Shown here: piece by piece, positions 1 through 64,000 of the stretch
Layout: every line of letters begins with the position of its first letter
How positions within the stretch are numbered: position 1 is the first letter of the stretch
Source of the DNA: Candidatus Babeliales bacterium
GTDB lineage: Bacteria > Babelota > Babeliae > Babelales > JANWKD01
Assembly (NCBI GenBank): GCA_963722075.1
Contig: CAVRJM010000001.1
Location: 960,001 to 1,024,000 of the forward strand
Direction: 5' to 3'
DNA: 64,000 nucleotides
Translations under genes and position numbers: made by a program
The notes under the pieces: model-generated
The model's database searches: none
What the model was told of the DNA's origin: nothing
The model's input: only the letters and a program-made list of their open reading frames with translations

Positions 1-1101
1 TTCTATTGGACTTCATTTATAGATTCTCAACAAACAGCAATCAAAAATCTTATTAAAAATAAAAATAATATAAATAAATATGAAAAAATACGAGCAGCTC
101 AAAAAGCTTTAGAGGAACAAATTTTTATAGTAGTAAAACCAACCCATGGCGCCGGCCCATCTCGCCCTGTCACGCAACAAACAACACATGATCTTATTTT
201 TCCGTCAGCGTATTTGGTTAATAATGAAAATTATGCACAGTATGTACCTGCAGAAGTCCCTATAAAAATAGGTAATAATCGCCTCCAACAAGTACTCACT
301 ATAAGTCAATTTTTAACGCCTGATAATTTATTTATCACTACTAATCCACAAGTAATTATAGATCTAATAGGTTTAAGAATGAAAAAATACATTGATTTCC
401 TTCTTAAATTTAATGCCGATTTGCCCCCACAAAATCCGAATATCGAAGACATTGTTATTGGCGGAGGTGCTGCTCCTAGTTGCGCGTACCAAGCATTAAG
501 GAATTGTGCAATTCTAATTGAAGCATTTGATGCACGCTCTAATAATGAATATGATCAAAAAATTTCTCAATTTTATAATTTAAAAAATCTTAACTCTTTG
601 TTTGGTAAACCAGAAAGTAATAAATTAGTAGGAAACCCACAAGAAAATGGTAAATGGAGAGAATTTATTATTAACCGAAGAATTTCTCAACATGCTGATA
701 CAGATAATGGCGATTGGTTATTTGCCCCTGAAATGAAAGTATTAATAAATAACTTATTGAAACGGTTTATAAATACCATTGTGGTACTCGAAGATATGGA
801 TGATTTGAAAAGTAGTGATTCTTATGAAAGACTTAAAAAAGAATTAACTCAGCCTAATAAAATTGGTGGATTTATTCTTTTTCATCCTTCTCCGGATAAT
901 CCTAATGGCCATTGGTTTGCATTAGTAGTTACTACTAATGCTCAAGGCAGAAAAACATTTACTATTGCAGATTCTACCAACACCCCACGCTACCCAAAGG
1001 AAGACGATCAATTCACAAAAAATGAATTCACTAACAAACTTTTAGATTATATTATTACTGATTTTAACAGAGAAGTTTTTAGGAGAGTTACGTGGTTGTA
1101 A
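1..1101 (+). CDS. 5'-truncated protein with C-terminal papain/Josephin-like cysteine protease motifs
   Basis: Frame is open from base 1 to the stop at 1101, so the TTG at 214 is internal. Motifs SCAYQALRN, GHWFALVV, TIADS. Confidence 0.55.
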   Translation, partial: FYWTSFIDSQQTAIKNLIKNKNNINKYEKIRAAQKALEEQIFIVVKPTHGAGPSRPVTQQTTHDLIFPSAYLVNNENYAQYVPAEVPIKIGNNRLQQVLTISQFLTPDNLFITTNPQVIIDLIGLRMKKYIDFLLKFNADLPPQNPNIEDIVIGGGAAPSCAYQALRNCAILIEAFDARSNNEYDQKISQFYNLKNLNSLFGKPESNKLVGNPQENGKWREFIINRRISQHADTDNGDWLFAPEMKVLINNLLKRFINTIVVLEDMDDLKSSDSYERLKKELTQPNKIGGFILFHPSPDNPNGHWFALVVTTNAQGRKTFTIADSTNTPRYPKEDDQFTKNEFTNKLLDYIITDFNREVFRRVTWL

Positions 1102-1188
1102 GTTATCCGACCTGCTCTTATACCTTTATCTCTTTTTGACAAATATGAATTAAAATTATAAACTATTTCTTATTAAGAAGAGAGAAAT

Positions 1189-2091
1189 ATGTTTTTAATT
1201 GTTTTTTTATATGCCCTTCTGGCAGGCACATTCACTTTAGGCAAAATGATTCTTGCCTATACGCAACCCATTTTTGTGGTAGGTATGCGCATGTCAATTT
1301 CAGGGGCCATATTACTCCTTTATCATTTTGTAACCAATCGCACCCAATTACGCATTCAAAAACAGCATATAGTACCATTCATAAAAGCAACTATTTTTAC
1401 GATTTATATCCCCTATTTATTGCGCTATTGGGGATTAGTGTATTTAACCCCAAGCAAAGCATGCTTAATATACCATTGCGGTCCTTTTTTAAGTTATTTT
1501 TTCTCGTATATTTTTTATAATGAAGCAGCGCGCTTTAAAAAAATTACTGGATTATGTATTGGATTTGTAGGTCTTTTACCACTCATTATTACTTCTGCAT
1601 CAGCGGCCACACAACAGCATGGTTTATATTTCTTGCCAGAACTGGCTATTTTGATTGCTGTTTCTTGTATGAGTTATGGATGGCTCATTATTCATCAACT
1701 CATTAATCAAGAACAATATCCGCCAAGCATGACCAACGGCATTATTATGTTTGCTGGCGGCATTTGTGCATTGCTTACTTCATTTATTTTTGAAGATCCA
1801 CAGCTTTATATTACTGAATTTATGCCTTTTGCTACATTGCTCGCACTTATCATCATTGTCAGTAATTTAATTTGCCATAATTTATATGGGGCATTACTGC
1901 GTAGCTATACACCCACTATGCTTTCATTCACCAGCTTTTTATCACCGGTTTTTACCGCATTATATGGATGGCTGTTTATGAATGAAGTAATACCATGGTA
2001 TTTTTATTTATCTTCGTTAATTATTTTTAGTGGATTATTTTTATTTTATAGCGATGAGTTACGACAACAACAAGTAAGCAGGGCAGCTTAA
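1189..2091 (+). CDS. DMT/EamA family transporter
   Basis: 300 aa, about 10 hydrophobic helices in two EamA-like repeats. Confidence 0.85.
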   Translation: MFLIVFLYALLAGTFTLGKMILAYTQPIFVVGMRMSISGAILLLYHFVTNRTQLRIQKQHIVPFIKATIFTIYIPYLLRYWGLVYLTPSKACLIYHCGPFLSYFFSYIFYNEAARFKKITGLCIGFVGLLPLIITSASAATQQHGLYFLPELAILIAVSCMSYGWLIIHQLINQEQYPPSMTNGIIMFAGGICALLTSFIFEDPQLYITEFMPFATLLALIIIVSNLICHNLYGALLRSYTPTMLSFTSFLSPVFTALYGWLFMNEVIPWYFYLSSLIIFSGLFLFYSDELRQQQVSRAA

Positions 2092-4017
2092 TTATTGTCC
2101 AAAACCTCCACCGCCACCACTAACAGTTGTTTTACCCTTCATAGCATTACGCCGATTTTTAATTGCATTGAATAGATTGTCCGTAAAGGTATCTTGTTGT
2201 TTTGGTGTTCGCCCTTGGTCTTGTTTAACTTCTTTAAGCGTTCTCCCTGCCCTAATAGAATCAAGTAACGCCTGCCATTTAGGATCAGCTACTTGTTGCG
2301 GGGTTGTTGGGATATTTTTCTTTTCCATTTGAGGCTGTTCTGCAACAATATTTCCTACTGGTTGTAGTAATGCTTCCTGATTTTCGTTTTGGACTGCTAA
2401 CAACTGCTCACGTCGATCACCTAATGCGATTAACCGCCTTGCATCTTCACGCAATACATCATCAGATAGGTCTTTTTCCTGAGTACTGTTATCAATAGCG
2501 TTATAAAGCACGGATGCTTGATTACCCAATTGCGCAGCGCCCTCCACTGCTATTAAAGAAGGATCTGCCGCATAAATAGAACGAATGGCTTCATCAAAAT
2601 CTGTTAACACTGAATCAAACATTTCTGCTGTTTTAACAGGGTCATCAATTTGCTCTTCAATACTAGTAATGTTTGATTCTACCGTATTAGGAATCTGTAC
2701 AATAGAAGCATCAATCCTATGAGCACTTTTATTAGCTTCAGCTATTTTTTGATACTCAGATATGTTTTCTATTGCCCTTCTTCCATTTTCTAATGCGGTA
2801 CGCAAATGGATATCCCATGCTTGCGCTTGTTCAATAGCATTATTACTTCTCTGAAAGAGCTCTATCATATTATTTGTCTCTTCGGGGCTTAAGCTTTCTT
2901 GTATTGCAAGTTTTAGTCCCTGATTTCCAAAATTATCTGCAAACATTTGATAGGTTGAACGTACTAAACTTGCAACATATGCTTGCTCATCTGGCACCAT
3001 TTGTTCAAAATCAGTAAGAGCCAATTGCTCTAATGTAGTTTGAAAATTTTCATATGCTGATGATTGTAAAGCCGCCATTGGGTCTTTTCTAATGTCGGCT
3101 AAAATTGAATCCCGCTGGCTTTTAAAACTATCATACATATACGGAACATCAAAAAAAGTTTTAATGAATTCTCGTGAATATGTCTCCTCTTCTGGCGTTT
3201 GTAATAATTGGTGCAATTCCGCCGGCTTCAATAATTTACCCAGGACATCGTTTATCTCGTTCACCAAAGCATTATTTTCTTGTTTGTTAAGTTCTAATCT
3301 ATCAAGCAAATAGAGCAAATCAACAACTGCTCTTTTTATATCTTTACGAATTGCAGCAACGTCGGTAGTCTTTTTTACTTCCGATAATAAATTTAATGAG
3401 TCTAAGTCAACCCTAACTCGCTCTATAGCCACTGGCATTTCTTGAGCTAATGATTGTTTTTGCCGAGCTGCGTTTAATGGATCTCCGCCCAATTTTCCAT
3501 AGATATCTATTAGGTCTGATCGTAGGGTATTTGCATCACCAATCCCCCATTTAATCAGTAACTTTTTACCCCATTCTTGAAATTTTAGATTTACTCGATC
3601 CAAAAATGATACTTTTGGTCGCCCACCAGCACCGGTAAAAAGACTTTGCACTTCTGCTTCTTGTTTTTGCAATGCAGCAATATCAGCACTTAGTCCATTT
3701 ATCGTTTTAGCATCTGATTTCACATCATTAGAAGCTTGTGGATCACTCTCAATCTTGCTTAATAAATCCTTTATTGTTTGCTCATTACGCTCACCAACCG
3801 GTTTATCAAGCTCCTTATCTAATTCATTTTTTGCATCTTCACCTTCAGGTGATAACCTTTCATCTTGCAGTCTTTGACGTAATTGTGTTTCTGCCGTTGA
3901 ACGTTCAGTTTGTTTACTGGTTATTTCTCTTTCTATCGCTTGTTCAGGACCCTCTCCAGCATAGGTATTCCAACAAAATGAAAAGAGAATTATTAAAAGA
4001 ATGGTATTGAGCTTCAT
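2092..4017 (-). CDS. Secreted helical protein with C-terminal WH2-like and C (central) actin-binding motifs
   Basis: Signal peptide; coiled-coil-like body; ALLDSIRAGRTLKEV...LFNAIKNRRNAM. Confidence 0.6.
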   Translation of the reverse strand: MKLNTILLIILFSFCWNTYAGEGPEQAIEREITSKQTERSTAETQLRQRLQDERLSPEGEDAKNELDKELDKPVGERNEQTIKDLLSKIESDPQASNDVKSDAKTINGLSADIAALQKQEAEVQSLFTGAGGRPKVSFLDRVNLKFQEWGKKLLIKWGIGDANTLRSDLIDIYGKLGGDPLNAARQKQSLAQEMPVAIERVRVDLDSLNLLSEVKKTTDVAAIRKDIKRAVVDLLYLLDRLELNKQENNALVNEINDVLGKLLKPAELHQLLQTPEEETYSREFIKTFFDVPYMYDSFKSQRDSILADIRKDPMAALQSSAYENFQTTLEQLALTDFEQMVPDEQAYVASLVRSTYQMFADNFGNQGLKLAIQESLSPEETNNMIELFQRSNNAIEQAQAWDIHLRTALENGRRAIENISEYQKIAEANKSAHRIDASIVQIPNTVESNITSIEEQIDDPVKTAEMFDSVLTDFDEAIRSIYAADPSLIAVEGAAQLGNQASVLYNAIDNSTQEKDLSDDVLREDARRLIALGDRREQLLAVQNENQEALLQPVGNIVAEQPQMEKKNIPTTPQQVADPKWQALLDSIRAGRTLKEVKQDQGRTPKQQDTFTDNLFNAIKNRRNAMKGKTTVSGGGGGFGQ

Positions 4018-4099
4018 TATTTACCTCATTTCAAACCGTAATTCAATATACTTATTTTACTATTATTTTAATATTAATAGAATATAAATTGCAATGGTT

Positions 4100-5550
4100 T
4101 GTTAGTGCAAAGTGATAAATTCCTCTTATAGCGCAAAGTAAAAAGTTCCGGTTTTTAGGGTAAACTTAATCTTGAAGAAAAAAAGAATAAACCCTAAAAA
4201 TACACCGGAACTTATATGGAATATATTACCATGAATAAGAAAGAACGAGAACAGGCAAAAGTGTTTGCTCAGGTTAAAGAAGGAAAGCTGACAAAGGCAG
4301 AGGCAGCGGAACGCCTGAGGTTTACCAGGCGCTGGGTAAGGGAAAAATATACAAGATACTGCCAGTTAGATGACTTTGGCTTAGTACATGGCAATAGAGG
4401 AAAGGCAAGCCCGAATAGGTGGGATCAAGAGGAGAGGCAACTGTTAATAACCTTGTTGGAAGGCGATTGGCAAGGCTTTGGACCAACCTTTGCAGCTGAA
4501 AAGCTTAATGAGTTACATGGGATACAGGTAAGCCGAGAAGTTGTTAGAAAGGCTATGATCGAAGAGGGTTTATGGCATTCCAGAAAACGAAGTGGTAAAC
4601 ATCGTAAACGACGAGAAAGAAAACTAATGTTTGGCATGATGATTCAGCTTGATGGGTCACCACATGACTGGTTTGAAGGTCGTGCTCCAGAATGTACGCT
4701 ACTTGTTTTCATTGACGATGCTACCAGCCGTATTCTTTGGCTTGAATTTGCTCCATCTGAATCAGTATTTGCTTTAATGGCGGCAACTAAAAATTACATT
4801 GAGAAATATGGAATTCCTCAAACTTTTTACGTAGACCATGGATCTGTTTTTCATGTTAATTTGAATAATAAAGATGATATTAAAAAGACTCAATGGGAGC
4901 GTGCTTGCGAATCTATAGACATTGAGATTGAACATGCCCATAGCCCTCAGGCAAAAGGACGTGTTGAACGATGCAATCAAACCATGCAAGATCGCCTTAT
5001 TAAAGAGATGAGGCTTGCTGGCATATCATCAATAACTGCTGCAAATAATTATCTAAGAGCGAGTAACTTTATCACCAAGCATAATGCTGCATTCCAAGTC
5101 CCTCCAACTCAACAAGGCAATGCACATGCTGATGCTCAATCTTATGACTTAGCCGATGTATTCAGCATGCAAGAGACTCGCATTCTTATGAACGATTTTA
5201 CTATTACTTACCACAATCGCATTTTTCAATTGACTCCGCATCAGAAAACAATTCTACGCCCAAAGGATATTATTGTTGTTAAGGTGCATTTAGATGGAGA
5301 AATTAAACTGTGGATTAGAAAAACAGCGCTTGCTTTTAGTGAAATTTATCAACGAGTAACCCCACAAGTTCAGGAGAAAAAAATAGTAGATTACAAACCA
5401 AGAAAGCCTTCACAGAGCAGTCAACGTTGGGTAAGCGGTTTACCCCCTCGCGAGAGTAGGGTGAAGCCGGCTGCGCCGGCCGTGGAGGCGCTTTAATGAG
5501 AGGAACTTTTTACTTTGCAAAATAGTGGAATTTTTCACGTTGCTTTGACA
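4100..5550 (+). mobile_element. IS1202-type (ISNCY) insertion sequence with 17-bp target site duplication
   Basis: TGT...ACA termini with imperfect ~50-bp inverted repeats; TATAAATTGCAATGGTT duplicated at 4083-4099 and 5551-5567. Confidence 0.9.
4216..5496 (+). CDS. ISNCY/IS1202-family DDE transposase
   Basis: N-terminal HTH, QLDGSPHDWFEGR, IDDATSR, SPQAKGRVER motifs; ORF intact. Confidence 0.92.
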   Translation: MEYITMNKKEREQAKVFAQVKEGKLTKAEAAERLRFTRRWVREKYTRYCQLDDFGLVHGNRGKASPNRWDQEERQLLITLLEGDWQGFGPTFAAEKLNELHGIQVSREVVRKAMIEEGLWHSRKRSGKHRKRRERKLMFGMMIQLDGSPHDWFEGRAPECTLLVFIDDATSRILWLEFAPSESVFALMAATKNYIEKYGIPQTFYVDHGSVFHVNLNNKDDIKKTQWERACESIDIEIEHAHSPQAKGRVERCNQTMQDRLIKEMRLAGISSITAANNYLRASNFITKHNAAFQVPPTQQGNAHADAQSYDLADVFSMQETRILMNDFTITYHNRIFQLTPHQKTILRPKDIIVVKVHLDGEIKLWIRKTALAFSEIYQRVTPQVQEKKIVDYKPRKPSQSSQRWVSGLPPRESRVKPAAPAVEAL

Positions 5551-5582
5551 TATAAATTGCAATGGTTATACAAATAAAAAAA

Positions 5583-5627
5583 AGGGTAAAAATACTTAAA
5601 AATTAATGTTTTAAGTATTTTTACCCT
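5583..5627. terminator. AT-rich hairpin, likely terminator
   Basis: AGGGTAAAAATACTTAAAA / TTTTAAGTATTTTTACCCT perfect inverted repeat downstream of the ankyrin gene. Confidence 0.55.
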
Positions 5628-5666
5628 AAAATTAAGAAGCTAGGATGGGATATACCTATTGAAAAA

Positions 5667-6590
5667 TTACTTCTTTAAAATATTTTCTAGACACATTCTC
5701 ATAAGCCATATCGAACCTGTTTGTATAGCTATAGTTAATGGATTTCGTTGTGCATTATCATTTTTTGACAATACAATATCTGGGTGAGCCAATAATAAAG
5801 CAACAATAGCAGAATGCCCCTTCATTGAAGCATGATTAAGAGCAGTAGAACCAAATTCATCATAACGGTTGACCTGAACGTCATTTCGTTTGAGTATCAA
5901 TTCTACGGCTTCTTTATTGCCATCGGCTGCAGCAAACATAAGCGGCGTATATCCCCATCTATCAACCGCATTTATATTTAGACCAGGTTCTTCTAACAAA
6001 GTTTTTAGACTCTCATTATCTTGTTTGTTTAATGCAACAAAAACCAAATTAAAATCATATTTTTTAAGTTCCTCAAAAGGCGTGTTCAACGCTATACCAG
6101 TTATTTTATTATTACAAACAAAATCTTTATAAGCATCCTTATGTTTAATATCCACCTGCACCCCACGAGCCAAACTTATCAAAGAAAGTATTGATTTTAT
6201 ATCACTTGGAATAGCGTTTTTTTGGCAAGCAGGTTGGCTGGCTACCGTTACGGCAGAAAAAAACCGTAAGCTAGGAACCGAACTTTTTTCTAAAAAACCT
6301 TCCATTTCTTCAGCTAATTCTTTATTAGATTTCATTACATTAGATCCATTTACTAACTGATTTTTTTCAGTTAAATACGCTAAATCATCAACTAAAGGCG
6401 GCATAGCCGCTTTTTGATACGCATCACACCTACACATGCCATTCCCACACTGATGCACCGGTTTTTGATAACCGTATTGCTCCCATAATTGGCTATCAGG
6501 TTCTAATGACCATAATTCCATACCATTGGCATAAGAAGAAAATCCTAATAAGAAAATAAAGTATAAATACAAAAACATAGAAATGCTCAC
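5667..6590 (-). CDS. Secreted ankyrin-repeat protein with putative SOCS/BC-box
   Basis: Signal peptide; GYTPLMFAA, GSTALNHAS, NPLTIAI ankyrin motifs; VPSLRFFSA...IPSDIKSIL. Confidence 0.8.
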   Translation of the reverse strand: MSISMFLYLYFIFLLGFSSYANGMELWSLEPDSQLWEQYGYQKPVHQCGNGMCRCDAYQKAAMPPLVDDLAYLTEKNQLVNGSNVMKSNKELAEEMEGFLEKSSVPSLRFFSAVTVASQPACQKNAIPSDIKSILSLISLARGVQVDIKHKDAYKDFVCNNKITGIALNTPFEELKKYDFNLVFVALNKQDNESLKTLLEEPGLNINAVDRWGYTPLMFAAADGNKEAVELILKRNDVQVNRYDEFGSTALNHASMKGHSAIVALLLAHPDIVLSKNDNAQRNPLTIAIQTGSIWLMRMCLENILKK

Positions 6591-6679
6591 TTAATATTTT
6601 AAAAAAATTATAATTGTAACAAAATAATTATAACAAACTAAGGTAATAACGCAACCAAAGCCATTTTTAACATAAATCG

Positions 6680-7588
6680 CTATATGGAATTAAAAAACTC
6701 GGAAACCCGTTTTATATATTCTTGGGGATATTTTTTATAGATACGGGCATGAATAGCATGGTCAACAATCCATAGTTTTTTATGACCAGAAACTGCATCA
6801 TGTAAGGCATGTGCTGCCGCAACATCAGCCATTGCATCATGATTAGAATGAATAATAAATATAGGTGTTTTTAAACGTTGCCCACAAGCAATGCTATTAA
6901 CATCAGACATACGACAGCTACACATATAACTAAAGATAGAATTACATACATGAATAAAGGGCATTAAAGGAAGTCCTGTTTTTTCGGGAAATATTTTAGC
7001 AATTTGCTCATCTAATTGCTTAAAAGCCGAATCAACTACAATTCCTTTAAATTCATTCTGCTCAGCAGCAGCGGCTAATAATGAAACAGCACCCATAGAA
7101 ACGCCGATACCAAAAATGGGTAATTGACGCGTTTTTTCATGCGTTTTTAAATAATTAAATGCCGCAAGCACATCATCTTTTTCATAGAAACCAATGGTAG
7201 TATAATGGCCTTGGCTCTCACCATGGGCACGATAATCAAAGATTAAAATATTATCATCAGGAAATAGCCGTATAAGATTAAAAAGCCGTTCTTTACCGCG
7301 CGAATACCCATGGCACAATAATAGATTACGCTGCGCCTGAGGACGAAGAAATAGTAATCCAGCTAAATTAATACCATCTTTGGCAGTAAAGGAAATGGGC
7401 TGACCACCATGTTCTGATCGTAATAATTCATTAAATTTTTGTGTTTGAATAATCCATGCTTCTTTATGAATACGGCGATAAATAAACTGTTTAACCACCG
7501 AATACGATATATAAAAAATAAGAGAAAAGCTTACTAATAATGTAAAAATAAGCGCTATAATTATTCTTTTAAATCCGTATTTTATCAT
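6680..7588 (-). CDS. Membrane-anchored alpha/beta hydrolase
   Basis: LCHGY, DYRAHGESQG, GVSMGA nucleophile elbow, N-terminal TM. Confidence 0.88.
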   Translation of the reverse strand: MIKYGFKRIIIALIFTLLVSFSLIFYISYSVVKQFIYRRIHKEAWIIQTQKFNELLRSEHGGQPISFTAKDGINLAGLLFLRPQAQRNLLLCHGYSRGKERLFNLIRLFPDDNILIFDYRAHGESQGHYTTIGFYEKDDVLAAFNYLKTHEKTRQLPIFGIGVSMGAVSLLAAAAEQNEFKGIVVDSAFKQLDEQIAKIFPEKTGLPLMPFIHVCNSIFSYMCSCRMSDVNSIACGQRLKTPIFIIHSNHDAMADVAAAHALHDAVSGHKKLWIVDHAIHARIYKKYPQEYIKRVSEFFNSI

Positions 7589-7597
7589 AGATTATCG

Positions 7598-7939
7598 CTA
7601 CAAATTAAATAATTTTTTACCAGCTAAAAAATGAAAATGAAGATGGAAAATAATTTGCCCTGCAGCAGCTCCATTATTAATTACTACATTAAAAGCATCT
7701 GCTTGTGCAATTGTTTTTGATAGATGTTGCATCTGGCTAAAAAGATTATTAATTAACGGTAAATCCTGTGGATCTATAGATTGGATATCAGCAATATGTT
7801 TCTTTGGCATAACTAAATAATGAATGGGGGCTTTTGGATGAACATCCTTTATTACCAAACAGTGCTCATCTTCAGCAATTATTTGCGCCGGCAGCTCTCC
7901 GGCAATAATTTTACAAAATATACAAGATTTTGATTCCAT
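7598..7939 (-). CDS. hinT: HIT family nucleotide hydrolase
   Basis: CIFCKII and HLHFH histidine triad. Confidence 0.9.
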   Translation of the reverse strand: MESKSCIFCKIIAGELPAQIIAEDEHCLVIKDVHPKAPIHYLVMPKKHIADIQSIDPQDLPLINNLFSQMQHLSKTIAQADAFNVVINNGAAAGQIIFHLHFHFLAGKKLFNL

Positions 7940-8083
7940 ATTAATTACTCTTTCCTACTAATTTCTTATCTACGAGAACGCAACCACCATCCTAAACATC
8001 CAGTAATTGTTGCCGTTCCCAACGCAAAAAGATATGGATGCCTATTAAACCATGACATCCTATTAAATCGATAATCGTCATAT

Positions 8084-8536
8084 TCAGTAGTATCTATTGA
8101 AACTGACCAAAAAATCCCCCTTGTTGCTTTTCCAAATTTTTAATTTGGGTGCAATTTTTAAAAAGAAATCCAATTTTTTTCTATCGGCACGGCTAAAAAC
8201 GTGATCAAAATCGCTTCCTGTAATAGATCTTCGCAATTGAAAATAACGCAAAGGATGTGTTTTACCATCCCAGCCTATTTCATAATCACGGCCGTCCATA
8301 CGAATATGGTCTATCTCTTGATCACCATAGCCATTTTTAATAGCATTAATAGCCTCTACAAATACATTAAATTCATTATCTTTTCGTGCATTATTAATTA
8401 GATATTGCCAGGTATTTTCGTGCTTTCTTTGTGGATCGGTAAATAAAGAATCTTCTGTCGAAGAATCTTCGTTTCTTTGAGAAGCATAACTACTAAAACT
8501 AGCAAATAATAATAAGCTCATAATTATTTTCTTCAT
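8084..8536 (-). CDS. Hypothetical secreted protein
   Basis: MKK signal peptide, AAGGA RBS. Confidence 0.6.
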   Translation of the reverse strand: MKKIIMSLLLFASFSSYASQRNEDSSTEDSLFTDPQRKHENTWQYLINNARKDNEFNVFVEAINAIKNGYGDQEIDHIRMDGRDYEIGWDGKTHPLRYFQLRRSITGSDFDHVFSRADRKKLDFFLKIAPKLKIWKSNKGDFLVSFNRYY

Positions 8537-8654
8537 AATTTCCTTACTATTATAAAATTAACATATAAGATATTTGCCTATTATTATACTATTAGGCGCA
8601 AATGGGAACAAGGGGGAAAGGACTGGCCTGCCCGGCATTTCTGAAGGAAATGAC

Positions 8655-8741
8655 TGGTGCCGGGAGTCGGACTCGAACCGACATGGTGTTGCCACCGCGG
8701 GATTTTGAGTCCCGTGCGTCTGCCAATTTCGCCATCCCGGC
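8655..8741 (-). tRNA. tRNA-Leu(CAA)
   Basis: Reverse complement GCCGGGATGGCGAAATTGG...CT-CAA-AA...GTTCGAGTC...CCA with long variable arm. Confidence 0.95.
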
Positions 8742-8871
8742 GTATAGAATTTTCAAAAAACGGATATACAAATAGTATAGGAAAAGCTAAAAATCGTCAA
8801 TTTATCAAATAATTGACTTCCTAATTTTTAACCTAATATCCTTTAACACTAATAATTTAAGGGAGAATCGT

Positions 8872-9177
8872 ATGACCAATTTTGTAGATATTTTTAAAAG
8901 AACCGCAATAGCAATAAGTTTAACTATATTATTGCCCTTCTTAGTGTATAAAGGATTTGATTTGGTATATGAGCATCCTCACTATCCGCTCCATATTGAA
9001 GGACAAAGTAGAGAAGAATATCAAAAGCTTCATCAAGAATGGCGTGCTCAAAGGGATCGCTATGAAACGTATTATTTTGTCACCTGCTTTATTATTGGCA
9101 CCACGTTAATCGCGTTGTACAATTTGTATCGTTGCTTATTATTTTTATTCTTCTTATCGTTGCCGGCTATTATTTAG
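8872..9177 (+). CDS. Small membrane protein, possibly truncated
   Basis: GGGAG RBS, 2-3 hydrophobic segments. Confidence 0.5.
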   Translation: MTNFVDIFKRTAIAISLTILLPFLVYKGFDLVYEHPHYPLHIEGQSREEYQKLHQEWRAQRDRYETYYFVTCFIIGTTLIALYNLYRCLLFLFFLSLPAII

Positions 9178-9212
9178 CTACCAACGGAAGAAGAATAGAT
9201 AGATAGTTATAA

Positions 9213-9479
9213 TTAAAATAAGTCAGAATGAGTTCCAGTACGAGAAAGAATTATTTCTGTTTTCGTTTTTCGATAAATCAAAAGCCAATCAGGTTCTATA
9301 TGGCATTCACAATAATCTTTAAAAATTCCTTTTAGCTTATGGTTTTTATTTTTAATGGGTAACGGCTTCTGATGAATTAACAAATCAACAATGTTTAAAA
9401 GTTTTTGCAGATCTTTACCTCGTTTTTTTACTTTTTCTAAGTCTTTTTCAAATCGAGATTCATAGATTAATTTTAGCAC
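9213..9479 (-). CDS. yafQ: YafQ-family (RelE superfamily) toxin
   Basis: HKLKG, ECHIEPDWLLIY, RTGTHSDLF. Confidence 0.92.
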   Translation of the reverse strand: MLKLIYESRFEKDLEKVKKRGKDLQKLLNIVDLLIHQKPLPIKNKNHKLKGIFKDYCECHIEPDWLLIYRKTKTEIILSRTGTHSDLF

Positions 9480-9740
9480 TTAAATTCCCAATTTTTTAGA
9501 AAATTCCTCTAGACTTATCTCAGTCAGATTTTTCCTCTTTTCAATGTTTTTAAGAGATTTAATAGTCTCTTTATTGGGGATATGCTCGCTCTTAAGACAT
9601 TCATCATAAGCTTCTAAAGCTTCCATAATAACTTCTCGCATGCTTTTTCCCAAAATCGCCGCCCTGCTTTTAAGCTTTCTATGCTGTTCTTTAGGGATCT
9701 CTATGATAATTCGTGAAATATTATTGCGTGGAACACTCAT
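9480..9740 (-). CDS. RHH antitoxin cognate to YafQ
   Basis: RHH-like N-terminus, PNKETIKSL motif; directly upstream of the toxin. Confidence 0.8.
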   Translation of the reverse strand: MSVPRNNISRIIIEIPKEQHRKLKSRAAILGKSMREVIMEALEAYDECLKSEHIPNKETIKSLKNIEKRKNLTEISLEEFSKKLGI

Positions 9741-9910
9741 TCATTTATCCTTTATTTAATATTTATATAAATATATATTACAATAAATATATAAATATTG
9801 CAATGTTTTAATAAATTTTATATCATTGAAAATGATCAAAACTAGGTCAAATAACCTAAGGTCTATACTCCCCAAACAGACTTGGGAAATGAAATAAAGT
9901 ATTATGAATT

Positions 9911-10067
9911 ATGGAAAAAATTATTAAAAATAGTATTCGAGAGCAATTTCTTAAAAAAACAAATCAAGAATATGAGTTATTAAAAAAAGATCCTAAAGCT
10001 TATGCTGACTATCTTCAAGAAATTTGAAGAATGGGATATTGCTTTATTAGATGGTCTAAATCAGTAG
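9911..10067 (+). pseudogene. Frameshifted remnant of an antitoxin-like gene
   Basis: MEKIIKNSIREQFLKKTNQEYELLKKDPKAYADYLQE, then a shift at ~10022 into EEWDIALLDGLNQ*. Confidence 0.5.
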
Positions 10068-10072
10068 TTTCT

Positions 10073-11272
10073 TTAACTAATTACTGAAGACAAATTAAAC
10101 AATGGAACATACAAGGCAAAAACAAGCGATGTTATTAATAACCCCAAAATAATCATTAAAAGCGGTTGTAATAACGTAGCTAATGTTGTCAAAGTACGAT
10201 TAATCTGCTCTTTATATAACTGTGCTATCTGCTCAAAAACAAATGGCATACATGCCGATTCATGCCCTACTGCCAATAATGCAACTACTTGATCAGGAAA
10301 AAGGCTCTTTTCATTTTTGATAGCAGTTGCAAAAGATGCTCCTTCCAAAATAGCACATTGAACGCGCGCCATAGCCGCTCTTAAATAATAATTGCTGATC
10401 GATTGCTGTGCTATTTCTAACGCAGTAACCAAATGTATGCCTCTTTTAGTTAATAATGCTAAGGACTGAAAATAATAAACGAAAGTGATATGGTGCGTAA
10501 TCGTTTTTAAAATTGGAATAGTTACCATGCCCCATTCTATTGCACGAAGCATTACTTTGCTCCGTTTAAGTACATAACTAATACCGGTTATTATTATTGC
10601 CGCAAGAATACTATAGATCGGGAACCATATGGTTCTTACAAAATCACTGAGTAAAAAAATGAAAGCGGTGCTGGTGGAACATGATTGATTACACGAAGAA
10701 AAGAGCGCATTAAAGCGCGGTACAATAACAACTATGATAATAGTGGCAATAAGAACAAAAAATACAAATGTAATAAATGGCATTAATAGTATTGATCGAA
10801 TTTTTTTCTTAAAATTAAGAAATAATTCTTGGTAAGTACATAATTCTTCTAAAGCCGGCACCATCGTTCCTGATTCCTGCCCCGCTTGAACAATAACAAT
10901 ACTTAATTCATCAAAAACTAAGGGATAATTACGTAACGCATGTGCAAGCGTAATACCATTTTGAATATCGGTTAATACATCTTGAATAATAGCCTTAAAA
11001 TAGTTCTTTTTTATTTGGTGCATAATAAGCAGTAACGCTTGATCTAAATAAATACCCGCAGCTAGTAATAATCGTAATTGTCTAAAAAAGGTAATTTTCT
11101 CAGCTAATGAAATTGTATGAATTAATGGAAATGGCTTTTTTATTGCATAGCGCAGCAACGCAATCTGCTCTTGAAATAATAACGAGGAAAGCTCTTCATG
11201 GGAATGTGCTACAAACACGCCCGAGCGTGTTTTACCCATTATATCTATGCCATACCATTTATATTGCGGCAC
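10073..11272 (-). CDS. Type II secretion / T4P inner membrane platform protein (GspF/PilC)
   Basis: FFRQL, GQESG, second T2SSF repeat, LQPLLM...LYVPLF. Confidence 0.88.
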   Translation of the reverse strand: MPQYKWYGIDIMGKTRSGVFVAHSHEELSSLLFQEQIALLRYAIKKPFPLIHTISLAEKITFFRQLRLLLAAGIYLDQALLLIMHQIKKNYFKAIIQDVLTDIQNGITLAHALRNYPLVFDELSIVIVQAGQESGTMVPALEELCTYQELFLNFKKKIRSILLMPFITFVFFVLIATIIIVVIVPRFNALFSSCNQSCSTSTAFIFLLSDFVRTIWFPIYSILAAIIITGISYVLKRSKVMLRAIEWGMVTIPILKTITHHITFVYYFQSLALLTKRGIHLVTALEIAQQSISNYYLRAAMARVQCAILEGASFATAIKNEKSLFPDQVVALLAVGHESACMPFVFEQIAQLYKEQINRTLTTLATLLQPLLMIILGLLITSLVFALYVPLFNLSSVIS

Positions 11273-11403
11273 CGCAAACTCCTTTTATTTAATACAAATT
11301 GGTGTACTTATATCGTAATAATGCAAAAGTAATATTGTGAAGATTTAGCTTATTACGGTGCATAATAGACTATTATAGAGCTCTTTTTGGAAACAATTGT
11401 ATA

Positions 11404-11488
11404 ACTGGATTCCTACGTCACTACACTTCACTTCGTTCCTCAGAATGACATGGTTACTGTCATCTTGAGCGCAGCGTAAAGATCCAGT
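11404..11488. repeat. REP-like palindrome doublet (GTCATCCTGAG...GGATCCAGT family)
   Basis: Inverted pair at 11404-11450 and 11458-11488. Confidence 0.75.
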
Positions 11489-11509
11489 AATTTAATTACT
11501 TCCTTTAAA

Positions 11510-11866
11510 TTATCCCTTCGACCGTGGATGGGGAATAATAGCAGTAACAACTATAGATTCTTTTTGATCACCGTAATACCAAAAAATGCGATAAGCATGC
11601 GGCGTATGTTGCTCCACATATGCTTCAAACAGCTTTTGGCCATCAGGCCCCTTAGTCCCATGGTATTCATGAGTATTTAATGAAGGATGACGCAAATTTT
11701 CCTGCATAAAATGCAATGCTTTGATAACATCTTTTAATACACGAGCTTGAGAATGATCACGATTCAACTCCTCAAGTTCTTTTAAGGCATCTTCAGTGAA
11801 AATAACTTTCAACAAATTTTTTGTCCCCGTAACCCCATTTGTGTTCCCATACACCCTTAAAATCAT
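11510..11866 (-). CDS. Orphan RelE/ParE-like toxin (true start probably downstream of 11866)
   Basis: VIFTEDALKEL, RHPSLNTHEY, YRIFWYY, VTAIIPHP; no adjacent antitoxin seen. Confidence 0.6.
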   Translation of the reverse strand: MILRVYGNTNGVTGTKNLLKVIFTEDALKELEELNRDHSQARVLKDVIKALHFMQENLRHPSLNTHEYHGTKGPDGQKLFEAYVEQHTPHAYRIFWYYGDQKESIVVTAIIPHPRSKG

Positions 11867-11898
11867 AATAAAGCATCACTGAATGCCTTTTCAATATC

Positions 11899-12195
11899 CT
11901 AGAAAATAATCTTTTGTTGAACTGCTTTTTCTAAGCCAATTCTTTCTAAAAACTGCTCATAGGTAAGTGGCGTATCAATTTTTATTTTTTTAGTGCGGCC
12001 CGTTGCGCCCGCAATAAGCGAAATACTACGAATGGGGATTTTTAATGAATCGGCAATAAATTCAAGTAATTCCATATTAGCACGGCCCTTTTCGGGCGCA
12101 TTTTTAAGATAGCATTTGAGCCGACCGGATTTATCCAGTAGCCAGCAACGGCGGCCACTACTAGGTGTCACTTTAACCTCTATGATAAGAGCCAT
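11899..12195 (-). CDS. DUF167/YggU family protein
   Basis: VKVTPSS, APEKGRANMELLEFIA, GATGRTK. Confidence 0.88.
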   Translation of the reverse strand: MALIIEVKVTPSSGRRCWLLDKSGRLKCYLKNAPEKGRANMELLEFIADSLKIPIRSISLIAGATGRTKKIKIDTPLTYEQFLERIGLEKAVQQKIIF

Positions 12196-12307
12196 AGTAA
12201 TATACCCTTTCTATTAGCAAGCTAGTAATATTTATTGGTAATAATATTTAAGAATACTTGCATAAATTAGCAAATATTTTATCCTGATTTATATTTTCTT
12301 TGCTTAA

Positions 12308-12398
12308 GGAGAGATGGCTGAGCGGTCTAAAGCGCTTGCCTGCTAAGCAAGAGCTCCAGAAATGGGGCACGAGGGTTCGAATCCCTCTCTCTCCGCCA
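12308..12398 (+). tRNA. tRNA-Ser(GCT)
   Basis: GGAGAGATGGCTGAG...CT-GCT-AA...GGTTCGAATCC...GCCA. Confidence 0.95.
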
Positions 12399-12577
12399 GT
12401 CATTTCCTTCAGAAATGCCTGGCAGGCCAGTTAAGGTCAATTGATAAAGAAGATTGCCCGTGCGCCGTAACTTTAGTGAAGGAGCATCCGGCATAGCTGT
12501 AAGCGACGACGGACTAATTTATTCTCCTATCGGTTTGAAATTGATGCAAAGACTAGACATTTTAATTGAAATAATAC

Positions 12578-12654
12578 GCGCCTATAGCTCAATTGGATAG
12601 AGCGTCAGACTACGGATCTGAAGGTTTAAGGTTCGACTCCTTATAGGCGCACCA
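12578..12654 (+). tRNA. tRNA-Arg(ACG)
   Basis: GCGCCTATAGCTCAATTGG...CT-ACG-GA...GGTTCGACTCC...ACCA. Confidence 0.95.
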
Positions 12655-12817
12655 GGCATTTCTGAGGGAAATGACTGGCAAGCCAGCTACGCCATAGCGC
12701 ATAAAGCGGCGGACTTGTCCCGCCGAAGCTTGCCAAGTTGGAAGGCATGGATAAGCGTAAGCGGATTGAAATTATAACGTAATTTGTTATAAATTATATA
12801 AACACTGAAATTTATAC

Positions 12818-12909
12818 GGAGAGATGGCAGAGCGGTCGAATGCGGCGGTCTTGAAAACCGTTATCCCGAGAGATCGGGATCGTGGGTTCGAATCCCACTC
12901 TCTCCTCCA
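12818..12909 (+). tRNA. tRNA-Ser(TGA)
   Basis: GGAGAGATGGCAGAG...CT-TGA-AA...GGTTCGAATCC...TCCA. Confidence 0.95.
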
Positions 12910-13316
12910 ATCTTCGCCTGCATGAGAATAACTTCGAAGGCAAATTAGGCTACGATTGGCTAACCGCCAGTTAAGGTCAATTGATAAAGAAGATTGTCCG
13001 TCGTAGCTCAGGCGTGCTTCAGCAATATCCCATCGCAAGCGAAGACTGGACAGCCTGGCATGCCAATTCTTTTAAGGAAATATTTCCCCCCAAAACCCCT
13101 TTGTATCCAAAAAAAACTCTTAAAATACAAATTAAAAAGCCATTTTAATCCATACTTTCTATTTTTTATGGTAAAAAAGGGTCTAAACATACATTTTTTT
13201 GCCATTGTTCTGCCGTTATTTTGCCAATAAAAACTCGTTATTTCAGTTTTAGCGATATTTTGTATATAAAATACTATTTTATGGCTTTTTAACTGGAATT
13301 ATCAACAAATTTCTAT

Positions 13317-13345
13317 TTGACAATTTATAAAATCTATACTATATT
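13317..13345 (+). promoter_or_regulatory. Sigma70-like promoter of the Skp1-WD40 array
   Basis: TTGACA-N17-TATATT. Confidence 0.55.
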
Positions 13346-13393
13346 TTAATTACTGTTAATACATATTTTATGGATAAAAATAGAGGTTATTTC

Positions 13394-15595
13394 ATGAAGT
13401 TAGTTAAAAAATTATTACTTGCCGCTTTCGCGCTTCCCTTATTAAACGCACAAGGTATGGAACCTGATTCAGTTGATATCGATTCCAGCACAATAGCGTT
13501 ATTTAAAACCAATGATAAGCAAAATGTTGCTATAGAGTTTAAATATATTGCTCATCAATCTAAAACACTGGTAAATCAGATTAAAGCTGCTGGTACGCTG
13601 AATGAAGCAACTGAAATCCCTTGCTCAAAAGAAACATTTATAATACTTCAAGCCGCATTGCAAGAAGCTTATATCCATAATTGTATTAATGATGAGTTTT
13701 TTGAAAGTCTTACATCTTTAAATCCAGAGCAACTTATTAATATAGCTAATGCTGCCAGTTGGGCTGATTTCCAATCACTTATAAAAACCGTAATAGAAAT
13801 AATTGGGCAGCGTTGCTTAAAGCATGAGAGTTACTTACCGCACGAGATATTAGAATCTTATCATTCATTAGGGTTAAATGATGTTTTAACAGAATTGATA
13901 AGAAATCTGCTTGATAAAAAAACATCTCAGAATGAACCAGCAGAAAATGAAGCTCAAGTAACATTAGTTGCCAATGATGGCAAAGAATTTAAAATATTAA
14001 AATCAATAGCCAGCCATTTCAAGACAATTCAACATATTATGGGCGATTATGATAATGAGACTGAAGCAATTCCTTTGCCTAATGTGGCTTCAGAAACATT
14101 ACAAACATTAATTTCCATAGCTAAGAACATAAACCAAGAAAATCCCGAACCAATAAGCATTATGGAAGGATTAATACCACAAGATACTCAAAAAATTATC
14201 GATCTTTTTACTGCTGCTGATTATTTAGGCAGTGAATATATATGCAATGGCCTTATTTCCATTATTGAAAAAAAATTGAATGATTCTGAATTACTTAATG
14301 ATTATGATAAAATTGCTTGGCTCTTACAAAACAGCACTCCATCCCTTATTCAGAAATTAGACCTCACTACTTTTTTTACTTCACTAATTCCTGATCAAAT
14401 TACCGCAACTACATTGACTGGCCATAGTTACTTTATTGCTTCAGTAGCTTTTAGCCCGAATAATAAATTACTTGCAACGGGATCTGATCAAACTATTAAA
14501 ATATGGGATGTTGTTGATGGCTCTTGCATAAAAACCTTAAAGGGCCGTAATCTTATTGATCTTATAGCATTTAGCCCTAACGGACAGATACTTGCTACTG
14601 GTTCGACTTGGAAAAAAATCGTTCAACTATGGAATGTTGTTAGTGGTTCTTGCCTACACACCTTAACTGTGCATGATGATTCTGATCTTAGTTGTTTTGC
14701 CTTTAGCCCAGATGGTACTCTCCTTGCAACTGATTCCGATGATAACATTAAACTATGGAATGTTATTGATGGTTCAAGCTTATTTACTTTAACCGATGTT
14801 TGTTTACACATCAGTTGTCTTGCTTTTAGCCCCGATGGCAATCTTCTTGTAACGAGCTCTGATAAAAAGATTAAATTATGGAATGTTGTTGATGGCTCTT
14901 GCATAAACACCTTAAAGGGCCATAAGAAAGATATTAAAAATCTTGCATTTAGTCCAAATGGTAAGATACTTGCCTCTATTTCAAGAGATAAAGTTATTAA
15001 ATTATGGGATGCTACTTCATTTGACTGCTTGCATACATTAGTTAGTCCTCCTACTAACAATAATACTCAAAGGTATATCTGCCGTGACCATATAGTTTTT
15101 AGTCCAGATGGTAATCTTCTGGCAACTGTTGTGGCTGGAGATTCAATGCTTAACATATGGGACGTGCATAAGGGCTCTCATCTATATACATTAACCGGCC
15201 ATACTCATCTCATAAGCGGGTTAACCTTTAGCCATAATGGTAATAAAATTATTACTGCATCTTGGGATAAAACAGTTAAATTATGGGACATTAAAACCGG
15301 TGTTTGTTTAAAGACCTTAACAGAGCATACCCAAGAAGTTCGATGCCTTACTCTAAGTCCTAATGGCCACCTACTTGCTACTGGTTCCAAAGATAATACT
15401 ATTAAATTATGGCGTCTTTTTGATGAAGAACTTTTAAATTTATCTTGTGAACAACTCTTATTATTAAAATTTTATTATGAAGCTCATAAACATACTATTC
15501 CTTTTGAATGTTCTGACCAACCCTACTTAAAAGAACTACATGATAGTTATCCATCCTCAATTCGTATATGGATTAATAAATTAACTAAGAAATGA
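13394..15595 (+). CDS. Secreted Skp1/BTB-like x2 + WD40 repeat protein (paralog 1)
   Basis: GAGG RBS before MKLVKK; DGKEFKI...IPLPNV...LFTAADYL; about 8 AFSPDG/IKLWD repeats. Confidence 0.85.
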   Translation: MKLVKKLLLAAFALPLLNAQGMEPDSVDIDSSTIALFKTNDKQNVAIEFKYIAHQSKTLVNQIKAAGTLNEATEIPCSKETFIILQAALQEAYIHNCINDEFFESLTSLNPEQLINIANAASWADFQSLIKTVIEIIGQRCLKHESYLPHEILESYHSLGLNDVLTELIRNLLDKKTSQNEPAENEAQVTLVANDGKEFKILKSIASHFKTIQHIMGDYDNETEAIPLPNVASETLQTLISIAKNINQENPEPISIMEGLIPQDTQKIIDLFTAADYLGSEYICNGLISIIEKKLNDSELLNDYDKIAWLLQNSTPSLIQKLDLTTFFTSLIPDQITATTLTGHSYFIASVAFSPNNKLLATGSDQTIKIWDVVDGSCIKTLKGRNLIDLIAFSPNGQILATGSTWKKIVQLWNVVSGSCLHTLTVHDDSDLSCFAFSPDGTLLATDSDDNIKLWNVIDGSSLFTLTDVCLHISCLAFSPDGNLLVTSSDKKIKLWNVVDGSCINTLKGHKKDIKNLAFSPNGKILASISRDKVIKLWDATSFDCLHTLVSPPTNNNTQRYICRDHIVFSPDGNLLATVVAGDSMLNIWDVHKGSHLYTLTGHTHLISGLTFSHNGNKIITASWDKTVKLWDIKTGVCLKTLTEHTQEVRCLTLSPNGHLLATGSKDNTIKLWRLFDEELLNLSCEQLLLLKFYYEAHKHTIPFECSDQPYLKELHDSYPSSIRIWINKLTKK

Positions 15596-15616
15596 AGAGA
15601 ATAATGGAGTTATAAA

Positions 15617-17773
15617 ATGAAATTAATTAAAAAATTATTATTCCTCATGTGTGCACTTACTATAGCACAGAGCTATGGTATGAAGCGTAAAGCATCAGAA
15701 ATAGGATCTACATCAAAAACTAGTAATAAAAAAATAGAATATGATTCTGAAGTTATTGTTACATTTAAAACTACTGATGATCAATCTATACCGGTAAAAT
15801 TACACTATATTTCTGAGTATTCTAGAACATTATATGATATGTTTATAGATGCAAACGATTCAAATGAACCTATTCCAGTACCATTTTCATCAGAACCATT
15901 CACTTTTATCAGTGTTGCATTAGAAACAGCTTCCCACGGATCTTTTGATGCAAAGTTTGATGAAAAACTTGAATCGTTGAGCATATCTCAACTTATTGAT
16001 ATTGCTAATGCTGCTTCTTGGACCGATTTCCAACTTCTTATAGAATCAGTAGTAAAAGCACTTACTAATCGCTGCTTAAAAAATCCTTGTGCTCAAATAT
16101 TACGCAAATATAAAAAAAAAGATTTAGCTGATGCGCTACTTACTATAATTACTACTAACCTTATTGTTTTAGCCACTAATGATGGTAAAACATTTACCAT
16201 TTCATGCGATGAAATAACCGATTTTAAAGTTATTCAAAAAATGTTTAATGATCTTGAAAACAATAGTGAACCAATTCCACTACCTAATATTTCTTCCCCC
16301 ATATTAGAAGTACTTTTATATTGCAACAAGCATACAAGTAATTCGCAATCCATTATGAAGGAACTAATGGCTTATGATTTGAAACCTCTCTTTGACCTTT
16401 TTAATGCTGCTGATTATTTAGATCATGAAAAACTAGTCCATTTATTTGCCAGTATTATCGGTAAAAAGTTAAGTGATCCTGCATCATTACATGATTATGA
16501 GGACGTTGCTTGGGTTTTACAAAATAGCTCACCGTTACTTATTGAAAACCTACATAACGCATCATTCTTTAATTCATTACTTCAGCTGGTCTGTATACCA
16601 GATAAAATTAGTGAAACTACCCTGACAAATGACGGAGAATATTTCCAAATTGCTTTTGGTCCTGGTGATCAAACGCTTATAGCGAATGGTCACAGAAATG
16701 TTACGGTATGGGATACCAATTCTAATACCTGGATAAATACATTACCTAGGTTAAACAACGATTATCATTCCCAAGTGATCTTGTGCCCTAGTGCACAAAT
16801 CGCTGCTATTACTGGCCCCAGTGTTATTAAACTATATGATGTTATTACTAATAACTGTATCCTCACCTTAACAAACACTCCCGCTTGGGTTAAATATTTT
16901 GACTTTAGTCCTGATGGGAAAACCTTTGCTTTTTCTGACGACTATACTACCCAACTATGGAGTACACATACCGGTGAACATCTCCATACTTTAAGTTCTA
17001 CTGATTCAAATCATTTTTTTGCCTTTAGCCCTGATGGAAAAATCATTGCTAATTGTACTAAGAAAGCTATCAAATTATGGAATGTTACGACTGGAAGCTG
17101 TATCCATACTTTAGAAATTTCAGATAAATATATTGATCTTATTGTCGATTTAAAATTTAGTCCAGATGGGCAAACTTTAGCTACTTCCTCTTGGGATACC
17201 ACTACTAAATTATGGAATGTCATTACTGGAGAATGTATCTATACATTGCAAGGCCATAGTGGGGGAATCGAGGATATTGCCTTCAGTCCTAATGGCCAAA
17301 TCCTTGCTACTAGTTCTGTTGATCAAACTATTAAATTATGGGATGTTACTACTGGTGAATGTCTTCAAACGTTAAATATATTCAAAAAAGCGAATCGTAT
17401 TACCTTTAGCCCTGACAGTTGCATACTTGCTAGTTCTTCAAATAACATTATTCAATTATGGGATACTATTACTGGTAACTATATTCACACGATAAGCACA
17501 CATACTCAAACAATTCAATCTCTTGCCTTTAGTTCTAACAACCACATACTCGCTAGCGCATCAAATAGTACCATTAAATTACATCCTATCAGAGATCAAG
17601 AATTGTTAAATACGTATTGTAGTCTACCGCTAGAACAATTATTATTGCTTGCTTTCTGCCATAATGCTCATAGCCACCATATACCTTTTAATTTCTCTCA
17701 GCATGCATATTTAAATGAAATTTATGAAAGTTGCCCGGACACTGTTCGAACACGGATCCCGGATTTAAAATAG
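15617..17773 (+). CDS. Secreted Skp1/BTB-like x2 + WD40 repeat protein (paralog 2)
   Basis: DGKTFTI...PIPLPNI...LFNAADYL; WD40 repeats. Confidence 0.85.
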   Translation: MKLIKKLLFLMCALTIAQSYGMKRKASEIGSTSKTSNKKIEYDSEVIVTFKTTDDQSIPVKLHYISEYSRTLYDMFIDANDSNEPIPVPFSSEPFTFISVALETASHGSFDAKFDEKLESLSISQLIDIANAASWTDFQLLIESVVKALTNRCLKNPCAQILRKYKKKDLADALLTIITTNLIVLATNDGKTFTISCDEITDFKVIQKMFNDLENNSEPIPLPNISSPILEVLLYCNKHTSNSQSIMKELMAYDLKPLFDLFNAADYLDHEKLVHLFASIIGKKLSDPASLHDYEDVAWVLQNSSPLLIENLHNASFFNSLLQLVCIPDKISETTLTNDGEYFQIAFGPGDQTLIANGHRNVTVWDTNSNTWINTLPRLNNDYHSQVILCPSAQIAAITGPSVIKLYDVITNNCILTLTNTPAWVKYFDFSPDGKTFAFSDDYTTQLWSTHTGEHLHTLSSTDSNHFFAFSPDGKIIANCTKKAIKLWNVTTGSCIHTLEISDKYIDLIVDLKFSPDGQTLATSSWDTTTKLWNVITGECIYTLQGHSGGIEDIAFSPNGQILATSSVDQTIKLWDVTTGECLQTLNIFKKANRITFSPDSCILASSSNNIIQLWDTITGNYIHTISTHTQTIQSLAFSSNNHILASASNSTIKLHPIRDQELLNTYCSLPLEQLLLLAFCHNAHSHHIPFNFSQHAYLNEIYESCPDTVRTRIPDLK

Positions 17774-17782
17774 AGGTTTTAA

Positions 17783-20461
17783 ATGAAATTAATTAAAAAA
17801 TTATTACTCCTCATATGTGCGCTTACTATAGCAAATGGCTATGGCATGAAGCGTAAAGCATCAGAAATAGGATCTACATCAAAAACTAGTAATAAAAAAA
17901 TAGAATATGATTCCGAAGTTATTGTTAGATTTAAAACTACTGATGATCAACCGGTATCGGTAAAATTATATTATATTTCTAAGTATTCTAAAACATTATA
18001 TGATATGTATATAGATGCTGACGATTCAAATGAACCTATTCCCGTACCATTTTCATCAGAACCATTCACTTTTATCGCTGATGCGTTTCAAAGGGTTATT
18101 AACTCAAACTTATTTGAAAATAAACTTTATGAAAAAATTCAAGAGTTAACCATAGATCAATGCATTAACCTTGCAAATGCCGCTTGCTGGGCTGATTTTC
18201 AACTACTTATTGAAGCTATAGTAGAAATTATTACTCATCGTTGCTTATATAGCGAAAATCTTTCACCACAAGAAGTGTTAGATGAATATCAAAAACGGGA
18301 ATTAAATGATGCTTTACTCTTATTAATCAAAAATAAATTAAATCCCATTGAAAAACCATCTTTTACCATTACTTTCAAAACTGATGACGATCAACTAATT
18401 GAGGTGAATTCTATTTATTTCGTTGGTCAAGCCGACACGTTGCTTCAATTATTTAGACAACGGGGTGGGCAACCAGTTGCCATTCCATTTTCAATGGAAA
18501 CTTTTACTTTCATCATAGAAGCACTGCAACATAGCTATAGTACACAATCATTTGATGGCGAATTTTGTAAAAAATGGGAATTATTAACTCACAACCAATT
18601 GATCACTATTGCTAATGCCGCTCACTGCTATAATATTGAATCATTATTACAAAAAATAATAACAATAATAACGCATCGATGTTTAACTAGTGATGAATGC
18701 TTACACCCCCAGCTTGCATTGCAATCATATTATGAAAATGGCTTAGCTTCTGAGCTAATCCCATTAATCCAAAATGAACTTAATACAATCATCTCATCTG
18801 AAGAAAACACCATTGTTTTAATTACCAACGATCATCAAGAAATCGCTATTTGCCCATCTCAAGCACGTTCTTTTAAAACAATTCAAAATACAATAGATTC
18901 TTATGAAAATACAAATGAACCTATTTTTCTGCCCAATATTTCTCAAAACATATTGATGCTTCTTCTTCAAGCGCTCAAAAATATTACATATCAACACATA
19001 AATTCTTCAGTAGTCATAGAAGGTCTTGCAAATCAAACTGTTGAAACACTTATCGCTCTTTTTAATGCTGCAGATTATTTAGGAAGTGATTACGTATGCA
19101 AAGCACTTATGGCTACTATTGAAAAAAAATTGGATGAGCCTAGTTTTTTAGATAATTATGATAGTATCGCCTGGTTGTTACAAAGTAATTTTGATTTTTT
19201 TAATGAAACATTACAGAGCGGTTCATTTTTTTATTCATTATTACAACTAGTAGCTAAACCCCAAACAAACACACCAGCCAATATAATAAATCATGGTACA
19301 ACAATAAAAGGTATGAAATTTAGCCCAGATGGCCAACTTCTTGCAACTCTTACTGACAAAACCGTAACTATTTACAATTCTCATGATGGTTCAATTCTAG
19401 ATACATTAGAAGGTTTTTCTCTGGAGTACCCATCTTTATTATTTAGTCCCAATGGGCAATTTATTGTGGTACATGATAAAGGACCTTATGGAACTAGACT
19501 TATTATTAAAATATATGATGTTATCAATAAATCTTGTGTATACACATTACAATGCAAGAGCAATGTTAGAAATACCGTTTTCAGTCCTGATAGCCAAAAT
19601 CTTATTATATATTATTCTCATGGCACTATTGAATTAGTTAATATCATTAATAAATCTTATGATACTGTCGAAACTAACAACAAAAAATTTATGTGCACCG
19701 CATTTAGCCCCGATGCAACTATTTTTGCTATGACTTCAGATAATTTCATACAATTGTGGGATATTTATGAGTACCGTTATTTACCAATTTCAACTGGGCA
19801 TAAGGAACGAGTTAAGCATTTAGCATTTAGTCCTGATGGAAAATTCCTAGTAACAATCTTTATCGGTAACGATATCAAAATTTGGGATGTTTCTGATGGT
19901 TCTTGCTTACGTACAATAACCCATAATAATAGTTATATTAACCATGTTGTCTTTAGTCCCGATGGGGAATTTTTTGCTACATGCGCTGACAATGGCACTA
20001 TTACCTTATGGACCAATAATGGTGACCGGGTAAAAACATTGCTTGCTCATGATCAGCCAGTTTCATTCATTGCATTTAGTCCTTATGGGCAAATTCTTGT
20101 CTCTCAATCTGCTAAAACCGCTAAAATATGGGATATTAATAATGGATCTGGCATTTCAGAATATCATATCAGTGAAAAAGCTTTTATTAATTTTTTAGCC
20201 TTAAGTCCTGACGACCAACAACTCGCTATCAATTCTTCCGATGGAACCACTGCGTTATATCCCCTTTATGATCATGATCTGGCAACATCGTTTATGGCGT
20301 TACCTTTTGAACAATTGCTACTACTCAAACTATGTTATAATGCTTATAGGTATACTATTCCATTCAATTTTTCTGGCCATCCGTATTTAAAAGAAGTGTA
20401 TGATAGTTGTCCTGATATCGTCCAAACATGGATTAATAAATTAATACCACCACAAAAATAG
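17783..20461 (+). CDS. Secreted Skp1/BTB-like x3 + WD40 repeat protein (paralog 3)
   Basis: Three modules ending LANAACWADF / IANAAHCYNI / LFNAADYL; WD40 repeats. Confidence 0.85.
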   Translation: MKLIKKLLLLICALTIANGYGMKRKASEIGSTSKTSNKKIEYDSEVIVRFKTTDDQPVSVKLYYISKYSKTLYDMYIDADDSNEPIPVPFSSEPFTFIADAFQRVINSNLFENKLYEKIQELTIDQCINLANAACWADFQLLIEAIVEIITHRCLYSENLSPQEVLDEYQKRELNDALLLLIKNKLNPIEKPSFTITFKTDDDQLIEVNSIYFVGQADTLLQLFRQRGGQPVAIPFSMETFTFIIEALQHSYSTQSFDGEFCKKWELLTHNQLITIANAAHCYNIESLLQKIITIITHRCLTSDECLHPQLALQSYYENGLASELIPLIQNELNTIISSEENTIVLITNDHQEIAICPSQARSFKTIQNTIDSYENTNEPIFLPNISQNILMLLLQALKNITYQHINSSVVIEGLANQTVETLIALFNAADYLGSDYVCKALMATIEKKLDEPSFLDNYDSIAWLLQSNFDFFNETLQSGSFFYSLLQLVAKPQTNTPANIINHGTTIKGMKFSPDGQLLATLTDKTVTIYNSHDGSILDTLEGFSLEYPSLLFSPNGQFIVVHDKGPYGTRLIIKIYDVINKSCVYTLQCKSNVRNTVFSPDSQNLIIYYSHGTIELVNIINKSYDTVETNNKKFMCTAFSPDATIFAMTSDNFIQLWDIYEYRYLPISTGHKERVKHLAFSPDGKFLVTIFIGNDIKIWDVSDGSCLRTITHNNSYINHVVFSPDGEFFATCADNGTITLWTNNGDRVKTLLAHDQPVSFIAFSPYGQILVSQSAKTAKIWDINNGSGISEYHISEKAFINFLALSPDDQQLAINSSDGTTALYPLYDHDLATSFMALPFEQLLLLKLCYNAYRYTIPFNFSGHPYLKEVYDSCPDIVQTWINKLIPPQK

Positions 20462-20471
20462 AGGTTATAAA

Positions 20472-22682
20472 ATGAAATTAATTAAAAAAATACTAGTACT
20501 TGCTTGCGTACTTCCGTTGTTCAGTACTTATTGTATGGAAAACTCGACCGTTCTATGCAAAACGAGCGATGAGAAGTATGTTCGCCTTCCCGTAGAATAT
20601 CTTAATAAATCACGAACCTTCTATAATGATTTTATTGAAGCAAGCAAAAAAACAGATAAACAATCAATTCCAACGATTAACGTATTTTGCTCTAAAGAAA
20701 CATTCATATTGCTCATGGAAGCGCTTAAGATAGCTTATCTAAAGGATTCTTTAGATAAATCATTTTGTGAAAAGCTTTCAGCATTAACTACTCCTACTCA
20801 AGGGCTTATTGATCTTGCCAACGCCGCCTGCTACGCCGATTTCCAACTGCTTATAGCAACAATGATAGAAATCATAGGTCAGCGATGCTTGGATCATGAA
20901 TCTTATTTACCAGATGAAATGTTACAATCTTATAAAAAAATGGGCTTAACGGATGAATTTGTTGCATTAGTTATCCGCTATTTAAACTCGCCTGCACTTA
21001 ATAGATCATCGATGGAAACAGAACCACAAACTATTACCATTTTTACCAACGATGATGAAACATTCACTATTCCTATAGCAATAGCAGCTCATTTTAAAAT
21101 TATTCAAAATATTCACCCCTTTAATGAAGAGTTAACAAGACCAATTGAATTACCAAATATTAATTCAACGGAATTAGAAAAGCTTCTTCATCTTCTTAAC
21201 AAGCTTCTGCAATCTGATGAAGAACAATCGGATCTTATTAATGAATTACTATCTTATGATATTAAGGATGTTATTACTCTTTTTAACGCGGCAGATTATT
21301 TAAATAGCGATACATTATGTGAATTGTTACTCAGTGTTATCGAGCAAAAATTAAAAAATCCTGAACTTTTATATGATAATGACACCATTGCATGGATACT
21401 ACAAAATCAGCAAAATAGAACCATACTTATTAACCATCTGATTCAAACGCCTTTTATTAAGGGATTACTCAATTTTATTTGCAAATCAGATAAAATTGAA
21501 CCTGTTGCGCTCAGAGGATATAGCGGCCCTTACCGTATTGCTTTTAGTCCTGATGAAAAAATCCTTGCTACTACTACTTCTCGTACAATAGTACTTTGGG
21601 ATACCGCCACGGTTAAAGCCCTGCGTACCCTAGATATGGGTAGAACTTTTAGTCTTGCCTTTAGCCCAGATGGGAAATTTCTTGCTACCGGTTCAGATGG
21701 CAAAAATGCTATTAAATTATGGAATCCTCATACTGGCGACTGCATCCATACCTTCCAAAAAGCGAATGGTCATTTCACGCGTCTTACCTTCAGCCCTAAT
21801 GGGAAAATACTTGCCTCTGTTTGCGCTTCTGATTCCTTTCAGCTTTGGAACACAAGTACATTTCGTTGCCTTTATAAGGCAACCAATATTAACCGAATTC
21901 CTGGTGTAGCTTTTAGCCCTGATGGAAAATTTTTAGCCGCCTGTTCTGAAAATATTCTTAAAATATGGGATACAAATACTTTTGACTGTATTTATACTCT
22001 TGATGAGCATACTGCGCAAATTAATCGTTTTGCATTTAGTCCACAGGGCCATTTTGTTGCTACCTGTTCTGACGATACCACTATTAAACTGTGGGATGTT
22101 GATACCGGTAGATGTGTACGAACTTTTAATGATACCGATAAAGTTACCTGTTTAACCTTTAGCCCCGATGAGAAAATACTTGTCACCGCCTCTTCTGATC
22201 ATTATCGTAAACTCTGGGATGTACATACTGGCAAATGCTTAAAAGCAACTTACGGTCCTCAATTTTGCGTTCTTGCCTTTAGTCCACATGGCCTATTTCT
22301 TGCAGGTTCATCCAAGGATAGTGTTAGTTTATGGGATACGAGTACTAATTACTCATTAATTCATAATGATAGCCATAGAGAAGTAGATGCCCTCCGGTTT
22401 AGCCCTAATGGTCAATTTCTTGCTACTGCATCTTTTGGTGAGGTCTTTTTACGAAGAATGGTTGATACGGCAAAAATAGAAGAATATAAATATTTACCAC
22501 CAGAACAATTGTTGTTACTTGCCTTTTGCTATAATGCGTTTGCAAACAAAATTACTTTTGATTTCTCTTGGCACCCCTATTTAAACGAGGTATATAATAA
22601 CTGTTCTTCTGCAGTACGTGATCTGATTACCCAAAAGTTAATGCCAACTGGTTACCAACCAAGCTCATGCTTACTTAGTTAA
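20472..22682 (+). CDS. Secreted Skp1/BTB-like x2 + WD40 repeat protein with C-terminal CaaX (paralog 4)
   Basis: IELPNI...LFNAADYL; WD40 repeats; ends CLLS. Confidence 0.85.
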   Translation: MKLIKKILVLACVLPLFSTYCMENSTVLCKTSDEKYVRLPVEYLNKSRTFYNDFIEASKKTDKQSIPTINVFCSKETFILLMEALKIAYLKDSLDKSFCEKLSALTTPTQGLIDLANAACYADFQLLIATMIEIIGQRCLDHESYLPDEMLQSYKKMGLTDEFVALVIRYLNSPALNRSSMETEPQTITIFTNDDETFTIPIAIAAHFKIIQNIHPFNEELTRPIELPNINSTELEKLLHLLNKLLQSDEEQSDLINELLSYDIKDVITLFNAADYLNSDTLCELLLSVIEQKLKNPELLYDNDTIAWILQNQQNRTILINHLIQTPFIKGLLNFICKSDKIEPVALRGYSGPYRIAFSPDEKILATTTSRTIVLWDTATVKALRTLDMGRTFSLAFSPDGKFLATGSDGKNAIKLWNPHTGDCIHTFQKANGHFTRLTFSPNGKILASVCASDSFQLWNTSTFRCLYKATNINRIPGVAFSPDGKFLAACSENILKIWDTNTFDCIYTLDEHTAQINRFAFSPQGHFVATCSDDTTIKLWDVDTGRCVRTFNDTDKVTCLTFSPDEKILVTASSDHYRKLWDVHTGKCLKATYGPQFCVLAFSPHGLFLAGSSKDSVSLWDTSTNYSLIHNDSHREVDALRFSPNGQFLATASFGEVFLRRMVDTAKIEEYKYLPPEQLLLLAFCYNAFANKITFDFSWHPYLNEVYNNCSSAVRDLITQKLMPTGYQPSSCLLS

Positions 22683-22705
22683 AACACTGTCCAAATTATT
22701 TCTAA

Positions 22706-22749
22706 TTGAAAAAATAGCTAGTTAAAATTATAATTAGCTATTTTTTCAA
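22706..22749 (+). terminator. Hairpin after the WD40 array
   Basis: TTGAAAAAATAGCTA / TAGCTATTTTTTCAA inverted repeat. Confidence 0.5.
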
Positions 22750-22803
22750 AAAAATAGTATTATTAATTAAAATAATGATCCAGTCAATAAATGGGGGATT
22801 TAT

Positions 22804-24366
22804 ATGACCATGGTACGTTGGTTAAAATTAATCACTATTCTTATCAGTATAACTGCTGCATTTTTCTTTATTAACAAAAACGCTCATATACTTATTCATA
22901 CAGGATATGAATTATACTTCAAATTAATGCATCCTATCCCAAAAAAATCCCTTTGCCCTTATCAAGCTACCAATAAACGATTTGGCTTTAACTCGGTAAC
23001 CTCTGCTACTCCTTTACAAGAATTAAAACACACCGGATCATTACCAAGCTGGCTCAAAGGAACCTTCTTAGCAACAGTACCCGCTCAATTTGAATTAGGA
23101 AATACTAAAGCCGCTTATTCCTTTAGTGGCCTTGCTATGCTACAAGGGTTTTATTTTGATGGCAATGGTATTAAATTTCAAAACTCATTCTTAGATAGTA
23201 TTTATTACCGCCGTTGCACAAAAAACGGCAAATTTGATAGCAACATGACCAATCAAAAAAAAAGCTTTTTTTCACGGTTAGCAAACAGTTTTAGCACTCC
23301 CGATCCTTATGACAATGGCAACATTGCTATAGGATATATGAATGGTAATGCAATCGCCTTAACAGAAACAACATTGGGTGTTATTGTTGATTCCAACACC
23401 TTACATACAAGAGCATCATTTGATCTTAATGAGCAGCTGGAAGGGCATCTTACCACTGCTCAATTTCAGTATGATCCTGAAACTAAATCGTGGTATAATT
23501 ATATGACAAACTTTGCACAACAAAGCACTTATCAGATTTATAAAATTACCGCTGATAACAAAACAGTATTAATTAGTTCCATACCGGTTAAAACGCCATC
23601 ATACATGCGCAGCTTTGCCATGAGCAAAGATTATATCGTGTTGATTGAGATTCCTTTTGTAGTTAATCCCATGGATTTATTATTTAATGGAGGGCCATTT
23701 TTAACTGCATTACAATGGAAACCTGAGCTGGGAACTCGTTTTATTGTAATTAATAAACATACGGGTGAGCAACACCAACCATTGGTTACCACTCAACCAT
23801 TTTTCACGATTAATATTATCAATACCACTCAAGAAAATAATACCCTTACCATAGATGCTATTACCTATGAAAATGCTGACTTAATAAACCATATCAGTAT
23901 GGAAGCATTGCAGAGTAATGATCCGCATGAATTTGAACCAGGATATACTACCCGTTTCACACTCAATCTAGAAAATAAAGAAGCATCACATCAGCGCATT
24001 CCTTCTGCAGCCATTGAATTCCCTACTATAAATGCACAATACAACATGAAGCCATATACATTCTTATACGGACTTACTGCTGATCACCCACACCAATTTC
24101 CTGCACAGCTTATTAAAATAAACATAAGCAATGGAACTTCAACTAAATGGCAACAAGAACAGTGCTTTGCCAGCCAGCCGGTGTTTGTACCAAATCCTAC
24201 CGGAACTAATGAAGATGACGGTGTTATTCTTTCTGTTGTTTTTGATAGTATTGCACATCAATCATTTTTACTGCTATTGGATGCGCATAATTTTACGGAG
24301 CTTGCACGCGCACCGCTGCCATGCGCTATTCCATTGGGACTTTCAGGTACGTTTATTAAAGAATAA
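22804..24366 (+). CDS. Carotenoid oxygenase (RPE65/CCD) fold protein lacking the iron-binding His
   Basis: GSLPSWLKG, ALTE, EFPTIN, EDDGVILS, LDA..F.ELARA motifs; His ligands replaced. Confidence 0.85.
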   Translation: MTMVRWLKLITILISITAAFFFINKNAHILIHTGYELYFKLMHPIPKKSLCPYQATNKRFGFNSVTSATPLQELKHTGSLPSWLKGTFLATVPAQFELGNTKAAYSFSGLAMLQGFYFDGNGIKFQNSFLDSIYYRRCTKNGKFDSNMTNQKKSFFSRLANSFSTPDPYDNGNIAIGYMNGNAIALTETTLGVIVDSNTLHTRASFDLNEQLEGHLTTAQFQYDPETKSWYNYMTNFAQQSTYQIYKITADNKTVLISSIPVKTPSYMRSFAMSKDYIVLIEIPFVVNPMDLLFNGGPFLTALQWKPELGTRFIVINKHTGEQHQPLVTTQPFFTINIINTTQENNTLTIDAITYENADLINHISMEALQSNDPHEFEPGYTTRFTLNLENKEASHQRIPSAAIEFPTINAQYNMKPYTFLYGLTADHPHQFPAQLIKINISNGTSTKWQQEQCFASQPVFVPNPTGTNEDDGVILSVVFDSIAHQSFLLLLDAHNFTELARAPLPCAIPLGLSGTFIKE

Positions 24367-24388
24367 AAATAGGATTTTTTATTTATCA

Positions 24389-24545
24389 ATGGATCCCCAC
24401 GTTCCTCGGGATGACATATGGTTTTTATCTTTTAATTTGATCTTCACGGCCTAACGGCCTCGGGATGACAAAAAATAAGATATTTTGTTTACATTATTCC
24501 AAACGGTAATATTGTCATCCTGAGCGTCAGCGTAAGGATCCAGTA
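24389..24545. repeat. Cluster of three REP-like palindromes
   Basis: Two ...CTCGGGATGACA copies plus an inverted TGTCATCCTGAG...GGATCCAGT. Confidence 0.75.
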
Positions 24546-24610
24546 AATAAAAACATTCCTTTTTCTTTTATTTTTTTTCCATACTTCAAAAGAAAGTATG
24601 AGGAAAAAAG

Positions 24611-25909
24611 ATGCAGATAAACAATAAATCGGCTATGCCGATTCAGCAAGTATATTGGTATATCAATAAGCCATTAAATCCGCCACTTAAAGAAAATATC
24701 ACCGTTGATGTTCTTATTATTGGCGGTGGCATGGCCGGATTAAGTGCCGCCCAAGCATTTCATGAAAAAGGGTTGCGCGTTGCGCTCATAGAAAAAAATT
24801 TTTGTGGCGCTGGAGCAAGCGGCAAAAGTTCAGGATTTATTACTCCCGATTCAGAATTTGCACTCCATAATTTAATTGATTTTTATGGAAATGAGGTTGG
24901 CAAACGCCTTTGGGAATTTTCTTCTAACGGCGTAGCACTCATAGAAAAGAATATACACCAACATAAGATTTCATGTGATTATCAAAAACAAAATACGCTG
25001 GTTATTGCTTCAAGCCATCATGCTTTTAACTCATCAATTAAAGCAGAATATCAGGCACGCAAACAATTTAATTACGCTGCAACTCTTTATGAAAAAGATC
25101 GGGTGCCTTCAATTCTAGGATCATCAAGCTATTATGGCGCTATTGAATATCCTGACACGTTTGGCATACATGCATACGCCTATTGCCAAGAAATGAAAAC
25201 GATTTTAACAAATGCGGGTGTTTTACTATACGAAGATACGCCGCTTACGAGCTTTACTACAAACGGTGCGCAAACGCCACATGCCACGATTACTGCTGAT
25301 AAAGTAATTGTTTGTATTGATCGCTTTATTAATGATTATGCAAAATTGCTTTCTCAAGTATACCATGTACAAACGTTTTTAATGATGAGTGAACCCGTAT
25401 CAGATCAGGTAATTAATGCGTTATTTCCAGCACGCAAATTTATGGTATGGGATACCAATCTTATTTATAATTATTTTCGCTGCACCGGGGATAATCGATT
25501 AATGCTGGGGGGCGCACGGCTTTTATCAACGTATGCTCCACGTGAACATTATCATAATAAAAAAATAATTAAAAAATTATCTTCTTATTTCAAAAAAAGC
25601 TTCCCGCAAGTTGATATTCAATTTAATTATATATGGCCAGGCCTTATTGGGATAACCAAAGATATTATGCCTATTGCCGGACCGGATAAACAACATCCTC
25701 ACATTTATTATATTAGCGGGGCCGCCGGGCTACCATGGGCTGCAGCCTTGGGCGTCTATAGTGCACAGCATATACTAGAAAACCGTACTGATTTAGATGT
25801 CGTGTTTTCTCCTGAACGCCATTTTGCACTCGGCAGTTGCGCACAAAAATTATTAGGAACACCGCTTACATTTGCTTTATGTAATTTTATGCGCACCAGA
25901 TCACTATAA
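24611..25909 (+). CDS. FAD-dependent oxidoreductase (DadA/PuuB-like)
   Basis: DVLIIGGGMAGLS, GASGKSSG, WPG..GITKD.MP. Confidence 0.85.
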   Translation: MQINNKSAMPIQQVYWYINKPLNPPLKENITVDVLIIGGGMAGLSAAQAFHEKGLRVALIEKNFCGAGASGKSSGFITPDSEFALHNLIDFYGNEVGKRLWEFSSNGVALIEKNIHQHKISCDYQKQNTLVIASSHHAFNSSIKAEYQARKQFNYAATLYEKDRVPSILGSSSYYGAIEYPDTFGIHAYAYCQEMKTILTNAGVLLYEDTPLTSFTTNGAQTPHATITADKVIVCIDRFINDYAKLLSQVYHVQTFLMMSEPVSDQVINALFPARKFMVWDTNLIYNYFRCTGDNRLMLGGARLLSTYAPREHYHNKKIIKKLSSYFKKSFPQVDIQFNYIWPGLIGITKDIMPIAGPDKQHPHIYYISGAAGLPWAAALGVYSAQHILENRTDLDVVFSPERHFALGSCAQKLLGTPLTFALCNFMRTRSL

Positions 25910-25914
25910 AAATT

Positions 25915-26727
25915 TTAATTTGGAAAATCGCGAATAACATCTACATCAACCGCTCCACCACCAATTTGTAATGCACGTGCTTTTACCCTTCTACGGTCCC
26001 ACATCCGTGCATGGTAAATAATAAAATCAAGGATAGTTTTTCCTATTGCCGGCTTACCACCCGCATAGGTAGTCCGTTGTAATTCCTTCATCAACGGATA
26101 ATTAACTATCGCGTTACGTAGCTGTTCATTCTCATCTGAGAAAGATTTTGGTATGAGAGAATAAGAAGTTTTGGGTTGTGGTATAGCACGTAATTTATCT
26201 CCTGCCCCATGAATACGTTTGGCTGCTCTATAAATTTTTTTAAGAAATTTACGTATAGGCTGTGTTGTACTAAGAGGAGCATCTGAAGTATTATAAGCAG
26301 CCATAGCTTTAATAGTATTGTATAATGGTGGTATATGGTCATCTATTATTTCTAATATTTCAAGTATTCTTATTAATATTCTCGTAATTATCCGTTGGTC
26401 GCTGGCTTCACCCTTGACATAATCTGGTAAATAATCGGAATTAAGAATTAATCTGGTCACCGCGTCTTCAATTAAAGCAAATTCTGCGCAACCTTTATGA
26501 AATAAATCATTTAATGCTTCAGGGGTTACTTGTTTATCACATATTTTCAATGATATGATAGGTTTTTCTGGTTGTACTGATACCGGAATCGTGGGAGGAA
26601 TGCCTGGCGTTAAATAATTATGTAACGTAGTAAGACGATTTTTTAAATCACCTAATTCTGTTTCTAAGGAACAATGTGCAATTTGAAAACCGACCAAAAC
26701 AATTACTGAAGCAATATATTTATTCAT
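25915..26727 (-). CDS. Hypothetical secreted protein
   Basis: Signal peptide, helical composition. Confidence 0.6.
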   Translation of the reverse strand: MNKYIASVIVLVGFQIAHCSLETELGDLKNRLTTLHNYLTPGIPPTIPVSVQPEKPIISLKICDKQVTPEALNDLFHKGCAEFALIEDAVTRLILNSDYLPDYVKGEASDQRIITRILIRILEILEIIDDHIPPLYNTIKAMAAYNTSDAPLSTTQPIRKFLKKIYRAAKRIHGAGDKLRAIPQPKTSYSLIPKSFSDENEQLRNAIVNYPLMKELQRTTYAGGKPAIGKTILDFIIYHARMWDRRRVKARALQIGGGAVDVDVIRDFPN

Positions 26728-27426
26728 TTATTCATTACCTCTTCTGCCAAAAAGTCTAAGCAACATTAAGAACAAGTTAATAAAATCAAGATACAAGGTA
26801 AGGGCACCTAAAACCGCCACTTTATTTTCCATTTCACCTTGATCAATTAAAAATTCACTCATTTTCTTTATTTTTTGAACGTCATATGCCGTTAACAACG
26901 TAAAGATGACAATTCCTACTAAAGTGATTATGTAATCAAAGGTTCCATTTCTCAAGAAAATATTAACAACCATACCAATAATCAATCCAAAGAGTGCCAT
27001 AATTAAATATTTACCAACATTGGTTAAATCTGTTTTGGTAAAATAGCCATATAAGGCCATGCACAGAAACATTCCTGCCGTTACAAAAAAGGCGGTATAA
27101 ATAGTGCCAATATGGTAAACTAAAAAGATTGTTGAAAAGGTGACACCCATTAAAATGGCATAAAGAATTAATAATAATATTGCCGTAGCAAAATTTAATT
27201 TTAAAATTGCTGCTGATAATACAACAACAATCACCAATTGAAGAATAAAAAGAAAAAAGAGCAACCAGGGGCTGGTTACCAATTTTTGCACCAGTGCTGG
27301 TTGACTAACTACATAAAAAGCAGTTGCAGCAGTAATCAGCAACGCACCAGCCATAAAGGCATACACTTTATATAATAAATTTTTAGCTACGGAATTAACC
27401 GTACGAGAGTTATCAGAATTAACCAT
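26728..27426 (-). CDS. Bax inhibitor-1/YccA family membrane protein
   Basis: 7 TM; AYDVQKIK, ALTLYLDFINLFL. Confidence 0.92.
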   Translation of the reverse strand: MVNSDNSRTVNSVAKNLLYKVYAFMAGALLITAATAFYVVSQPALVQKLVTSPWLLFFLFILQLVIVVVLSAAILKLNFATAILLLILYAILMGVTFSTIFLVYHIGTIYTAFFVTAGMFLCMALYGYFTKTDLTNVGKYLIMALFGLIIGMVVNIFLRNGTFDYIITLVGIVIFTLLTAYDVQKIKKMSEFLIDQGEMENKVAVLGALTLYLDFINLFLMLLRLFGRRGNE

Positions 27427-27616
27427 TTTTTCCCTTCTTATATGAAATCCCTAATTTTTATATTTAAGATAATAAAATCCATTTTATCGGTGCAATGGTT
27501 TTAACTTGAACTTTACAGCACAAGTTTAGTAAATATAAGAATAACTGACGGTAACCTAGATTCTGTTGAGTTTTGGAAATAACTTTAAAATTTAAAGTTA
27601 TATGCTTGGAAAAAAG

Positions 27617-27790
27617 CCGTCGTCACGAGCCGAAGGCGTGGTGATCAAGGCTATGCCGGACAAGGGCGTGGGGACTGTGTCCGCCGTAGCTTGTAGCGAA
27701 GGCTGGATCCAGGCTAAAATTTTCAAGGGAACCTGGATTGCTTCGACAAGCTCGCAACGACAAATTGTTGTTTTCGTCGTCATTACGAGC
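27617..27790. repeat. Composite REP-like element
   Basis: CGTCGTCACGAG...TCCGCCGTAGC..GCGAAGGCTGGATCCAGG and inverted CCTGGATTGCTTCG..CTCGCAACGAC. Confidence 0.7.
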
Positions 27791-27844
27791 ACAGACTGTG
27801 CATCTAGATTTTTTATAATTTATTATTTATATAAGGAGTAAATA

Positions 27845-28543
27845 ATGTGGTATGAGAGAATAATAAAAGTAACTCTAGTAATCAGCAGCTTTTTGCTGTT
27901 TACTCAATTTAGTTCACAAACTTCAGTTGATGGCAAAGAGAAGCCTTCCCTTAATGTATATGGATTACTAACTGATACCAGTAATCATAGTTATCGAGTA
28001 GAAAATGTTACCATTGCTGGTCGGTTCAGTGATATAGCCGTTTATCAAAAACCAATAAGTCCTGATTTAAATCCTGATATTAATACTACCAAATTGGATC
28101 TTTGTGAAATCAGTGAAATAAGAATAGAAGCACCAAAAGTAGTTCAATTTAACAAACGAGATTATATAGAAATTACCGTCATCTCTAATGACACTCGAAA
28201 AACGCAAAATCGATATATTATTGAAAAATTAAAAAAGCTTTTTTGCGATGAAGTAAATGAAGCAGGTCCTATAGAAAAAGAATTGTCGTTTCTGGCGGTA
28301 CAACGATTGCAAATTCAAGGGTGCAAAAAACAAGAAGAAGAATCGCGGGTATATAAATTACAACCACAGTCAATTGATCAAAAGACGATTGATTATACCA
28401 TAACCAAAACAGAAGCATTAATTAAAGAACTGCAAGAAAAAGCTGATCAATTACCTAATGATGCCAATGATGGTTCATTAAAATCACAAATGCTTCAGCT
28501 TTTGACTGAGTTACAAGCTACCTTTAAAAAGTGGTTTGCATAG
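27845..28543 (+). CDS. Hypothetical secreted/periplasmic protein
   Basis: AAGGAG RBS, signal peptide. Confidence 0.65.
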   Translation: MWYERIIKVTLVISSFLLFTQFSSQTSVDGKEKPSLNVYGLLTDTSNHSYRVENVTIAGRFSDIAVYQKPISPDLNPDINTTKLDLCEISEIRIEAPKVVQFNKRDYIEITVISNDTRKTQNRYIIEKLKKLFCDEVNEAGPIEKELSFLAVQRLQIQGCKKQEEESRVYKLQPQSIDQKTIDYTITKTEALIKELQEKADQLPNDANDGSLKSQMLQLLTELQATFKKWFA

Positions 28544-28585
28544 GGTGAATGATTAGTCGTATAATGGAAAAAGGAAAATTTAATT

Positions 28586-28717
28586 ACTGGATCCTTACGC
28601 TATGCTCAGGATGACATTTAGAAAATTTATATTTATACTTGATCATTTTAATTTATTATAAGTGAGATTGTTATTCACTGGTCATCCTGAGGAACAAAGT
28701 GACGCAAGGATCCAGTT
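28586..28717. repeat. REP-like palindrome doublet
   Basis: ACTGGATCC...CTCAGGATGAC and GTCATCCTGAG...GGATCCAGT. Confidence 0.75.
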
Positions 28718-28739
28718 ATAAAAATAAAAGGAAAATACC

Positions 28740-29060
28740 ATGGCTATTGATATAACAAAAGAAAATTTCGAAAAAGAAATCGAAAAATCAACCTTACCCG
28801 TAGTACTTGATGTATATGCCACCTGGTGTGGACCCTGCCTTCAAATGAAACCTATTTTTGAAGAATTGTCGCAAGAATACGGCAATAAATATAAATTTGC
28901 ACAATTAAACGTTGATGAAGGACGCGAATTAGCAATAAATTATGGTGTTACCTCAATTCCTACTTTTATCTTCATTAAAAATAAAGAAATTGTAGGTAAA
29001 GAAATGGGCTATATGAGTAAAGACCAGCTTTTAAAAAAAATAACTGAATATCTCAAATAA
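28740..29060 (+). CDS. trxA: Thioredoxin
   Basis: WCGPC, SIPT. Confidence 0.95.
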   Translation: MAIDITKENFEKEIEKSTLPVVLDVYATWCGPCLQMKPIFEELSQEYGNKYKFAQLNVDEGRELAINYGVTSIPTFIFIKNKEIVGKEMGYMSKDQLLKKITEYLK

Positions 29061-29583
29061 GCTTTACAATATCATAGGCAAATTCAGCTGCGTAGGTGGG
29101 GCCTTGAGCGGTAACTACTCTTCCATCAGTAACAACACCTGTTGTGTTATCATAAATTACACCGTGCTGATCATAAATCGCTTTTAGCTTGTTATCACCA
29201 TCCCATCCCGTAGCTGTTTTGCTTACTAATGCGCCAGCTTTTGCCAAAATACGTGTTGCTATACAAATAGCTGCCACTACTTTTTCTGCCATCACTGCTT
29301 GCTGAATAAATCGATAGCTTGCATCGGTATCTAATGCTTCTAATGCTCCCGGACCTCCAATAAGAATAACTGCTTCAAATTGCAATGGATCACTATGAGC
29401 TATATCAGCATCCACCGAAGCTGATGATTTATCATGAGCAATGGCAGTTCCTTTCTTATTACTGATGGTAACTACCTGAAATCCCGCCTCTTGGATTATC
29501 TCTTTTGTAATGGCGTATTCAACTTGCTGGTACCCATTATGCGCTATTACTATCGCTACTTTTTTTGCCATTTTTTTTGCCAT
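29053..29583 (-). CDS. DJ-1/PfpI family protein
   Basis: LIGGPGA, AAIC, VVTDGRVVTAQGP. Confidence 0.9.
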   Translation of the reverse strand: MAKKMAKKVAIVIAHNGYQQVEYAITKEIIQEAGFQVVTISNKKGTAIAHDKSSASVDADIAHSDPLQFEAVILIGGPGALEALDTDASYRFIQQAVMAEKVVAAICIATRILAKAGALVSKTATGWDGDNKLKAIYDQHGVIYDNTTGVVTDGRVVTAQGPTYAAEFAYDIVKLI

Positions 29584-29675
29584 AATCGCTTCCTTTTATG
29601 TGCCAAACGTTATTTACAAAGATTAATATCTCATTTAAACTCTGCAGGTATAATTATAACTAAGGAACAATAAGC

Positions 29676-29969
29676 ATGGTAAAAAAGATTTTTTTACTCA
29701 TATTACTTATTAATTCATTTGTACCTTTTACCTACACTCAAGAAGAAACTATAGCTGAATTAATAAGTTCAAATAAAGAAAATAATGAAACTGCTCCCTA
29801 TGATCATCTTGATTACTTAGCAGACCACGAACCTGTTGAAGTAGTAAAACCACATCCGCTTCCCCATTGGTTAAAATCTTTTTTATTTGGCGCATTCATA
29901 CGTTTTTTTAATACGGTTGAATTTTTTAAAAAAAGCTGGAAAAAAATACAGTTAAATTATAAAAAATAA
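29676..29969 (+). CDS. Small hypothetical secreted protein
   Basis: Signal peptide; stop overlaps the rsmE start. Confidence 0.55.
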   Translation: MVKKIFLLILLINSFVPFTYTQEETIAELISSNKENNETAPYDHLDYLADHEPVEVVKPHPLPHWLKSFLFGAFIRFFNTVEFFKKSWKKIQLNYKK

Positions 29970-30730
29970 TGGAATCATCATCAAAACATCTGTTTGCTCT
30001 TTTTTATCAGGCTTCTATAGATTGGCATTCAATAAGCCCTCTCAGTACAGTAACTATAACTGATGAATCGATTGTTCACCGAGCGTACCATGTTTTGCGC
30101 CTTGGGCCAGATGATCAAATTATTCTTTTTAATAAGCAGTATCATTTTTTACTAACGCTTATCACTCTTTCAAAAAAAGAAATAAAGGCGACCATCACGC
30201 AAGCAAATAAAAATACCGTATATCAACCAAGTATTACGGTTGCTTTACCGCTCTTAAAACGAGATGCACTCACCTATGCACTTGATGGATTAACTCAACT
30301 TGGCATTAATACCATACAATTGATTACAACGCAAAAGAGCCAAAGCCAATTTTCCCAGCAAAAAGATATGCAACGACTCTACAAAATTATCTATGCTGCT
30401 GCTGAGCAATCAAAAAATTTTTCATTTCCTGAGCTTATAAAACCAGTACCATTATCTGATTTTATTACCGATTATAATACGCAAAAAAAACGTATTATCT
30501 TTGGTGATCCCGCTGGCTTACCAGCACATGAAGTAATAAGCTCACTGCAACAAAATAATACAACTCCCATAACTATTATTATGGGACCAGAAGGAGACTT
30601 AACCGTAAATGAAAAAAGCTTATTAAAACAGCATTCGGTTATGTATATGGCATTAACCCCTACCATTTTACGAGCAGAACAAGCGATTTGCTTAGCAAGT
30701 GGTATGGTACGCGCGCTCATGCAACCATAG
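29969..30730 (+). CDS. rsmE: 16S rRNA m3U1498 methyltransferase
   Basis: HVLRL, AAEQS, GPEGD, ILRAEQA. Confidence 0.92.
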   Translation: MESSSKHLFALFYQASIDWHSISPLSTVTITDESIVHRAYHVLRLGPDDQIILFNKQYHFLLTLITLSKKEIKATITQANKNTVYQPSITVALPLLKRDALTYALDGLTQLGINTIQLITTQKSQSQFSQQKDMQRLYKIIYAAAEQSKNFSFPELIKPVPLSDFITDYNTQKKRIIFGDPAGLPAHEVISSLQQNNTTPITIIMGPEGDLTVNEKSLLKQHSVMYMALTPTILRAEQAICLASGMVRALMQP

Positions 30731-31718
30731 AAAAATTATCAATCAGTTTTTTATCTTGATACATTTGTATATCAAGTGCAGGAAAATAACTATCTTTATA
30801 CGTTAACAACTGTTCATTTGGTTTTATAACAAGCCTGCTATCACCAAGTGAGATAACAACAGATCGAGCGCCAATTCGTTGCAATAGACCGCCATTTTTT
30901 TCTAGATGATAACGAAGCAGCCCATATTTTCTTAATAATACTGGATCGCTTTGCCCCTGCCAAAGAACCAAGTAAATACGTTTCACCTGAGCAAGCTTGC
31001 ATAATTGTGCACAATACTCAAAAGCAAGGATGCTTGGCTTTGTTATTATTAAATGATCAATAGTCGTTGATCCAAAATATTGAGTAAGCTCTCTTAGTAA
31101 GGTGTATTCAATCCAATTTTTTATAGTACCTCTAAGAGTAATTGCCGGATTAATAACGACCAATTGCTTATTATGTTGTAGCGCAATAATATCGCCTTTG
31201 CCACAAGGAATTTTTGTTACCCGCAATGAGTAAATTGGAAACAGCTTTAAAACCATTATTATAAACATTAGCGCCACCAGCAAACAAATGATTCTATATA
31301 ATCGTGATAATGGCTTTAGGTGTAAAATCAAAAATCCCAATGCTGCAATACTTATAAGAACAAACAATGGCGGTTTTGCAAACCCTATAAGCCAACCCCG
31401 CGTTGCATATGTCATAAAGAACTGCCACCACTCTGCAAAATAGCTTAAACAACTGATTACAAAATCATTAGGCACATTGCAAAGCTCCAAGAAAAAAATT
31501 GCACAACAAAGTAATAAAAAAATCGATAAAAATGGTGCAAATACTATATTCCCAATACAAGCCATGAGCGATATGGGCAATCCCCACGCAATTAAAATTG
31601 GAAACGATAAAAATAATAAAAAAAGCTGTAATTCAATGCCTTGAGCAATCCGATTACCAATACGATAGCAAACGGATAATAGTTTTGTATGTATCATAGT
31701 AGTTAAAAAATTGTTCAT
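30717..31718 (-). CDS. ComEC-like membrane protein (partial competence domain + degenerate beta-lactamase-like domain)
   Basis: FPIL...ISLMACIGNIVFAP, IDHLIITK pattern. Confidence 0.5.
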   Translation of the reverse strand: MNNFLTTMIHTKLLSVCYRIGNRIAQGIELQLFLLFLSFPILIAWGLPISLMACIGNIVFAPFLSIFLLLCCAIFFLELCNVPNDFVISCLSYFAEWWQFFMTYATRGWLIGFAKPPLFVLISIAALGFLILHLKPLSRLYRIICLLVALMFIIMVLKLFPIYSLRVTKIPCGKGDIIALQHNKQLVVINPAITLRGTIKNWIEYTLLRELTQYFGSTTIDHLIITKPSILAFEYCAQLCKLAQVKRIYLVLWQGQSDPVLLRKYGLLRYHLEKNGGLLQRIGARSVVISLGDSRLVIKPNEQLLTYKDSYFPALDIQMYQDKKLIDNFSMVA

Positions 31719-31804
31719 GTTATTATATTAATAATAACAATAATCAAAATTTTAACTACAAAAATTGACAAGAGATATTTTTACTAGAGCTATACCATTA
31801 TCGT

Positions 31805-32674
31805 TCAATGCATCAAAAAAAGTGCTTCAAAAAATTCTCTATTAGTAGGATTTGATAATTTTAATGGATGATTAAAATAAGAATTAACGGGGTATTTTTC
31901 AAGCGAAAATCCATATACATTTTCGGTTTTTAACCATAACCAATCTTTTTTTAAGCTAATACAGCTTGTTATTGTTGGTATCGCTAATTCTAAAAATACT
32001 TTATTGTTAAAAAATAGTTGCGCTAAATCTATAAAATCATTCCTATAGCGAGCGGGCAAATAAAGAACATCTGAAAAAAAGGTACATACATGATTGCGTC
32101 CCCAATTATTTTCCAATGTTTTTTTATATTTTTTTGAAACATTTTTTAACGATTTATTCATCGCATTATAACCAAAACCACTTTGCCACCAGTACCAATT
32201 TAATGCTTTGGATCCTTTAGATAGATCAATGGCAGTCCCATGATAATCATTATTTACAAAATACAAAAATTTCATTTCTGGTACCCAGATTTTGCTCGTA
32301 TCAAGATTTTCGAACAACCATGCATGCGCAACACAATCATCCATTAAAAAAAAGTACCCATCAAAAGAAGGATATTTTTTCATCGCATCAGCAAGCGCTA
32401 TGTACCCAAAATAGCCACGCGTATGATTCACTTGATGTACTTCAGGATGGTTGCTCGGTCCGTAAAAAACAATATTAGGGAAATAATTACCGTATATTTT
32501 TTTTAAAAGGGGAATCGATTCATAATGTTGATGATTATAATTTATGATTAATAAAATATTTTTAAAATCAGCAGCAAATCCCTGAGAAATAAAAAAGAAT
32601 AATAGAAATAACAAGAAATTATACCTATTCATAGTATACCTTTCATTTTTATTAAGAATAATCTTAAAGATCAT
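31805..32674 (-). CDS. Secreted protein resembling the C-terminal part of STELLO/DUF288 glycosyltransferases
   Basis: ILLIINYN, YFPNIVFYG, GYFFLMDD, FLELAIPT, HPLKLS. Confidence 0.6.
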   Translation of the reverse strand: MIFKIILNKNERYTMNRYNFLLFLLFFFISQGFAADFKNILLIINYNHQHYESIPLLKKIYGNYFPNIVFYGPSNHPEVHQVNHTRGYFGYIALADAMKKYPSFDGYFFLMDDCVAHAWLFENLDTSKIWVPEMKFLYFVNNDYHGTAIDLSKGSKALNWYWWQSGFGYNAMNKSLKNVSKKYKKTLENNWGRNHVCTFFSDVLYLPARYRNDFIDLAQLFFNNKVFLELAIPTITSCISLKKDWLWLKTENVYGFSLEKYPVNSYFNHPLKLSNPTNREFFEALFLMH

Positions 32675-32758
32675 AACAACTTTGAGGATTATTTTTCAAT
32701 AAAAAATTATTGGTATATTTATTTATTTTAATATTTACAATTATAAATATTAAAATTC

Positions 32759-33835
32759 TTAGTTTACTGTTGGCATTTGATAATTAAGGACCTTGAGATC
32801 ATCCAGCCATGCATCCATGAGCGCACGCTCATTTGTTTTGAAAAAATCATGCACTATCATAAGATCAATTAGTTCTTTAATGCGATCATCAAACTGCTTT
32901 TGTTCTGAACGCCAATCACATAAAAGCGCTAATAATTATTCAGTTTTCAAATATAAATCAAGTTCATCGATAAAATCATGCAATAGATTATGCAAATTTC
33001 TGTATTGAGCAACCGTCGGCTTTGAAAAACAGAGCGAAGCATTCAGGTCCCATAATAAGCGTTGTACCCAATAGCCACGCCAAATATCACATACCCTAAA
33101 CGATGTTGTTATTGGTAATACTAAACCCCAAAAAGCATGGTAATAAAAAATAGTATTCTGTGAATTAAAAGGGCTCATAGTATACGCAGCTAAACAAATT
33201 GGATCATGATCTTCGAATATGACTTCCTCTTGCCGCGTTAATCTAAAAATTGCATCCACATCAGGATCTATATTAGCCAAAGCTTGCTGGATGGGGATAT
33301 GCGCAGATTGCATGGCTACTGAATAATTGAAAGGTGCGGTGATTTTACTTAATGGGTAACCACGTGGCCACACGTTCGCTTGCCCAAAAAGTGCATACGG
33401 ATTAATAGCCGTTTCTACAGAAGAATATTGTAAAAGAGTAACGTGCTCAGGATAGCAATTTATATGCTCATCAATAAGCAAATTATCATCATCTGTTTCA
33501 TAAATTATTTTGGCACCATGCTCTATAGCATATAAATAGCCTATATTTTTTCTACAATAATGATTCCATGGTAACAATGGAATAATTTTATATGGAAGCT
33601 GTTCTTGAACTTCTACGCTCAGAAAATCGCAATTATCTAAATGCCAATTTGAGGGCGTCTTTTTATCGGCAACCACCACCAAGCGCCATTCTCTCAAACG
33701 TGCAAGCTTTTTTAATGTTGCAGTGGGATAATTGATAGTGGTTACTACAATCCACTTATCATGAGCTTGCACGCCTCCATAATAAAAAAAAATAACTACA
33801 ATAAGAAAATGCTCATTTGCCCAATACTTCATCAC
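32759..33835 (-). pseudogene. STELLO/DUF288 glycosyltransferase with an in-frame premature TAA at 32936-32938
   Basis: DKWIVVTTINYPT, RKNIGYLYAI, YETDDDN, PFNSQNT, DIWRGY; frame continues 58 aa past the stop, including AWLDDL. Confidence 0.8.
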
Positions 33836-34016
33836 TTCCTTTTTTTAACAATGTTTTATGAATTTATAAGTATCCCAACAGAAAATGTATTATGAACAAA
33901 TAATGTTATAACTATTACTTCCCTTTAGGATTTGAAAAAACAAAATAATTCACTAAAATGGTAGCAACCTTATCCCTATAATTTCAATAAATCCACGCAA
34001 GGAGATATTACACGGT

Positions 34017-35018
34017 ATGAAAGAAAAGATTTCTATTGTAATACCTGTTTATAATGAAGAAAATAATTTAATTCCTATGTATTCCATTATTAATGAGATT
34101 GTTCAAAAAGTTGCTGATTATTTTAGTTATGAACTGATTTTAGTTAACGACGGCAGCAAGGATAATTCTTGGTCTATTATTAAAAAATTAGCCGCTGCAG
34201 ATCCAGCAATTAAAGCAATTAATTTTAGTAGAAACTTTGGGCATCAAATTGCACTCACTGCTGGCTATGATATAGCAACCGGTGATGCTATTATCACTAT
34301 GGATGCAGATTTACAAGATCCACCTCATCTTATATTGGAGATGATTGAATCATGGAAAAAAGGAAATTTAATTGTATATGCACGGCGAGCCAACCGAAGC
34401 GATACTTTTTTAAAAAAATATACCGCACTCCTTTATTATAAATTTTTAGATTATATAGCTGACGTTAAAATACCACGTAACGTAGGTGATTTTCGCTTAA
34501 TTGATAAAAAGGTGTTACAAACGCTAAAAGAATGTCCAGAAAAATCACGCTACTTGCGCGGCATGGTTGCTTGGACTGGCTTTAAACATGATTTTATAGA
34601 TTTCAATAGATCAAATAGACATGCAGGAACTACTGGATATACATGGAATAAAATGTTTAAGCTTGCATTTGATGGGCTTACGGCATTTTCATTATTTCCA
34701 CTTAAAATTGCAGCCTTTGTTGGATTATTTGTTATGGTAACAGGAAGCCTTATGTTTAGTTATATCACCATTGATGCACTTATTTTTGGCATCGATTACC
34801 CACTTTTCAAATGGCTCGTTACTATAATTTATATTTTTATGGGCTTACAATTTATTCTTTTATGGTTAGTAGGTGAATATATTGGTAGAATTCATGAGCA
34901 ACAAAAAAATAGACCTTTATATTTAGTTGATGAATTAGTAAATTTTGAAAAAGCAATTTCGATATCAGATTCCATCATTGCTGCAAATGACCCCAAAGTA
35001 AAAGATCTTCATTATTGA
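34017..35018 (+). CDS. GT2 polyprenyl-phosphate glycosyltransferase (GtrB/YfdH-like)
   Basis: PVYNEE, NDGSKD, RNFGHQ, DADLQDPP, two C-terminal TMs, RPLY. Confidence 0.92.
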   Translation: MKEKISIVIPVYNEENNLIPMYSIINEIVQKVADYFSYELILVNDGSKDNSWSIIKKLAAADPAIKAINFSRNFGHQIALTAGYDIATGDAIITMDADLQDPPHLILEMIESWKKGNLIVYARRANRSDTFLKKYTALLYYKFLDYIADVKIPRNVGDFRLIDKKVLQTLKECPEKSRYLRGMVAWTGFKHDFIDFNRSNRHAGTTGYTWNKMFKLAFDGLTAFSLFPLKIAAFVGLFVMVTGSLMFSYITIDALIFGIDYPLFKWLVTIIYIFMGLQFILLWLVGEYIGRIHEQQKNRPLYLVDELVNFEKAISISDSIIAANDPKVKDLHY

Positions 35019-35106
35019 TTACGAGTTGAGTTTTTTATTGATTTTTTTAGAGTAATTAAAAATATTATTTCAAAAGAAAGAATTATACAATTCAAAGGAA
35101 ATTATA

Positions 35107-35796
35107 ATGAAAGCAGAATTCGATTCATATATAAAAGATTACCGCAAAGATCTTGATAATCACCTTGCATTATCGGGAGAAAATAGTAGTTTTTTTGCTG
35201 AGTATAAAGCATTAAAACTCAAGGAATGGCTGGGTAAGCAAGCGTTAACTGCACAAAAAATATTAGATTTTGGTTGCGGTGACGGGCTAATGACTAACTT
35301 TGTGAGCGTTCACCTTCCCAACGCTCAACTCTATGGCGTTGATCCTTCCCCAGATAGCATTAAAGCTGCGCAAAAAAATTATCCCCATTTACGCCTAAGT
35401 GTCAGCTATGATGAACGGTATGATTTAGATTTTCCCACCGCTTATTTTGATATTATATTTGCTGCAGGAGCGTTTCATCATATTCAATTTAAGCATCATA
35501 ACGGCTTTTATAAAGAACTATTTAGAATCTTAAAACCTAATGGCGTATTAGTTACTTTTGAGCTTAACCCACTTAATCCTCTTACTTATAGAACCTTTAA
35601 AAAAAATCCTATTGATCAACATGCCACCATGCTCAAACCATGGTATGCATATCAATTAGGTAAAGAATGGGCTCGTAAACGTTCATTAAAATTTTACTGT
35701 TTTTACCCTCATGCACTTCGATGGTTGCGTTTTTCAGAAAAATATTTAACCAAAATACCAGCAGGTGCATTATATGCTACTATTTTCACCAAATAA
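35107..35796 (+). CDS. Class I SAM-dependent methyltransferase
   Basis: ILDFGCGDG, GVDPS, LKPNG. Confidence 0.9.
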   Translation: MKAEFDSYIKDYRKDLDNHLALSGENSSFFAEYKALKLKEWLGKQALTAQKILDFGCGDGLMTNFVSVHLPNAQLYGVDPSPDSIKAAQKNYPHLRLSVSYDERYDLDFPTAYFDIIFAAGAFHHIQFKHHNGFYKELFRILKPNGVLVTFELNPLNPLTYRTFKKNPIDQHATMLKPWYAYQLGKEWARKRSLKFYCFYPHALRWLRFSEKYLTKIPAGALYATIFTK

Positions 35797-35829
35797 AGAT
35801 CGTTATTTTGCACATAAAGGGAGCAATTA

Positions 35830-37014
35830 ATGAATATCATGCTGTGCCGGCTTAATAATCTTCAACATGCGCTTGCAGGCCTTATTAAAACAGGCGTTCC
35901 GCTTATTTTTTATGATGGTCAAAAACTAGTTCCTTTTGATGCAAGTGATGATATAGGCATATATTATTTCATTCCCCGGCTTGCTTGCTTTTTTAATATA
36001 TCCCTTGAACAGAGTATCGCGTTTTTCTTTAATACCATGCTAGCGTGTTCATTTATAGCAGCCTTTGTGGGATTTTGGTGTTTATATCGTACTCTTTTTT
36101 CAAGAATTTTCATCACCGCTGAGCTATCGCTCCTTCTTTTTTTTATTATTCGGACTAAAACTTATGATGTATACCTAACCTATATCATGGCAAATTTATG
36201 TTTGATCCCATTATTTTTATATCTGTTTTTTAAAAAAAATAATTCAGCTATATTTGATATCTTTTTAATAATCGGCGGTGTAATAATAGGATCTTTACAT
36301 TATATAAGAGCTTTTTCAGCCCTGGGTGCCGGTGCATTTATCGTCTGTATGATCATATTAAATCACCAATTTTCTGGCAAAAAAAAGTCATTTTTATTAA
36401 GTTGCTTACTAGGTGGATTACTTCTTTCAGTTTGTTATTTTCAAAACATTATATATTCATATCAAAGCGCTGCTAAAAAAATATTTACCAACTACTCGGA
36501 CTTTCCTATACACCATCCTTTTTGGCATTCTATTTATATAGGCTTTGGTTTTTTAAAATTTTTAAATGACGATAATATTGAATATGCTGATCAATGTGGC
36601 ACTAATAAAGTGCAACAGCCTATAACTGCACATAATTTCAATGAATATGAAAATTATTTAAAAAATGAAGTCGCTCTTCTATGGAAAAAGAAGAAGGTAT
36701 TTTTTTTATTTACTATTTTTGCAAAAATAGGCGTCTTAATTTTGTTTTTCCTTTTTTTTACAAATATAGGCATAATTCATCTATTTTTTACCAAATCATG
36801 GGCCATTGAATGTTCTTTTATAGCATCATTTATATGCAATAGCTTACCTTGTCTTTTAGCAGTACCTTGTTTTGCTTATGGCGTTGGATTCATTACCCTG
36901 AGCACGATATATTGTATTGTGAGTATTTGCACTATATCAAGGCAAGAGCTCGTAGGAAAATTATTTACGTTAAAAAAAATAATGGGTCGAAACATTTTCT
37001 TTAACAATGCATAA
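35830..37014 (+). CDS. Polytopic membrane protein, putative GT-C glycosyltransferase
   Basis: About 10 TM; DDIG, HYIR, HPFWHSIYIG; paralog of 37932-39158. Confidence 0.55.
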   Translation: MNIMLCRLNNLQHALAGLIKTGVPLIFYDGQKLVPFDASDDIGIYYFIPRLACFFNISLEQSIAFFFNTMLACSFIAAFVGFWCLYRTLFSRIFITAELSLLLFFIIRTKTYDVYLTYIMANLCLIPLFLYLFFKKNNSAIFDIFLIIGGVIIGSLHYIRAFSALGAGAFIVCMIILNHQFSGKKKSFLLSCLLGGLLLSVCYFQNIIYSYQSAAKKIFTNYSDFPIHHPFWHSIYIGFGFLKFLNDDNIEYADQCGTNKVQQPITAHNFNEYENYLKNEVALLWKKKKVFFLFTIFAKIGVLILFFLFFTNIGIIHLFFTKSWAIECSFIASFICNSLPCLLAVPCFAYGVGFITLSTIYCIVSICTISRQELVGKLFTLKKIMGRNIFFNNA

Positions 37015-37942
37015 AAAATTAATTTCAATCATATTACCTGTTTATAATGAGCAGCATAATATTCCATTGGTATATAAAGAAATTATCAAGCATGTAAAAG
37101 ATACCACTTATAACTTTGAAATTATTTTTATTAATGATGGTAGTAAGGATAAGTCATGGGAAACCATTAAACAACGTGCCTCATCTGATTCTCAAGTAAA
37201 GGGGGTTAATTTTATAAGAAATTTTGGTCATCAAGCTGCTTTAATGGCTGGGTATCATTATGCTTCTGGAGAGGCTATTATTTCAATGGATACCGATCTA
37301 CAACATCCTCCTGAAATGATTCCTTCCATGATTATTGCTTGGCAGCAAGGTTTTGACATTGTATATATTCAGAATGTAAAACGTAATGATAATTTTTTGA
37401 AAAAAATCACAGCTGCGTGTTATTACAAATTCCTTGAAAAATCAGCCCATATAAAAACACCACGCAATGTAGCCGATTTTAGATTGATTGATAAAAAAGT
37501 GAGAGATATTGTTATTACCTTACCCGAGAAAGCATTATACCTGCGCGGTCTAATAGCATGGGTAGGTTTCTCATATACTATTATTCCTTGTATATTTGCT
37601 AAACGGCATGCTGGTCAACCAGGATATACTTGGCATAAAATGATCAAACTCGCCCTGGATGGTATTTTTGGATTTTGCACTTCTCCTTTTAAAATGTTGT
37701 ACTTTATTTCTTTATTTATTATAAATAGCGGGTTAACGTGTCTCATATATCATATAGTATATCCATACCCTATGATGCACTATTCCTCTTTAACAGTAAT
37801 TATAACCGTAACGTATATGCTATTGGGGATACAGTTTTTTCTCATTGGGCTATTATATCATCACTTAAGTATTTTTTATCAAGCAATAAAAAAACGTCCT
37901 ACCTATATTATTACTGATTTACACAGCCATTTTAAGAATTAA
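37007..37942 (+). CDS. GT2 polyprenyl-phosphate glycosyltransferase (second GtrB-like)
   Basis: PVYNEQ, NDGSKD, RNFGHQ, DTDLQHPP. Confidence 0.9.
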   Translation: MHKKLISIILPVYNEQHNIPLVYKEIIKHVKDTTYNFEIIFINDGSKDKSWETIKQRASSDSQVKGVNFIRNFGHQAALMAGYHYASGEAIISMDTDLQHPPEMIPSMIIAWQQGFDIVYIQNVKRNDNFLKKITAACYYKFLEKSAHIKTPRNVADFRLIDKKVRDIVITLPEKALYLRGLIAWVGFSYTIIPCIFAKRHAGQPGYTWHKMIKLALDGIFGFCTSPFKMLYFISLFIINSGLTCLIYHIVYPYPMMHYSSLTVIITVTYMLLGIQFFLIGLLYHHLSIFYQAIKKRPTYIITDLHSHFKN

Positions 37943-39158
37943 GAAATTGAAGATTACGCACTCTTTTTTTAAATGCACGCTTACTATAGTTAATTAAGAA
38001 GGCTTGATTCATTTCCAAATAATGACTAAGGCTTATTATGCCATATAGTATACATAAGGTTATAAATGATAATGTATAATTACTAAATGGTAATGCGATA
38101 AATGGAAAAACAATACTCGTCAAAATAGCCATTATAAATGATAATTCAAGAGTAAATGATTTAGGACAATAATACGCAGCAAGCAACCCAATGTTGGCAA
38201 AAAATAATAGATAAAAAAGTAAAATGCCTATTTTTGCAAATAGTGTTGCTGCAATAAAAAATGGTTTAGTTTTAATTAAATGAATAACTTCATCCTTAAC
38301 TATTTTTTCATACTCATCCATTTGAAATAAGGAAATACTCGGATCCTTTTTTTCAACCATGCGAAACACACAACCATCATCAAATTCGATATTATCGTCA
38401 TTTTTCCATCGTAATAAACCCAATCCAGCATATACCGTATGCCAGAATGGATGCTTTGTTGGGAAACAAGCAAGATCACTAAAATGGGTTCGCGCATATT
38501 CGTCGTATTTACGCATTTGATTATTAAAGTAATACCATGGTACTAAAGATGAACATAGTAACGCCCCTAAAAGAATGGCTTTTTGCTTCATTAACAACCG
38601 CGTTGATAAAAATATAGCCATCATTATAAAAACCCAAACTGCTAATCCTGAATGAGAACGAATATAATGAAAAGAGCTCAAAGTAAATCCTGATAACAAA
38701 AGAACGCCAAGGAGTTTATTAAATGCCTCACTTCTTTCAAGATAATATAAAAATGGCGGGATGATACCAATAACCATTGCAAAATAAGCAATATACACAT
38801 CTACCGCGGCTACTTTAGTTACAAAAAGGAGAAAAAACATACCCATCGTTGTTGCAACACGTGCACTCAAAGAACGATACATTAATAATAAATAAAAAAA
38901 ACCTATGACAAATGCCATATATTTTATGCCATAGAAAAAAACATCAATACCTTGTTGCACTGAAAGATTACACCAATTGATTAATTTGGGTATCAAAATA
39001 AAAATACCAACATCATCAAAAGAGCCGGTCCAACGTTGAGTATTCCCGGTAAAGGGAATAAATGAAGCACCATCAAAACCTATTAAGGGTACATTAATTT
39101 TACCAAATGCCTGCACTATATAATCGATCATTATATACCGTGAAATGAGAATATTCAT
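37932..39158 (-). CDS. Polytopic membrane protein, putative GT-C glycosyltransferase
   Basis: DDVG, HYIR, HPFWHTVYAG; paralog of 35830-37014. Confidence 0.55.
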   Translation of the reverse strand: MNILISRYIMIDYIVQAFGKINVPLIGFDGASFIPFTGNTQRWTGSFDDVGIFILIPKLINWCNLSVQQGIDVFFYGIKYMAFVIGFFYLLLMYRSLSARVATTMGMFFLLFVTKVAAVDVYIAYFAMVIGIIPPFLYYLERSEAFNKLLGVLLLSGFTLSSFHYIRSHSGLAVWVFIMMAIFLSTRLLMKQKAILLGALLCSSLVPWYYFNNQMRKYDEYARTHFSDLACFPTKHPFWHTVYAGLGLLRWKNDDNIEFDDGCVFRMVEKKDPSISLFQMDEYEKIVKDEVIHLIKTKPFFIAATLFAKIGILLFYLLFFANIGLLAAYYCPKSFTLELSFIMAILTSIVFPFIALPFSNYTLSFITLCILYGIISLSHYLEMNQAFLINYSKRAFKKRVRNLQFLNS

Positions 39159-39173
39159 ACCATTCCTTTTTGA

Positions 39174-39878
39174 TTATATTTTATACAGCTCATTGAAATT
39201 TAAATTAAATAATGACTTAATACTATACAAAAACCGTAGATAACCATTATGTTCTTTCTTGGGCTTTGGTTTACTATTCATCGTTTGAACTTTTTCTTTT
39301 AAACGATCGAATTTTTCTTTATACGATCTAACAATAGTAACACGATCCGTTACCACCATATTTTCTTCATTACGCGTTAAACCCCCTTGTGTGGTGTTTG
39401 CTGAACCAAACATCACCAGCGCTTTATTATATAAGTTCATACTAAAATGCCACACTTTATTATGCATTATAGAAAATGATTTTCTATAAACATACACTTT
39501 AATGCCGTGCTTTTTTAACTGAGTAATTTTCTCATATTTGCTTTCTAAACAACTTTTATCAGTTATAATTTCTATACTAACACCGCGTCGGCGCGCGCTA
39601 ACTAATGCATCAACAATATCTGGATCTGTCAATTGATAAACCGCCGCTCTAATTGCTCTTTTTTCGTGATGAATTAACCCAATGAGCACTTGTTTGAGTG
39701 GATCATCAGGTACAAAAAATACTCCTTCTATTTTATTAAGCGGTTTTATTAACTGGGCTTTTGCATAATTCATACATTCAACGATATCGTAATTAACTTG
39801 CGTAGAGGTTAAAAAGAAATAACCAAAAATTAATAAAAAAGAAAGGGCTGTAGTAATAAAGGTTGAGTTATCAGTCAT
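39174..39878 (-). CDS. Phospholipase D/Nuc-like protein (single HxK motif)
   Basis: AVYQLT, ARRRGV, MHNK, GSANTT, NEEN. Confidence 0.85.
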
Positions 39879-41041
39879 TTATTCGCCCAATGCTCCGTAA
39901 TGGCATAACTTACTGGATGATTTAAACCGTTGTAAGCCCGTTCCAGCTTTTTACAATCTTCTTCAACCATTAACCTAACCAGTTCATTAAATGTTGTTTG
40001 TGGGCGCCAGTGCAATCCATGCCATGCTTTTTGGGCATCTCCTAAAAGATAATCAACTTCTGTAGGCCTAAAATAAAGTGGATCAATAAGCACTAATGGT
40101 TTTTTCGTTTGCGCATCAACTCCTTGCTCATGAATACCTTCACCCTGCCATTCAATAGTAATACCAATATGAGCAAATGCTTGTTCAACAAATTCACGCA
40201 CCGAATGGGCCTGACCGGTAGCAATAACATAATCATCCGGAACCTCTTGTTGCAACATTAACCACATAGCTTCTACATATTCTTTTGCGTATCCCCAATC
40301 GCGTTTGGCGTCCAAATTGCCTAGATACAATTTTTCTTGCAACCCATATTTTATATGAGCTACCGCTCGCGTAATTTTACGCGTTACGAATGTTTCCCCA
40401 CGGATTGGTGATTCATGATTAAACAAAATACCATTGCAGGCAAATATACCGTACGCTTCTCTATAATTTACGGTAATCCAATAGGCATATAATTTTGCAA
40501 TAGCATACGGAGAACATGGATGAAACGGTGTTAATTCATTTTGCGGTGGAAGAGAACTGCCATACATTTCACTGGTGGAAGCTTGATAAAATTTAACCTT
40601 CTTGGTTAATCCCAATAATCTAATTGCTTCAAGAATGCGTAACGTCCCAATGGCATCAGCATTTGCCGTATATTCGGGCGTTTCAAATGATACTGCCACA
40701 TGACTTTGCGCCGCTAAATTATAAATCTCATCAGGCTGTGCCTCCTGAATGATACGAATAACATTAGTGCTATCGGTTAAATCTCCATAATGTAAAATAA
40801 AATTTCGCTTATCGAAATCATGCATATCTTGATATAAATGATCAATGCGCGCTGTATTAAGTGACGATGATCTTCTTTTTATGCCATGTACTATATACCC
40901 TTTTTTGAGTAAAAATTCTGCTAAATAGGCACCGTCTTGACCAGTTATACCAGTAATTAAAGCAACTTTTGGATTTTCGACTTCTGACCAGATTGGATTA
41001 TAGAGAAATAATGCATATGTTAACCATAGAATTTTTTTCAT
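39875..41041 (-). CDS. gmd: GDP-mannose 4,6-dehydratase
   Basis: [37 protein letters not shown]. Confidence 0.96.
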
Positions 41042-41115
41042 TTCAACTTCCTTCTTTTAAACTTAATATCAAATGAATATAAGAAGTTTTTTCAATTGAT
41101 GTAAATTTGAAAATG

Positions 41116-41387
41116 GCGTCGTTGCGAGTTTACGAAGCAATCCAGGCTAATTATATATCTTTATTTTTTAGCTATGTACAAAATCATTTCTTGGCCAATT
41201 TTCTTGGTTTGCATTTTGTTTTGTGTTTTTATTTTAAAATGACACTAATTTAATTAATCTTGTATTGTAATTTTAATTTATTCTTTCACTATTTATAGCA
41301 TTATATATTATTTATTTTAATCTGGATTGCTTCGACAAGCCATGTCCGCCCGAAGCCCTATCGGGCGAAGGCGGATCGCAACGACGT
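41116..41387. repeat. REPIN/MITE-like element: inverted REP pair around an AT-rich spacer
   Basis: CGTCGTTGCGA..GAAGCAATCCAG at left, CTGGATTGCTTCG...TCGCAACGACG at right. Confidence 0.75.
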
Positions 41388-41488
41388 CTTTTTCTAAATC
41401 TTATACCATTTAACTATGAGCATGATTTTATAATGCTTTTAAAAAAATTCAACAGTCCAAGAAAATAATCCCATTTTTGAGAAGAATG

Positions 41489-44218
41489 TTAGAATTTCCA
41501 ACGCATTTCTACTTCACCACCATAATCACCCCGTTCATCACGCATACCGCGCAGAGTGATGTCATCAGATAAGAAATACTCAACTTCTAATTTAATATCT
41601 TCAGATAAGCTAAAATTTTTCTGTATCATGCCACGCAACTGATCGTTAACATCAATTTCGATGGTCCCTCGAAAACCACCACGTCCTGATTGATCAGAAA
41701 AACCTGGTATAAAACGGATATGCTTAAACTGTTCTAATAACCCTTTAAAATACCCTTCCAATTTAGTCGCTGATTGCTCCGGACCAAAAATGATATTTTG
41801 CAACTTTTGCATAATCATTGCTGGCATCGCCAGACTTAATGATCCTTCTTCAGTTCCCGCCAGTAATAGGGTAATAATCTGTTCTTCAGTTAAGGGTGGC
41901 GTTGATTCAAAACTAATATGCGGTTGCTGTAACGATCCTTCACAACGCAATGTTATTTGATATTTTCTAATCTTGCCTTTTGCAATAAGCTCAACTAAAG
42001 GATCGTATAATTGATGCGGTAAAAAATGAATACCACAATGCGTAATAGAAAGCGGCCGATAGGGAAATGCTAATGTTCCTTTTTCTAAATATAAACTTCC
42101 CGTGCATTCTGGGTGTTGTAATCTTCCTTGTATAGCAACCGATCCTTGCACTGACGTATCTAAAAAGGATGTTTTCACTTCAATAGGATTTTTCGTTTCA
42201 ATGAATAAATTTAACCAACATTGTTCCTTTAAATCAGTTCGAGAATCAGTTAAATCATTAGTAACTGGTTTACCAAATTGAGCAAAGATATTTTTTTTAA
42301 AATAACCACGATCGATAATTATATTACCCGTTAATTCATTTTTCTTATTTTCATCATATACATACACAATAGTGCCGGAAAAAACAGCAAACAACTCTTT
42401 TTGTAAGGTTAAAAACGCTTTTTTTATAAGACATGGTGCATAAATATAATAGGGAGTTCCATTATTGCGCAAAAGTATATGTGCTCGCGAACAATATAAT
42501 GATCCTTTATCAAGCTCTAAAAGACAATCGTTAAGTACAATTTTTTTAGCTTTAAAATCTGCATGCATTACCGCTTTCAAATTTCTAATCAAACTATAGG
42601 TACCGGGTATGCGTATATTCCCTTCAATTAGTTCTAAAGAAGATTCTACTGATGATTCTTTATAGGTACCTTTTATATGTAAAATGCCTTGGCCCGGAAC
42701 TTTATAATTAAAAAGATGATTGGTAATTTCTTGACCAATACTGAAATCAATAACCCCATTAAACCCTTCTTGATCGCTCATAATTTGTATCAGCGGCTGT
42801 TCTTTTTTTTCATGTACCGTAAAATCTGTTAATGCAAAATGTGGCTGTAAAGTAAAAGAGCCCTTATATTTTTTTTTATTAAATTCACCTTTAATAGAAC
42901 AATCTTTAAAAGTTCCATCAATGGTCCCCTTTATACCATACGCAATTGATTTTGTTATCATATCTCGAGCATGCAATGTGTAGGATCCTGTATAGATCCC
43001 ATCCAACAAAGAAAGCTCAAACCATAATGCTTTTTTTTCAATAACTAATTCATTATGTATGGCAATATCAGCTACATTAGTAGCCTTAAGATAGCCAGTA
43101 CTGGCTTTTTCATCATAGTAACCACCAATATGAGCATCTTTTACATCATCAAAAAAATGATCCGCATGCATCACCCATTTTTGTTTATTATAATCAATAG
43201 CTATTTCTAAAGAGCCTAAAGGAATATTACACAAAGCGATATCGGTACATGTTAAGGATCCATTGAGCGTATCGGATAATTGTATGGTAAAATGACTTGT
43301 AATAGTCCCATTTAATACATCAGGTGCAACAAAAGGTATGAATGATGTTAAATAATGAGCTGGTATTGCTCCAATAACGGTACCATGCACGGCATGCGCT
43401 GTTTTAATCCAATTATAAAACATAAGATGCCACTGCTGATCAGAAGAATTAATAAAGAGCTGACCATTATTATTGCTCCAATGACCTTCAATAATATACT
43501 TTTGATCGTCAATGGGTAAATGCGGGAATAATAAGGTACTATACATATCGAGGCTAATTATATTATTTTTCCAATCGGGAATATCTAAATCAAAATGCCC
43601 CGAAAGAGCAGTACAATATTTCTTGCTATCATAAGTAACTTCACCTTCCATAAAATAAATTTGTAATTTTAACCATCCTTGTACATTGCTATAAGCACCA
43701 TTAAACAGGGTGCTATACGTCATGCTATTAGCACAATTATGTAAAAGAAAAGATCCATTATTAATGGTTAATGTTCTGAGTGTCGCAGGAAATCCTTCTG
43801 CACCAGCAATAAAATTTTGCAAATGCCCCACAATTGCTATTGATGAATGATCAAAGGTAGAATGGGAATCAAGATCATTTAAGGTAACTTCTATATCAAA
43901 TTTATTTTGAAATAAAAATGAAAGCCATGAAAAATGTATCTTAAAATAAGGTGCACGCCATTGCCATTGCCCCTCAGGATCCGTAACACATACTTCCCTA
44001 AGCTCTATGGTACCGGTGAGAACATTCACCCGTGTTACCGTTCCTTCTAAATAACTTTTAAAAGACGTTAAAAAAATCTTCTTTATTTGCAACTCAACAA
44101 AATGAATTACTTGGGGATCAAATTGAAGCAAGAGAAGCGCTATAATCACCGAAGCAAGAAATGATAAAAGCAGAGATCTAACGCATCTAAAGAACACATT
44201 CATGGCATAAGAACCCAA
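41489..44218 (-). CDS. tamB: TamB translocation and assembly module protein
   Basis: N-terminal TM, beta-rich body, P.ISFESTPPLTEEQII.LL.G, C-terminal Phe. Confidence 0.8.
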   Translation of the reverse strand: MGSYAMNVFFRCVRSLLLSFLASVIIALLLLQFDPQVIHFVELQIKKIFLTSFKSYLEGTVTRVNVLTGTIELREVCVTDPEGQWQWRAPYFKIHFSWLSFLFQNKFDIEVTLNDLDSHSTFDHSSIAIVGHLQNFIAGAEGFPATLRTLTINNGSFLLHNCANSMTYSTLFNGAYSNVQGWLKLQIYFMEGEVTYDSKKYCTALSGHFDLDIPDWKNNIISLDMYSTLLFPHLPIDDQKYIIEGHWSNNNGQLFINSSDQQWHLMFYNWIKTAHAVHGTVIGAIPAHYLTSFIPFVAPDVLNGTITSHFTIQLSDTLNGSLTCTDIALCNIPLGSLEIAIDYNKQKWVMHADHFFDDVKDAHIGGYYDEKASTGYLKATNVADIAIHNELVIEKKALWFELSLLDGIYTGSYTLHARDMITKSIAYGIKGTIDGTFKDCSIKGEFNKKKYKGSFTLQPHFALTDFTVHEKKEQPLIQIMSDQEGFNGVIDFSIGQEITNHLFNYKVPGQGILHIKGTYKESSVESSLELIEGNIRIPGTYSLIRNLKAVMHADFKAKKIVLNDCLLELDKGSLYCSRAHILLRNNGTPYYIYAPCLIKKAFLTLQKELFAVFSGTIVYVYDENKKNELTGNIIIDRGYFKKNIFAQFGKPVTNDLTDSRTDLKEQCWLNLFIETKNPIEVKTSFLDTSVQGSVAIQGRLQHPECTGSLYLEKGTLAFPYRPLSITHCGIHFLPHQLYDPLVELIAKGKIRKYQITLRCEGSLQQPHISFESTPPLTEEQIITLLLAGTEEGSLSLAMPAMIMQKLQNIIFGPEQSATKLEGYFKGLLEQFKHIRFIPGFSDQSGRGGFRGTIEIDVNDQLRGMIQKNFSLSEDIKLEVEYFLSDDITLRGMRDERGDYGGEVEMRWKF

Positions 44219-44703
44219 CGGTTCTGATACTCATATTTTCTTATATAAGGCAGTTGCGCACTTGGTATTGTTATTGCATACGCATATTGTTTAGTTGCGT
44301 CAATCAAATATATCGTTCCAGAGCTCATTGATCCATCAGGGAAAAATTGTATTTTATCGTGCACAAAGGTGATCGCTTGATTAATCTTGTGCAACGGTTG
44401 TGAGGGGGGGCCATAACATTCAGGTAAAAAACCAAATCGTATATTATTAGATAATGAATACGTACTTGAATCCACGGTATAACTTTGGCGAGCTTGATTA
44501 AATGTCAGCTTCTGTTCCTTATGAGTTGCTAATGCATATTGACGCAAATAGTAACAAACCATAGCCAATTTTTCTACTTCTGATTTAAGTACCGTGTTAT
44601 TTAAAAATGAAAGACTTGGTAACGCTAATCCTATAATAACCATGATAAGCGTAATAACTATGAGAAATTCCATGAGAAAAAACCCCTGCTTAGCAGTTAT
44701 CAC
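44200..44703 (-). CDS. Pseudopilin / minor pilin (GspH/FimT-like)
   Basis: Prepilin site KQG|FFLME, then a hydrophobic helix; FFPDG. Confidence 0.8.
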   Translation of the reverse strand: MITAKQGFFLMEFLIVITLIMVIIGLALPSLSFLNNTVLKSEVEKLAMVCYYLRQYALATHKEQKLTFNQARQSYTVDSSTYSLSNNIRFGFLPECYGPPSQPLHKINQAITFVHDKIQFFPDGSMSSGTIYLIDATKQYAYAITIPSAQLPYIRKYEYQNRWVLMP

Positions 44704-44715
44704 TTTTTTTCCCTT

Positions 44716-46446
44716 TTATTCTGGTTGATCCTCTTCGCTGGTGGCTACGCGCAACACTTCTTCCGGCGTTGTTAATCCTTCAGCAATTTTGGCAATACCA
44801 TCCTGAATTAAAAGTGTCATACCGTCAGCAATCGCCTGGCGTCTAATTACCGATGCATCAGCCTTTTCTATAGTAAGCTTAGCCACTTCACTGCTCATTT
44901 CCATTACTTCAAATATAGCAAGCCGCCCCTTATAGCCATTAACACATTCCTCACACGCCACTGGTTTATAAAAAGTAATTTTAGCTGCTTTTTCTTTACT
45001 TAATCCAAGCAAACGTAATACTTCATCATCAGGAGTGTATGGTTGTTTTGATTTTGGGCATAAGCGACGTACTAAACGTTGCGCCAATACACTCACCACT
45101 GAAGAAGCAATTAAGAATGGTTCAATTCCCATATCGATTAATCGGGTAATACTGGCAGGCGCATTATTAGTATGTATCGTTGTTAGTACTAAGTGCCCCG
45201 TAAGTGCCGCTTGGATAGCAATTTGCGCTGTTTCTTGATCGCGCGTTTCACCAATCATAATAATATCTGGATCTTGCCGTAAAATAGAACGTAAAGCAGC
45301 AGCAAAAGTTAAACCAATTTTAGCATTCACTTGCACTTGACCAATACCCGCCATTTGATATTCAACAGGATCTTCCACCGTAACCACGTTAACTTCAGGT
45401 TTATTTAAGCGGCTTAAAATTGAATATAACGTCGATGTTTTACCAGACCCAGTAGGACCTGAGACCAATATAATACCGTTAGCACGCGCTGTGCTTTTAG
45501 TGATCACCTCAAAATCACGTTTACTAAATCCAAGTTGTTCAAGAGCCCCAAATGTTTTTGATTTATCAAGAAGTCGCATTACAATTCGTTCACCAAAAGT
45601 GACCGGCAATACCGAAACACGAATATCGATTGCTTTATCGGCAACTTTAATTTGAATTCTCCCATCTTGCGGCAATCGCTTTTCAGCAATATTAAGATTT
45701 GCCATAATTTTTATTCGCGAAGATAATGCTGCTTGCACCCGTTTAGGAGGCGTAAATGCTGGATACATAATACCATCAATTCGATAACGAACACGCACTT
45801 CTTTTTCATACGGTTCAATATGAATATCTGAAGCGCCGCGCTTAACTGCCTGCACAAAGATATGATTTACTAATTTGATTATGGGCGCTTCACCAGCCAT
45901 AGTAAGGATATCTTTTTCTTCGATCTCCTCAAATTCCATAGCCTCAGGCATTCCCTTTTCTTCTTCAAGCTCCTCAATCATCTGCTTGGTACCCTCAAGC
46001 GGATAATAGCGATTGATTCCTTCTATAATAACCTCTTTGGTTGCAACAGCCCGCTGCACATCACCGCCCAACAGCATCGTCAGCTCGTCAAGCGGTTGAA
46101 AGAGCGTAGGATTTGAAGTAATTAAGGTTACTGCACCGTTATACATAACCGGCATAATACTATTTTGCCGTAAAAATTTAAGCGGAATTCTACCAAGTAA
46201 GGCCGGATCAGCCATTTTTTCAGTAATTTTTTCTATAAAGGGAAGTCCTGTTTGCTCTGCATAGGCACGGGCAATATCCTCATTGGTTACAAACTGATGC
46301 TCTACTAAACAATCCGCCATTGATTGCCCCGTAGTGCTTATTTTGGCGGAGCACTCTTTTATTTGATCCTGACTTATAATACCCCGATCAAGTAAAATCG
46401 TTATTATATCTTTTTTAATTACCATATTTGATCTTTCAACCGACAA
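44716..46446 (-). CDS. gspE: T2SS/T4P assembly ATPase (GspE/PilB)
   Basis: ASDIHIEP, GPTGSGKT, EDPVEY, LRQDPD, AALTGH. Confidence 0.92.
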   Translation of the reverse strand: MSVERSNMVIKKDIITILLDRGIISQDQIKECSAKISTTGQSMADCLVEHQFVTNEDIARAYAEQTGLPFIEKITEKMADPALLGRIPLKFLRQNSIMPVMYNGAVTLITSNPTLFQPLDELTMLLGGDVQRAVATKEVIIEGINRYYPLEGTKQMIEELEEEKGMPEAMEFEEIEEKDILTMAGEAPIIKLVNHIFVQAVKRGASDIHIEPYEKEVRVRYRIDGIMYPAFTPPKRVQAALSSRIKIMANLNIAEKRLPQDGRIQIKVADKAIDIRVSVLPVTFGERIVMRLLDKSKTFGALEQLGFSKRDFEVITKSTARANGIILVSGPTGSGKTSTLYSILSRLNKPEVNVVTVEDPVEYQMAGIGQVQVNAKIGLTFAAALRSILRQDPDIIMIGETRDQETAQIAIQAALTGHLVLTTIHTNNAPASITRLIDMGIEPFLIASSVVSVLAQRLVRRLCPKSKQPYTPDDEVLRLLGLSKEKAAKITFYKPVACEECVNGYKGRLAIFEVMEMSSEVAKLTIEKADASVIRRQAIADGMTLLIQDGIAKIAEGLTTPEEVLRVATSEEDQPE

Positions 46447-46612
46447 ATGAAGAACTTTTTATAGAATACTACTGATATGCATCAAGATACCAGATTTTTA
46501 TAAATTATGGTGCAGCATGTTCACTTGCTCGCCCTTTAAACGTATGGTAGTCTATATTATATAGAAAGAGTGTTACACAAATAAATTTCTAATTGCAAAA
46601 ATTAATCCCAAG

Positions 46613-46724
46613 CGTCATCCCGAGCTTGCGTGGGGATCCATTAATAAAATGAATAACCTATTAATGGATTGTTTCGTAAACCCTGTCCGCCGAAGCCCGG
46701 GGCGAAGGCTGGATCGCAATGACA
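46613..46724. repeat. REP-like pair with nested GC hairpin
   Basis: CGTCATCCCGAG..GGATCC and TGGATTG...TCCGCCGAAGC..GCGAAGGCTGGATCGCAATGAC. Confidence 0.7.
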
Positions 46725-46747
46725 TCCACTTATCAAGGTTCTAGTAA

Positions 46748-47629
46748 ATGAGTAAAAACCTCAAAGTACAACAAATTATTACCATTATTTTATTTGCACT
46801 TTTCTTATCTTCCTGCAAAAAAAGTAAATGGGAAATAACGCCAACTTATTATAAATCAAAGTATTCTGAAACTGCTGATAAAAAAGAAAAGCCAGCGCGT
46901 CCTTCGGTCATGAACCGAAACCCACAAAATCTTACCTTTGATGAATTAAAAGTTGCCAAAAATTATGCCCAACAAACCGGTAACAAACGACAGATTATTA
47001 TTTACTTAGAAAATATGGTAAAACAATGCATCGATCCAAATCTATTAAAAGATATCAATTTAGAACTTGCTGATTTGCATTTTGAACTAGGCAACATGGA
47101 ACAAGCTTCTAAATTATATACCGCATACATTAATTTGTTTCCCGGCAGCCCACAACGCGCTTATGTTCATTACCAAGCCATTTTATGTAAATTTTATAGT
47201 ACCTTTACTCCTGATCGGGACCAAACGCGAACTGAAGAAACATTCAAATTAACACAATTATATTTAGATGTTGTAGGTAAACAAGATGAGTTATATAAAG
47301 AATATGCCGATGAAGTAAGCTCAATACAAAAACAATGTTGCAAAAAATTATATGATCATGAAAAGGATATTTTTAACTTTTATTTCAAAAAAAGAAACTA
47401 CAAAGCAGCACAAGTGCATTTAGATGAAATGAAAAAAACATTTATTGCACTTATGAAATCAGACGTAGAGCCTGAACTTATTGCGTTAGAATGTTCCTTA
47501 GCTACCAAACAAGGAAATAATCAATTATTTGAACTCAAACAACATGAGCTGATTACTAAATATCCACACCAGGCTACTATAACCTTAGCAGCAAACCTTC
47601 CTAAAACTGATCATGTCACTCGCTTCTAG
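46748..47629 (+). CDS. bamD: Outer membrane protein assembly lipoprotein BamD
   Basis: Lipobox LSSC, TPR-like helices, FPGS, DRDQT. Confidence 0.8.
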   Translation: MSKNLKVQQIITIILFALFLSSCKKSKWEITPTYYKSKYSETADKKEKPARPSVMNRNPQNLTFDELKVAKNYAQQTGNKRQIIIYLENMVKQCIDPNLLKDINLELADLHFELGNMEQASKLYTAYINLFPGSPQRAYVHYQAILCKFYSTFTPDRDQTRTEETFKLTQLYLDVVGKQDELYKEYADEVSSIQKQCCKKLYDHEKDIFNFYFKKRNYKAAQVHLDEMKKTFIALMKSDVEPELIALECSLATKQGNNQLFELKQHELITKYPHQATITLAANLPKTDHVTRF

Positions 47630-47996
47630 CTACCAGATTAATAAAAAGCTTGGTAATGAAGGAGAACAAGCCGTTGGCAAATGGTTAGAAAAAAAAGGAT
47701 TTACGATTCGTGCTTATAATTATAAATCGCGAACCGGTGAAATTGATATTATTGCCTACTATAAAGATATCGTTGCTTTTGTAGAAGTTAAAGTACGAAC
47801 CACTGAGTATTTTAATAATTCATTAGTGGTAAATCACACTAAGCAACAAAAAATTATAAAAACGGCACTCTTTTTTTGTGCAACTGAACGTATTACTGAT
47901 AAAGTGTTACGTTTTGATGTGGCATTATTAAAACCAATTAGCAGCACCTTTGAAATTACGTATATTGAAAATGCGTTTACTCAGAAGGAATGGTAA
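47613..47996 (+). CDS. yraN: YraN family (UPF0102) endonuclease-like protein
   Basis: G.EGE, GEIDII, FVEVK.R, RFDV. Confidence 0.92.
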   Translation: MSLASSYQINKKLGNEGEQAVGKWLEKKGFTIRAYNYKSRTGEIDIIAYYKDIVAFVEVKVRTTEYFNNSLVVNHTKQQKIIKTALFFCATERITDKVLRFDVALLKPISSTFEITYIENAFTQKEW

Positions 47997-48097
47997 TATA
48001 ATTAATGGATCCTTATCCTTTTTTTTCCAAGGGCATTCGCTGAAAAGTCATCATAACTAGCCTTATGTTCAAAGCCGAAAAATATATATGTAGAAAA

Positions 48098-48407
48098 CCG
48101 TCGTTGCGATCCAGCCTTCGCTCGAAGAGCTTTGGAGGAGAAGCAATCCAGGCAGCATTATAAACTTTCATTCAGATCAGAATTAAACTTACCAATTTAT
48201 TTACTTCTTGATAGATTTGCTTGTAGAGAAAATTAATTAAATTTATTATTTAGTATCGATTTCATTTATTTTAACCTGGATTGCTTCTCCGCCGAAGCTC
48301 TTCGAGCGAAGGCTGGATCGCAACGACGTACATTTGTAAATTTTTATCAATTGAGCGATATTTTATTGATAAACCTTTGTCATTCCGAACGAAGTGTGGG
48401 AATCCAT
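48098..48407. repeat. REPIN-like inverted pair with nested hairpins, plus one further REP
   Basis: 48098-48153 is the near reverse complement of 48275-48327; TGTCATTCCGAA..GAATCC at 48378. Confidence 0.8.
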
Positions 48408-48428
48408 TAATAAAATAAAATCAAAATT

Positions 48429-49097
48429 ATGAATTACACCGAACTTAAAAAAAGAATAATCACCGGAAGCTTAATTGGCACCACGCTTAGTTCAATTTTC
48501 TTTTTCTTACCACCAACTTTCACTACCATCCTTTTACTAAGTTGCTTAATCGAAATCCTCATTTTCGAAATGCCACGTCTTCTTAATTACCAAAAAATCA
48601 GCTCATGGATTTTTACGATCTTTTACCCCATTTTTCCCTTTTATTTACTTATTACCTTAAATCAATCTAATCAACGAATGTTATTACTATTTATTTTTGT
48701 AGTTACTTTTGCTCATGATATAGGTGCTTATTTTGCAGGCAATTTTTTTGGCAAACATAAATTGCTCCCTTCGGTAAGCCCTAAAAAAACATGGGAAGGT
48801 TTTGTAGGCGGCATTATAGCCGTATTTATAATGGTGGTTGTTTTTTACAAAGCATCTTTTGTAGCACTTATTTTAGGATCTCTGGCAATCGCCTGCGCAG
48901 CAACCATTGGTGATTTATTTGAATCATGGCTAAAACGGAAAGCAAGTATTAAAGATACGGGAACATTACTACCAGGACATGGTGGATTATTGGATAGGTT
49001 TGATAGTATCTTGTTTGTCGCAATAATTATATATTTTCTGCATTATTATTATTTTGATTTTGCAAGTCCGGTATTTTTCTCGCCAAAAATACCGTAG
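48429..49097 (+). CDS. cdsA: Phosphatidate cytidylyltransferase
   Basis: SPKKTWEG, GDLFESWLKR, KDTG..LPGHGGLLDRFDS. Confidence 0.95.
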   Translation: MNYTELKKRIITGSLIGTTLSSIFFFLPPTFTTILLLSCLIEILIFEMPRLLNYQKISSWIFTIFYPIFPFYLLITLNQSNQRMLLLFIFVVTFAHDIGAYFAGNFFGKHKLLPSVSPKKTWEGFVGGIIAVFIMVVVFYKASFVALILGSLAIACAATIGDLFESWLKRKASIKDTGTLLPGHGGLLDRFDSILFVAIIIYFLHYYYFDFASPVFFSPKIP

Positions 49098-49168
49098 ACA
49101 AAAAGGCGCCAACATGCTGTTGGATTGCTTCGCTCCGGATGACAAATGAAATAAATGATATAAGAATT

Positions 49169-50425
49169 TTATCTCTTTAAATAACTTACTAATGCAGTTT
49201 GATCAATCAGTTCTTCACTACCTGTTATCATATCTTTAACCATAACCTTACGCGCTTCTTGTTCTTGAGAACCAATAAGTAATACATACCGCGCTCCCAT
49301 CTTATTTGCTTTGCGCATCATACTTTTGAGCGAATCATCTTCCAGCATAATATCAACACAGAGCTGCTGCGCTTGCAATTCATCAGCAAGTAATAACGCC
49401 AATGAATGCTGTTCCTTACTTAAAGGAATTATTATATGTAAGGTAGGAGGCATTTCCAATGGTAACTGGGCCATCATTGGCTCAAGTAATAATGTTAACC
49501 TCTCTATACCAATTGACGCACCAACGGCAGGAACATCAGTAGGTGCACCCAATTGTGTAGCAAGCCTATTATAACGTCCACCCCCACAAAATGCTCGTTG
49601 CGCTCCTAAATTATCACTGACAAATTCAAAGACTGTTTTATCATAATAATCAAGACCACGTACCAAATAAGGAGAATAACTAAAAGAAATGGAAAGAATA
49701 TGTAACTGATCTTGCAGCCGATGCCATTCAGCCTCACATTCTTTGCATAAATTATCGGCAATGCGTGGCGCGTTCTCATACAATACTCTACAGGTAGCAA
49801 CCTTACAATCAAAAACGCGCAAAATATTATGTTCTTTGCGAAGTAAGCAATCAGCGCACAATTGTTCTTGAACATTATTTAAAAATTCATACAATTTTTT
49901 TTTAAAGCGCTGACGATCATCAAAACACCCTAAATAATTAATTAATAACGCATACACATCAAGCTTAAAAGCTTCTTGAAATAACCGATCGAGCATTTTG
50001 ATAAGTTGCACATCCTGCGCAACAGATTCCGATGCAATAACTTCATAAGTAACTTGATGGAATTCACGAAACCGCCCTTTTTGAGGACGTTCATGGCGAA
50101 ACATCGGTCCAATGGAATATACTTTCCATGGTGTGGTTAGTTGCTCTTTATGTTCTAGATAGGTGCGCATCGTTGGCGCGGTTGCTTCAGGCCGTAAACA
50201 TAAAGAATCTGGTTGGGTTGCGTCACCAATAATAAACATCTCCTTGCTTACCACGTCAGTCTGTAAACCCAATGAGCGTTTAAAAAGCTCCGTATGCTCT
50301 AAAATAGGAGTTTCAATTTGATTAAAATGATAATAAAGCGCATGCTGATGAATTATTTTTTGAACATATGAAACTAAACGAAAATCTAAAATGTCGTGTG
50401 TCCCTTTTACGCGCGAAATCATCAT
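49169..50425 (-). CDS. hisS: Histidine--tRNA ligase
   Basis: LRPEAT, FRHERPQKGRFREF, LVRGLDYY, GGGRY. Confidence 0.97.
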   Translation of the reverse strand: MMISRVKGTHDILDFRLVSYVQKIIHQHALYYHFNQIETPILEHTELFKRSLGLQTDVVSKEMFIIGDATQPDSLCLRPEATAPTMRTYLEHKEQLTTPWKVYSIGPMFRHERPQKGRFREFHQVTYEVIASESVAQDVQLIKMLDRLFQEAFKLDVYALLINYLGCFDDRQRFKKKLYEFLNNVQEQLCADCLLRKEHNILRVFDCKVATCRVLYENAPRIADNLCKECEAEWHRLQDQLHILSISFSYSPYLVRGLDYYDKTVFEFVSDNLGAQRAFCGGGRYNRLATQLGAPTDVPAVGASIGIERLTLLLEPMMAQLPLEMPPTLHIIIPLSKEQHSLALLLADELQAQQLCVDIMLEDDSLKSMMRKANKMGARYVLLIGSQEQEARKVMVKDMITGSEELIDQTALVSYLKR

Positions 50426-50464
50426 AGTAACCTTATAAAATTAAAATTTTCGACTTATTTATTC

Positions 50465-50547
50465 ACTGGATTCTTACGCTACCGCCCAGAATGACATTCC
50501 TGTCCATCGTCATCCTGAGGAGTCGGAAGACGACGTGAGGATCCAGT
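50465..50547. repeat. REP-like palindrome doublet
   Basis: ACTGGATTC...CAGAATGAC and GTCATCCTGAG...GGATCCAGT. Confidence 0.75.
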
Positions 50548-50961
50548 AAGTATAAATGATACATTTTTTATAAATGGATCCAACCTTCGTTAAAACTACA
50601 AAGCACTATCATTTCTCAAGATCGCAATGAAAGCACTGTCTCAATGCAAGTTTTGAATAGAATTTTATAGCTTTTCCCTCCAAAACTCAATAGATGTCAG
50701 TTTATCAAATAAAAATTTTTTTACATTTTTTTAAAAAAATAGTTGACTTACTTTTATATAAATTGATAAAACACAGTTCAAAGAGGTGTAATCAAGGCTA
50801 AAAAAAGGAGAGCTGCCTATGAAATAGATTGATAGCTCACTTAAAAACGAACAAAAAAAAAGAAAAAAAACAAAAAATATTGACTCATGTTAGTTAAAAT
50901 TGTTATGAAAAAGAGAAATAAGTAACGGTAGTTTATTTTAACACTTCAAAAAGGAGTATTT

Positions 50962-52584
50962 ATGAACAAAAAACTGCTCAAGGTCAGTTTACTTGCGCTG
51001 GGGGCTGTCTTTATGCCTGCCATTAATGGCGCAAGCGTAATAGATGACACCGGAGACAATGGCAAATATAATGGCGACGTAAGTGGCCATACCTTCTTAT
51101 CAGTTCGTCCTCAATTTCAAAGCGGTATGCCAGAAAAAGAATCACTCTGGCGCAGAAGAGCAACCCCTGGCCCATGTGGTTTAGGTCGTGATTGCGGATG
51201 GGGTGGCGCAGTTCAAGTAGTTGGTTTTGGTGGCCAATCCAATAAATCAGCACGTCTTGGCGAATTCTTCATGTATGGTGGTTCTAATCAACTCTTTGTA
51301 AGTTCAAATCAAGAACTATTCCCTCAAATAGATCCTGCTAACTTTGGTCTTTTTGCTGTTACTCCTGACACTCAATATAGCAGTACTATCCAATTTAATC
51401 CACGTGAAAGCGATGGTGGTGTTGGTTTTGAATGGCGTCAATATTTAGGATGCGTTTCTGAATGCGCAGGCAACTGGTGGTTTGACATCTCATTCCCGGT
51501 AGTACAAATAAGCAACCGCGTTACCCTAACAGAATTAAATAGAACTGTTTCAGGGGCCGGTGATTTTGAAGCCGGAAGCGCTACCAGTATGATCCAAGCA
51601 TTCCAAGGCACTGTCCCTTTTGATTTTCTTAATCCAGAAGGAAGTCATTCAGTTGGGCCTATGCTCTATGGCCTTATTCCAAGCCCTACCGGTTATTTAA
51701 GAAAATCGGGCGTTGCTGATCTTGAACTTAAAATTGGCTATGATGCATTATGCACTGAGTGCTGTTTCATTAATGGCTATGTAGGTGTGTTAGTACCAAC
51801 GGGCAACAGACCTAAAGCAAAATACATTTTTGAACCAATTGTTGGTCATAACCATCACGTAGGATTCCTCTTTGGTAGTGCTATGTTCTATGATTGTTGG
51901 TCAGATTGCGATAGAAACTTAACCTGGGAAGTTGCATTTGATAGCAGATACTTATTCAGTGGGCATGAAACCCGTTCATTTGATTTAAAATATCGTCCAT
52001 GGAGCCGTTACCTCTTAGTATACGCAAGCGCTGCTGATGCCGTTGCAGGTATAGTATCTCCTGGTATCAACTACTTCACGCAAGAATTTAAAGTTACGCC
52101 ACGCTTCTATACCACAATAGATACTTCCCTCGTATATACTTCAATGTGCGGACTTCAAGCGCAAGTTGGTTGGAACTTCTGGGCACGCGAATCAGAAAAA
52201 CTTAAACTCAAAAATCCATTCCCTAATGGTATAGCAGTTGCAGCATTAAATTCAGGAAACGAACAACTGCCAAATGCAACCAACCTCTTAAGTAATATTG
52301 GTAATAATAATGGTTGTGCGACGCCTGGTGTAATATGTACCGGCCAAGTTTCTCTTCCAACCGTTTATGGTATATCAACCACTCTTAACTCCTCAAACAT
52401 TGATTTTGCATCCGCAACAAACCCTGCAGTTATTTCTAATATAATTTATGGTACGGTTGGCTATGACTTTGATATTTGCTGTTATCCTACGTTTGCTGCT
52501 GTTGGTGGTTCATATGAATTCCCAGCAGTTAATACAGCGCTTACTCGTTGGAAAGTTTGGGGTAAGGTAGGTATTTCATTCTAA
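50962..52584 (+). CDS. Cysteine-rich putative outer-membrane beta-barrel protein
   Basis: Signal peptide, amphipathic beta strands, C-terminal WGKVGISF beta-signal. Confidence 0.65.
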   Translation: MNKKLLKVSLLALGAVFMPAINGASVIDDTGDNGKYNGDVSGHTFLSVRPQFQSGMPEKESLWRRRATPGPCGLGRDCGWGGAVQVVGFGGQSNKSARLGEFFMYGGSNQLFVSSNQELFPQIDPANFGLFAVTPDTQYSSTIQFNPRESDGGVGFEWRQYLGCVSECAGNWWFDISFPVVQISNRVTLTELNRTVSGAGDFEAGSATSMIQAFQGTVPFDFLNPEGSHSVGPMLYGLIPSPTGYLRKSGVADLELKIGYDALCTECCFINGYVGVLVPTGNRPKAKYIFEPIVGHNHHVGFLFGSAMFYDCWSDCDRNLTWEVAFDSRYLFSGHETRSFDLKYRPWSRYLLVYASAADAVAGIVSPGINYFTQEFKVTPRFYTTIDTSLVYTSMCGLQAQVGWNFWARESEKLKLKNPFPNGIAVAALNSGNEQLPNATNLLSNIGNNNGCATPGVICTGQVSLPTVYGISTTLNSSNIDFASATNPAVISNIIYGTVGYDFDICCYPTFAAVGGSYEFPAVNTALTRWKVWGKVGISF

Positions 52585-52604
52585 TATAAAAAGGAATATA
52601 AATT

Positions 52605-53036
52605 ATGAAATTCAAAATTACGGTTATTACCCTAGCAATGTTGTTCTCTATTGAGTGCTGGGCAATGTCACGTACGGAACGTCTTAAGCAAGCTGCTGAA
52701 CGAGCAGGATTAGCAGCACCGGGAGCACAAGCAGGACCTTCTCAACCAAGCGCAGAAGCAAAACGCAAAGCAGCAGCAGATGCCGAAGCAAAACGCAAAG
52801 CAGATGAAGCTAGACGCAAAAGAAAAGGCAAAGAAAAAGAGACAGAAAAAAAACCTTGGGAAGAAATAGGTCAACCTGAGGTAGATGAAAACCCACTATT
52901 CAAATTAGTTGACGACATAACTGATTTAAGAGATTCAGCAATTGAAGCAGCTAGAAAAGCAAGACAAGATGACAAAATCTCTACAGAACTTTATAACCGT
53001 GTATATGCAGGAGTAGGCAAAAGCGTAGTTGACTAA
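52605..53036 (+). CDS. Small secreted Lys/Ala-rich protein
   Basis: Signal peptide ending CWA-M; AEAKRKA repeat; RRKRKGK. Confidence 0.6.
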   Translation: MKFKITVITLAMLFSIECWAMSRTERLKQAAERAGLAAPGAQAGPSQPSAEAKRKAAADAEAKRKADEARRKRKGKEKETEKKPWEEIGQPEVDENPLFKLVDDITDLRDSAIEAARKARQDDKISTELYNRVYAGVGKSVVD

Positions 53037-53055
53037 AACATCTAGCAAATATCTA

Positions 53056-53092
53056 AAAAGGGCCCGGAAAATTTATTCCGAGCCCTTTTTTA
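53056..53092 (+). terminator. Rho-independent terminator
   Basis: AAAAGGGCCCGGAA-loop-TTCCGAGCCCTTTTTT. Confidence 0.8.
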
Positions 53093-53176
53093 TTTCAATA
53101 AATTATTGAAGCAAATATTCATCTATGTTTAAAATAATACGGTAACTTATTCAACACCTTCAAAAAGGAGTATGTA

Positions 53177-54156
53177 TAGCACTAATCACTTGTTAACCCC
53201 CAAAAGTAGTAATAGCAGCTGCATAAAGATCATGATTTGAAAGCTGAAGATTTTTTTAATTTTATGTTTGATAGCTTGCCAGTGATGTTCGATAGGATTT
53301 AAATCAGGAGAATAAGGTGGCAAATAAAGCAATTTGCAATGAGCTTGCTGAAGTATTTTTGCAATAGAACCACCTTTGTGAAATGCAGCATTATCAAGGA
53401 CTAAAACTTGATTAGGGCGAAGATTTGAAAGAATACCTTGCTTAAAAATAAGTTTCAAAAATATCCCGATTACAGGGACCTTCAAAAACAAATGGAGCAA
53501 TAAAGCAATTTTGGCTTAATGATCCTATTATATTAAGACGATTTGATCGTACAGCATTCTTCATAGCAAAAAGCCGTTCACCTTCTGGGGCCCAGCCATA
53601 ATCATAAGTTTCATTATCATCTATTCCTGCTTCATCAAGATAAATAATATCTTCAATTTTATATTGTGCTATTTCTTGTTTAAAGTCTTGTCTTTTTTCT
53701 TCATCACGTTCTTTATATCCATAAGTTTTTTTTTACGAGTAAAATTTATTTTTTTCAGGGATCTTCCTATAGAACTTGTAGATCCTGATCCCCATAACTC
53801 TGCCATTTCTCCTGTTGTTTTATCTGAGTAAGTCTGTGCAAAAATTTTGAATTCTTCCCAATCACTAACAATAGGTTTTGATCCGCCTTTAAAAATTATT
53901 GGAGGTTGTTTTACTGACCCTGTGCTTTTTCTTAACTTTCTCCATGTTGATAATGTTTTTCTATTTATGCCTAATACTTCCGCAATTTTCGTATAGGACA
54001 TCTTCCCTTCATCCACAAGTTCCATTGCTCTTTTACGTAAATCATCACTATAAATTAAGGGCATTTTCTTTCCTTTTTACTTCATTTACTTAATGCTCTT
54101 AATTTGCCTTATTTTTTATCATTTTCAAGTTGATACCTTGCAAACGTTTAATGCTA
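53177..54156 (-). mobile_element. Decayed IS630-family element
   Basis: TA on both flanks; IRs TAGCACTAATCACTTG / TAGCATTAAACGTTTG; HTH orfA, A9 slippery run (53726-53734), YLDEAG, DNAAFH, LPPYSPDLNPIE; extra frameshift near 53445. Confidence 0.88.
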
Positions 54157-54158
54157 TA

Positions 54159-54455
54159 AGTAATATTGGTAATAATGCTGCATGTACTTCAGTTTCTCCT
54201 ACCTCTCCTGCTGATTGTTCAAGCACTACACAAGCTACTTACCCTGTTGGTACAATTACTGCTGCTGATATTGATTTTGCTTCTGTAGCAAATCCTGCAG
54301 TTATTTCTAATATTATTTACGGTACTGTTGGCTATGACTTTGATGTTTGTAGCTATCCAATTTTTGCCGCGGTTGGTGGATCATATGAATTCCCTGATAT
54401 TAATACCGCACTTACTCGTTGGAAAGTATGGGGTAAAGTAGGAGTTTCATTCTGA
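54159..54455 (+). pseudogene. 3' remnant of a paralog of the 50962-52584 outer-membrane protein
   Basis: SNIGNN...NPAVISNIIYGTVGYDFD...TALTRWKVWGKVGVSF, near-identical to the paralog's C-terminus. Confidence 0.88.
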
Positions 54456-54524
54456 CATCGTAAGATGTCATCCTGAGGTCTTTAGGCCGTAAGGATCCAG
54501 TAATAAAATAAAATAATATATCGC

Positions 54525-54560
54525 AGAAAACAGGCTTGAATAATTTCAAGCCTGTTTTCT
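54525..54560 (+). terminator. Hairpin terminator
   Basis: AGAAAACAGGCTTGAA / TTCAAGCCTGTTTTCT. Confidence 0.65.
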
Positions 54561-54607
54561 TATTAATAAATTTTTTATACTGTAACTCAAAAATAATAAG
54601 GAGTTAC

Positions 54608-55618
54608 ATGATAAAGCAACCCGCAGTGTTAATTACCGGCGGAGCCGGTTATATAGGCTCTCATATTGCATATCTGTGCGCGCAACACAATTATAAAATA
54701 ATTATTATTGATCTTTTTATCCACAATCAATATTTTAATCCTAGCTGGGCAACTATTTTTAAGGGGGATTTTTCAGATAAAAAACTACTCACCGATATTT
54801 CCTCACAATACGATATTAAAGCCGTAATTCATTGTGCTGCTTTTATTGAAGTAGGACAATCTGTAACCAACCCCAGCAGTTATTATGAAAATAATGTTGC
54901 TAAAACATTAGTGCTATTACAAACCATGATTGAACATGGTATTAAAAAAATAGTCTTTTCTTCTAGTTGCGCCGTATATGGCAATCCTGAATTTTTACCG
55001 CTCGTTGAAGATCATCCAAAAAAACCAATTAGCCCCTACGGCAAAACTAAATTAATGGTTGAAATGATACTTAATGATTTTCAACAAGCTTATGGTCTTG
55101 AATATGTCTGTTTACGCTATTTTAACGCCGCAGGAGCACTACCAGAAGAAGGGTTAGGCGAGCAACATATCCCTGAAAGTCATCTGATACCAAGAATCTT
55201 AGATGCTGCTTTAAAACAAACACCTTTTACTATTTTTGGTAATGACTATGAAACTAAGGATGGTACTGCTATTCGTGATTATGTACATGTACTGGATATT
55301 GCGCAAGCACATCTGCTTGCTTTGCATCATTTAGATGCGCGTAAGCCATCTGATTGTTTTAATTTAGGTACGGGCTATGGGTTTTCTATAAAAGAGATTA
55401 TTGAAGTGGTAGAAAAGGTATGCCATATAAAAATAAAATCAATACCCGAAAAAAGAAGAGCTGGTGATCCAGCAATTTTAGTTGCCGATCCCTTGCGCGT
55501 AGAAACTATTTTAGGATGGAAAAGAAATTACAGTCAACTAGAGTATATAATTAAATCAGCGTATACATTTGAAATATATAAAAACAATCAACTTAAAGAA
55601 AAAATTTTAGAATTATAG
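54608..55618 (+). CDS. galE: UDP-glucose 4-epimerase
   Basis: AGGAG RBS before ATG 54608; ITGGAGYIGSH, YGKTK, LRYFNAAGA, RDYVHV. Confidence 0.95.
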   Translation: MIKQPAVLITGGAGYIGSHIAYLCAQHNYKIIIIDLFIHNQYFNPSWATIFKGDFSDKKLLTDISSQYDIKAVIHCAAFIEVGQSVTNPSSYYENNVAKTLVLLQTMIEHGIKKIVFSSSCAVYGNPEFLPLVEDHPKKPISPYGKTKLMVEMILNDFQQAYGLEYVCLRYFNAAGALPEEGLGEQHIPESHLIPRILDAALKQTPFTIFGNDYETKDGTAIRDYVHVLDIAQAHLLALHHLDARKPSDCFNLGTGYGFSIKEIIEVVEKVCHIKIKSIPEKRRAGDPAILVADPLRVETILGWKRNYSQLEYIIKSAYTFEIYKNNQLKEKILEL

Positions 55619-55627
55619 TAATAAAAA

Positions 55628-55666
55628 ATGAATGCCTACAAAGAATAATTCTTTGTAGGCATTCAT
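55628..55666. terminator. Bidirectional terminator hairpin
   Basis: ATGAATGCCTACAAAGAAT / ATTCTTTGTAGGCATTCAT between convergent genes. Confidence 0.75.
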
Positions 55667-55691
55667 ATAACATTTAGTCTAATAATTTAAT

Positions 55692-56609
55692 TTATTTTTT
55701 TATTAAATTATTAAAGTATCTTACAAATGCTAGTCTTTGCTTACGTAATTCAGCTTCTGCTGCTTCTTTGTTCCGTTCTGTTGCCTTTAGAAAAGCGGTA
55801 ACTGCTGCATAAAGATCTTGACAAAGCTTATGAGCATCTTTTGATTTATTTTGTAATCTGCTCATTAATAAGGCAATATTTGTTTCAAATGTATCTTTAT
55901 CTATGTTAATTTCATTATCATTATTTTGTGTAATTGCCATAGAAGCTGCTTTAGCCTGTTCAATTATTTCTGCTTCTTCTTTGCTAAATTTGTTGCCTTT
56001 AAGCATTTTATAACCTAATGTACCTGCAACTGCAGTAGTTAAAACACCACCAGTTATTGCTGCTGCTTTCTTAGTAACATATGGAGCAACAAAGTTATAT
56101 GCTTGAGACGCGTAACCAGTTGCGTAAGCACCATATCCTAATCCTACTAAAGCACCTAAGCCAACGCCGTATTTACCTAGCTTTTTAGCTGTTTGATACT
56201 TAGAAGATGCTGCTGGTGTATTCTTCTTAGCTTTTTTTGCATCTTTCTTTTTTTCTACTGGAGCTTGTGCTGGTTTTTTGTATCTTTGATACAATTTATA
56301 CCCACCAAAAGTAACAGCAGGAACTGCTACCGCTGCGGCAATACCGGCAACATAAGGATGGTTTTTTACTACATCAGGCGTAAAAGCTGACGCTTTTGAT
56401 GCACCGTATGACCAAGCACCTTTAACAGCATCTAATGCCATTTCACGGTAATTCTTAACCGCTTCTTTAACCGGTTCTTGTAAATGTAACTGAACAAAAG
56501 ATCCAGTATCACTTTCCATTGCAGCTGATTGAGCAACAACAGACGCTGCTGCAACGAGCAACAACATTGATTTATTTAATTTTGAGATGTTCATTCGAAC
56601 GTCCTCCAT
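55692..56609 (-). CDS. Secreted membrane-associated protein with three Gly/Ala TM segments (likely start MNISK)
   Basis: Signal peptide ending SAA-M; TMs followed by basic residues. Confidence 0.65.
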   Translation of the reverse strand: MEDVRMNISKLNKSMLLLVAAASVVAQSAAMESDTGSFVQLHLQEPVKEAVKNYREMALDAVKGAWSYGASKASAFTPDVVKNHPYVAGIAAAVAVPAVTFGGYKLYQRYKKPAQAPVEKKKDAKKAKKNTPAASSKYQTAKKLGKYGVGLGALVGLGYGAYATGYASQAYNFVAPYVTKKAAAITGGVLTTAVAGTLGYKMLKGNKFSKEEAEIIEQAKAASMAITQNNDNEINIDKDTFETNIALLMSRLQNKSKDAHKLCQDLYAAVTAFLKATERNKEAAEAELRKQRLAFVRYFNNLIKK

Positions 56610-56864
56610 TTAGGTTTGTAATATGAACAAACGATACCATTCACTTTCCATGGTACCATAAATAACAAGTTTGTCAAAAAACGCTTTTGTTGTTTATAAT
56701 ATCATTTCAATTTTAAATATGCTTGAACACATATTTACCGTAAACAGCTCATTTCAATTATAAATTTACCTCAAATAAAAATTTTGTCAATAATTTATAT
56801 TAATTTATTATCCAAATAGATAATTAACAACAAAACTATTACAATGTTTTCTATTTGAAATTAT

Positions 56865-57122
56865 TTAGTTATTCTCTTCTTGATTTACTTCTGTAGCTTC
56901 TTCTTGAACCACTACTGGCTCTTCTTCCACTACCGCTGATTCTTCTTGAGCTGGGGTAGCATTTTCTTCTTCTTGTGCATTCATTTTATTGAGTAATAGC
57001 TCTTGTATAGCTTGCATTTTGTCATCTATTGTAGCTGAATCATCTTCAGCGTATGCTAAGCCCGCTACAGAAGCGATTACCATTATAGATAAAGAAAGGA
57101 TATGAAATTGTTTTAATTCCAT
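56865..57122 (-). CDS. Small acidic secreted protein
   Basis: GGAGG RBS, signal peptide, Glu-rich. Confidence 0.65.
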   Translation of the reverse strand: MELKQFHILSLSIMVIASVAGLAYAEDDSATIDDKMQAIQELLLNKMNAQEEENATPAQEESAVVEEEPVVVQEEATEVNQEENN

Positions 57123-57157
57123 GTAAATAACCTCCGTTTAATAGTTGATATATAAGG

Positions 57158-57184
57158 AAGGCCTAAGGGTTTAACTTAGGCCTT
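57158..57184 (-). terminator. Hairpin
   Basis: AAGGCCTAAG / CTTAGGCCTT. Confidence 0.5.
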
Positions 57185-57209
57185 TAATTTTACTATATAG
57201 TATTTTCGA

Positions 57210-58022
57210 TTAAGCCGCAACCGGCATAACCACAGGAGGAATAGGATACCACTCGTGCTTTGTAGCCTGATTACTAAAGTAATACAGCCATACTGCAGCT
57301 GGAATAAGGGTTACCAAACCAGCTTTTACTAGTGACGGAACATCGTTTTTAACCTTTTCATAAAGCCAATGCTTTTGTACCGTTTCAGGGGCATATTTAT
57401 AGAGAAGCGTAATAACGGCTGGAATGGCTAAAGTAAGAGCCGTAAAAGCTTTATGGTCATTACCAAAGGTTACCATATCAGATCCCATGATTCTTGCTTT
57501 TGTCCAGCTATTAGCTGCTGAATTACGCATCGTGGTTAAATAACCTTTGATACCTTCTGCTTTTGCCACTGGATTAGTTGCATTTGCATTAGATGCAGGA
57601 GCTGACTCATTAGCTGGAGCTTGGCTTTCAGCTTTATTAATTGATGATTCAGAAGGCTCGAGCGCTATAATTGGTTCAACTGTGTCGATCGCTGGCTGAG
57701 TTGTTTGATCAGAAGCAACTGAATTTTCAGCTACAACTGCCTTTTGAACTTCCGGCTCAGTTACTGATTGTGCAACTGGTATTTCAACGCCGAGCACATT
57801 GTGAACTTCTTGTGCCGGCTCAGTGATTGCTTGAGCTTCTTGTGGTACCGATACTTGCTCTGCAACTTCACTTACTGCTTTAGATGCAGAAGTATCAACT
57901 TGTGCAACTTCTGGGTCAATAGCATATTGAAGATTTTCATCTTCCATTGCTTGTGCCAAGCTGGTGGTGATAAGAAATAAACCTATAGTAATTTTTGTAC
58001 GCGATGCATATAATGCCTGCAT
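57210..58022 (-). CDS. Secreted acidic low-complexity protein with two C-terminal TMs
   Basis: Signal peptide ending AQA-M; two ..IPA.. hydrophobic segments. Confidence 0.65.
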   Translation of the reverse strand: MQALYASRTKITIGLFLITTSLAQAMEDENLQYAIDPEVAQVDTSASKAVSEVAEQVSVPQEAQAITEPAQEVHNVLGVEIPVAQSVTEPEVQKAVVAENSVASDQTTQPAIDTVEPIIALEPSESSINKAESQAPANESAPASNANATNPVAKAEGIKGYLTTMRNSAANSWTKARIMGSDMVTFGNDHKAFTALTLAIPAVITLLYKYAPETVQKHWLYEKVKNDVPSLVKAGLVTLIPAAVWLYYFSNQATKHEWYPIPPVVMPVAA

Positions 58023-58222
58023 AGAAATCCTCGTTTTTGATGATGGAATTATTAGTCTAATAGCATATTTTAATTAGAACACTAAAATTGTCAATAAAAC
58101 TATTTTTTCACATCAGATAATTTTCTAATGAATTATTTATTGAATCAATACCATCAAAAACGAAGAAATAGGCTTATATTTAATCTAAATTATAAATTAA
58201 GATTATGAACAGGAATATTAAA

Positions 58223-58939
58223 TTATTTTAAATGATTAGCCGTATCATTAATAGAGGTAAAAACCTTTTCTCTCAATTCATCAATCGACGGCAGATCAAT
58301 TGATTCCATAAGATATTTTTGATTATAATTTTTAATATTATCGTCTAAATTACTTAAATCGATATTAATGTTATAAATCAAATCATTTAATGGAAAATTA
58401 AGCAACTTGCCAAAAATTTTGTTTAAATCTTCGATTAATGCTCCAGAGACTTCGAGATTCTTATTAACTATATTTTTAATCATAGCCAACACATCCTCAA
58501 TTTCTTCTTTAAGCATATCAAAAGATGGCTGTTTCTTTTGCTCCTCGAAAACGTTGTCGCCTTCTTTTTCTTTGCCTACTTGTTCGTCTGAAGGCAGCTC
58601 TTCTTCTTCATTACCTACTTCTTCATCTGAAGCCAGTTCTTCATCTTCATTGCTTGATTGCATAGATTTAATTCTCTGCTTTTCTGCTTTATAACCTAAA
58701 TATGCACCAGAGCAAACAACAGGAATAAATGCAATTCCAGCAACAATATAAGGATGATCTTTTATTATTTGTGAAATATACGAGAGAGAACCAGTTAAAT
58801 TATCTAAAACGGTTGATTTAACAGAAGAAAAATAAGAGCAATAAGCTGCGGGCTGAAACGCCATACAGAGCGCCAAAGCAAGGACACTCTTTTTTAAAAC
58901 TTTTCCATTTGTAACATTAGTAAACATTGTAACCTCCAT
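58223..58939 (-). CDS. Secreted protein with TM, acidic repeat and helical C-terminus
   Basis: HPYIVAGIA TM; EEL.SDE.VG repeated twice. Confidence 0.65.
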   Translation of the reverse strand: MEVTMFTNVTNGKVLKKSVLALALCMAFQPAAYCSYFSSVKSTVLDNLTGSLSYISQIIKDHPYIVAGIAFIPVVCSGAYLGYKAEKQRIKSMQSSNEDEELASDEEVGNEEEELPSDEQVGKEKEGDNVFEEQKKQPSFDMLKEEIEDVLAMIKNIVNKNLEVSGALIEDLNKIFGKLLNFPLNDLIYNINIDLSNLDDNIKNYNQKYLMESIDLPSIDELREKVFTSINDTANHLK

Positions 58940-59009
58940 AATTAATATCTACAACATAAACAGCGTATCATTAATCTCAAAATAACGCAAATAGGGTTAT
59001 TTTAAAATT

Positions 59010-61550
59010 TTATTTCTGCGCGCCGCAACATTTCTTATATTTCTTTCCCGAACCGCATGGACACTGTTCATTTCTGCCAACTTTATCTTCTGCGCGTTCA
59101 AGCGGACGATTTCCTTCTGCCTGTTGCATGCTTGCGGAAATTAAATTGAGTTCATCAAGCTCTCGTTGACGTTTATGCTCAAGTTCATGTTGGTTAAAGC
59201 GTTCTAATTTAAGATGGAATATGTGATGAACAATATCCCAACGCATTTGCTGCATCATTTCTTTAAACATATCAAATGCTTCGCGCTTATATTCAATAAG
59301 TGGATTTTTTTGTCCCCAGCTGCGCAAATTGATACCTTCTTTTAAATGATCCAAGTTAAGCATATGCTGCTTCCATGCATTATCTAAAATTTCAAGCATG
59401 AGCCATTTTTCAGCTTCTTGAATGCGTTCTGCATCTTGCTGTGTGCGATAGCTTTCATATTTATTAAGCAAGAAGTCAACAATATCGCTTTTAAATGCTT
59501 CTACATTAGCAGTATTAAATTGCTCTTTTTTAAGCTCATCGATTTTTACGCCAGTCAACACCGAAAGCATTTCCATAATTCTCTGAATGCCTTCAGGAGT
59601 CATACGTGCTGGTAAAATTGCGGTAACCATATCATTCACTGATTGGCTCATGAGATCTCGTATTAGATCGTAAATTTCTTGCGAACCTTCTAAAATGGAA
59701 CGCCTATATTTGTAAATAACAATACGTTGTTGATTTAATACGTCATCATATTCAAGCAAGTGACGGCGCGTCTCAAAATTATGTTTTTCCACTTTTTCTT
59801 GGGATCGTTCAATTGTTTTTGAAATGAAGCCTGATTCTATTGTTTCATCTTCTTTCATGCCCACCCGTTTCATATTTTTTTGGATCGTATCACCCGCAAA
59901 AATACGAATTAAATCATCTTCCAAGGAAATGTAAAAACGAGATTCTCCCGGATCTCCTTGACGTCCCGAACGGCCACGCAGCTGATTATCAATACGTCGA
60001 CTTTCATGCCGTTCAGTACCCAAAATATACAACCCGCCCGCTTTCACTGAATCAGGCGTTAATTTAATATCGGTGCCACGACCTGCCATATTAGTAGCAA
60101 TGGTAACGCGCCCCGGTTCACCGGCATGTTCTACAATCTCCGCTTCACGTTGATGCTGTTTAGCATTAAGCACCTCATGCGGTACCCCTTGAGCACGTAA
60201 AATATCGCTTAATAATTCTGATGTTTCAATAGCAATAGTACCAATAAGTACTGGTTGCCCCTTGGTATAGCGTTCTTTTATATCACCCACAATAGCTTGA
60301 TATTTTCCTGATTTAGATAAGAAAATAAGATCGGATTTATCAAGACGAATCATCGATTTGTTGGTCGGAATTGAAACTACATCAAGGCCGTAAATCTTAT
60401 GAAATTCTTCCGCTTCAGTTGATGCAGTACCGGTCATACCAGCTAATTTTTTATATAATCTAAAGAAATTTTGTAAGGTAATTGAAGCAAGTGTTTGGCT
60501 TTCGCGCTCTACTTTAACGCCTTCTTTTGCTTCTAATGCTTGATGCAAGCCATCACTATACCGACGCCCTGGTAATATACGGCCAGTAAATTCATCAACA
60601 ATGAGTACTTCATCATCTTTGACCACATAATCAACATCACGTTTAAAAAGACTATGCGCTCGTAATGCTTGGTTAATATGATGCAGCAAAGTAAGCTGTT
60701 CTACGGCATACAGATTATCAATAGAAAATGCTGATTCAACTTTATCAACACCCGATTCAGTTAGTTGCACTGACCGCTGTTTTTCATCAATTTCATAATC
60801 AACATTTTTCACTAAGCGCGGAATTACTTTATTTGCTTCTAAATATAAATTACTACTTTTATCAGCAGCACCAGATATAATTAAGGGAGTTCGCGCTTCG
60901 TCAATTAAAATGGAGTCAACCTCATCCACAATGGCATAATTTAAATCACGCTGCACATAATCTTCTAAGCGAAATTTCATATTATCGCGCAGATAGTCAA
61001 AGCCCAGCTCATTATTAGTAGCATATAGAATATCTGATTGGTATACTTTTTTGCGCTCTTCGTCACTCATTTGATTTTGTAAGATACCCACCGTAAGCCC
61101 AAGCCTATTATAAATAGGAGCCATCCAGGTACCATCACGACGCGCTAAATAATCATTAACGGTGACTAAATGAGCGCCTTTACCGCTTAATGCATTCAAA
61201 TATAAAGGAAGCGTTGCCGTGAGTGTTTTTCCCTCACCCGTTTTCATTTCAGCAATTTTACCTTGATGTAATACAATACCGCCCATTAATTGCACGTCAA
61301 AATGACGTTGACCTATTTCACGTTTAGACACTTCACGAACCACTGCAAATGCTTCAGGCAAAATATCGTCAAGCGTTTTACCTTGTGCTAATTGTGCTCG
61401 AAATTCGTCTGTTTTTGCGCCTAATTGTTCTATGGTTAACGAAGACATAAGCGGCTCTAAACTATTAATTTTTTCAACAATTGGACGCAGCCTTTTTAGC
61501 TGCCGGACATTGGCCGTACCCATAATTTTTGCTAAAATCTGCGCAATCAT
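59010..61550 (-). CDS. secA: Preprotein translocase ATPase SecA
   Basis: MKTGEGKT, DEVDSILIDEARTP, ATNMAGRGTDI, C-terminal CPCGSGKKYKKCC. Confidence 0.98.
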   Translation of the reverse strand: MIAQILAKIMGTANVRQLKRLRPIVEKINSLEPLMSSLTIEQLGAKTDEFRAQLAQGKTLDDILPEAFAVVREVSKREIGQRHFDVQLMGGIVLHQGKIAEMKTGEGKTLTATLPLYLNALSGKGAHLVTVNDYLARRDGTWMAPIYNRLGLTVGILQNQMSDEERKKVYQSDILYATNNELGFDYLRDNMKFRLEDYVQRDLNYAIVDEVDSILIDEARTPLIISGAADKSSNLYLEANKVIPRLVKNVDYEIDEKQRSVQLTESGVDKVESAFSIDNLYAVEQLTLLHHINQALRAHSLFKRDVDYVVKDDEVLIVDEFTGRILPGRRYSDGLHQALEAKEGVKVERESQTLASITLQNFFRLYKKLAGMTGTASTEAEEFHKIYGLDVVSIPTNKSMIRLDKSDLIFLSKSGKYQAIVGDIKERYTKGQPVLIGTIAIETSELLSDILRAQGVPHEVLNAKQHQREAEIVEHAGEPGRVTIATNMAGRGTDIKLTPDSVKAGGLYILGTERHESRRIDNQLRGRSGRQGDPGESRFYISLEDDLIRIFAGDTIQKNMKRVGMKEDETIESGFISKTIERSQEKVEKHNFETRRHLLEYDDVLNQQRIVIYKYRRSILEGSQEIYDLIRDLMSQSVNDMVTAILPARMTPEGIQRIMEMLSVLTGVKIDELKKEQFNTANVEAFKSDIVDFLLNKYESYRTQQDAERIQEAEKWLMLEILDNAWKQHMLNLDHLKEGINLRSWGQKNPLIEYKREAFDMFKEMMQQMRWDIVHHIFHLKLERFNQHELEHKRQRELDELNLISASMQQAEGNRPLERAEDKVGRNEQCPCGSGKKYKKCCGAQK

Positions 61551-61734
61551 CTAAGATCTCCGTACCTTAATTTATATATATTTTTTAACCATTAACGTTC
61601 ATTAGGCAATTTAAGTAACTAATAATACCATTAGGTCAAAAAATTCTCAATTTTTAACATAGTATTGAAACATAAGTCTCATTGGTAAACAAAAATGAAA
61701 AACGTATCTTGGGCCACCAAGAACAAAAATAGCA

Positions 61735-62958
61735 TCAAGCAGCTTGTGATTTTTTTATACGTTCTACCAATGCTTTAATAGAATCATTTGATTGAATTAA
61801 AAATGGAATTACCATAGAGCCATTTTGTTTATTTAATAACATAGTAATAACTTCAGAAGAACTAAAAAAGGTTGCCAATGAAGGGTTTTCATAAATCCAA
61901 TAACTAATCGTATGCATAATTTCTTTTTTATCAGATACTTGTGATAGTTGCTGAATACTGTATCCAACCACTCGTTTTTTTGCTTCTGGTGATTGTATAA
62001 GATCCAGGTAATAAAAATCAGCAAATTCATCTATTCTTTTAAATAGCTCATCAGCAAATAAATGCTCATGATCATGTGGATCTGTTTCCATAAATAATTT
62101 AAATAAGGCAAATACGATATAGTGGTTTTTGTTACCTAATTGAACTATCTTTCCAATTTTTTGCTTAAAATAATCACTTATCTCTTTTTTATAATCTTCA
62201 TATAAAAATATACGATATTTGGGAACTACTTTATAAAAAAATTCAGTAAGCCGCTCATCAAGGGTTTCTACAATGGTATCTAAAGAGCCCACTAAAAGCC
62301 CTGCCCCTCTTTTTAATTCTTCTTTTTTCAATGAACTTATCTCAGCATCATCACTTATTTCTAAATACGTATAATAGCTGCTTACTAATTCAGTAGCAGT
62401 AGTATCATACATCACTTCTTGAAACGAGTTTTGTATATATATACTCAAACCAGGTGCCAGCGCCTTTTTAAGAGATTCTAAAGCGTTCGTATCTGCTTTA
62501 AAAATAGTAAGTATTAATTTCTTACCGCGCTGACTTGTTAATAACTCCGGCACGTGTGTTGCAATAAGATCATCATATTCTCGACTGTAAAGAAGCTGCT
62601 TAATCACTGCTCCAGGATTATTTTCATAAGTTTGCATTAATGCAGTAAGGCGTTCACGCTCTTCTTGCTGGTGATTAACATCTTGCGCATAAATAGCATT
62701 TCTTTTTTTATACCCCATATACACACTTATTCCAAGCGCCGCACCTATAAAAGGATTGCGCACTGAATAGATCGGGGCCTTTATAAACCCTGCTTTATTA
62801 AAAAAACCATGATTTTTTTGAGACAAAATAGTACGGGTAGTAAATGGGCTGTAACTCTTGAGACGCCCCCAAAGAGAGCTGCCTAATCGAGCATCCGCAT
62901 GAGCAGCAAAAAGACATAAAAATAGAAATAACATTTTTTTCATATAGAGAGACCTCAC
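61735..62958 (-). CDS. Secreted helical protein with basic presequence-like region and TM
   Basis: MKK signal peptide, acid-free Arg/Lys/Ser segment, TM, helical body. Confidence 0.6.
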   Translation of the reverse strand: MRSLYMKKMLFLFLCLFAAHADARLGSSLWGRLKSYSPFTTRTILSQKNHGFFNKAGFIKAPIYSVRNPFIGAALGISVYMGYKKRNAIYAQDVNHQQEERERLTALMQTYENNPGAVIKQLLYSREYDDLIATHVPELLTSQRGKKLILTIFKADTNALESLKKALAPGLSIYIQNSFQEVMYDTTATELVSSYYTYLEISDDAEISSLKKEELKRGAGLLVGSLDTIVETLDERLTEFFYKVVPKYRIFLYEDYKKEISDYFKQKIGKIVQLGNKNHYIVFALFKLFMETDPHDHEHLFADELFKRIDEFADFYYLDLIQSPEAKKRVVGYSIQQLSQVSDKKEIMHTISYWIYENPSLATFFSSSEVITMLLNKQNGSMVIPFLIQSNDSIKALVERIKKSQAA

Positions 62959-63013
62959 ATTTGTTAAGAGCTTAATCTTAATACAATTAGAATATATTAT
63001 AAATAGAATAAGA

Positions 63014-63751
63014 TCAAGGGGATGGCCGTAGGGCTACAATGCTCATTTGCCGGTACAACGTTCCTGGCTGCCGACGAACCGAACAAAACCGCTCATTACA
63101 CAAGGTGCACAGATTGTATACCATTGAAAATGCGGTGGGAGGCACTCCTGTATTTTGTAATATACCCTGATTAAATGCGGGAACATCAAAAAACAGCTTG
63201 CCATTTCTATATTTTAATACACGCTCAGGAAGCATAAAAGGAGCTATCAGCTCCTTGAATTCTGGCCCCACTTGATAACAACAACTTTTAGCGCTCGGGC
63301 CAAAAAAAATCTTTAAATCTTCTACATCGGTATTATAATGCTGCTTTAATTCATCAACTACTTTTTGCGCAATACCGTTCACTGAACCGCGCCAACCTGC
63401 ATGGGCAATTGCTATCACCTTTTGTATTTCGTCATAGAAAACAATTGGCAGGCAATCGGCAGTAGCAACTGCAAGTCCTATTGTAGGCTCTTGCGTTATT
63501 AAGTAGTCACCATCACGACTAAAGCAACCTACTGGAGATATTTCATGAGCAGCATGTATCATCATGCCAGCGGTCCCATGAACTTGATGCAAAAAAAATA
63601 ATTTATCTAGTTTTGATCTATCTAAAAGATTGGCAAAGGGAGCTTTAGTAAGCATTTCCTGAGATGTGACATTCTTAAAATCTGTCGGTATAAAAGAATG
63701 CTGCATGTCACCAAAAAAAATAGAAAGCTGTTTTTCAGTATAAAATGACAT
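63014..63751 (-). CDS. pgeF: Peptidoglycan editing factor PgeF / YfiH laccase-domain protein
   Basis: QVHG, TADCLP, AHAGWRG, GPSA..CCY.VG. Confidence 0.93.
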   Translation of the reverse strand: MSFYTEKQLSIFFGDMQHSFIPTDFKNVTSQEMLTKAPFANLLDRSKLDKLFFLHQVHGTAGMMIHAAHEISPVGCFSRDGDYLITQEPTIGLAVATADCLPIVFYDEIQKVIAIAHAGWRGSVNGIAQKVVDELKQHYNTDVEDLKIFFGPSAKSCCYQVGPEFKELIAPFMLPERVLKYRNGKLFFDVPAFNQGILQNTGVPPTAFSMVYNLCTLCNERFCSVRRQPGTLYRQMSIVALRPSP

Positions 63752-63763
63752 ACTAATGCCGCC

Positions 63764-64000
63764 TTATTTTTCTATTGATTCCAATTTCTTTTTTAAATGA
63801 TCAACTACTTTTGCATCAACGTTATGCTCTTGGGCAAATTCTATTAATGTTTGATTTGGATTTGTAGTAACCGTAATATCCGCATTGTATTTAAGCAACA
63901 AATTAATAAGTTTGTTTTTTACTGATACGGATAATGGATTAAGAAGAATAAACATAAGAGGCGTGTGATCTATCCCATCCCTTTCCAATGCAATAAGAGG
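63764..64000 (-). CDS. C-terminal end of a probable ankyrin-repeat protein (5' part outside the window)
   Basis: HTPLM, LLLKYNAD. Confidence 0.55.
   Translation of the reverse strand, partial: PLIALERDGIDHTPLMFILLNPLSVSVKNKLINLLLKYNADITVTTNPNQTLIEFAQEHNVDAKVVDHLKKKLESIEK

Follow-up and report, generated by a model that had tools for sequence, protein, structure and literature searches.

What can a WASP-type actin-binding tail do on a bacterial protein once its acidic end has gone? The question is raised by P0001, a 641-aa protein read as an ORF at 2092..4017 on the minus strand of a 64,000-nucleotide stretch of Candidatus Babeliales DNA (the whole of which is called the window below). Direct mimicry of the WH2-C-acidic (WCA) module has been described for few bacteria, and RickA is the standard case. 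A sequence-only reading had placed a WH2 motif and a C helix at the C-terminus of this ORF, where the residues that it quoted are indeed found. The known Babelota are described as intracellular parasites of protists (PMC12172432, PMC6561590, PMC4378268). A literature search, covering mostly non-subscription journals, found nothing on Babelota with WH2, Arp2, nucleation-promoting or actin effectors; the Babelota papers examined discuss ankyrin repeats and secretion, and in four of them a passage on host actin was looked for and not found.

The P0001 Gene, Its Locus and Its Product

P0001 has a Shine-Dalgarno-like GAGGT 5' of its ATG (4023..4027, minus strand, by sequence reading), and a promoter scan, with 10 sites against 13.2 expected, was uninformative. 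The genome measures 1.47 Mb. The SecA encoded in the window shares 80% identity with a Ca. Babeliales record and 69% with a TM6 one, as compared with at most 64% for the other 78 loci. Convergent to P0001 lies an EamA transporter gene (1189..2091, plus strand; Pfam EamA, E 1.9e-28), which is a synteny marker outside the effector. On the other side, 82 bp 5' of the start codon, a polymorphic insertion sequence (IS) occupies 4100..5550 on the plus strand; its ends read TGT...ACA, and direct repeats of 17 bp flank it at 4083-4099 and 5551-5567. By the length of the repeat and by its ends it may belong to the IS1202 group. The contig (C1) carries two further copies elsewhere, one full (99.9%) and one split. 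A contig of soil run X1 departs from the window at 4099 and resumes at 5568 onward; since it joins these two positions, an empty-site allele of the IS exists. No RNA data set was listed among those containing the locus; runs X2-X5, with small shares, were left out of the habitat reading.

Other loci of the window were recognised by eye. An ORF open at its 5' end (1-1101, plus strand) has no Pfam match and carries a Cys in 'SCAYQA', then 'HWFALVV' and 'IADS', in which it resembles a permuted Ulp1/C48-like peptidase such as that described in Babela (PMC4378268). Four tandem signal-peptide proteins (13370-22682, plus strand), with Skp1/BTB-like and then WD40-like repeats, possibly mimic host ubiquitin-ligase adaptors. 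Genes of GspF/PilC-like, pseudopilin-like and GspE/PilB-like type lie at 10073-11272 and 44200-46446, and a GspF-like gene is found 5-10 kb from the locus of the P0001 family in genomes G110, G097, G106 and G109.

The protein itself begins with a predicted Sec-type signal peptide (aa 1-20; 3958..4017, minus strand), called by an in-house hydropathy rule and not by SignalP. The 10-residue hydropathy mean reaches 3.2 at the N-terminus, the best 19-mer further on scores 0.9, and the rule finds no transmembrane stretch after the signal peptide. As 376 of the 836 ORFs of this genome pass it, the rule is unspecific here; signal peptides have been reported for 44% in Chromulinavorax (PMC6561590). The body (aa 21-575; 2293..3957, minus strand) is predicted to be all-helical by an AlphaFold2 model from a 14-sequence alignment (mean pLDDT 76, pTM 0.56), with intramolecular helical bundles and no long exposed coiled coil, while a heptad scan marks one heptad-like stretch (aa 94-134). 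The same model places helices at the WH2 and C motifs and leaves the end disordered. Fold searches, run with the whole model, gave generic helical repeats only in Foldseek (best E 6.6e-4, TM 0.14) and no usable match in the ESM Atlas; in VIA-align the best match was a Get4-type solenoid over aa 138-274 (Z 11.4, rmsd 2.9, 120 aligned), a Z within the range that the tool rates common for helical models. No fold or function is assigned to the body; Pfam gave no family above cut-off and NCBIfam no match.

A WH2-C Tail with a Blunted Acidic End

The tail reads in the order of a WASP-type module. Its WH2 motif (aa 579-598; 2224..2283, minus strand) consists of an amphipathic helix followed by LKEV and shares 12 of 19 residues with that of the closest relative, P0002. 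A W-to-C linker (2191..2223, minus strand) leads to the C (central/connector) helix (aa 610-626; 2140..2190, minus strand), which ends in RR-x-A, here RR-N-A. The distance from LKEV to the RR pair is 28 residues, as compared with 25-35 in 16 other modules; the RR pair is invariant in all seven family tails, and the C helix is predicted to be helical (pLDDT 93 at aa 611-620, AlphaFold2).

What follows departs from the pattern. Of the acidic (A) region, what remains (aa 627-641; 2095..2139, minus strand) has a Gly run and no acid: after the RR pair come 18 residues with no D or E, two K and no Trp, at a net charge of +2 versus -7 to -9 in six relatives. The third residue from the end is a Phe, at the position of the Trp in P0002 and, as an aromatic, in the place that Trp takes in mammalian WASP-family members (PMC7112243). 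With 4 of 15 residues identical to P0002 and in register, the A region has been substituted rather than deleted. Polyproline before the WH2 motif is likewise lacking in P0001, where the longest Pro run is 1; P0004, P0008 and P0015 have such runs, which reach five residues in P0004 and P0008.

A frameshift or assembly error behind the missing A region can be ruled out. No other frame of P0001 holds a rescuing acidic tail, a second database record, one residue different, carries the same tail, and in run X1, which is possibly not independent from the assembly, a contig of low depth spans 1988-2143 and differs at one synonymous site. The absence of the acidic Trp-containing tail, pointed out from the sequence alone, is therefore genuine.

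Resemblance to Eukaryotic WCA Modules

The Pfam WH2 model (PF02205), proposed with the sequence-only reading as a check, gives a weak match: at 12.4 bits for the whole protein and 15.4 bits for the last 72 aa it stays below the 23.1 cut-off. In a phmmer search of the 72-aa tail against the PDB, all four matches at E<=10 were WH2 proteins, three N-WASP and one Spire (best E 3.3e-4). Within the genome, a strict WH2 pattern picked out P0001 alone among 1349 ORFs and a C pattern three of 1349, P0001 included; no second, complete WCA protein was found there, and the P0001 tail is its sole WCA-like module.

A profile named A5 was built from 14 WCA modules on scaffolds outside the family. It gives P0001 32.0 bits (E 1.2e-8), the next ORF of the genome 8.2, and the tail 38.2, which none of 5000 shuffles reached (best 10.3); these scores are partly circular because the 14 modules had been obtained via a profile containing the P0001 tail. 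Free of that circularity is the search of the PDB with A5, which is made of bacterial sequences only. Nearly all of its 21 matches are WH2/WCA proteins, and in its alignment with N-WASP (E 1.1e-16) W, C and A are all in register; WAVE1 is matched at E 1.5e-4. The family tail profile (A4) retrieves the full-length N-WASP chain (E 8.7e-8), and both profiles lay the Babelota C helix on that of N-WASP. The description of P0001 as a WASP-like WH2 and C tail on a (predicted) secreted protein is thus borne out, with homologues that keep both motifs. WASH sequences were absent from the PDB hit lists of A5 and A4, which speak neither for nor against a likeness to WASH.

Relatives of P0001 and the Derived Loss of the Acidic End

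P0001 belongs to a family confined to Babeliales, whose members are helical and start with signal-peptide-like sequences; a profile search of 1.84 billion representatives returned 17 of them at E<=1e-3. The full WH2-C-acidic-Trp tail is present in the two relatives nearest to P0001, at 60% and 35% identity; in P0002, at 60%, the WH2 motif, the C helix, seven acids and a Trp third from the end all stand in register. Full ends of this kind are found in P0002, P0004, P0008 and P0010, P0012 ends with nine acids and a Phe, and the partial P0015 has C and A. Conservation in homologues, the point on which the sequence-only reading had agreed to be judged, turned out in its favour, as they keep WH2 and C and add the acidic-Trp end. 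The remaining members are without W and C, several of them keeping a terminal Trp or Tyr; both motifs are missing altogether in P0003, P0009, P0014, P0017, P0018, P0020 and P0021. We also note that P0003, P0009, P0011, P0013, P0014, P0017 and P0019 have no WH2/C and finish in a short Gly/acidic end with Trp or Tyr, which possibly makes these ends A-only Arp2/3 tethers, or else an unrelated terminal signal.

A tree of 21 bodies, with tails removed and fragments excluded, gave (P0010,(P0001,P0002)) with both nodes at 100/100. Because P0001 nests among the full-tailed P0002 and P0010, the loss of the acidic-Trp end on its branch is derived. That branch is the longer one (0.38 vs 0.19 for P0002), and identity between the two proteins amounts to 62% in the body, 63% in WH2, 41% (7/17) in C and 27% in the A region. 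Two word-index protein searches returned P0002 alone, and pattern scans of genomes and metagenome contigs confirmed as relatives none of 291 and 196 candidate stretches.

The family is present in 5 of 261 Babelota genomes, often as tandem paralogues adjoining the same EamA gene, and an EamA orthologue abuts family genes in G110, G109, G097 and G106. Most of the 30 EamA loci compared, among the matches listed, have other neighbours; the link is local, not phylum-wide. Tandem arrays of two to four paralogues with differing tails stand beside EamA at L044:8294-16765 (G110), L045:1061-5134 (G097) and L047:1152-5056 (G109). The G097 array looks as though the module had been divided between two proteins: a WH2-like motif lies near the end of one gene, and the next gene ends in C and an acidic Trp.

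WCA Modules across Babelota and Control Genomes

Similar modules are found well beyond the family. The profile of the seven family tails found matches in 31 of 261 Babelota genomes (E<=0.05); many of these are in unrelated proteins that have proline-rich stretches and end in a complete WCA. At E<=0.001, A5 matched 37 of the 261 genomes in 9 of 21 families, a count in which 14 genomes had supplied the training set. We inspected 38 modules, from 36 of these 37 genomes (G218 lay below the script threshold) and from G168; classes were assigned by eye, the automatic W/C/A classes being unreliable for G082, G058, G059, G149 and G020. Complete W-C-acidic-Trp modules make up 18 of the 38, 13 of them training members. 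Eight have W and C without the acidic Trp (G000, G043, G122, G160, G119, G123, G124, G168), four are C-A only (G136, G227, G058, G059) and the rest are partial. In G043, G122, G160 and G119 the W+C end without acidic Trp sits on different scaffolds, with no frame that would rescue it.

Once the module is masked, BLAST sorts the 38 carriers into 32 clusters, which is a maximum because some carriers are partial or of low complexity; by sequence comparison, WCA modules appear to sit on about 30 unrelated scaffolds in Babelota. A signal-peptide-like start is seen in 30 of the 34 carriers with a closed 5' end, under a rule similar but not identical to that passed by 376 of 836 ORFs in the P0001 genome. 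Within the genus of the window, the W-C-acidic-Trp module of G108, complete and proline-rich, is carried by an unrelated scaffold (L064:1495-2673), and the genome's own family member (L010) is without WH2 and acidic-Trp end; even inside one genus, then, the module changes scaffold. Candidate tandem-WH2 nucleators, with a signal peptide and several WH2-like repeats, were observed at L077 (G044), L063 (G232) and L070 (G003).

A5 matched none of 261 genomes of a Patescibacteria-group control and none of five mixed genomes. It did match 9 of 301 Alphaproteobacteria genomes, all of 0.6-2.5 Mb (G659, G758, G590, G547, G651, G725, G757, G530 and G802, with up to four modules per genome). Most of the ten loci concerned (L208-L217) are real W-C-acidic modules, several with proline-rich stretches, and the seven module proteins scanned had no NCBIfam match. 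As these small-genome Alphaproteobacteria carry it, the WCA module is not unique to Babelota; judging from genome size, the carriers are presumably endosymbionts.

Comparison with Known Actin Nucleators

P0001 resembles Rickettsia RickA in its bacterial origin, the intracellular setting in a host, the C-terminal WH2-C(-A) order and an unrelated N-terminal body (bioRxiv 10.1101/2025.08.14.669974, PMC11077975). According to the same sources, RickA combines a proline-rich region with an acidic motif and is without a Sec signal peptide; P0001, by contrast, starts like a signal-peptide protein and has neither a polyproline run nor an acidic-Trp end. Searches with its body returned Babeliales-type relatives only (17 representatives, none of which bears a name). 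Because of the signal peptide and the lineage-restricted body, orthology with RickA, compared here by description, is unlikely.

With N-WASP/WASP and WAVE it shares W and C, aligned in register through the profiles. Unlike class I nucleation-promoting factors (NPFs), it has no acidic region, a Phe for the Trp, no WH1, WHD or GBD and no proline-rich domain, and unlike the eukaryotic ones it bears a predicted bacterial export signal. Of the sequence features of class I NPFs, the WH2 motif and the C helix at normal spacing are present in P0001, and the acidic near-terminal Trp and the proline-rich region are missing, for which reason we do not file it as a class I NPF; P0004 and P0008 have all four. 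The nearest match in design is the engineered N-WASP VVC, or A-less N-WASP, in which W and C are kept and A is gone (PMC3095617); VVC is artificial and has two WH2 motifs, whereas P0001 is natural and has one.

VopL/VopF and BimA are WH2-bearing secreted bacterial proteins that are active without an acidic motif (PMC9569871), as P0001 would be. These proteins of Vibrio and Burkholderia pseudomallei, respectively, are described as carrying two or three WH2 motifs together with a domain proven to mediate oligomerisation. P0001 differs from them in having one WH2 motif followed by a true C helix and in descending from a full WCA. Having one WH2 motif, it is not a tandem-WH2 nucleator of the VopL/VopF or Spire type.

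A Proposed Mechanism and Its Alternatives

Chances seem to us evenly balanced that P0001 is a RickA-like, WASP-type actin effector with a weakened Arp2/3 arm, which would act as an attenuated, clustering-dependent activator and as an actin tether. Sec export and then a type II secretion system would bring the protein to the bacterial surface or beyond, where its WH2 motif would bind G-actin of the protist host and the C helix could still dock on Arp2/Arp3. The Trp pockets of ArpC1 and Arp3 would receive just the neutral Phe tail, at a cost in affinity, and the helical body might position or cluster the tail on the bacterium or its vacuole. Instead of strong branching, the outcome would be a thin local actin coat. 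P0002, P0010, P0004 and P0008 would represent the ancestral form, a full-strength RickA-like NPF, and the full-tailed relatives are predicted to be RickA-like Arp2/3 activators.

Data on N-WASP show what a module without A can do. Clustered VVC gathered actin in 43.2% of cells, as compared with 97.2% for VVCA and none for VV, and Arp2/3 in 10.7% versus 69.4% for VVCA; N-WASP without A supported Shigella tails (all as given in PMC3095617). On the other side, the same paper notes that a WASP fragment without A had shown weak activity before, which was put down to dimerisation through GST and thus to an artefact. The conserved Trp of the acidic part matters for Arp2/3 binding and fills pockets in ArpC1 and Arp3 (PMC7274804). 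Some natural WASP-family proteins have Phe for this Trp; if an aromatic residue of any kind is enough is described as an open question (PMC3298513).

We infer every functional step of this scheme, and delivery is the weakest. The genome encodes two secretins and gave no match to the VirB4 and FHIPEP families, in line with type II secretion as the only system detected in Babela (PMC4378268). Babela multiplies within a vacuole (PMC4378268), so that a type II substrate would not automatically reach the host cytosol. The sub-threshold Pfam score, the lack of a polyproline run and the unspecific signal peptide also count against a weakened activator, and the longer branch and a C helix less conserved than the body would fit decay as well.

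Such decay would mean that the Arp2/3 function has been abandoned, the acidic end going first and WH2 and C following, and that the body would be the reason for keeping the protein, should it be kept at all. The twofold branch length (0.38 vs 0.19) and the falling identity to P0002 (body 62%, C 41%, A 27%) agree with this, as do the many family members without W and C altogether and the IS 82 bp upstream. Against it, WH2 is conserved like the body, RR-N-A, the spacing and the aromatic third from the end are all retained, and an intact ORF holds the only WCA-like module of the genome; moreover, one X1 contig is without the IS, and another has the same blunted tail. We consider a decaying vestige unlikely.

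Equally doubtful is the second idea of the sequence-only reading, a binder that works independently of Arp2/3: its WH2 and C helices would both bind actin and withhold monomers or, given an oligomeric body, nucleate or extend filaments in the manner of VopL/BimA. Ends with W and C but no acidic Trp do recur on other scaffolds, the C domain of Scar1 binds actin weakly (cited in PMC3771948), clustered WASP-family proteins are polymerases (PMC5753033), and the body has the heptad-like stretch at aa 94-134. P0001, however, has a single WH2 motif where VopL/VopF are described with three and BimA with at least two, two clustered WH2 motifs of N-WASP alone gathered no actin (PMC3095617), and the model has intramolecular bundles instead of a long exposed coiled coil.

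From the sequence alone, P0001 had been taken for either an atypical modulator of Arp2/3 or a competitor. The first fits best. As a competitive inhibitor, it would occupy Arp2/3 or drain actin from the host NPFs, much as injected soluble WCA and CA fragments sequester Arp2/3 (PMC3771948), and C+A-only modules do exist in other Babelota (G136, G227, G058, G059); since the part lost in P0001 holds the Trp important for Arp2/3 binding, the anchor for the ArpC1/Arp3 pockets (PMC7274804), it should compete poorly, and we rate this as highly improbable. That the resemblance arose by chance, or that the tail has a bacterial role unrelated to actin, is scarcely credible: short helical motifs may mislead and the Pfam score is sub-threshold, but the relatives have W, C, A and Trp in order, the N-WASP match is in register, none of the 261 control-phylum genomes gave a match, and none of the 5000 shuffles reached the real score.

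Concluding Remarks

The single blunted P0001 is of moderate interest, and the phylum-wide WCA repertoire is the larger result. Because complete WCA tails occur on many unrelated proteins across the lineage, Babelota likely manipulate the actin of their hosts. We lean slightly towards the view that they have repeatedly grafted eukaryote-type WCA onto some 30 exported scaffolds, as W-C-A, W-C and C-A, and so may possess a toolkit of activators, attenuated forms and inhibitors in which P0001 would be a tuned W-C; together with the alphaproteobacterial modules, this would make Arp2/3 hijacking common in protist endosymbionts. In that case, such hijacking would extend beyond Rickettsia and a handful of animal pathogens. 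The pair of P0001 and P0002, 60% identical and without and with the acidic-Trp end, offers a natural experiment on the need for the A region in Arp2/3 activation. Should the motifs work, a group of intracellular bacteria that is among the most widespread would steer host actin at entry, vacuole shaping or exit, a role unrecognised so far, and protists would be a setting in which WASP mimicry arose many times.

What the first reader, a model, noticed from the sequence alone, without database searches (positions are those of the whole stretch)
13394..22682. Tandem array of secreted single-chain 'Skp1 + WD40' cullin-adaptor mimics
Seen: four co-oriented paralogs 9-21 bp apart, with one promoter-like site before them and one hairpin after. 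Each has a signal peptide, 2-3 modules resembling Skp1/ElonginC (L..NDG.EF.I, F.TI..M, IPLPN[VI], LFxAADYL; the last module is best conserved), a divergent WD40 propeller and a conserved EQLLLL..Y.A tail. Established: in SCF ligases Skp1 binds Cul1 and an F-box protein supplies the WD40 substrate receptor. Inference: these fusions collapse Skp1 and the F-box receptor into one chain that docks directly on a host cullin, and the variable propellers give a library of host degradation targets. BTB/WD40 expansions are reported in this kind of parasite, so novelty would lie in the multi-Skp1 architecture and mechanism.
Basis: partly seen in the sequence, partly recalled or inferred. Interest (0 to 1): 0.85.

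Follow-up and report, generated by a model that had tools for sequence, protein, structure and literature searches.

The report
Bacterial Skp1-propeller fusions of protist parasites
A bacterium from a phylum of protist parasites carries four tandem genes that join copies of the eukaryotic ubiquitin-ligase adaptor Skp1 to a ring-shaped binding domain, likely secreted to plug into the host's protein-destruction machinery, and related fusions are common across the phylum.

Summary
Confirmed: four co-oriented paralogs (21, 9 and 10 bp apart) in a Babeliales genome. Each has a signal peptide, 2-3 Skp1-derived modules, an 8-bladed WD40 propeller and a helical tail. The family profile matches Skp1 (E 6e-26) far better than ElonginC or BTB-Kelch. 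The match stops before Skp1's last F-box-binding helices; in the folded upstream module the next two helices superpose on the 3-box of Cul3 adaptors. Only the propeller-proximal module keeps Skp1's PxPN Cul1 motif (4 of 4, against 0 of 5 upstream modules). The array belongs to a phylum-wide family (66 of 201 genomes) of signal peptide + Skp1-like domain + WD40, LRR or ankyrin repeats, and multi-module members are common. Best reading (0.55): one-chain adaptor/receptors that dock on host Cul1. Cullin binding and delivery to the host cytosol are untested; the complex predictor was unavailable. The closest precedent is the chlamydial BTB-LRR family. I found no paper on Skp1-derived bacterial adaptors, and the scan's notes had no match on other DNA.

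The parts
13317..13345 (+). sigma-70-like promoter candidate before the array
   Evidence: 11/12 consensus match, intergenic; the site count in the region is not above shuffles
13394..15595 (+). gene 1 (P0001, 733 aa): signal peptide, upstream Skp1-like module (13487-13930), last Skp1-like module plus two-helix extension (13949-14398), 8-bladed WD40 (14399-15421), helical tail (15422-15592)
15617..17773 (+). gene 2 (P0002, 718 aa): signal peptide, upstream module (15749-16165), last module, the most Skp1-like (16154-16606), WD40 (16607-17587), tail
17783..20461 (+). gene 3 (P0003, 892 aa): signal peptide, two upstream modules (17915-18361, 18359-18799), last module (18803-19267), WD40 (19268-20260), tail; first 465 nt 83% identical to gene 2
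20472..22682 (+). gene 4 (P0004, 736 aa): signal peptide, upstream module (20541-20996), last module (21024-21491), WD40 (21492-22457), tail
22706..22749 (.). AT-rich perfect inverted repeat after the array (possible terminator or operator), overlapping a promoter-like site of the next gene

Best explanation
The four genes encode fusions of Skp1-derived domains to an 8-bladed WD40 propeller; they are likely secreted into the protist host, where the propeller-proximal module would dock on Cul1 in place of Skp1 plus an F-box protein and the propeller would present a host protein for ubiquitination. Shown: Skp1 ancestry, loss of Skp1's last helices, fusion to variable repeat domains, retention of the Cul1 motif only in the last module, purifying selection. 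Predicted: the fold, and a 3-box-like helix pair after the Skp1 core (superposition tested on the upstream module; the last module has the same predicted secondary structure). Inferred: export by Sec and then a type II system or vesicles, cullin docking, substrate choice by the propeller top face. The upstream modules would not bind cullin; they likely act as spacers or self-association/partner domains.
For: A 71-domain profile hits Skp1 at E 5.6e-26, ElonginC at 1e-12 to 1e-10 and BTB-Kelch at 2e-4, over about Skp1 residues 2-140 of 163 in the mammalian chain. The upstream-module model superposes best on Skp1 (Z 12.6, rmsd 2.7, 115 aligned, model 2-123) and over its whole length on BTB + 3-box adaptors (KLHL22 Z 11.1, SPOP 11.0, KEAP1 10.4). 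PxPN, named as a Skp1 Cul1-contact motif in PMC1257465 (passage), is in 4 of 4 last modules and 18 of 19 eukaryotic Skp1 rows. The same N-terminal domain is fused to WD40, LRR or ankyrin-like repeats across the phylum, as in cullin receptors. No F-box-like match in the own genome and no cullin in 201 genomes (no positive control rang), so a partner would be host-encoded. Signal-peptide-like ends: 106 of 116 family proteins against 394 of 836 genome ORFs by one crude rule. Two secretins are present. Babela encodes an F-box protein, a RING protein and secreted deubiquitinases (PMC4378268 passages). Strain differences listed in gene 3: 24 synonymous, 8 non-synonymous.
Against: No binding evidence of any kind. 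Across the family the Cul1 motif is only partly kept: PN in 19 of 123 modules, P in 66, [ND][YF]L in 78. In the four last modules Skp1's NYL reads DYL. The LPx[ED] F-box-helix-like motif of relatives is absent from these four last modules. The rule 'last module intact' is not general: [ND][YF]L is in 11 of 23 last and 10 of 27 upstream modules among multi-module representatives. A Sec signal reaches only the periplasm, and nearly half the genome's longer ORFs have one. Top-face variability is not shown to be positively selected.
Confidence: 0.55

Rival explanations
1. They are one-chain adaptors for a different cullin (Cul3, or a Cul2/5-type cullin), the Skp1-derived core having switched specificity along with gaining a 3-box-like extension.
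For: The whole module including the extension superposes on BTB + 3-box proteins, with Z within 1.5 of Skp1. 8 of 71 domains also score on Pfam BTB. Skp1, ElonginC and BTB use analogous cullin interfaces (PMC4403949 passage).
Against: Sequence affinity is to Skp1 by more than 20 orders of magnitude over BTB-Kelch, and the Skp1-specific PxPN is kept in all four last modules. The N-terminal extension by which BTB-ZF proteins homodimerise (PMC1257465) is not evident in the model.
Confidence: 0.13
2. They are decoys, not ligases: they occupy Cul1, or bind host F-box proteins or Skp1 through helices 5-6, and so shut down host SCF activity; the extra modules add avidity.
For: Helices 5-6, which form F-box subsite 1 and the Skp1 homodimer face (PMC12101541 passages), are retained in all modules. 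Upstream modules are conserved among paralogs and form a clade (100/99). Some family members have several modules and no repeat domain (P0009, P0010, P0032) or only one short module.
Against: Most members carry diverse repeat domains (WD40 detected in 98 of 193), which a pure decoy would not need. The helix pair after the core may cover the F-box site (inference).
Confidence: 0.17
3. The Skp1 fold has been domesticated as a generic N-terminal folding, oligomerisation or export module of secreted repeat proteins and no longer engages cullins.
For: Low family-wide retention of PN (19 of 123), fast divergence, fusion also to non-repeat domains, and absence from 135 of 201 genomes. Drift is proposed to contribute to the analogous chlamydial expansions (PMC4209131 passages).
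Against: In this array a surface motif tied to Cul1 is kept in exactly the propeller-proximal module of all four 40%-identical paralogs and lost in the other five modules.
Confidence: 0.15

Closest known systems
Skp1 (Pfam PF03931 + PF01466) in SCF with WD40 F-box receptors Fbw7 / Cdc4
   Same: Homologous BTB-fold core, PxPN motif in the last modules, and an 8-bladed propeller that superposes on Fbw7 (Z 38.4, rmsd 8.7, 375 aligned) and Cdc4 (Z 36.1, rmsd 2.2, 320 aligned).
   Different: Bacterial, signal peptide, one chain, C-terminal F-box-binding helices missing, no detectable full F-box, extra upstream modules. Other 8-bladed propellers (ODA16, Rsa4, TBLR1) score higher, so the propeller match is not specific.
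BTB-3-box Cul3 adaptors (KLHL/Kelch, SPOP, vaccinia A55)
   Same: One chain is both adaptor and receptor: BTB fold, two-helix extension, propeller (PMC3597819 passages); whole-module superposition Z 8.8-11.1.
   Different: The core is Skp1-derived by sequence, carries WD40 rather than Kelch, and is tandemly repeated.
Protochlamydia PEX1 BTB-LRR family (Domman et al. 2014, PMC4209131)
   Same: Intracellular bacterium of protists, expanded and tandem-arrayed BTB-fold + repeat proteins, purifying selection, proposed hijack of host ubiquitination (passages).
   Different: PEX1 has a Pfam BTB domain, LRR only and type III signals; this family is Skp1-type with Sec-type signals and WD40, LRR or ankyrin, in Babelota. 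PEX1 sequences were not compared here.
Giant-virus Skp1/BTB proteins (Orpheovirus, Cedratvirus, Solumvirus, Moumouvirus WD40 protein)
   Same: Skp1/BTB-fold proteins, some longer than Skp1, in parasites of protists (BFVD matches; viral Skp1 loci).
   Different: No close sequence relative found: one family member as query gave 0 viral loci. Whether viral fusions share ancestry with this family was not resolved.

Membership tests
Skp1 | BTB/POZ core homologous to Skp1 (PF03931) | tested here: met
   last modules over the cut-off in 4 of 4; profile E 5.6e-26; upstream module by fold
Skp1 | C-terminal helices 7-8 that bind F-boxes (PF01466 region), stand-alone protein | tested here: not met
   no PF01466 hit in any of the four N-terminal regions; profile match ends before the C-terminus of Skp1; structural match stops at model residue 123 of 148
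Skp1 | PxPN motif involved in Cul1 contact (PMC1257465) | tested here: met
   4 of 4 last modules; 0 of 5 upstream modules; 19 of 123 modules family-wide
Skp1 | binds Cul1 | not tested
   complex predictor unavailable; no experiment possible
F-box/WD40 (FBXW) receptors | F-box motif before the propeller | tested here: inconclusive
   LPx[ED] in 30 of 110 family modules against 2.1 in shuffles, none in these four last modules; Pfam F-box 1 of 24 at E 0.031; no F-box protein among PDB sequence hits
F-box/WD40 (FBXW) receptors | WD40 propeller | tested here: met
BTB-3-box Cul3 adaptors | two-helix 3-box after the BTB core | tested here: met
   predicted upstream module aligns 1-148 with KLHL22, SPOP and KLHL3 BTB + 3-box; prediction only; the last module was not searched alone
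BTB-3-box Cul3 adaptors | BTB-family sequence (PF00651) with homodimerising N-terminal extension | tested here: not met
   no PF00651 hit in the four proteins; 8 of 71 relatives score weakly; modules begin at the first core strand
ElonginC | core fold lacking the terminal A5 helix (PMC1257465) | tested here: not met
   modules continue with further helices; ElonginC aligns only model 2-95 at Z 9.5; sequence E 1e-12 against 1e-26 for Skp1
secreted host-directed effector | translocation into host cytosol | not testable with these tools
   signal-peptide-like ends and two secretins only

The most novel reading that the evidence does not exclude
Babelota captured eukaryotic Skp1, replaced its F-box-binding end with a built-in 3-box-like helix pair, and turned it into a phylum-wide plug-and-play cullin adaptor carried by hundreds of secreted repeat proteins. 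This would be a convergent reinvention of the one-chain Cul3-adaptor design on the Cul1 scaffold, bypassing host Skp1 and its regulation, and the first bacterial Skp1 mimics.
Probability: 0.45. Interest if true: 0.85.

Novelty: new variant of a known kind. Interest (0 to 1): 0.64.

Why it matters
Known bacterial hijackers of SCF ligases supply an F-box and borrow host Skp1, and a 2014 survey named Chlamydiae as the only bacteria with BTB domains (PMC4209131 passage). A large family that carries the Skp1 part itself would be a new route to the host cullin. It would also be the first concrete, testable virulence mechanism shared across a poorly understood parasitic phylum. Compact one-chain Cul1 adaptors with swappable binding domains would also be useful models for cullin specificity and for engineered protein degraders.

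Tried and rejected
Complex prediction of the gene-2 last module with a stramenopile cullin annotated Cullin 1 (P0162) could not be run because the queue was full: no verdict. The word-indexed homolog search was nearly blind: 1 hit (self) among 3801 candidates and 5 among 7994. The linker profile against PDB sequences gave only FliG at E 0.29. The Atlas gave Skp1-type clusters at scores 0.81-0.85 for the last module, below its reliable range, and nothing for the tail. Independent origins of tandem modules: the ML tree joins the two modules of the same-genus genome G194 (100/98) apart from ours (54 of 149 rows), but the AU test does not reject one origin of upstream modules (p 0.122), so I do not claim it. 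Positive selection: pairwise dN is below dS in every region where dS could be computed, with dS near saturation. Top-face positions are 2-6% identical against 38-88% for the opposite a-b loop, but other loops are also low at 8-19%; this is not a test of selection. Expression: no RNA holder listed. Giant-virus records: 4 of 5 were not held; the fifth had one stand-alone Skp1 and no cullin match. Two paper searches for Skp1 interface residue numbers returned nothing, so only PxPN has a citation; treating the NYL helix motif as a cullin contact is recalled. The 145-aa and 84-aa ORFs inside genes 1 and 4 are taken as shadow frames. The tool for earlier findings showed nothing on this family; the 8 notes concern other systems.
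Full report
OBSERVATION. The four ORFs are at the stated places, co-oriented, 21, 9 and 10 bp apart, each with a purine-rich RBS-like stretch before the start. They are about 40% identical. Genes 2 and 3 share their first 465 nt at 83% identity, a more recent duplication or conversion. The genome is 1.47 Mb, about 35% G+C and 99% complete. A genome of the same order is titled 'Candidatus Babeliales bacterium', so the organism belongs to Babelota (Dependentiae), whose known hosts are Amoebozoa, stramenopiles and a ciliate (PMC12172432, passages).

ANATOMY. Each protein has a hydrophobic N-terminus, 2, 2, 3 and 2 modules of about 115 residues each followed by two helices, eight WD40 blades and a tail of about 55 residues. 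The last module passes Pfam Skp1_POZ in 4 of 4. A profile of 71 modules from the window and relatives hits Dictyostelium Skp1 at E 5.6e-26, ElonginC at 1e-12 to 1e-10 and KBTBD BTB at 2e-4, and ends before Skp1's C-terminal F-box-binding end. AlphaFold2 gives mature P0001 a mean pLDDT of 91.8 and pTM 0.68, with the same secondary structure in both modules. The propeller superposes on 8-bladed WD40 domains, including Fbw7 and Cdc4 but with ODA16, Rsa4 and TBLR1 ranking higher. The upstream module folded alone (pLDDT 96.6) returns only Skp1 chains in the listed Foldseek rows. In the wide search it matches Skp1 best (Z 12.6, rmsd 2.7, 115 aligned, model 2-123), while its full 148 residues align with BTB + 3-box of KLHL22 (Z 11.1), SPOP (11.0), KEAP1 (10.4, model 1-143) and vaccinia A55 (8.8). 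So the predicted module is a Skp1 core whose last helices are replaced by a 3-box-like pair. The 3-box is the F-box analogue that raises Cul3 affinity in one-chain adaptors (PMC3597819, passages). The last module was not searched alone by fold.

CULLIN-CONTACT MOTIFS. PMC1257465 names PxPN as a Skp1 motif involved in Cul1 interaction (passage). It is present in 18 of 19 eukaryotic Skp1 rows, 4 of 4 last modules and 0 of 5 upstream modules. The helix motif NYL (cullin contact recalled, not cited) reads DYL in the last modules and is lost upstream. The upstream modules are nevertheless as conserved between paralogs as the last ones (35-47% against 37-44%) and form one clade (100/99), so they are maintained for some other role. 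Against the reading: family-wide, PN is kept in only 19 of 123 modules and [ND][YF]L in 78, and 'last module intact' does not generalise (11 of 23 last against 10 of 27 upstream). An LPx[ED] motif like F-box helix 1 follows the module in 30 of 110 family modules (shuffles: mean 2.1, max 6) but in none of these four last modules. Pfam F-box scores 1 of 24 such linkers at E 0.031, and the PDB search finds no F-box protein.

FAMILY AND CONTEXT. Pfam Skp1_POZ passes its cut-off in 33 of 201 sampled phylum genomes and 0 of 14 control genomes. The family profile finds 66 of 201, with up to 20 scored matches per genome and 14 in the own genome; a local search places the own matches in 13 ORFs. Relatives are signal peptide + Skp1-like domain + WD40, LRR, ankyrin-like or other domains, often in tandem arrays. 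The library-wide search returns 9682 proteins at E <= 0.001; among 147 new top hits, 79 are signal-peptide-bearing without a Skp1 C-terminus and 33 are Skp1-like, and 23 of the 79 have several modules (the ranking favours multi-domain hits, and a few of the 23 look eukaryotic). The multi-module design is therefore not unique to this array. The tail profile matches 24 of 193 family proteins, 19 with detected WD40. The array sits between pilC-yggU-tRNA genes and a carotenoid-oxygenase-like gene. In 3 of 3 same-family genomes this slot holds unrelated genes and no Skp1-like gene, so it is a lineage-specific insertion in a variable slot. Related strains in two soil DNA runs of one study differ in gene 3 by 24 synonymous and 8 non-synonymous changes among the 32 listed (of more than 200 differences in the table, 185 not shown). 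Pairwise dN is below dS wherever dS is computable. The genes look alive and under purifying selection; positive selection is not shown.

MECHANISM. Most likely (0.55) the proteins leave the cell by Sec and a second step (two secretins; signal-like ends in 106 of 116 family proteins against 394 of 836 genome ORFs). The propeller-proximal module would then dock on host Cul1 in place of Skp1 + F-box, and the propeller would select substrates. The N-terminal part of Skp1 binds Cul1 and the C-terminal part binds the F-box (PMC4403949, passage), which matches what is kept and what is lost. The genome has no F-box-like match, and no cullin was found in 201 genomes (without a positive control). Export, docking and ubiquitination are all inferred; the complex prediction could not be run. 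Rivals: another cullin (0.13), a decoy that blocks SCF (0.17), or a domesticated module with no cullin role (0.15).

LITERATURE. Seen as passages from term searches: PMC1257465, PMC3597819, PMC4209131, PMC6561590, PMC4776705, PMC4378268, PMC12101541, PMC12172432, PMC11323580, PMC4403949. In the three Dependentiae genome papers BTB has 0 occurrences; Skp1 was searched in the main text only of the Babela paper, where it occurs only in a reference title. Supplements: no Skp1 or BTB in 9 files of PMC4378268 or in those searched of PMC4776705, where file 1 was not searched and may bear on this. Full-text searches for Dependentiae + Skp1, Dependentiae/BTB/WD40, Skp1-like bacterial effectors, Babelota + ubiquitin and TM6/Skp1/BTB listed no description of this family; subscription journals are not covered. 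The nearest described system is the chlamydial BTB-LRR family PEX1.

VERDICT. The feature is real and Skp1-derived. It works like a one-chain cullin adaptor but is not a member of Skp1, FBXW or BTB-Kelch by their full definitions. It is a new variant of a known strategy, and the interest lies in the phylum-wide family rather than in this array's extra modules. Interest 0.64.

Noticed in passing
G000:C1:1354212-1360037, 791675-800986, 123568-125271, 550133-552097, 260057-261451, 834450-836984 (L069-L074): Nine more diverged Skp1-like-domain ORFs in the own genome (a tenth scored only E 0.026), two groups in tandem, fused to propeller, LRR-like or ankyrin-like regions.
   Followed up: partly
window 12308-22803: The slot between three tRNA genes and the carotenoid-oxygenase-like gene holds different genes in each of four same-family genomes: a variable insertion site.
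   Followed up: yes
window 22804-24366: RPE65/carotenoid oxygenase family gene (E 6e-94) conserved at this site in 3 of 3 same-family genomes; unexpected in a reduced parasite.
   Followed up: no
window 11510-11866: Small ParE-like toxin gene (E 0.005, below cut-off) with no match in the syntenic loci of three relatives.
   Followed up: no
window 20416 to 15617: One contig of a soil run joins the end of a gene-3-like sequence to a gene-2/3-like start, hinting at extra array copies in a related strain; one contig, 51-base side.
   Followed up: no
L090 (G189:C1:73500-93000) and L091 (G072:C1:557700-567000): Long tandem arrays of the same family in other Babeliales; G189 has 20 scored matches of 44 candidates.
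   Followed up: partly
P0037, P0009, L050:1601-2959: Family members with unusual partners: three modules with C2H2-like zinc fingers (P0037), three modules and no repeat domain (P0009), one module with an HExxH-bearing region (L050).
   Followed up: no
L109, L112 (IMG/VR giant-virus contigs): Full-length cullin genes whose closest named relatives are stramenopile and dinoflagellate-associated proteins annotated Cullin 1.
   Followed up: partly

Follow-up and report, generated by a model that had tools for sequence, protein, structure and literature searches.

Enzymes of the RPE65/CCD superfamily hold their iron with four His, which are described as absolutely conserved (PMC8866865). Fe2+ is described as indispensable, and the need for the His and Glu residues has been shown by mutagenesis (PMC5133782; echoed in PMC12710743). 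The metazoan CCDs RPE65, NinaB and BCO1-2 have the same fold as the protein reported here (Z 44-47) and, unlike it, retain the 4-His iron centre (PMC11142922, PMC8866865). With RPE65 there is a precedent for using the tunnel in a role other than oxygenation. The lancelet BCOL (9PLV) resembles our protein in its N-terminal export signal and its altered second shell; however, it keeps all four His and the Fe, and its second-shell change is Glu to Asp (PMC13734108). Secreted BCOLs and RPE65 are described as keeping the iron site (PMC13734108, PMC5643517, PMC11142922). In Phycomyces blakesleeanus, the expected His are reported for only one of three extra CCD genes; the text on them is a passing remark on single fungal genes, without analysis of function, clade or selection (PMC5133782).

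The best solved match to our protein is NdCCD, the apocarotenoid cleavage dioxygenase of Nitrosotalea devanaterra (6VCF/6VCG/6VCH; E 2e-100, Z 54.5, 36-37% identity). NdCCD lacks an N-terminal anchor and carries four His, three Glu, and the FDG and DPC motifs. The predicted propeller and dome, the amphipathic helix and the residues that map to the tunnel are common to both. Our protein, in contrast, has 0/4 His and 2/3 Glu, reads FSG, lacks PDPC and carries a hydrophobic helix at the N-terminus, followed by a linker. Neither dioxygenase nor RPE65-type isomerase activity is known without the 4-His Fe(II) centre. A search of the literature, mainly open-access papers without supplements, turned up no account of a CCD clade without the His or of CCDs in Babelota; the Phycomyces remark was the only precedent, and an earlier mention is possible.

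The predicted fold is complete and the iron ligands are lost

Herein, a CCD-like gene of a Candidatus Babeliales bacterium (the source genome) is described. The window is the whole stretch of DNA that was analysed, 64,000 nucleotides long. The reading frame at 22804-24366 on the + strand was confirmed as an intact ORF of 520 aa, as first annotated. Its PF03055 match is the only one that a profile search finds in the 99%-complete source genome. The features of the locus are listed below; the clade is the group of His-less relatives that is described in the next section.

22706..22734 (+): sigma-70-like promoter, TTGAAA-17-TATAAT, 11/12, within the 121 bp that separate the last WD40 gene from the ORF
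22793..22798 (+): Shine-Dalgarno-like GGGGGA, 5 nt before the ATG
22804..24366 (+): intact ORF, 520 aa, predicted RPE65/CCD fold without the 4-His iron site
22822..22872 (+): hydrophobic helix at the N-terminus (aa 7-23), followed by a linker of ~36 aa; predicted signal-anchor or signal peptide
23125..23127 (+): S108, replacing the Asp of the FDG motif; Asn in 20/24 clade members
23263..23292 (+): amphipathic helix, aa 154-163, counterpart of the RPE65/NdCCD membrane-binding helix that follows PDPC
23365..23367 (+): E188 (RPE65 Glu148), second-shell Glu kept, invariant in 24/24; predicted partner of R269
23461..23463 (+): Q220 (CAA), His site 1; in the clade (n=24) Q 19, N 4, R 1
23608..23610 (+): R269 (CGC), His site 2; Arg in 23/24, among the slowest-evolving sites
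23812..23814 (+): N337 (AAT), His site 3; in the clade (n=24) N 19, S 2, T 2, E 1
24016..24018 (+): E405, second-shell Glu retained; E in 16/24 clade members, constraint relaxed
24175..24177 (+): Q458, in place of the third second-shell Glu; 7 residue types among clade members, no constraint
24343..24345 (+): S514 (TCA), His site 4; evolves fast among clade members (S, I, V, A, M, N, K)

The protein is predicted to be a full RPE65/CCD-fold protein, a seven-bladed beta-propeller with a helical dome. PF03055 matches over aa 64-518 with 316 bits against a cut-off of 27, and the match covers positions 3-468 of the 469-position profile. The AlphaFold2 model has a mean pLDDT of 91 and was built on a 45-sequence alignment that includes active CCDs. 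It superimposes on NdCCD with an rmsd of 1.7 A over 451 aligned residues. Membership of a particular enzyme family was not found: the NCBIfam equivalogs NF053778 and NF053780 (lignostilbene dioxygenase) and NF052295 (8'-apo-carotenoid 13,14-dioxygenase) scored 62-98 bits against cut-offs of 650-800, and the ESM Atlas returned generic RPE65 clusters only.

The initial annotation had proposed that all four Fe-binding His are replaced. This was verified by phmmer alignment to NdCCD (6VCF) and RPE65, in which the ligand sites are Q220, R269, N337 and S514 and no His is placed at any of them. TAQF, YMRSF, FTINIIN and GLSG in our protein align on TAHP, YMHSF, FAFHHVN and GFHG in NdCCD, and RPE65 His241, His313 and His527 (numbering from the alignment) fall on R269, N337 and S514. 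The proposed second-shell change is likewise correct, SEP/GEP having become SQP at Q458. The initial annotation had missed that the other two second-shell Glu, E188 and E405, are retained, and that the FDG motif has become FSG in our protein and FNG in most clade members. A catalytic CCD has four His ligands to Fe(II) and three second-shell Glu. Our protein has neither set in full, and E188 is the only one of the three Glu that is invariant across the clade.

Four His (HHHH) are read in 191/242 aligned family members, a set of genome copies and metagenomic homologs in which relatives of the query are over-represented (best 150 of 8474 matches). The loss in our protein is therefore not a matter of chance. 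Sequencing or assembly error was considered as the cause and rejected, because public contigs agree and relatives at 43-75% identity share the replacements. Contigs from public runs are identical to this DNA across the Q220, N337 and S514 codons, with R269 in an uncovered gap, and the best-matching run may itself be the source sample.

A clade without the four His is kept by selection

A PF03055 match is present in 45/261 genomes of the phylum. Among the 44 genome copies examined (the fragment in G211 was left out), 32 read HHHH, seven have three His, one has one His and four have none; the His-intact anchored CCDs are those of other Babeliales families. The four zero-His genomes are the source genome and three of its four same-family genomes, and the remaining one, G111 (64% complete), has no PF03055 match. 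The His-less copy is the single CCD in each of these 4/5 family genomes. No active CCD paralog was found in any of the four by profile search, and a role as regulator of an active paralog was rejected on this ground.

For phylogenetic analysis (LG+G4 or LG+F+G4), 231 of the 242 aligned sequences were used, 9 duplicates and 2 partial rows having been dropped. With the four His columns removed, 27 rows form one clade with SH-aLRT 100. In a second tree, 25 of the 27 were included and the clade was supported at 98.8/100 (SH-aLRT/UFBoot). It is nested among anchored His-intact Babeliales CCDs, which form both the sister and the ancestral group. No member of the clade has four His and 24 of the 27 have none; all have lost site 1, and 26 carry Arg at site 2. 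The expectation that orthologs would share the losses is thus borne out, the replacements being common to the clade, including relatives at 43-75% identity. Members that read QRHH, YRHR and QHTV branch near the base, where the order is weakly supported, and from their sequences they look like intermediates of the loss. The database label 'beta,beta-carotene 9',10'-dioxygenase' on clade members P0003, P0015 and P0057 is likely a misannotation.

Fewer than four His is a state that requires at least 12 changes on the 231-row tree, most of them in the anchored Babeliales-type part. In G094/P0106, which form a separate lineage, the four sites are N,H,S,R, and the Glu that pairs with the Arg is kept. 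Independent partial losses in other anchored Babeliales-type CCDs read NHSR, HHNH, QHHH, YHNG, YHHY and VQNH. They are carried by L028 (G094) and P0106, by L025, L027, L029, L039 and L041 (family f12), and by L037 (G241), L043 (G177), P0087, P0088 and P0093.

The His-less genes are under purifying selection. The dN/dS value, which was expected to lie below 1, was 0.07-0.33 in 21 pairs among seven His-less DNA sequences (Nei-Gojobori); dS is near saturation (pS 0.58-0.75), and these ratios are rough. The four closest His-less pairs gave 0.08-0.13, compared with 0.08-0.24 for 11 His-intact pairs. No stop codons were found in the matches of the four His-less genomes. The CCD-like protein is 54% identical between the source genome and G108, within the 51-64% of five syntenic neighbours. 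In the core clade of 19 sequences, with a tree length of 5.2 substitutions per site, 104/461 columns are invariant. These data show that the loss of the four His is real, clade-wide and maintained by selection. With an intact predicted fold, lost catalytic residues and selection that keeps the gene, the protein would be classed as a pseudoenzyme.

Constraint differs among the replaced sites. Within the clade, R269 ranks in the slowest 6-11% of sites and Q220 in the slowest 14-19%; site 1 is Q or N in 23/24 members, and the changes D108->N and H105->Y have almost reached fixation. Evolution is fast both at site 4 and at position 458, with which site 4 pairs. The pairing of His with Glu was taken from the scheme in PMC8866865. 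Among all non-redundant rows, whose related members are not independent, E188 is kept in 27/27 sequences whose site 2 is R/K. Of the 28 sequences in which site 4 is non-cationic, 24 have lost E458. In two clade members with R/K at site 4, the Glu partner is not kept. The alignment thus points to a Glu partner that is held for the Arg at site 2 and released for the fourth His.

The predicted tunnel, docking helix and N-terminal anchor

Tunnel positions were mapped by sequence alignment from the BCMO-1 list given in PMC8866865. Across these 16 positions the relative evolutionary rate is 0.50, and across the remaining hydrophobic positions it is 0.73 (p 0.02-0.03 for the 19 core sequences, 0.006-0.007 for 24). 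This set is preferred to an earlier one of 19 positions with p 0.001, in which two positions were doubtfully mapped and one was added from RPE65. The same test in His-intact Babeliales CCDs gave a similar but weaker difference, 0.59 vs 0.73-0.77 (p 0.07-0.11). About 95% of tunnel cells are hydrophobic across the clade. The Trp that clamps the tunnel neck is lost (W->S/A) in 3/19, namely the source protein and its two closest tunnel variants. The conservation of the tunnel could be structural rather than ligand-related.

The PDPC motif is absent from the 520-aa protein. The putative membrane-docking amphipathic helix is retained, with aa 154-163 aligning with the NdCCD/RPE65 helix and helical in the model. 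A hydrophobic N-terminal stretch is present in 23/23 full-length clade members (KD17 1.6-2.6), mostly with a basic N-side, and is followed by a linker of 21-117 aa. The anchor that the initial annotation pointed out is thus present; however, it is not a clue to repurposing, since His-intact Babeliales CCDs carry one too. The segment occurs in 21/32 His-intact Babeliales copies, some of whose starts were truncated by ORF calling, vs 18/159 other HHHH proteins. Its presence on His-intact copies indicates that the anchor is likely older than the His loss. An independent-pairs test of the anchor as driver of the loss gave p about 1, the trait differing in only about 2/19 pairs.

Genomic context and host lipid supply

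The CCD-like gene follows the fourth gene of a WD40 array, which ends at 22682. The array (window 13370-22682, + strand) encodes four tandem proteins of 718-892 aa with signal-peptide-like N-termini and C-terminal WD40 repeats. It sits between a tRNA-Ser/Arg/Ser cluster, which precedes it, and the CCD-like gene. A Skp1_POZ match lies within it at 15617-17773, and paralogs of its N-terminal part are found at this one place in the genome only. The WD40 proteins look like eukaryote-mimicking exported ubiquitin-ligase adaptors. The position right after the array, noted in the initial annotation, is correct for the source genome. It does not hold as a clue to function; a functional link was rejected, as the relatives in G108, G109, G110 and L047-L049 have other neighbours. 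The promoter-like site in the 121-bp gap, the best among 11 sites whose overall count is at chance level, suggests that the CCD-like gene may be transcribed independently of the array.

Other neighbours are shared. The gene lies downstream of a block that we take to be HIT-PilC-YggU in the source genome, G108 and G109. A DAO-family FAD oxidoreductase gene (window 24611-25909, + strand) is found near the CCD-like gene in four His-less loci; it is adjacent in the source genome and L049, a few genes off in G108 and G110, and absent from the stretches examined in G109 and L047/L048. A functional link to this gene was set aside and its presence treated as ordinary synteny, its position being variable among the loci. 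These shared neighbours fit vertical inheritance. No lipid-transport partner was found in the gene neighbourhood of the His-less loci.

Several further observations were made around these loci. The four His-less loci with the FAD oxidoreductase are the one in the window and L032, L034 and L049. Between the CCD-like and FAD oxidoreductase genes lies a dispersed REP-like repeat of ~40 bp (window 24513-24551). Incomplete copies in reverse orientation lie at about 24390-24470, about 20 blastn-short matches are found elsewhere in the genome, and the 9-base core of the repeat is present 93 times. Window 31805-37014 and beyond holds glycosyltransferase-like, methyltransferase-like and multi-pass membrane ORFs, labelled by sequence reading. 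In nine loci of family f21 (L009, L017, L020, L023, L026, L030, L031, L038, L040), proteins of one shared family, presumably with a Cache domain, are encoded beside His-intact CCDs. One of these proteins has partial matches to the sensor proteins MctS/CtpM, and they may be sensors connected with what the CCD produces.

Babeliales (Dependentiae/Babelota) are described as parasites without fatty-acid synthesis, whose route to host lipids is stated as unknown (PMC4776705), and protist hosts are reported for them (PMC12172432). Ketoacyl synthase and DXR gave no match in 5/5 genomes tested, including the 1.47-Mb source genome, and the absence of ketoacyl synthase agrees with PMC4776705. The source genome keeps a cis-prenyltransferase and an acyltransferase. 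Phytoene synthase gave no match in 261/261 phylum genomes, and any polyene ligand would therefore come from outside. Rhodopsin matches were found in 3/261 phylum genomes, two of them over the cut-off, and in none of the five genomes of the source family; retinal supply for a rhodopsin was rejected accordingly. The full-length microbial rhodopsin matches are L050 (G245) and L051 (G074), and G245 also has a His-intact CCD. His-intact anchored CCDs occur in this phylum, which has no phytoene synthase match and almost no rhodopsin.

Discussion

Oxygenase activity of the 520-aa protein is very unlikely, because Fe2+ is described as indispensable and mutagenesis has shown the need for the His and Glu residues (PMC5133782); we regard it as almost certainly absent. 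The initial annotation proposed a repurposed, non-catalytic protein, either a lipid/carotenoid binder or a propeller scaffold. The shared loss, the purifying selection and the lack of a new metal set support this reading. We consider it somewhat probable that the protein is anchored in a membrane and, free of iron, binds a polyene or lipid of the host (a carotenoid, an apocarotenoid or another lipid) without cutting it.

Such a binder may work as follows. The N-terminal helix would tether the protein to the inner membrane, and a linker of 20-50 aa would hold the propeller outside the cytoplasm. The retained amphipathic helix would dock the mouth of the tunnel onto a membrane, and the retained aromatic tunnel would draw out and hold the ligand. 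R269 and E188 would stand in for the charge and volume of the metal and order the propeller axis, and Q220, N337 and R269 may also act as a polar end-stop against which a head group with a hydroxyl or carboxyl would rest. The parasite, unable to make carotenoids or fatty acids, would then capture or shuttle intact host lipid, possibly for membrane supply or antioxidant protection.

The constraint on the replacements themselves, with R269 and Q220 slow and positions 108 and 105 near-fixed, would also suit a metal-free new enzyme. The Q220/R269/N337/E188 cluster would then be a new active site, such as that of an acyl-ester hydrolase, acyl transferase or isomerase with a host lipid as its substrate. 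RPE65 shows that the fold can change its chemistry (PMC11142922, PMC12710743). However, models of the non-oxygenase activities known for RPE65 still include the iron centre (PMC12710743). No conserved residue of the site is an obvious nucleophile, N or R can stand in place of Q220 and S, T or E in place of N337, and constraint is relaxed at positions 405, 458 and 514. A new enzyme is thus considered unlikely. A protein-binding scaffold, decoy or host-facing adhesin/effector with a vestigial tunnel is also judged improbable. Beta-propellers are common interaction modules, the source genome has exported WD40 proteins, and many clade-specific invariants, including R137, D145, E376 and P433, lie off the mapped tunnel. 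On the other side, no active paralog exists to be regulated, the WD40 array is adjacent in the source genome only, and conservation is higher at the tunnel positions than at the remaining hydrophobic ones, which favours a putative binder over a bare scaffold.

Very little is left for a metalloenzyme with an alternative ligand set. H215, D145, D291, E376 and C454 are invariant in the clade, but they include a single conserved His, which is off the ligand positions, and most of the acidic residues are equally conserved in His-intact CCDs and look structural. An Arg at a ligand site would repel the cation, and no replacement set or new cluster of conserved His/Cys was seen across the clade alignment. 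Neutral decay after loss of the site is hardly credible. The patchy occurrence of Babeliales CCDs and the several partial His losses could be read in its favour; the low dN/dS, the absence of stops in the four genomes, the invariant columns of a long core-clade tree and a divergence that matches the neighbouring core genes stand against it.

The reading as a lipid or polyene binder has its own limit. Since only 45/261 phylum genomes have a CCD, it cannot be the general lipid-uptake route of the phylum. A more specific version is possible but doubtful. Here the protein would be an envelope-anchored extractor of intact carotenoids or lipids from host membranes, reached by a stepwise switch from HHHH through QRHH to QRNx that was repeated independently in other Babeliales lineages with an 'amide plus one Arg-Glu pair'. 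In that version, the RPE65/CCD superfamily would have in this clade its first functional branch that is free of iron.

A stable CCD that does not cut would be useful for trapping ligand complexes. For Babeliales, the protein is a candidate for part of the route to host lipids, in a minority of genomes. For the family, a selected clade without the four His would mean a second, iron-free use of the fold, and would offer natural intermediates for the study of how an enzyme becomes a binder.
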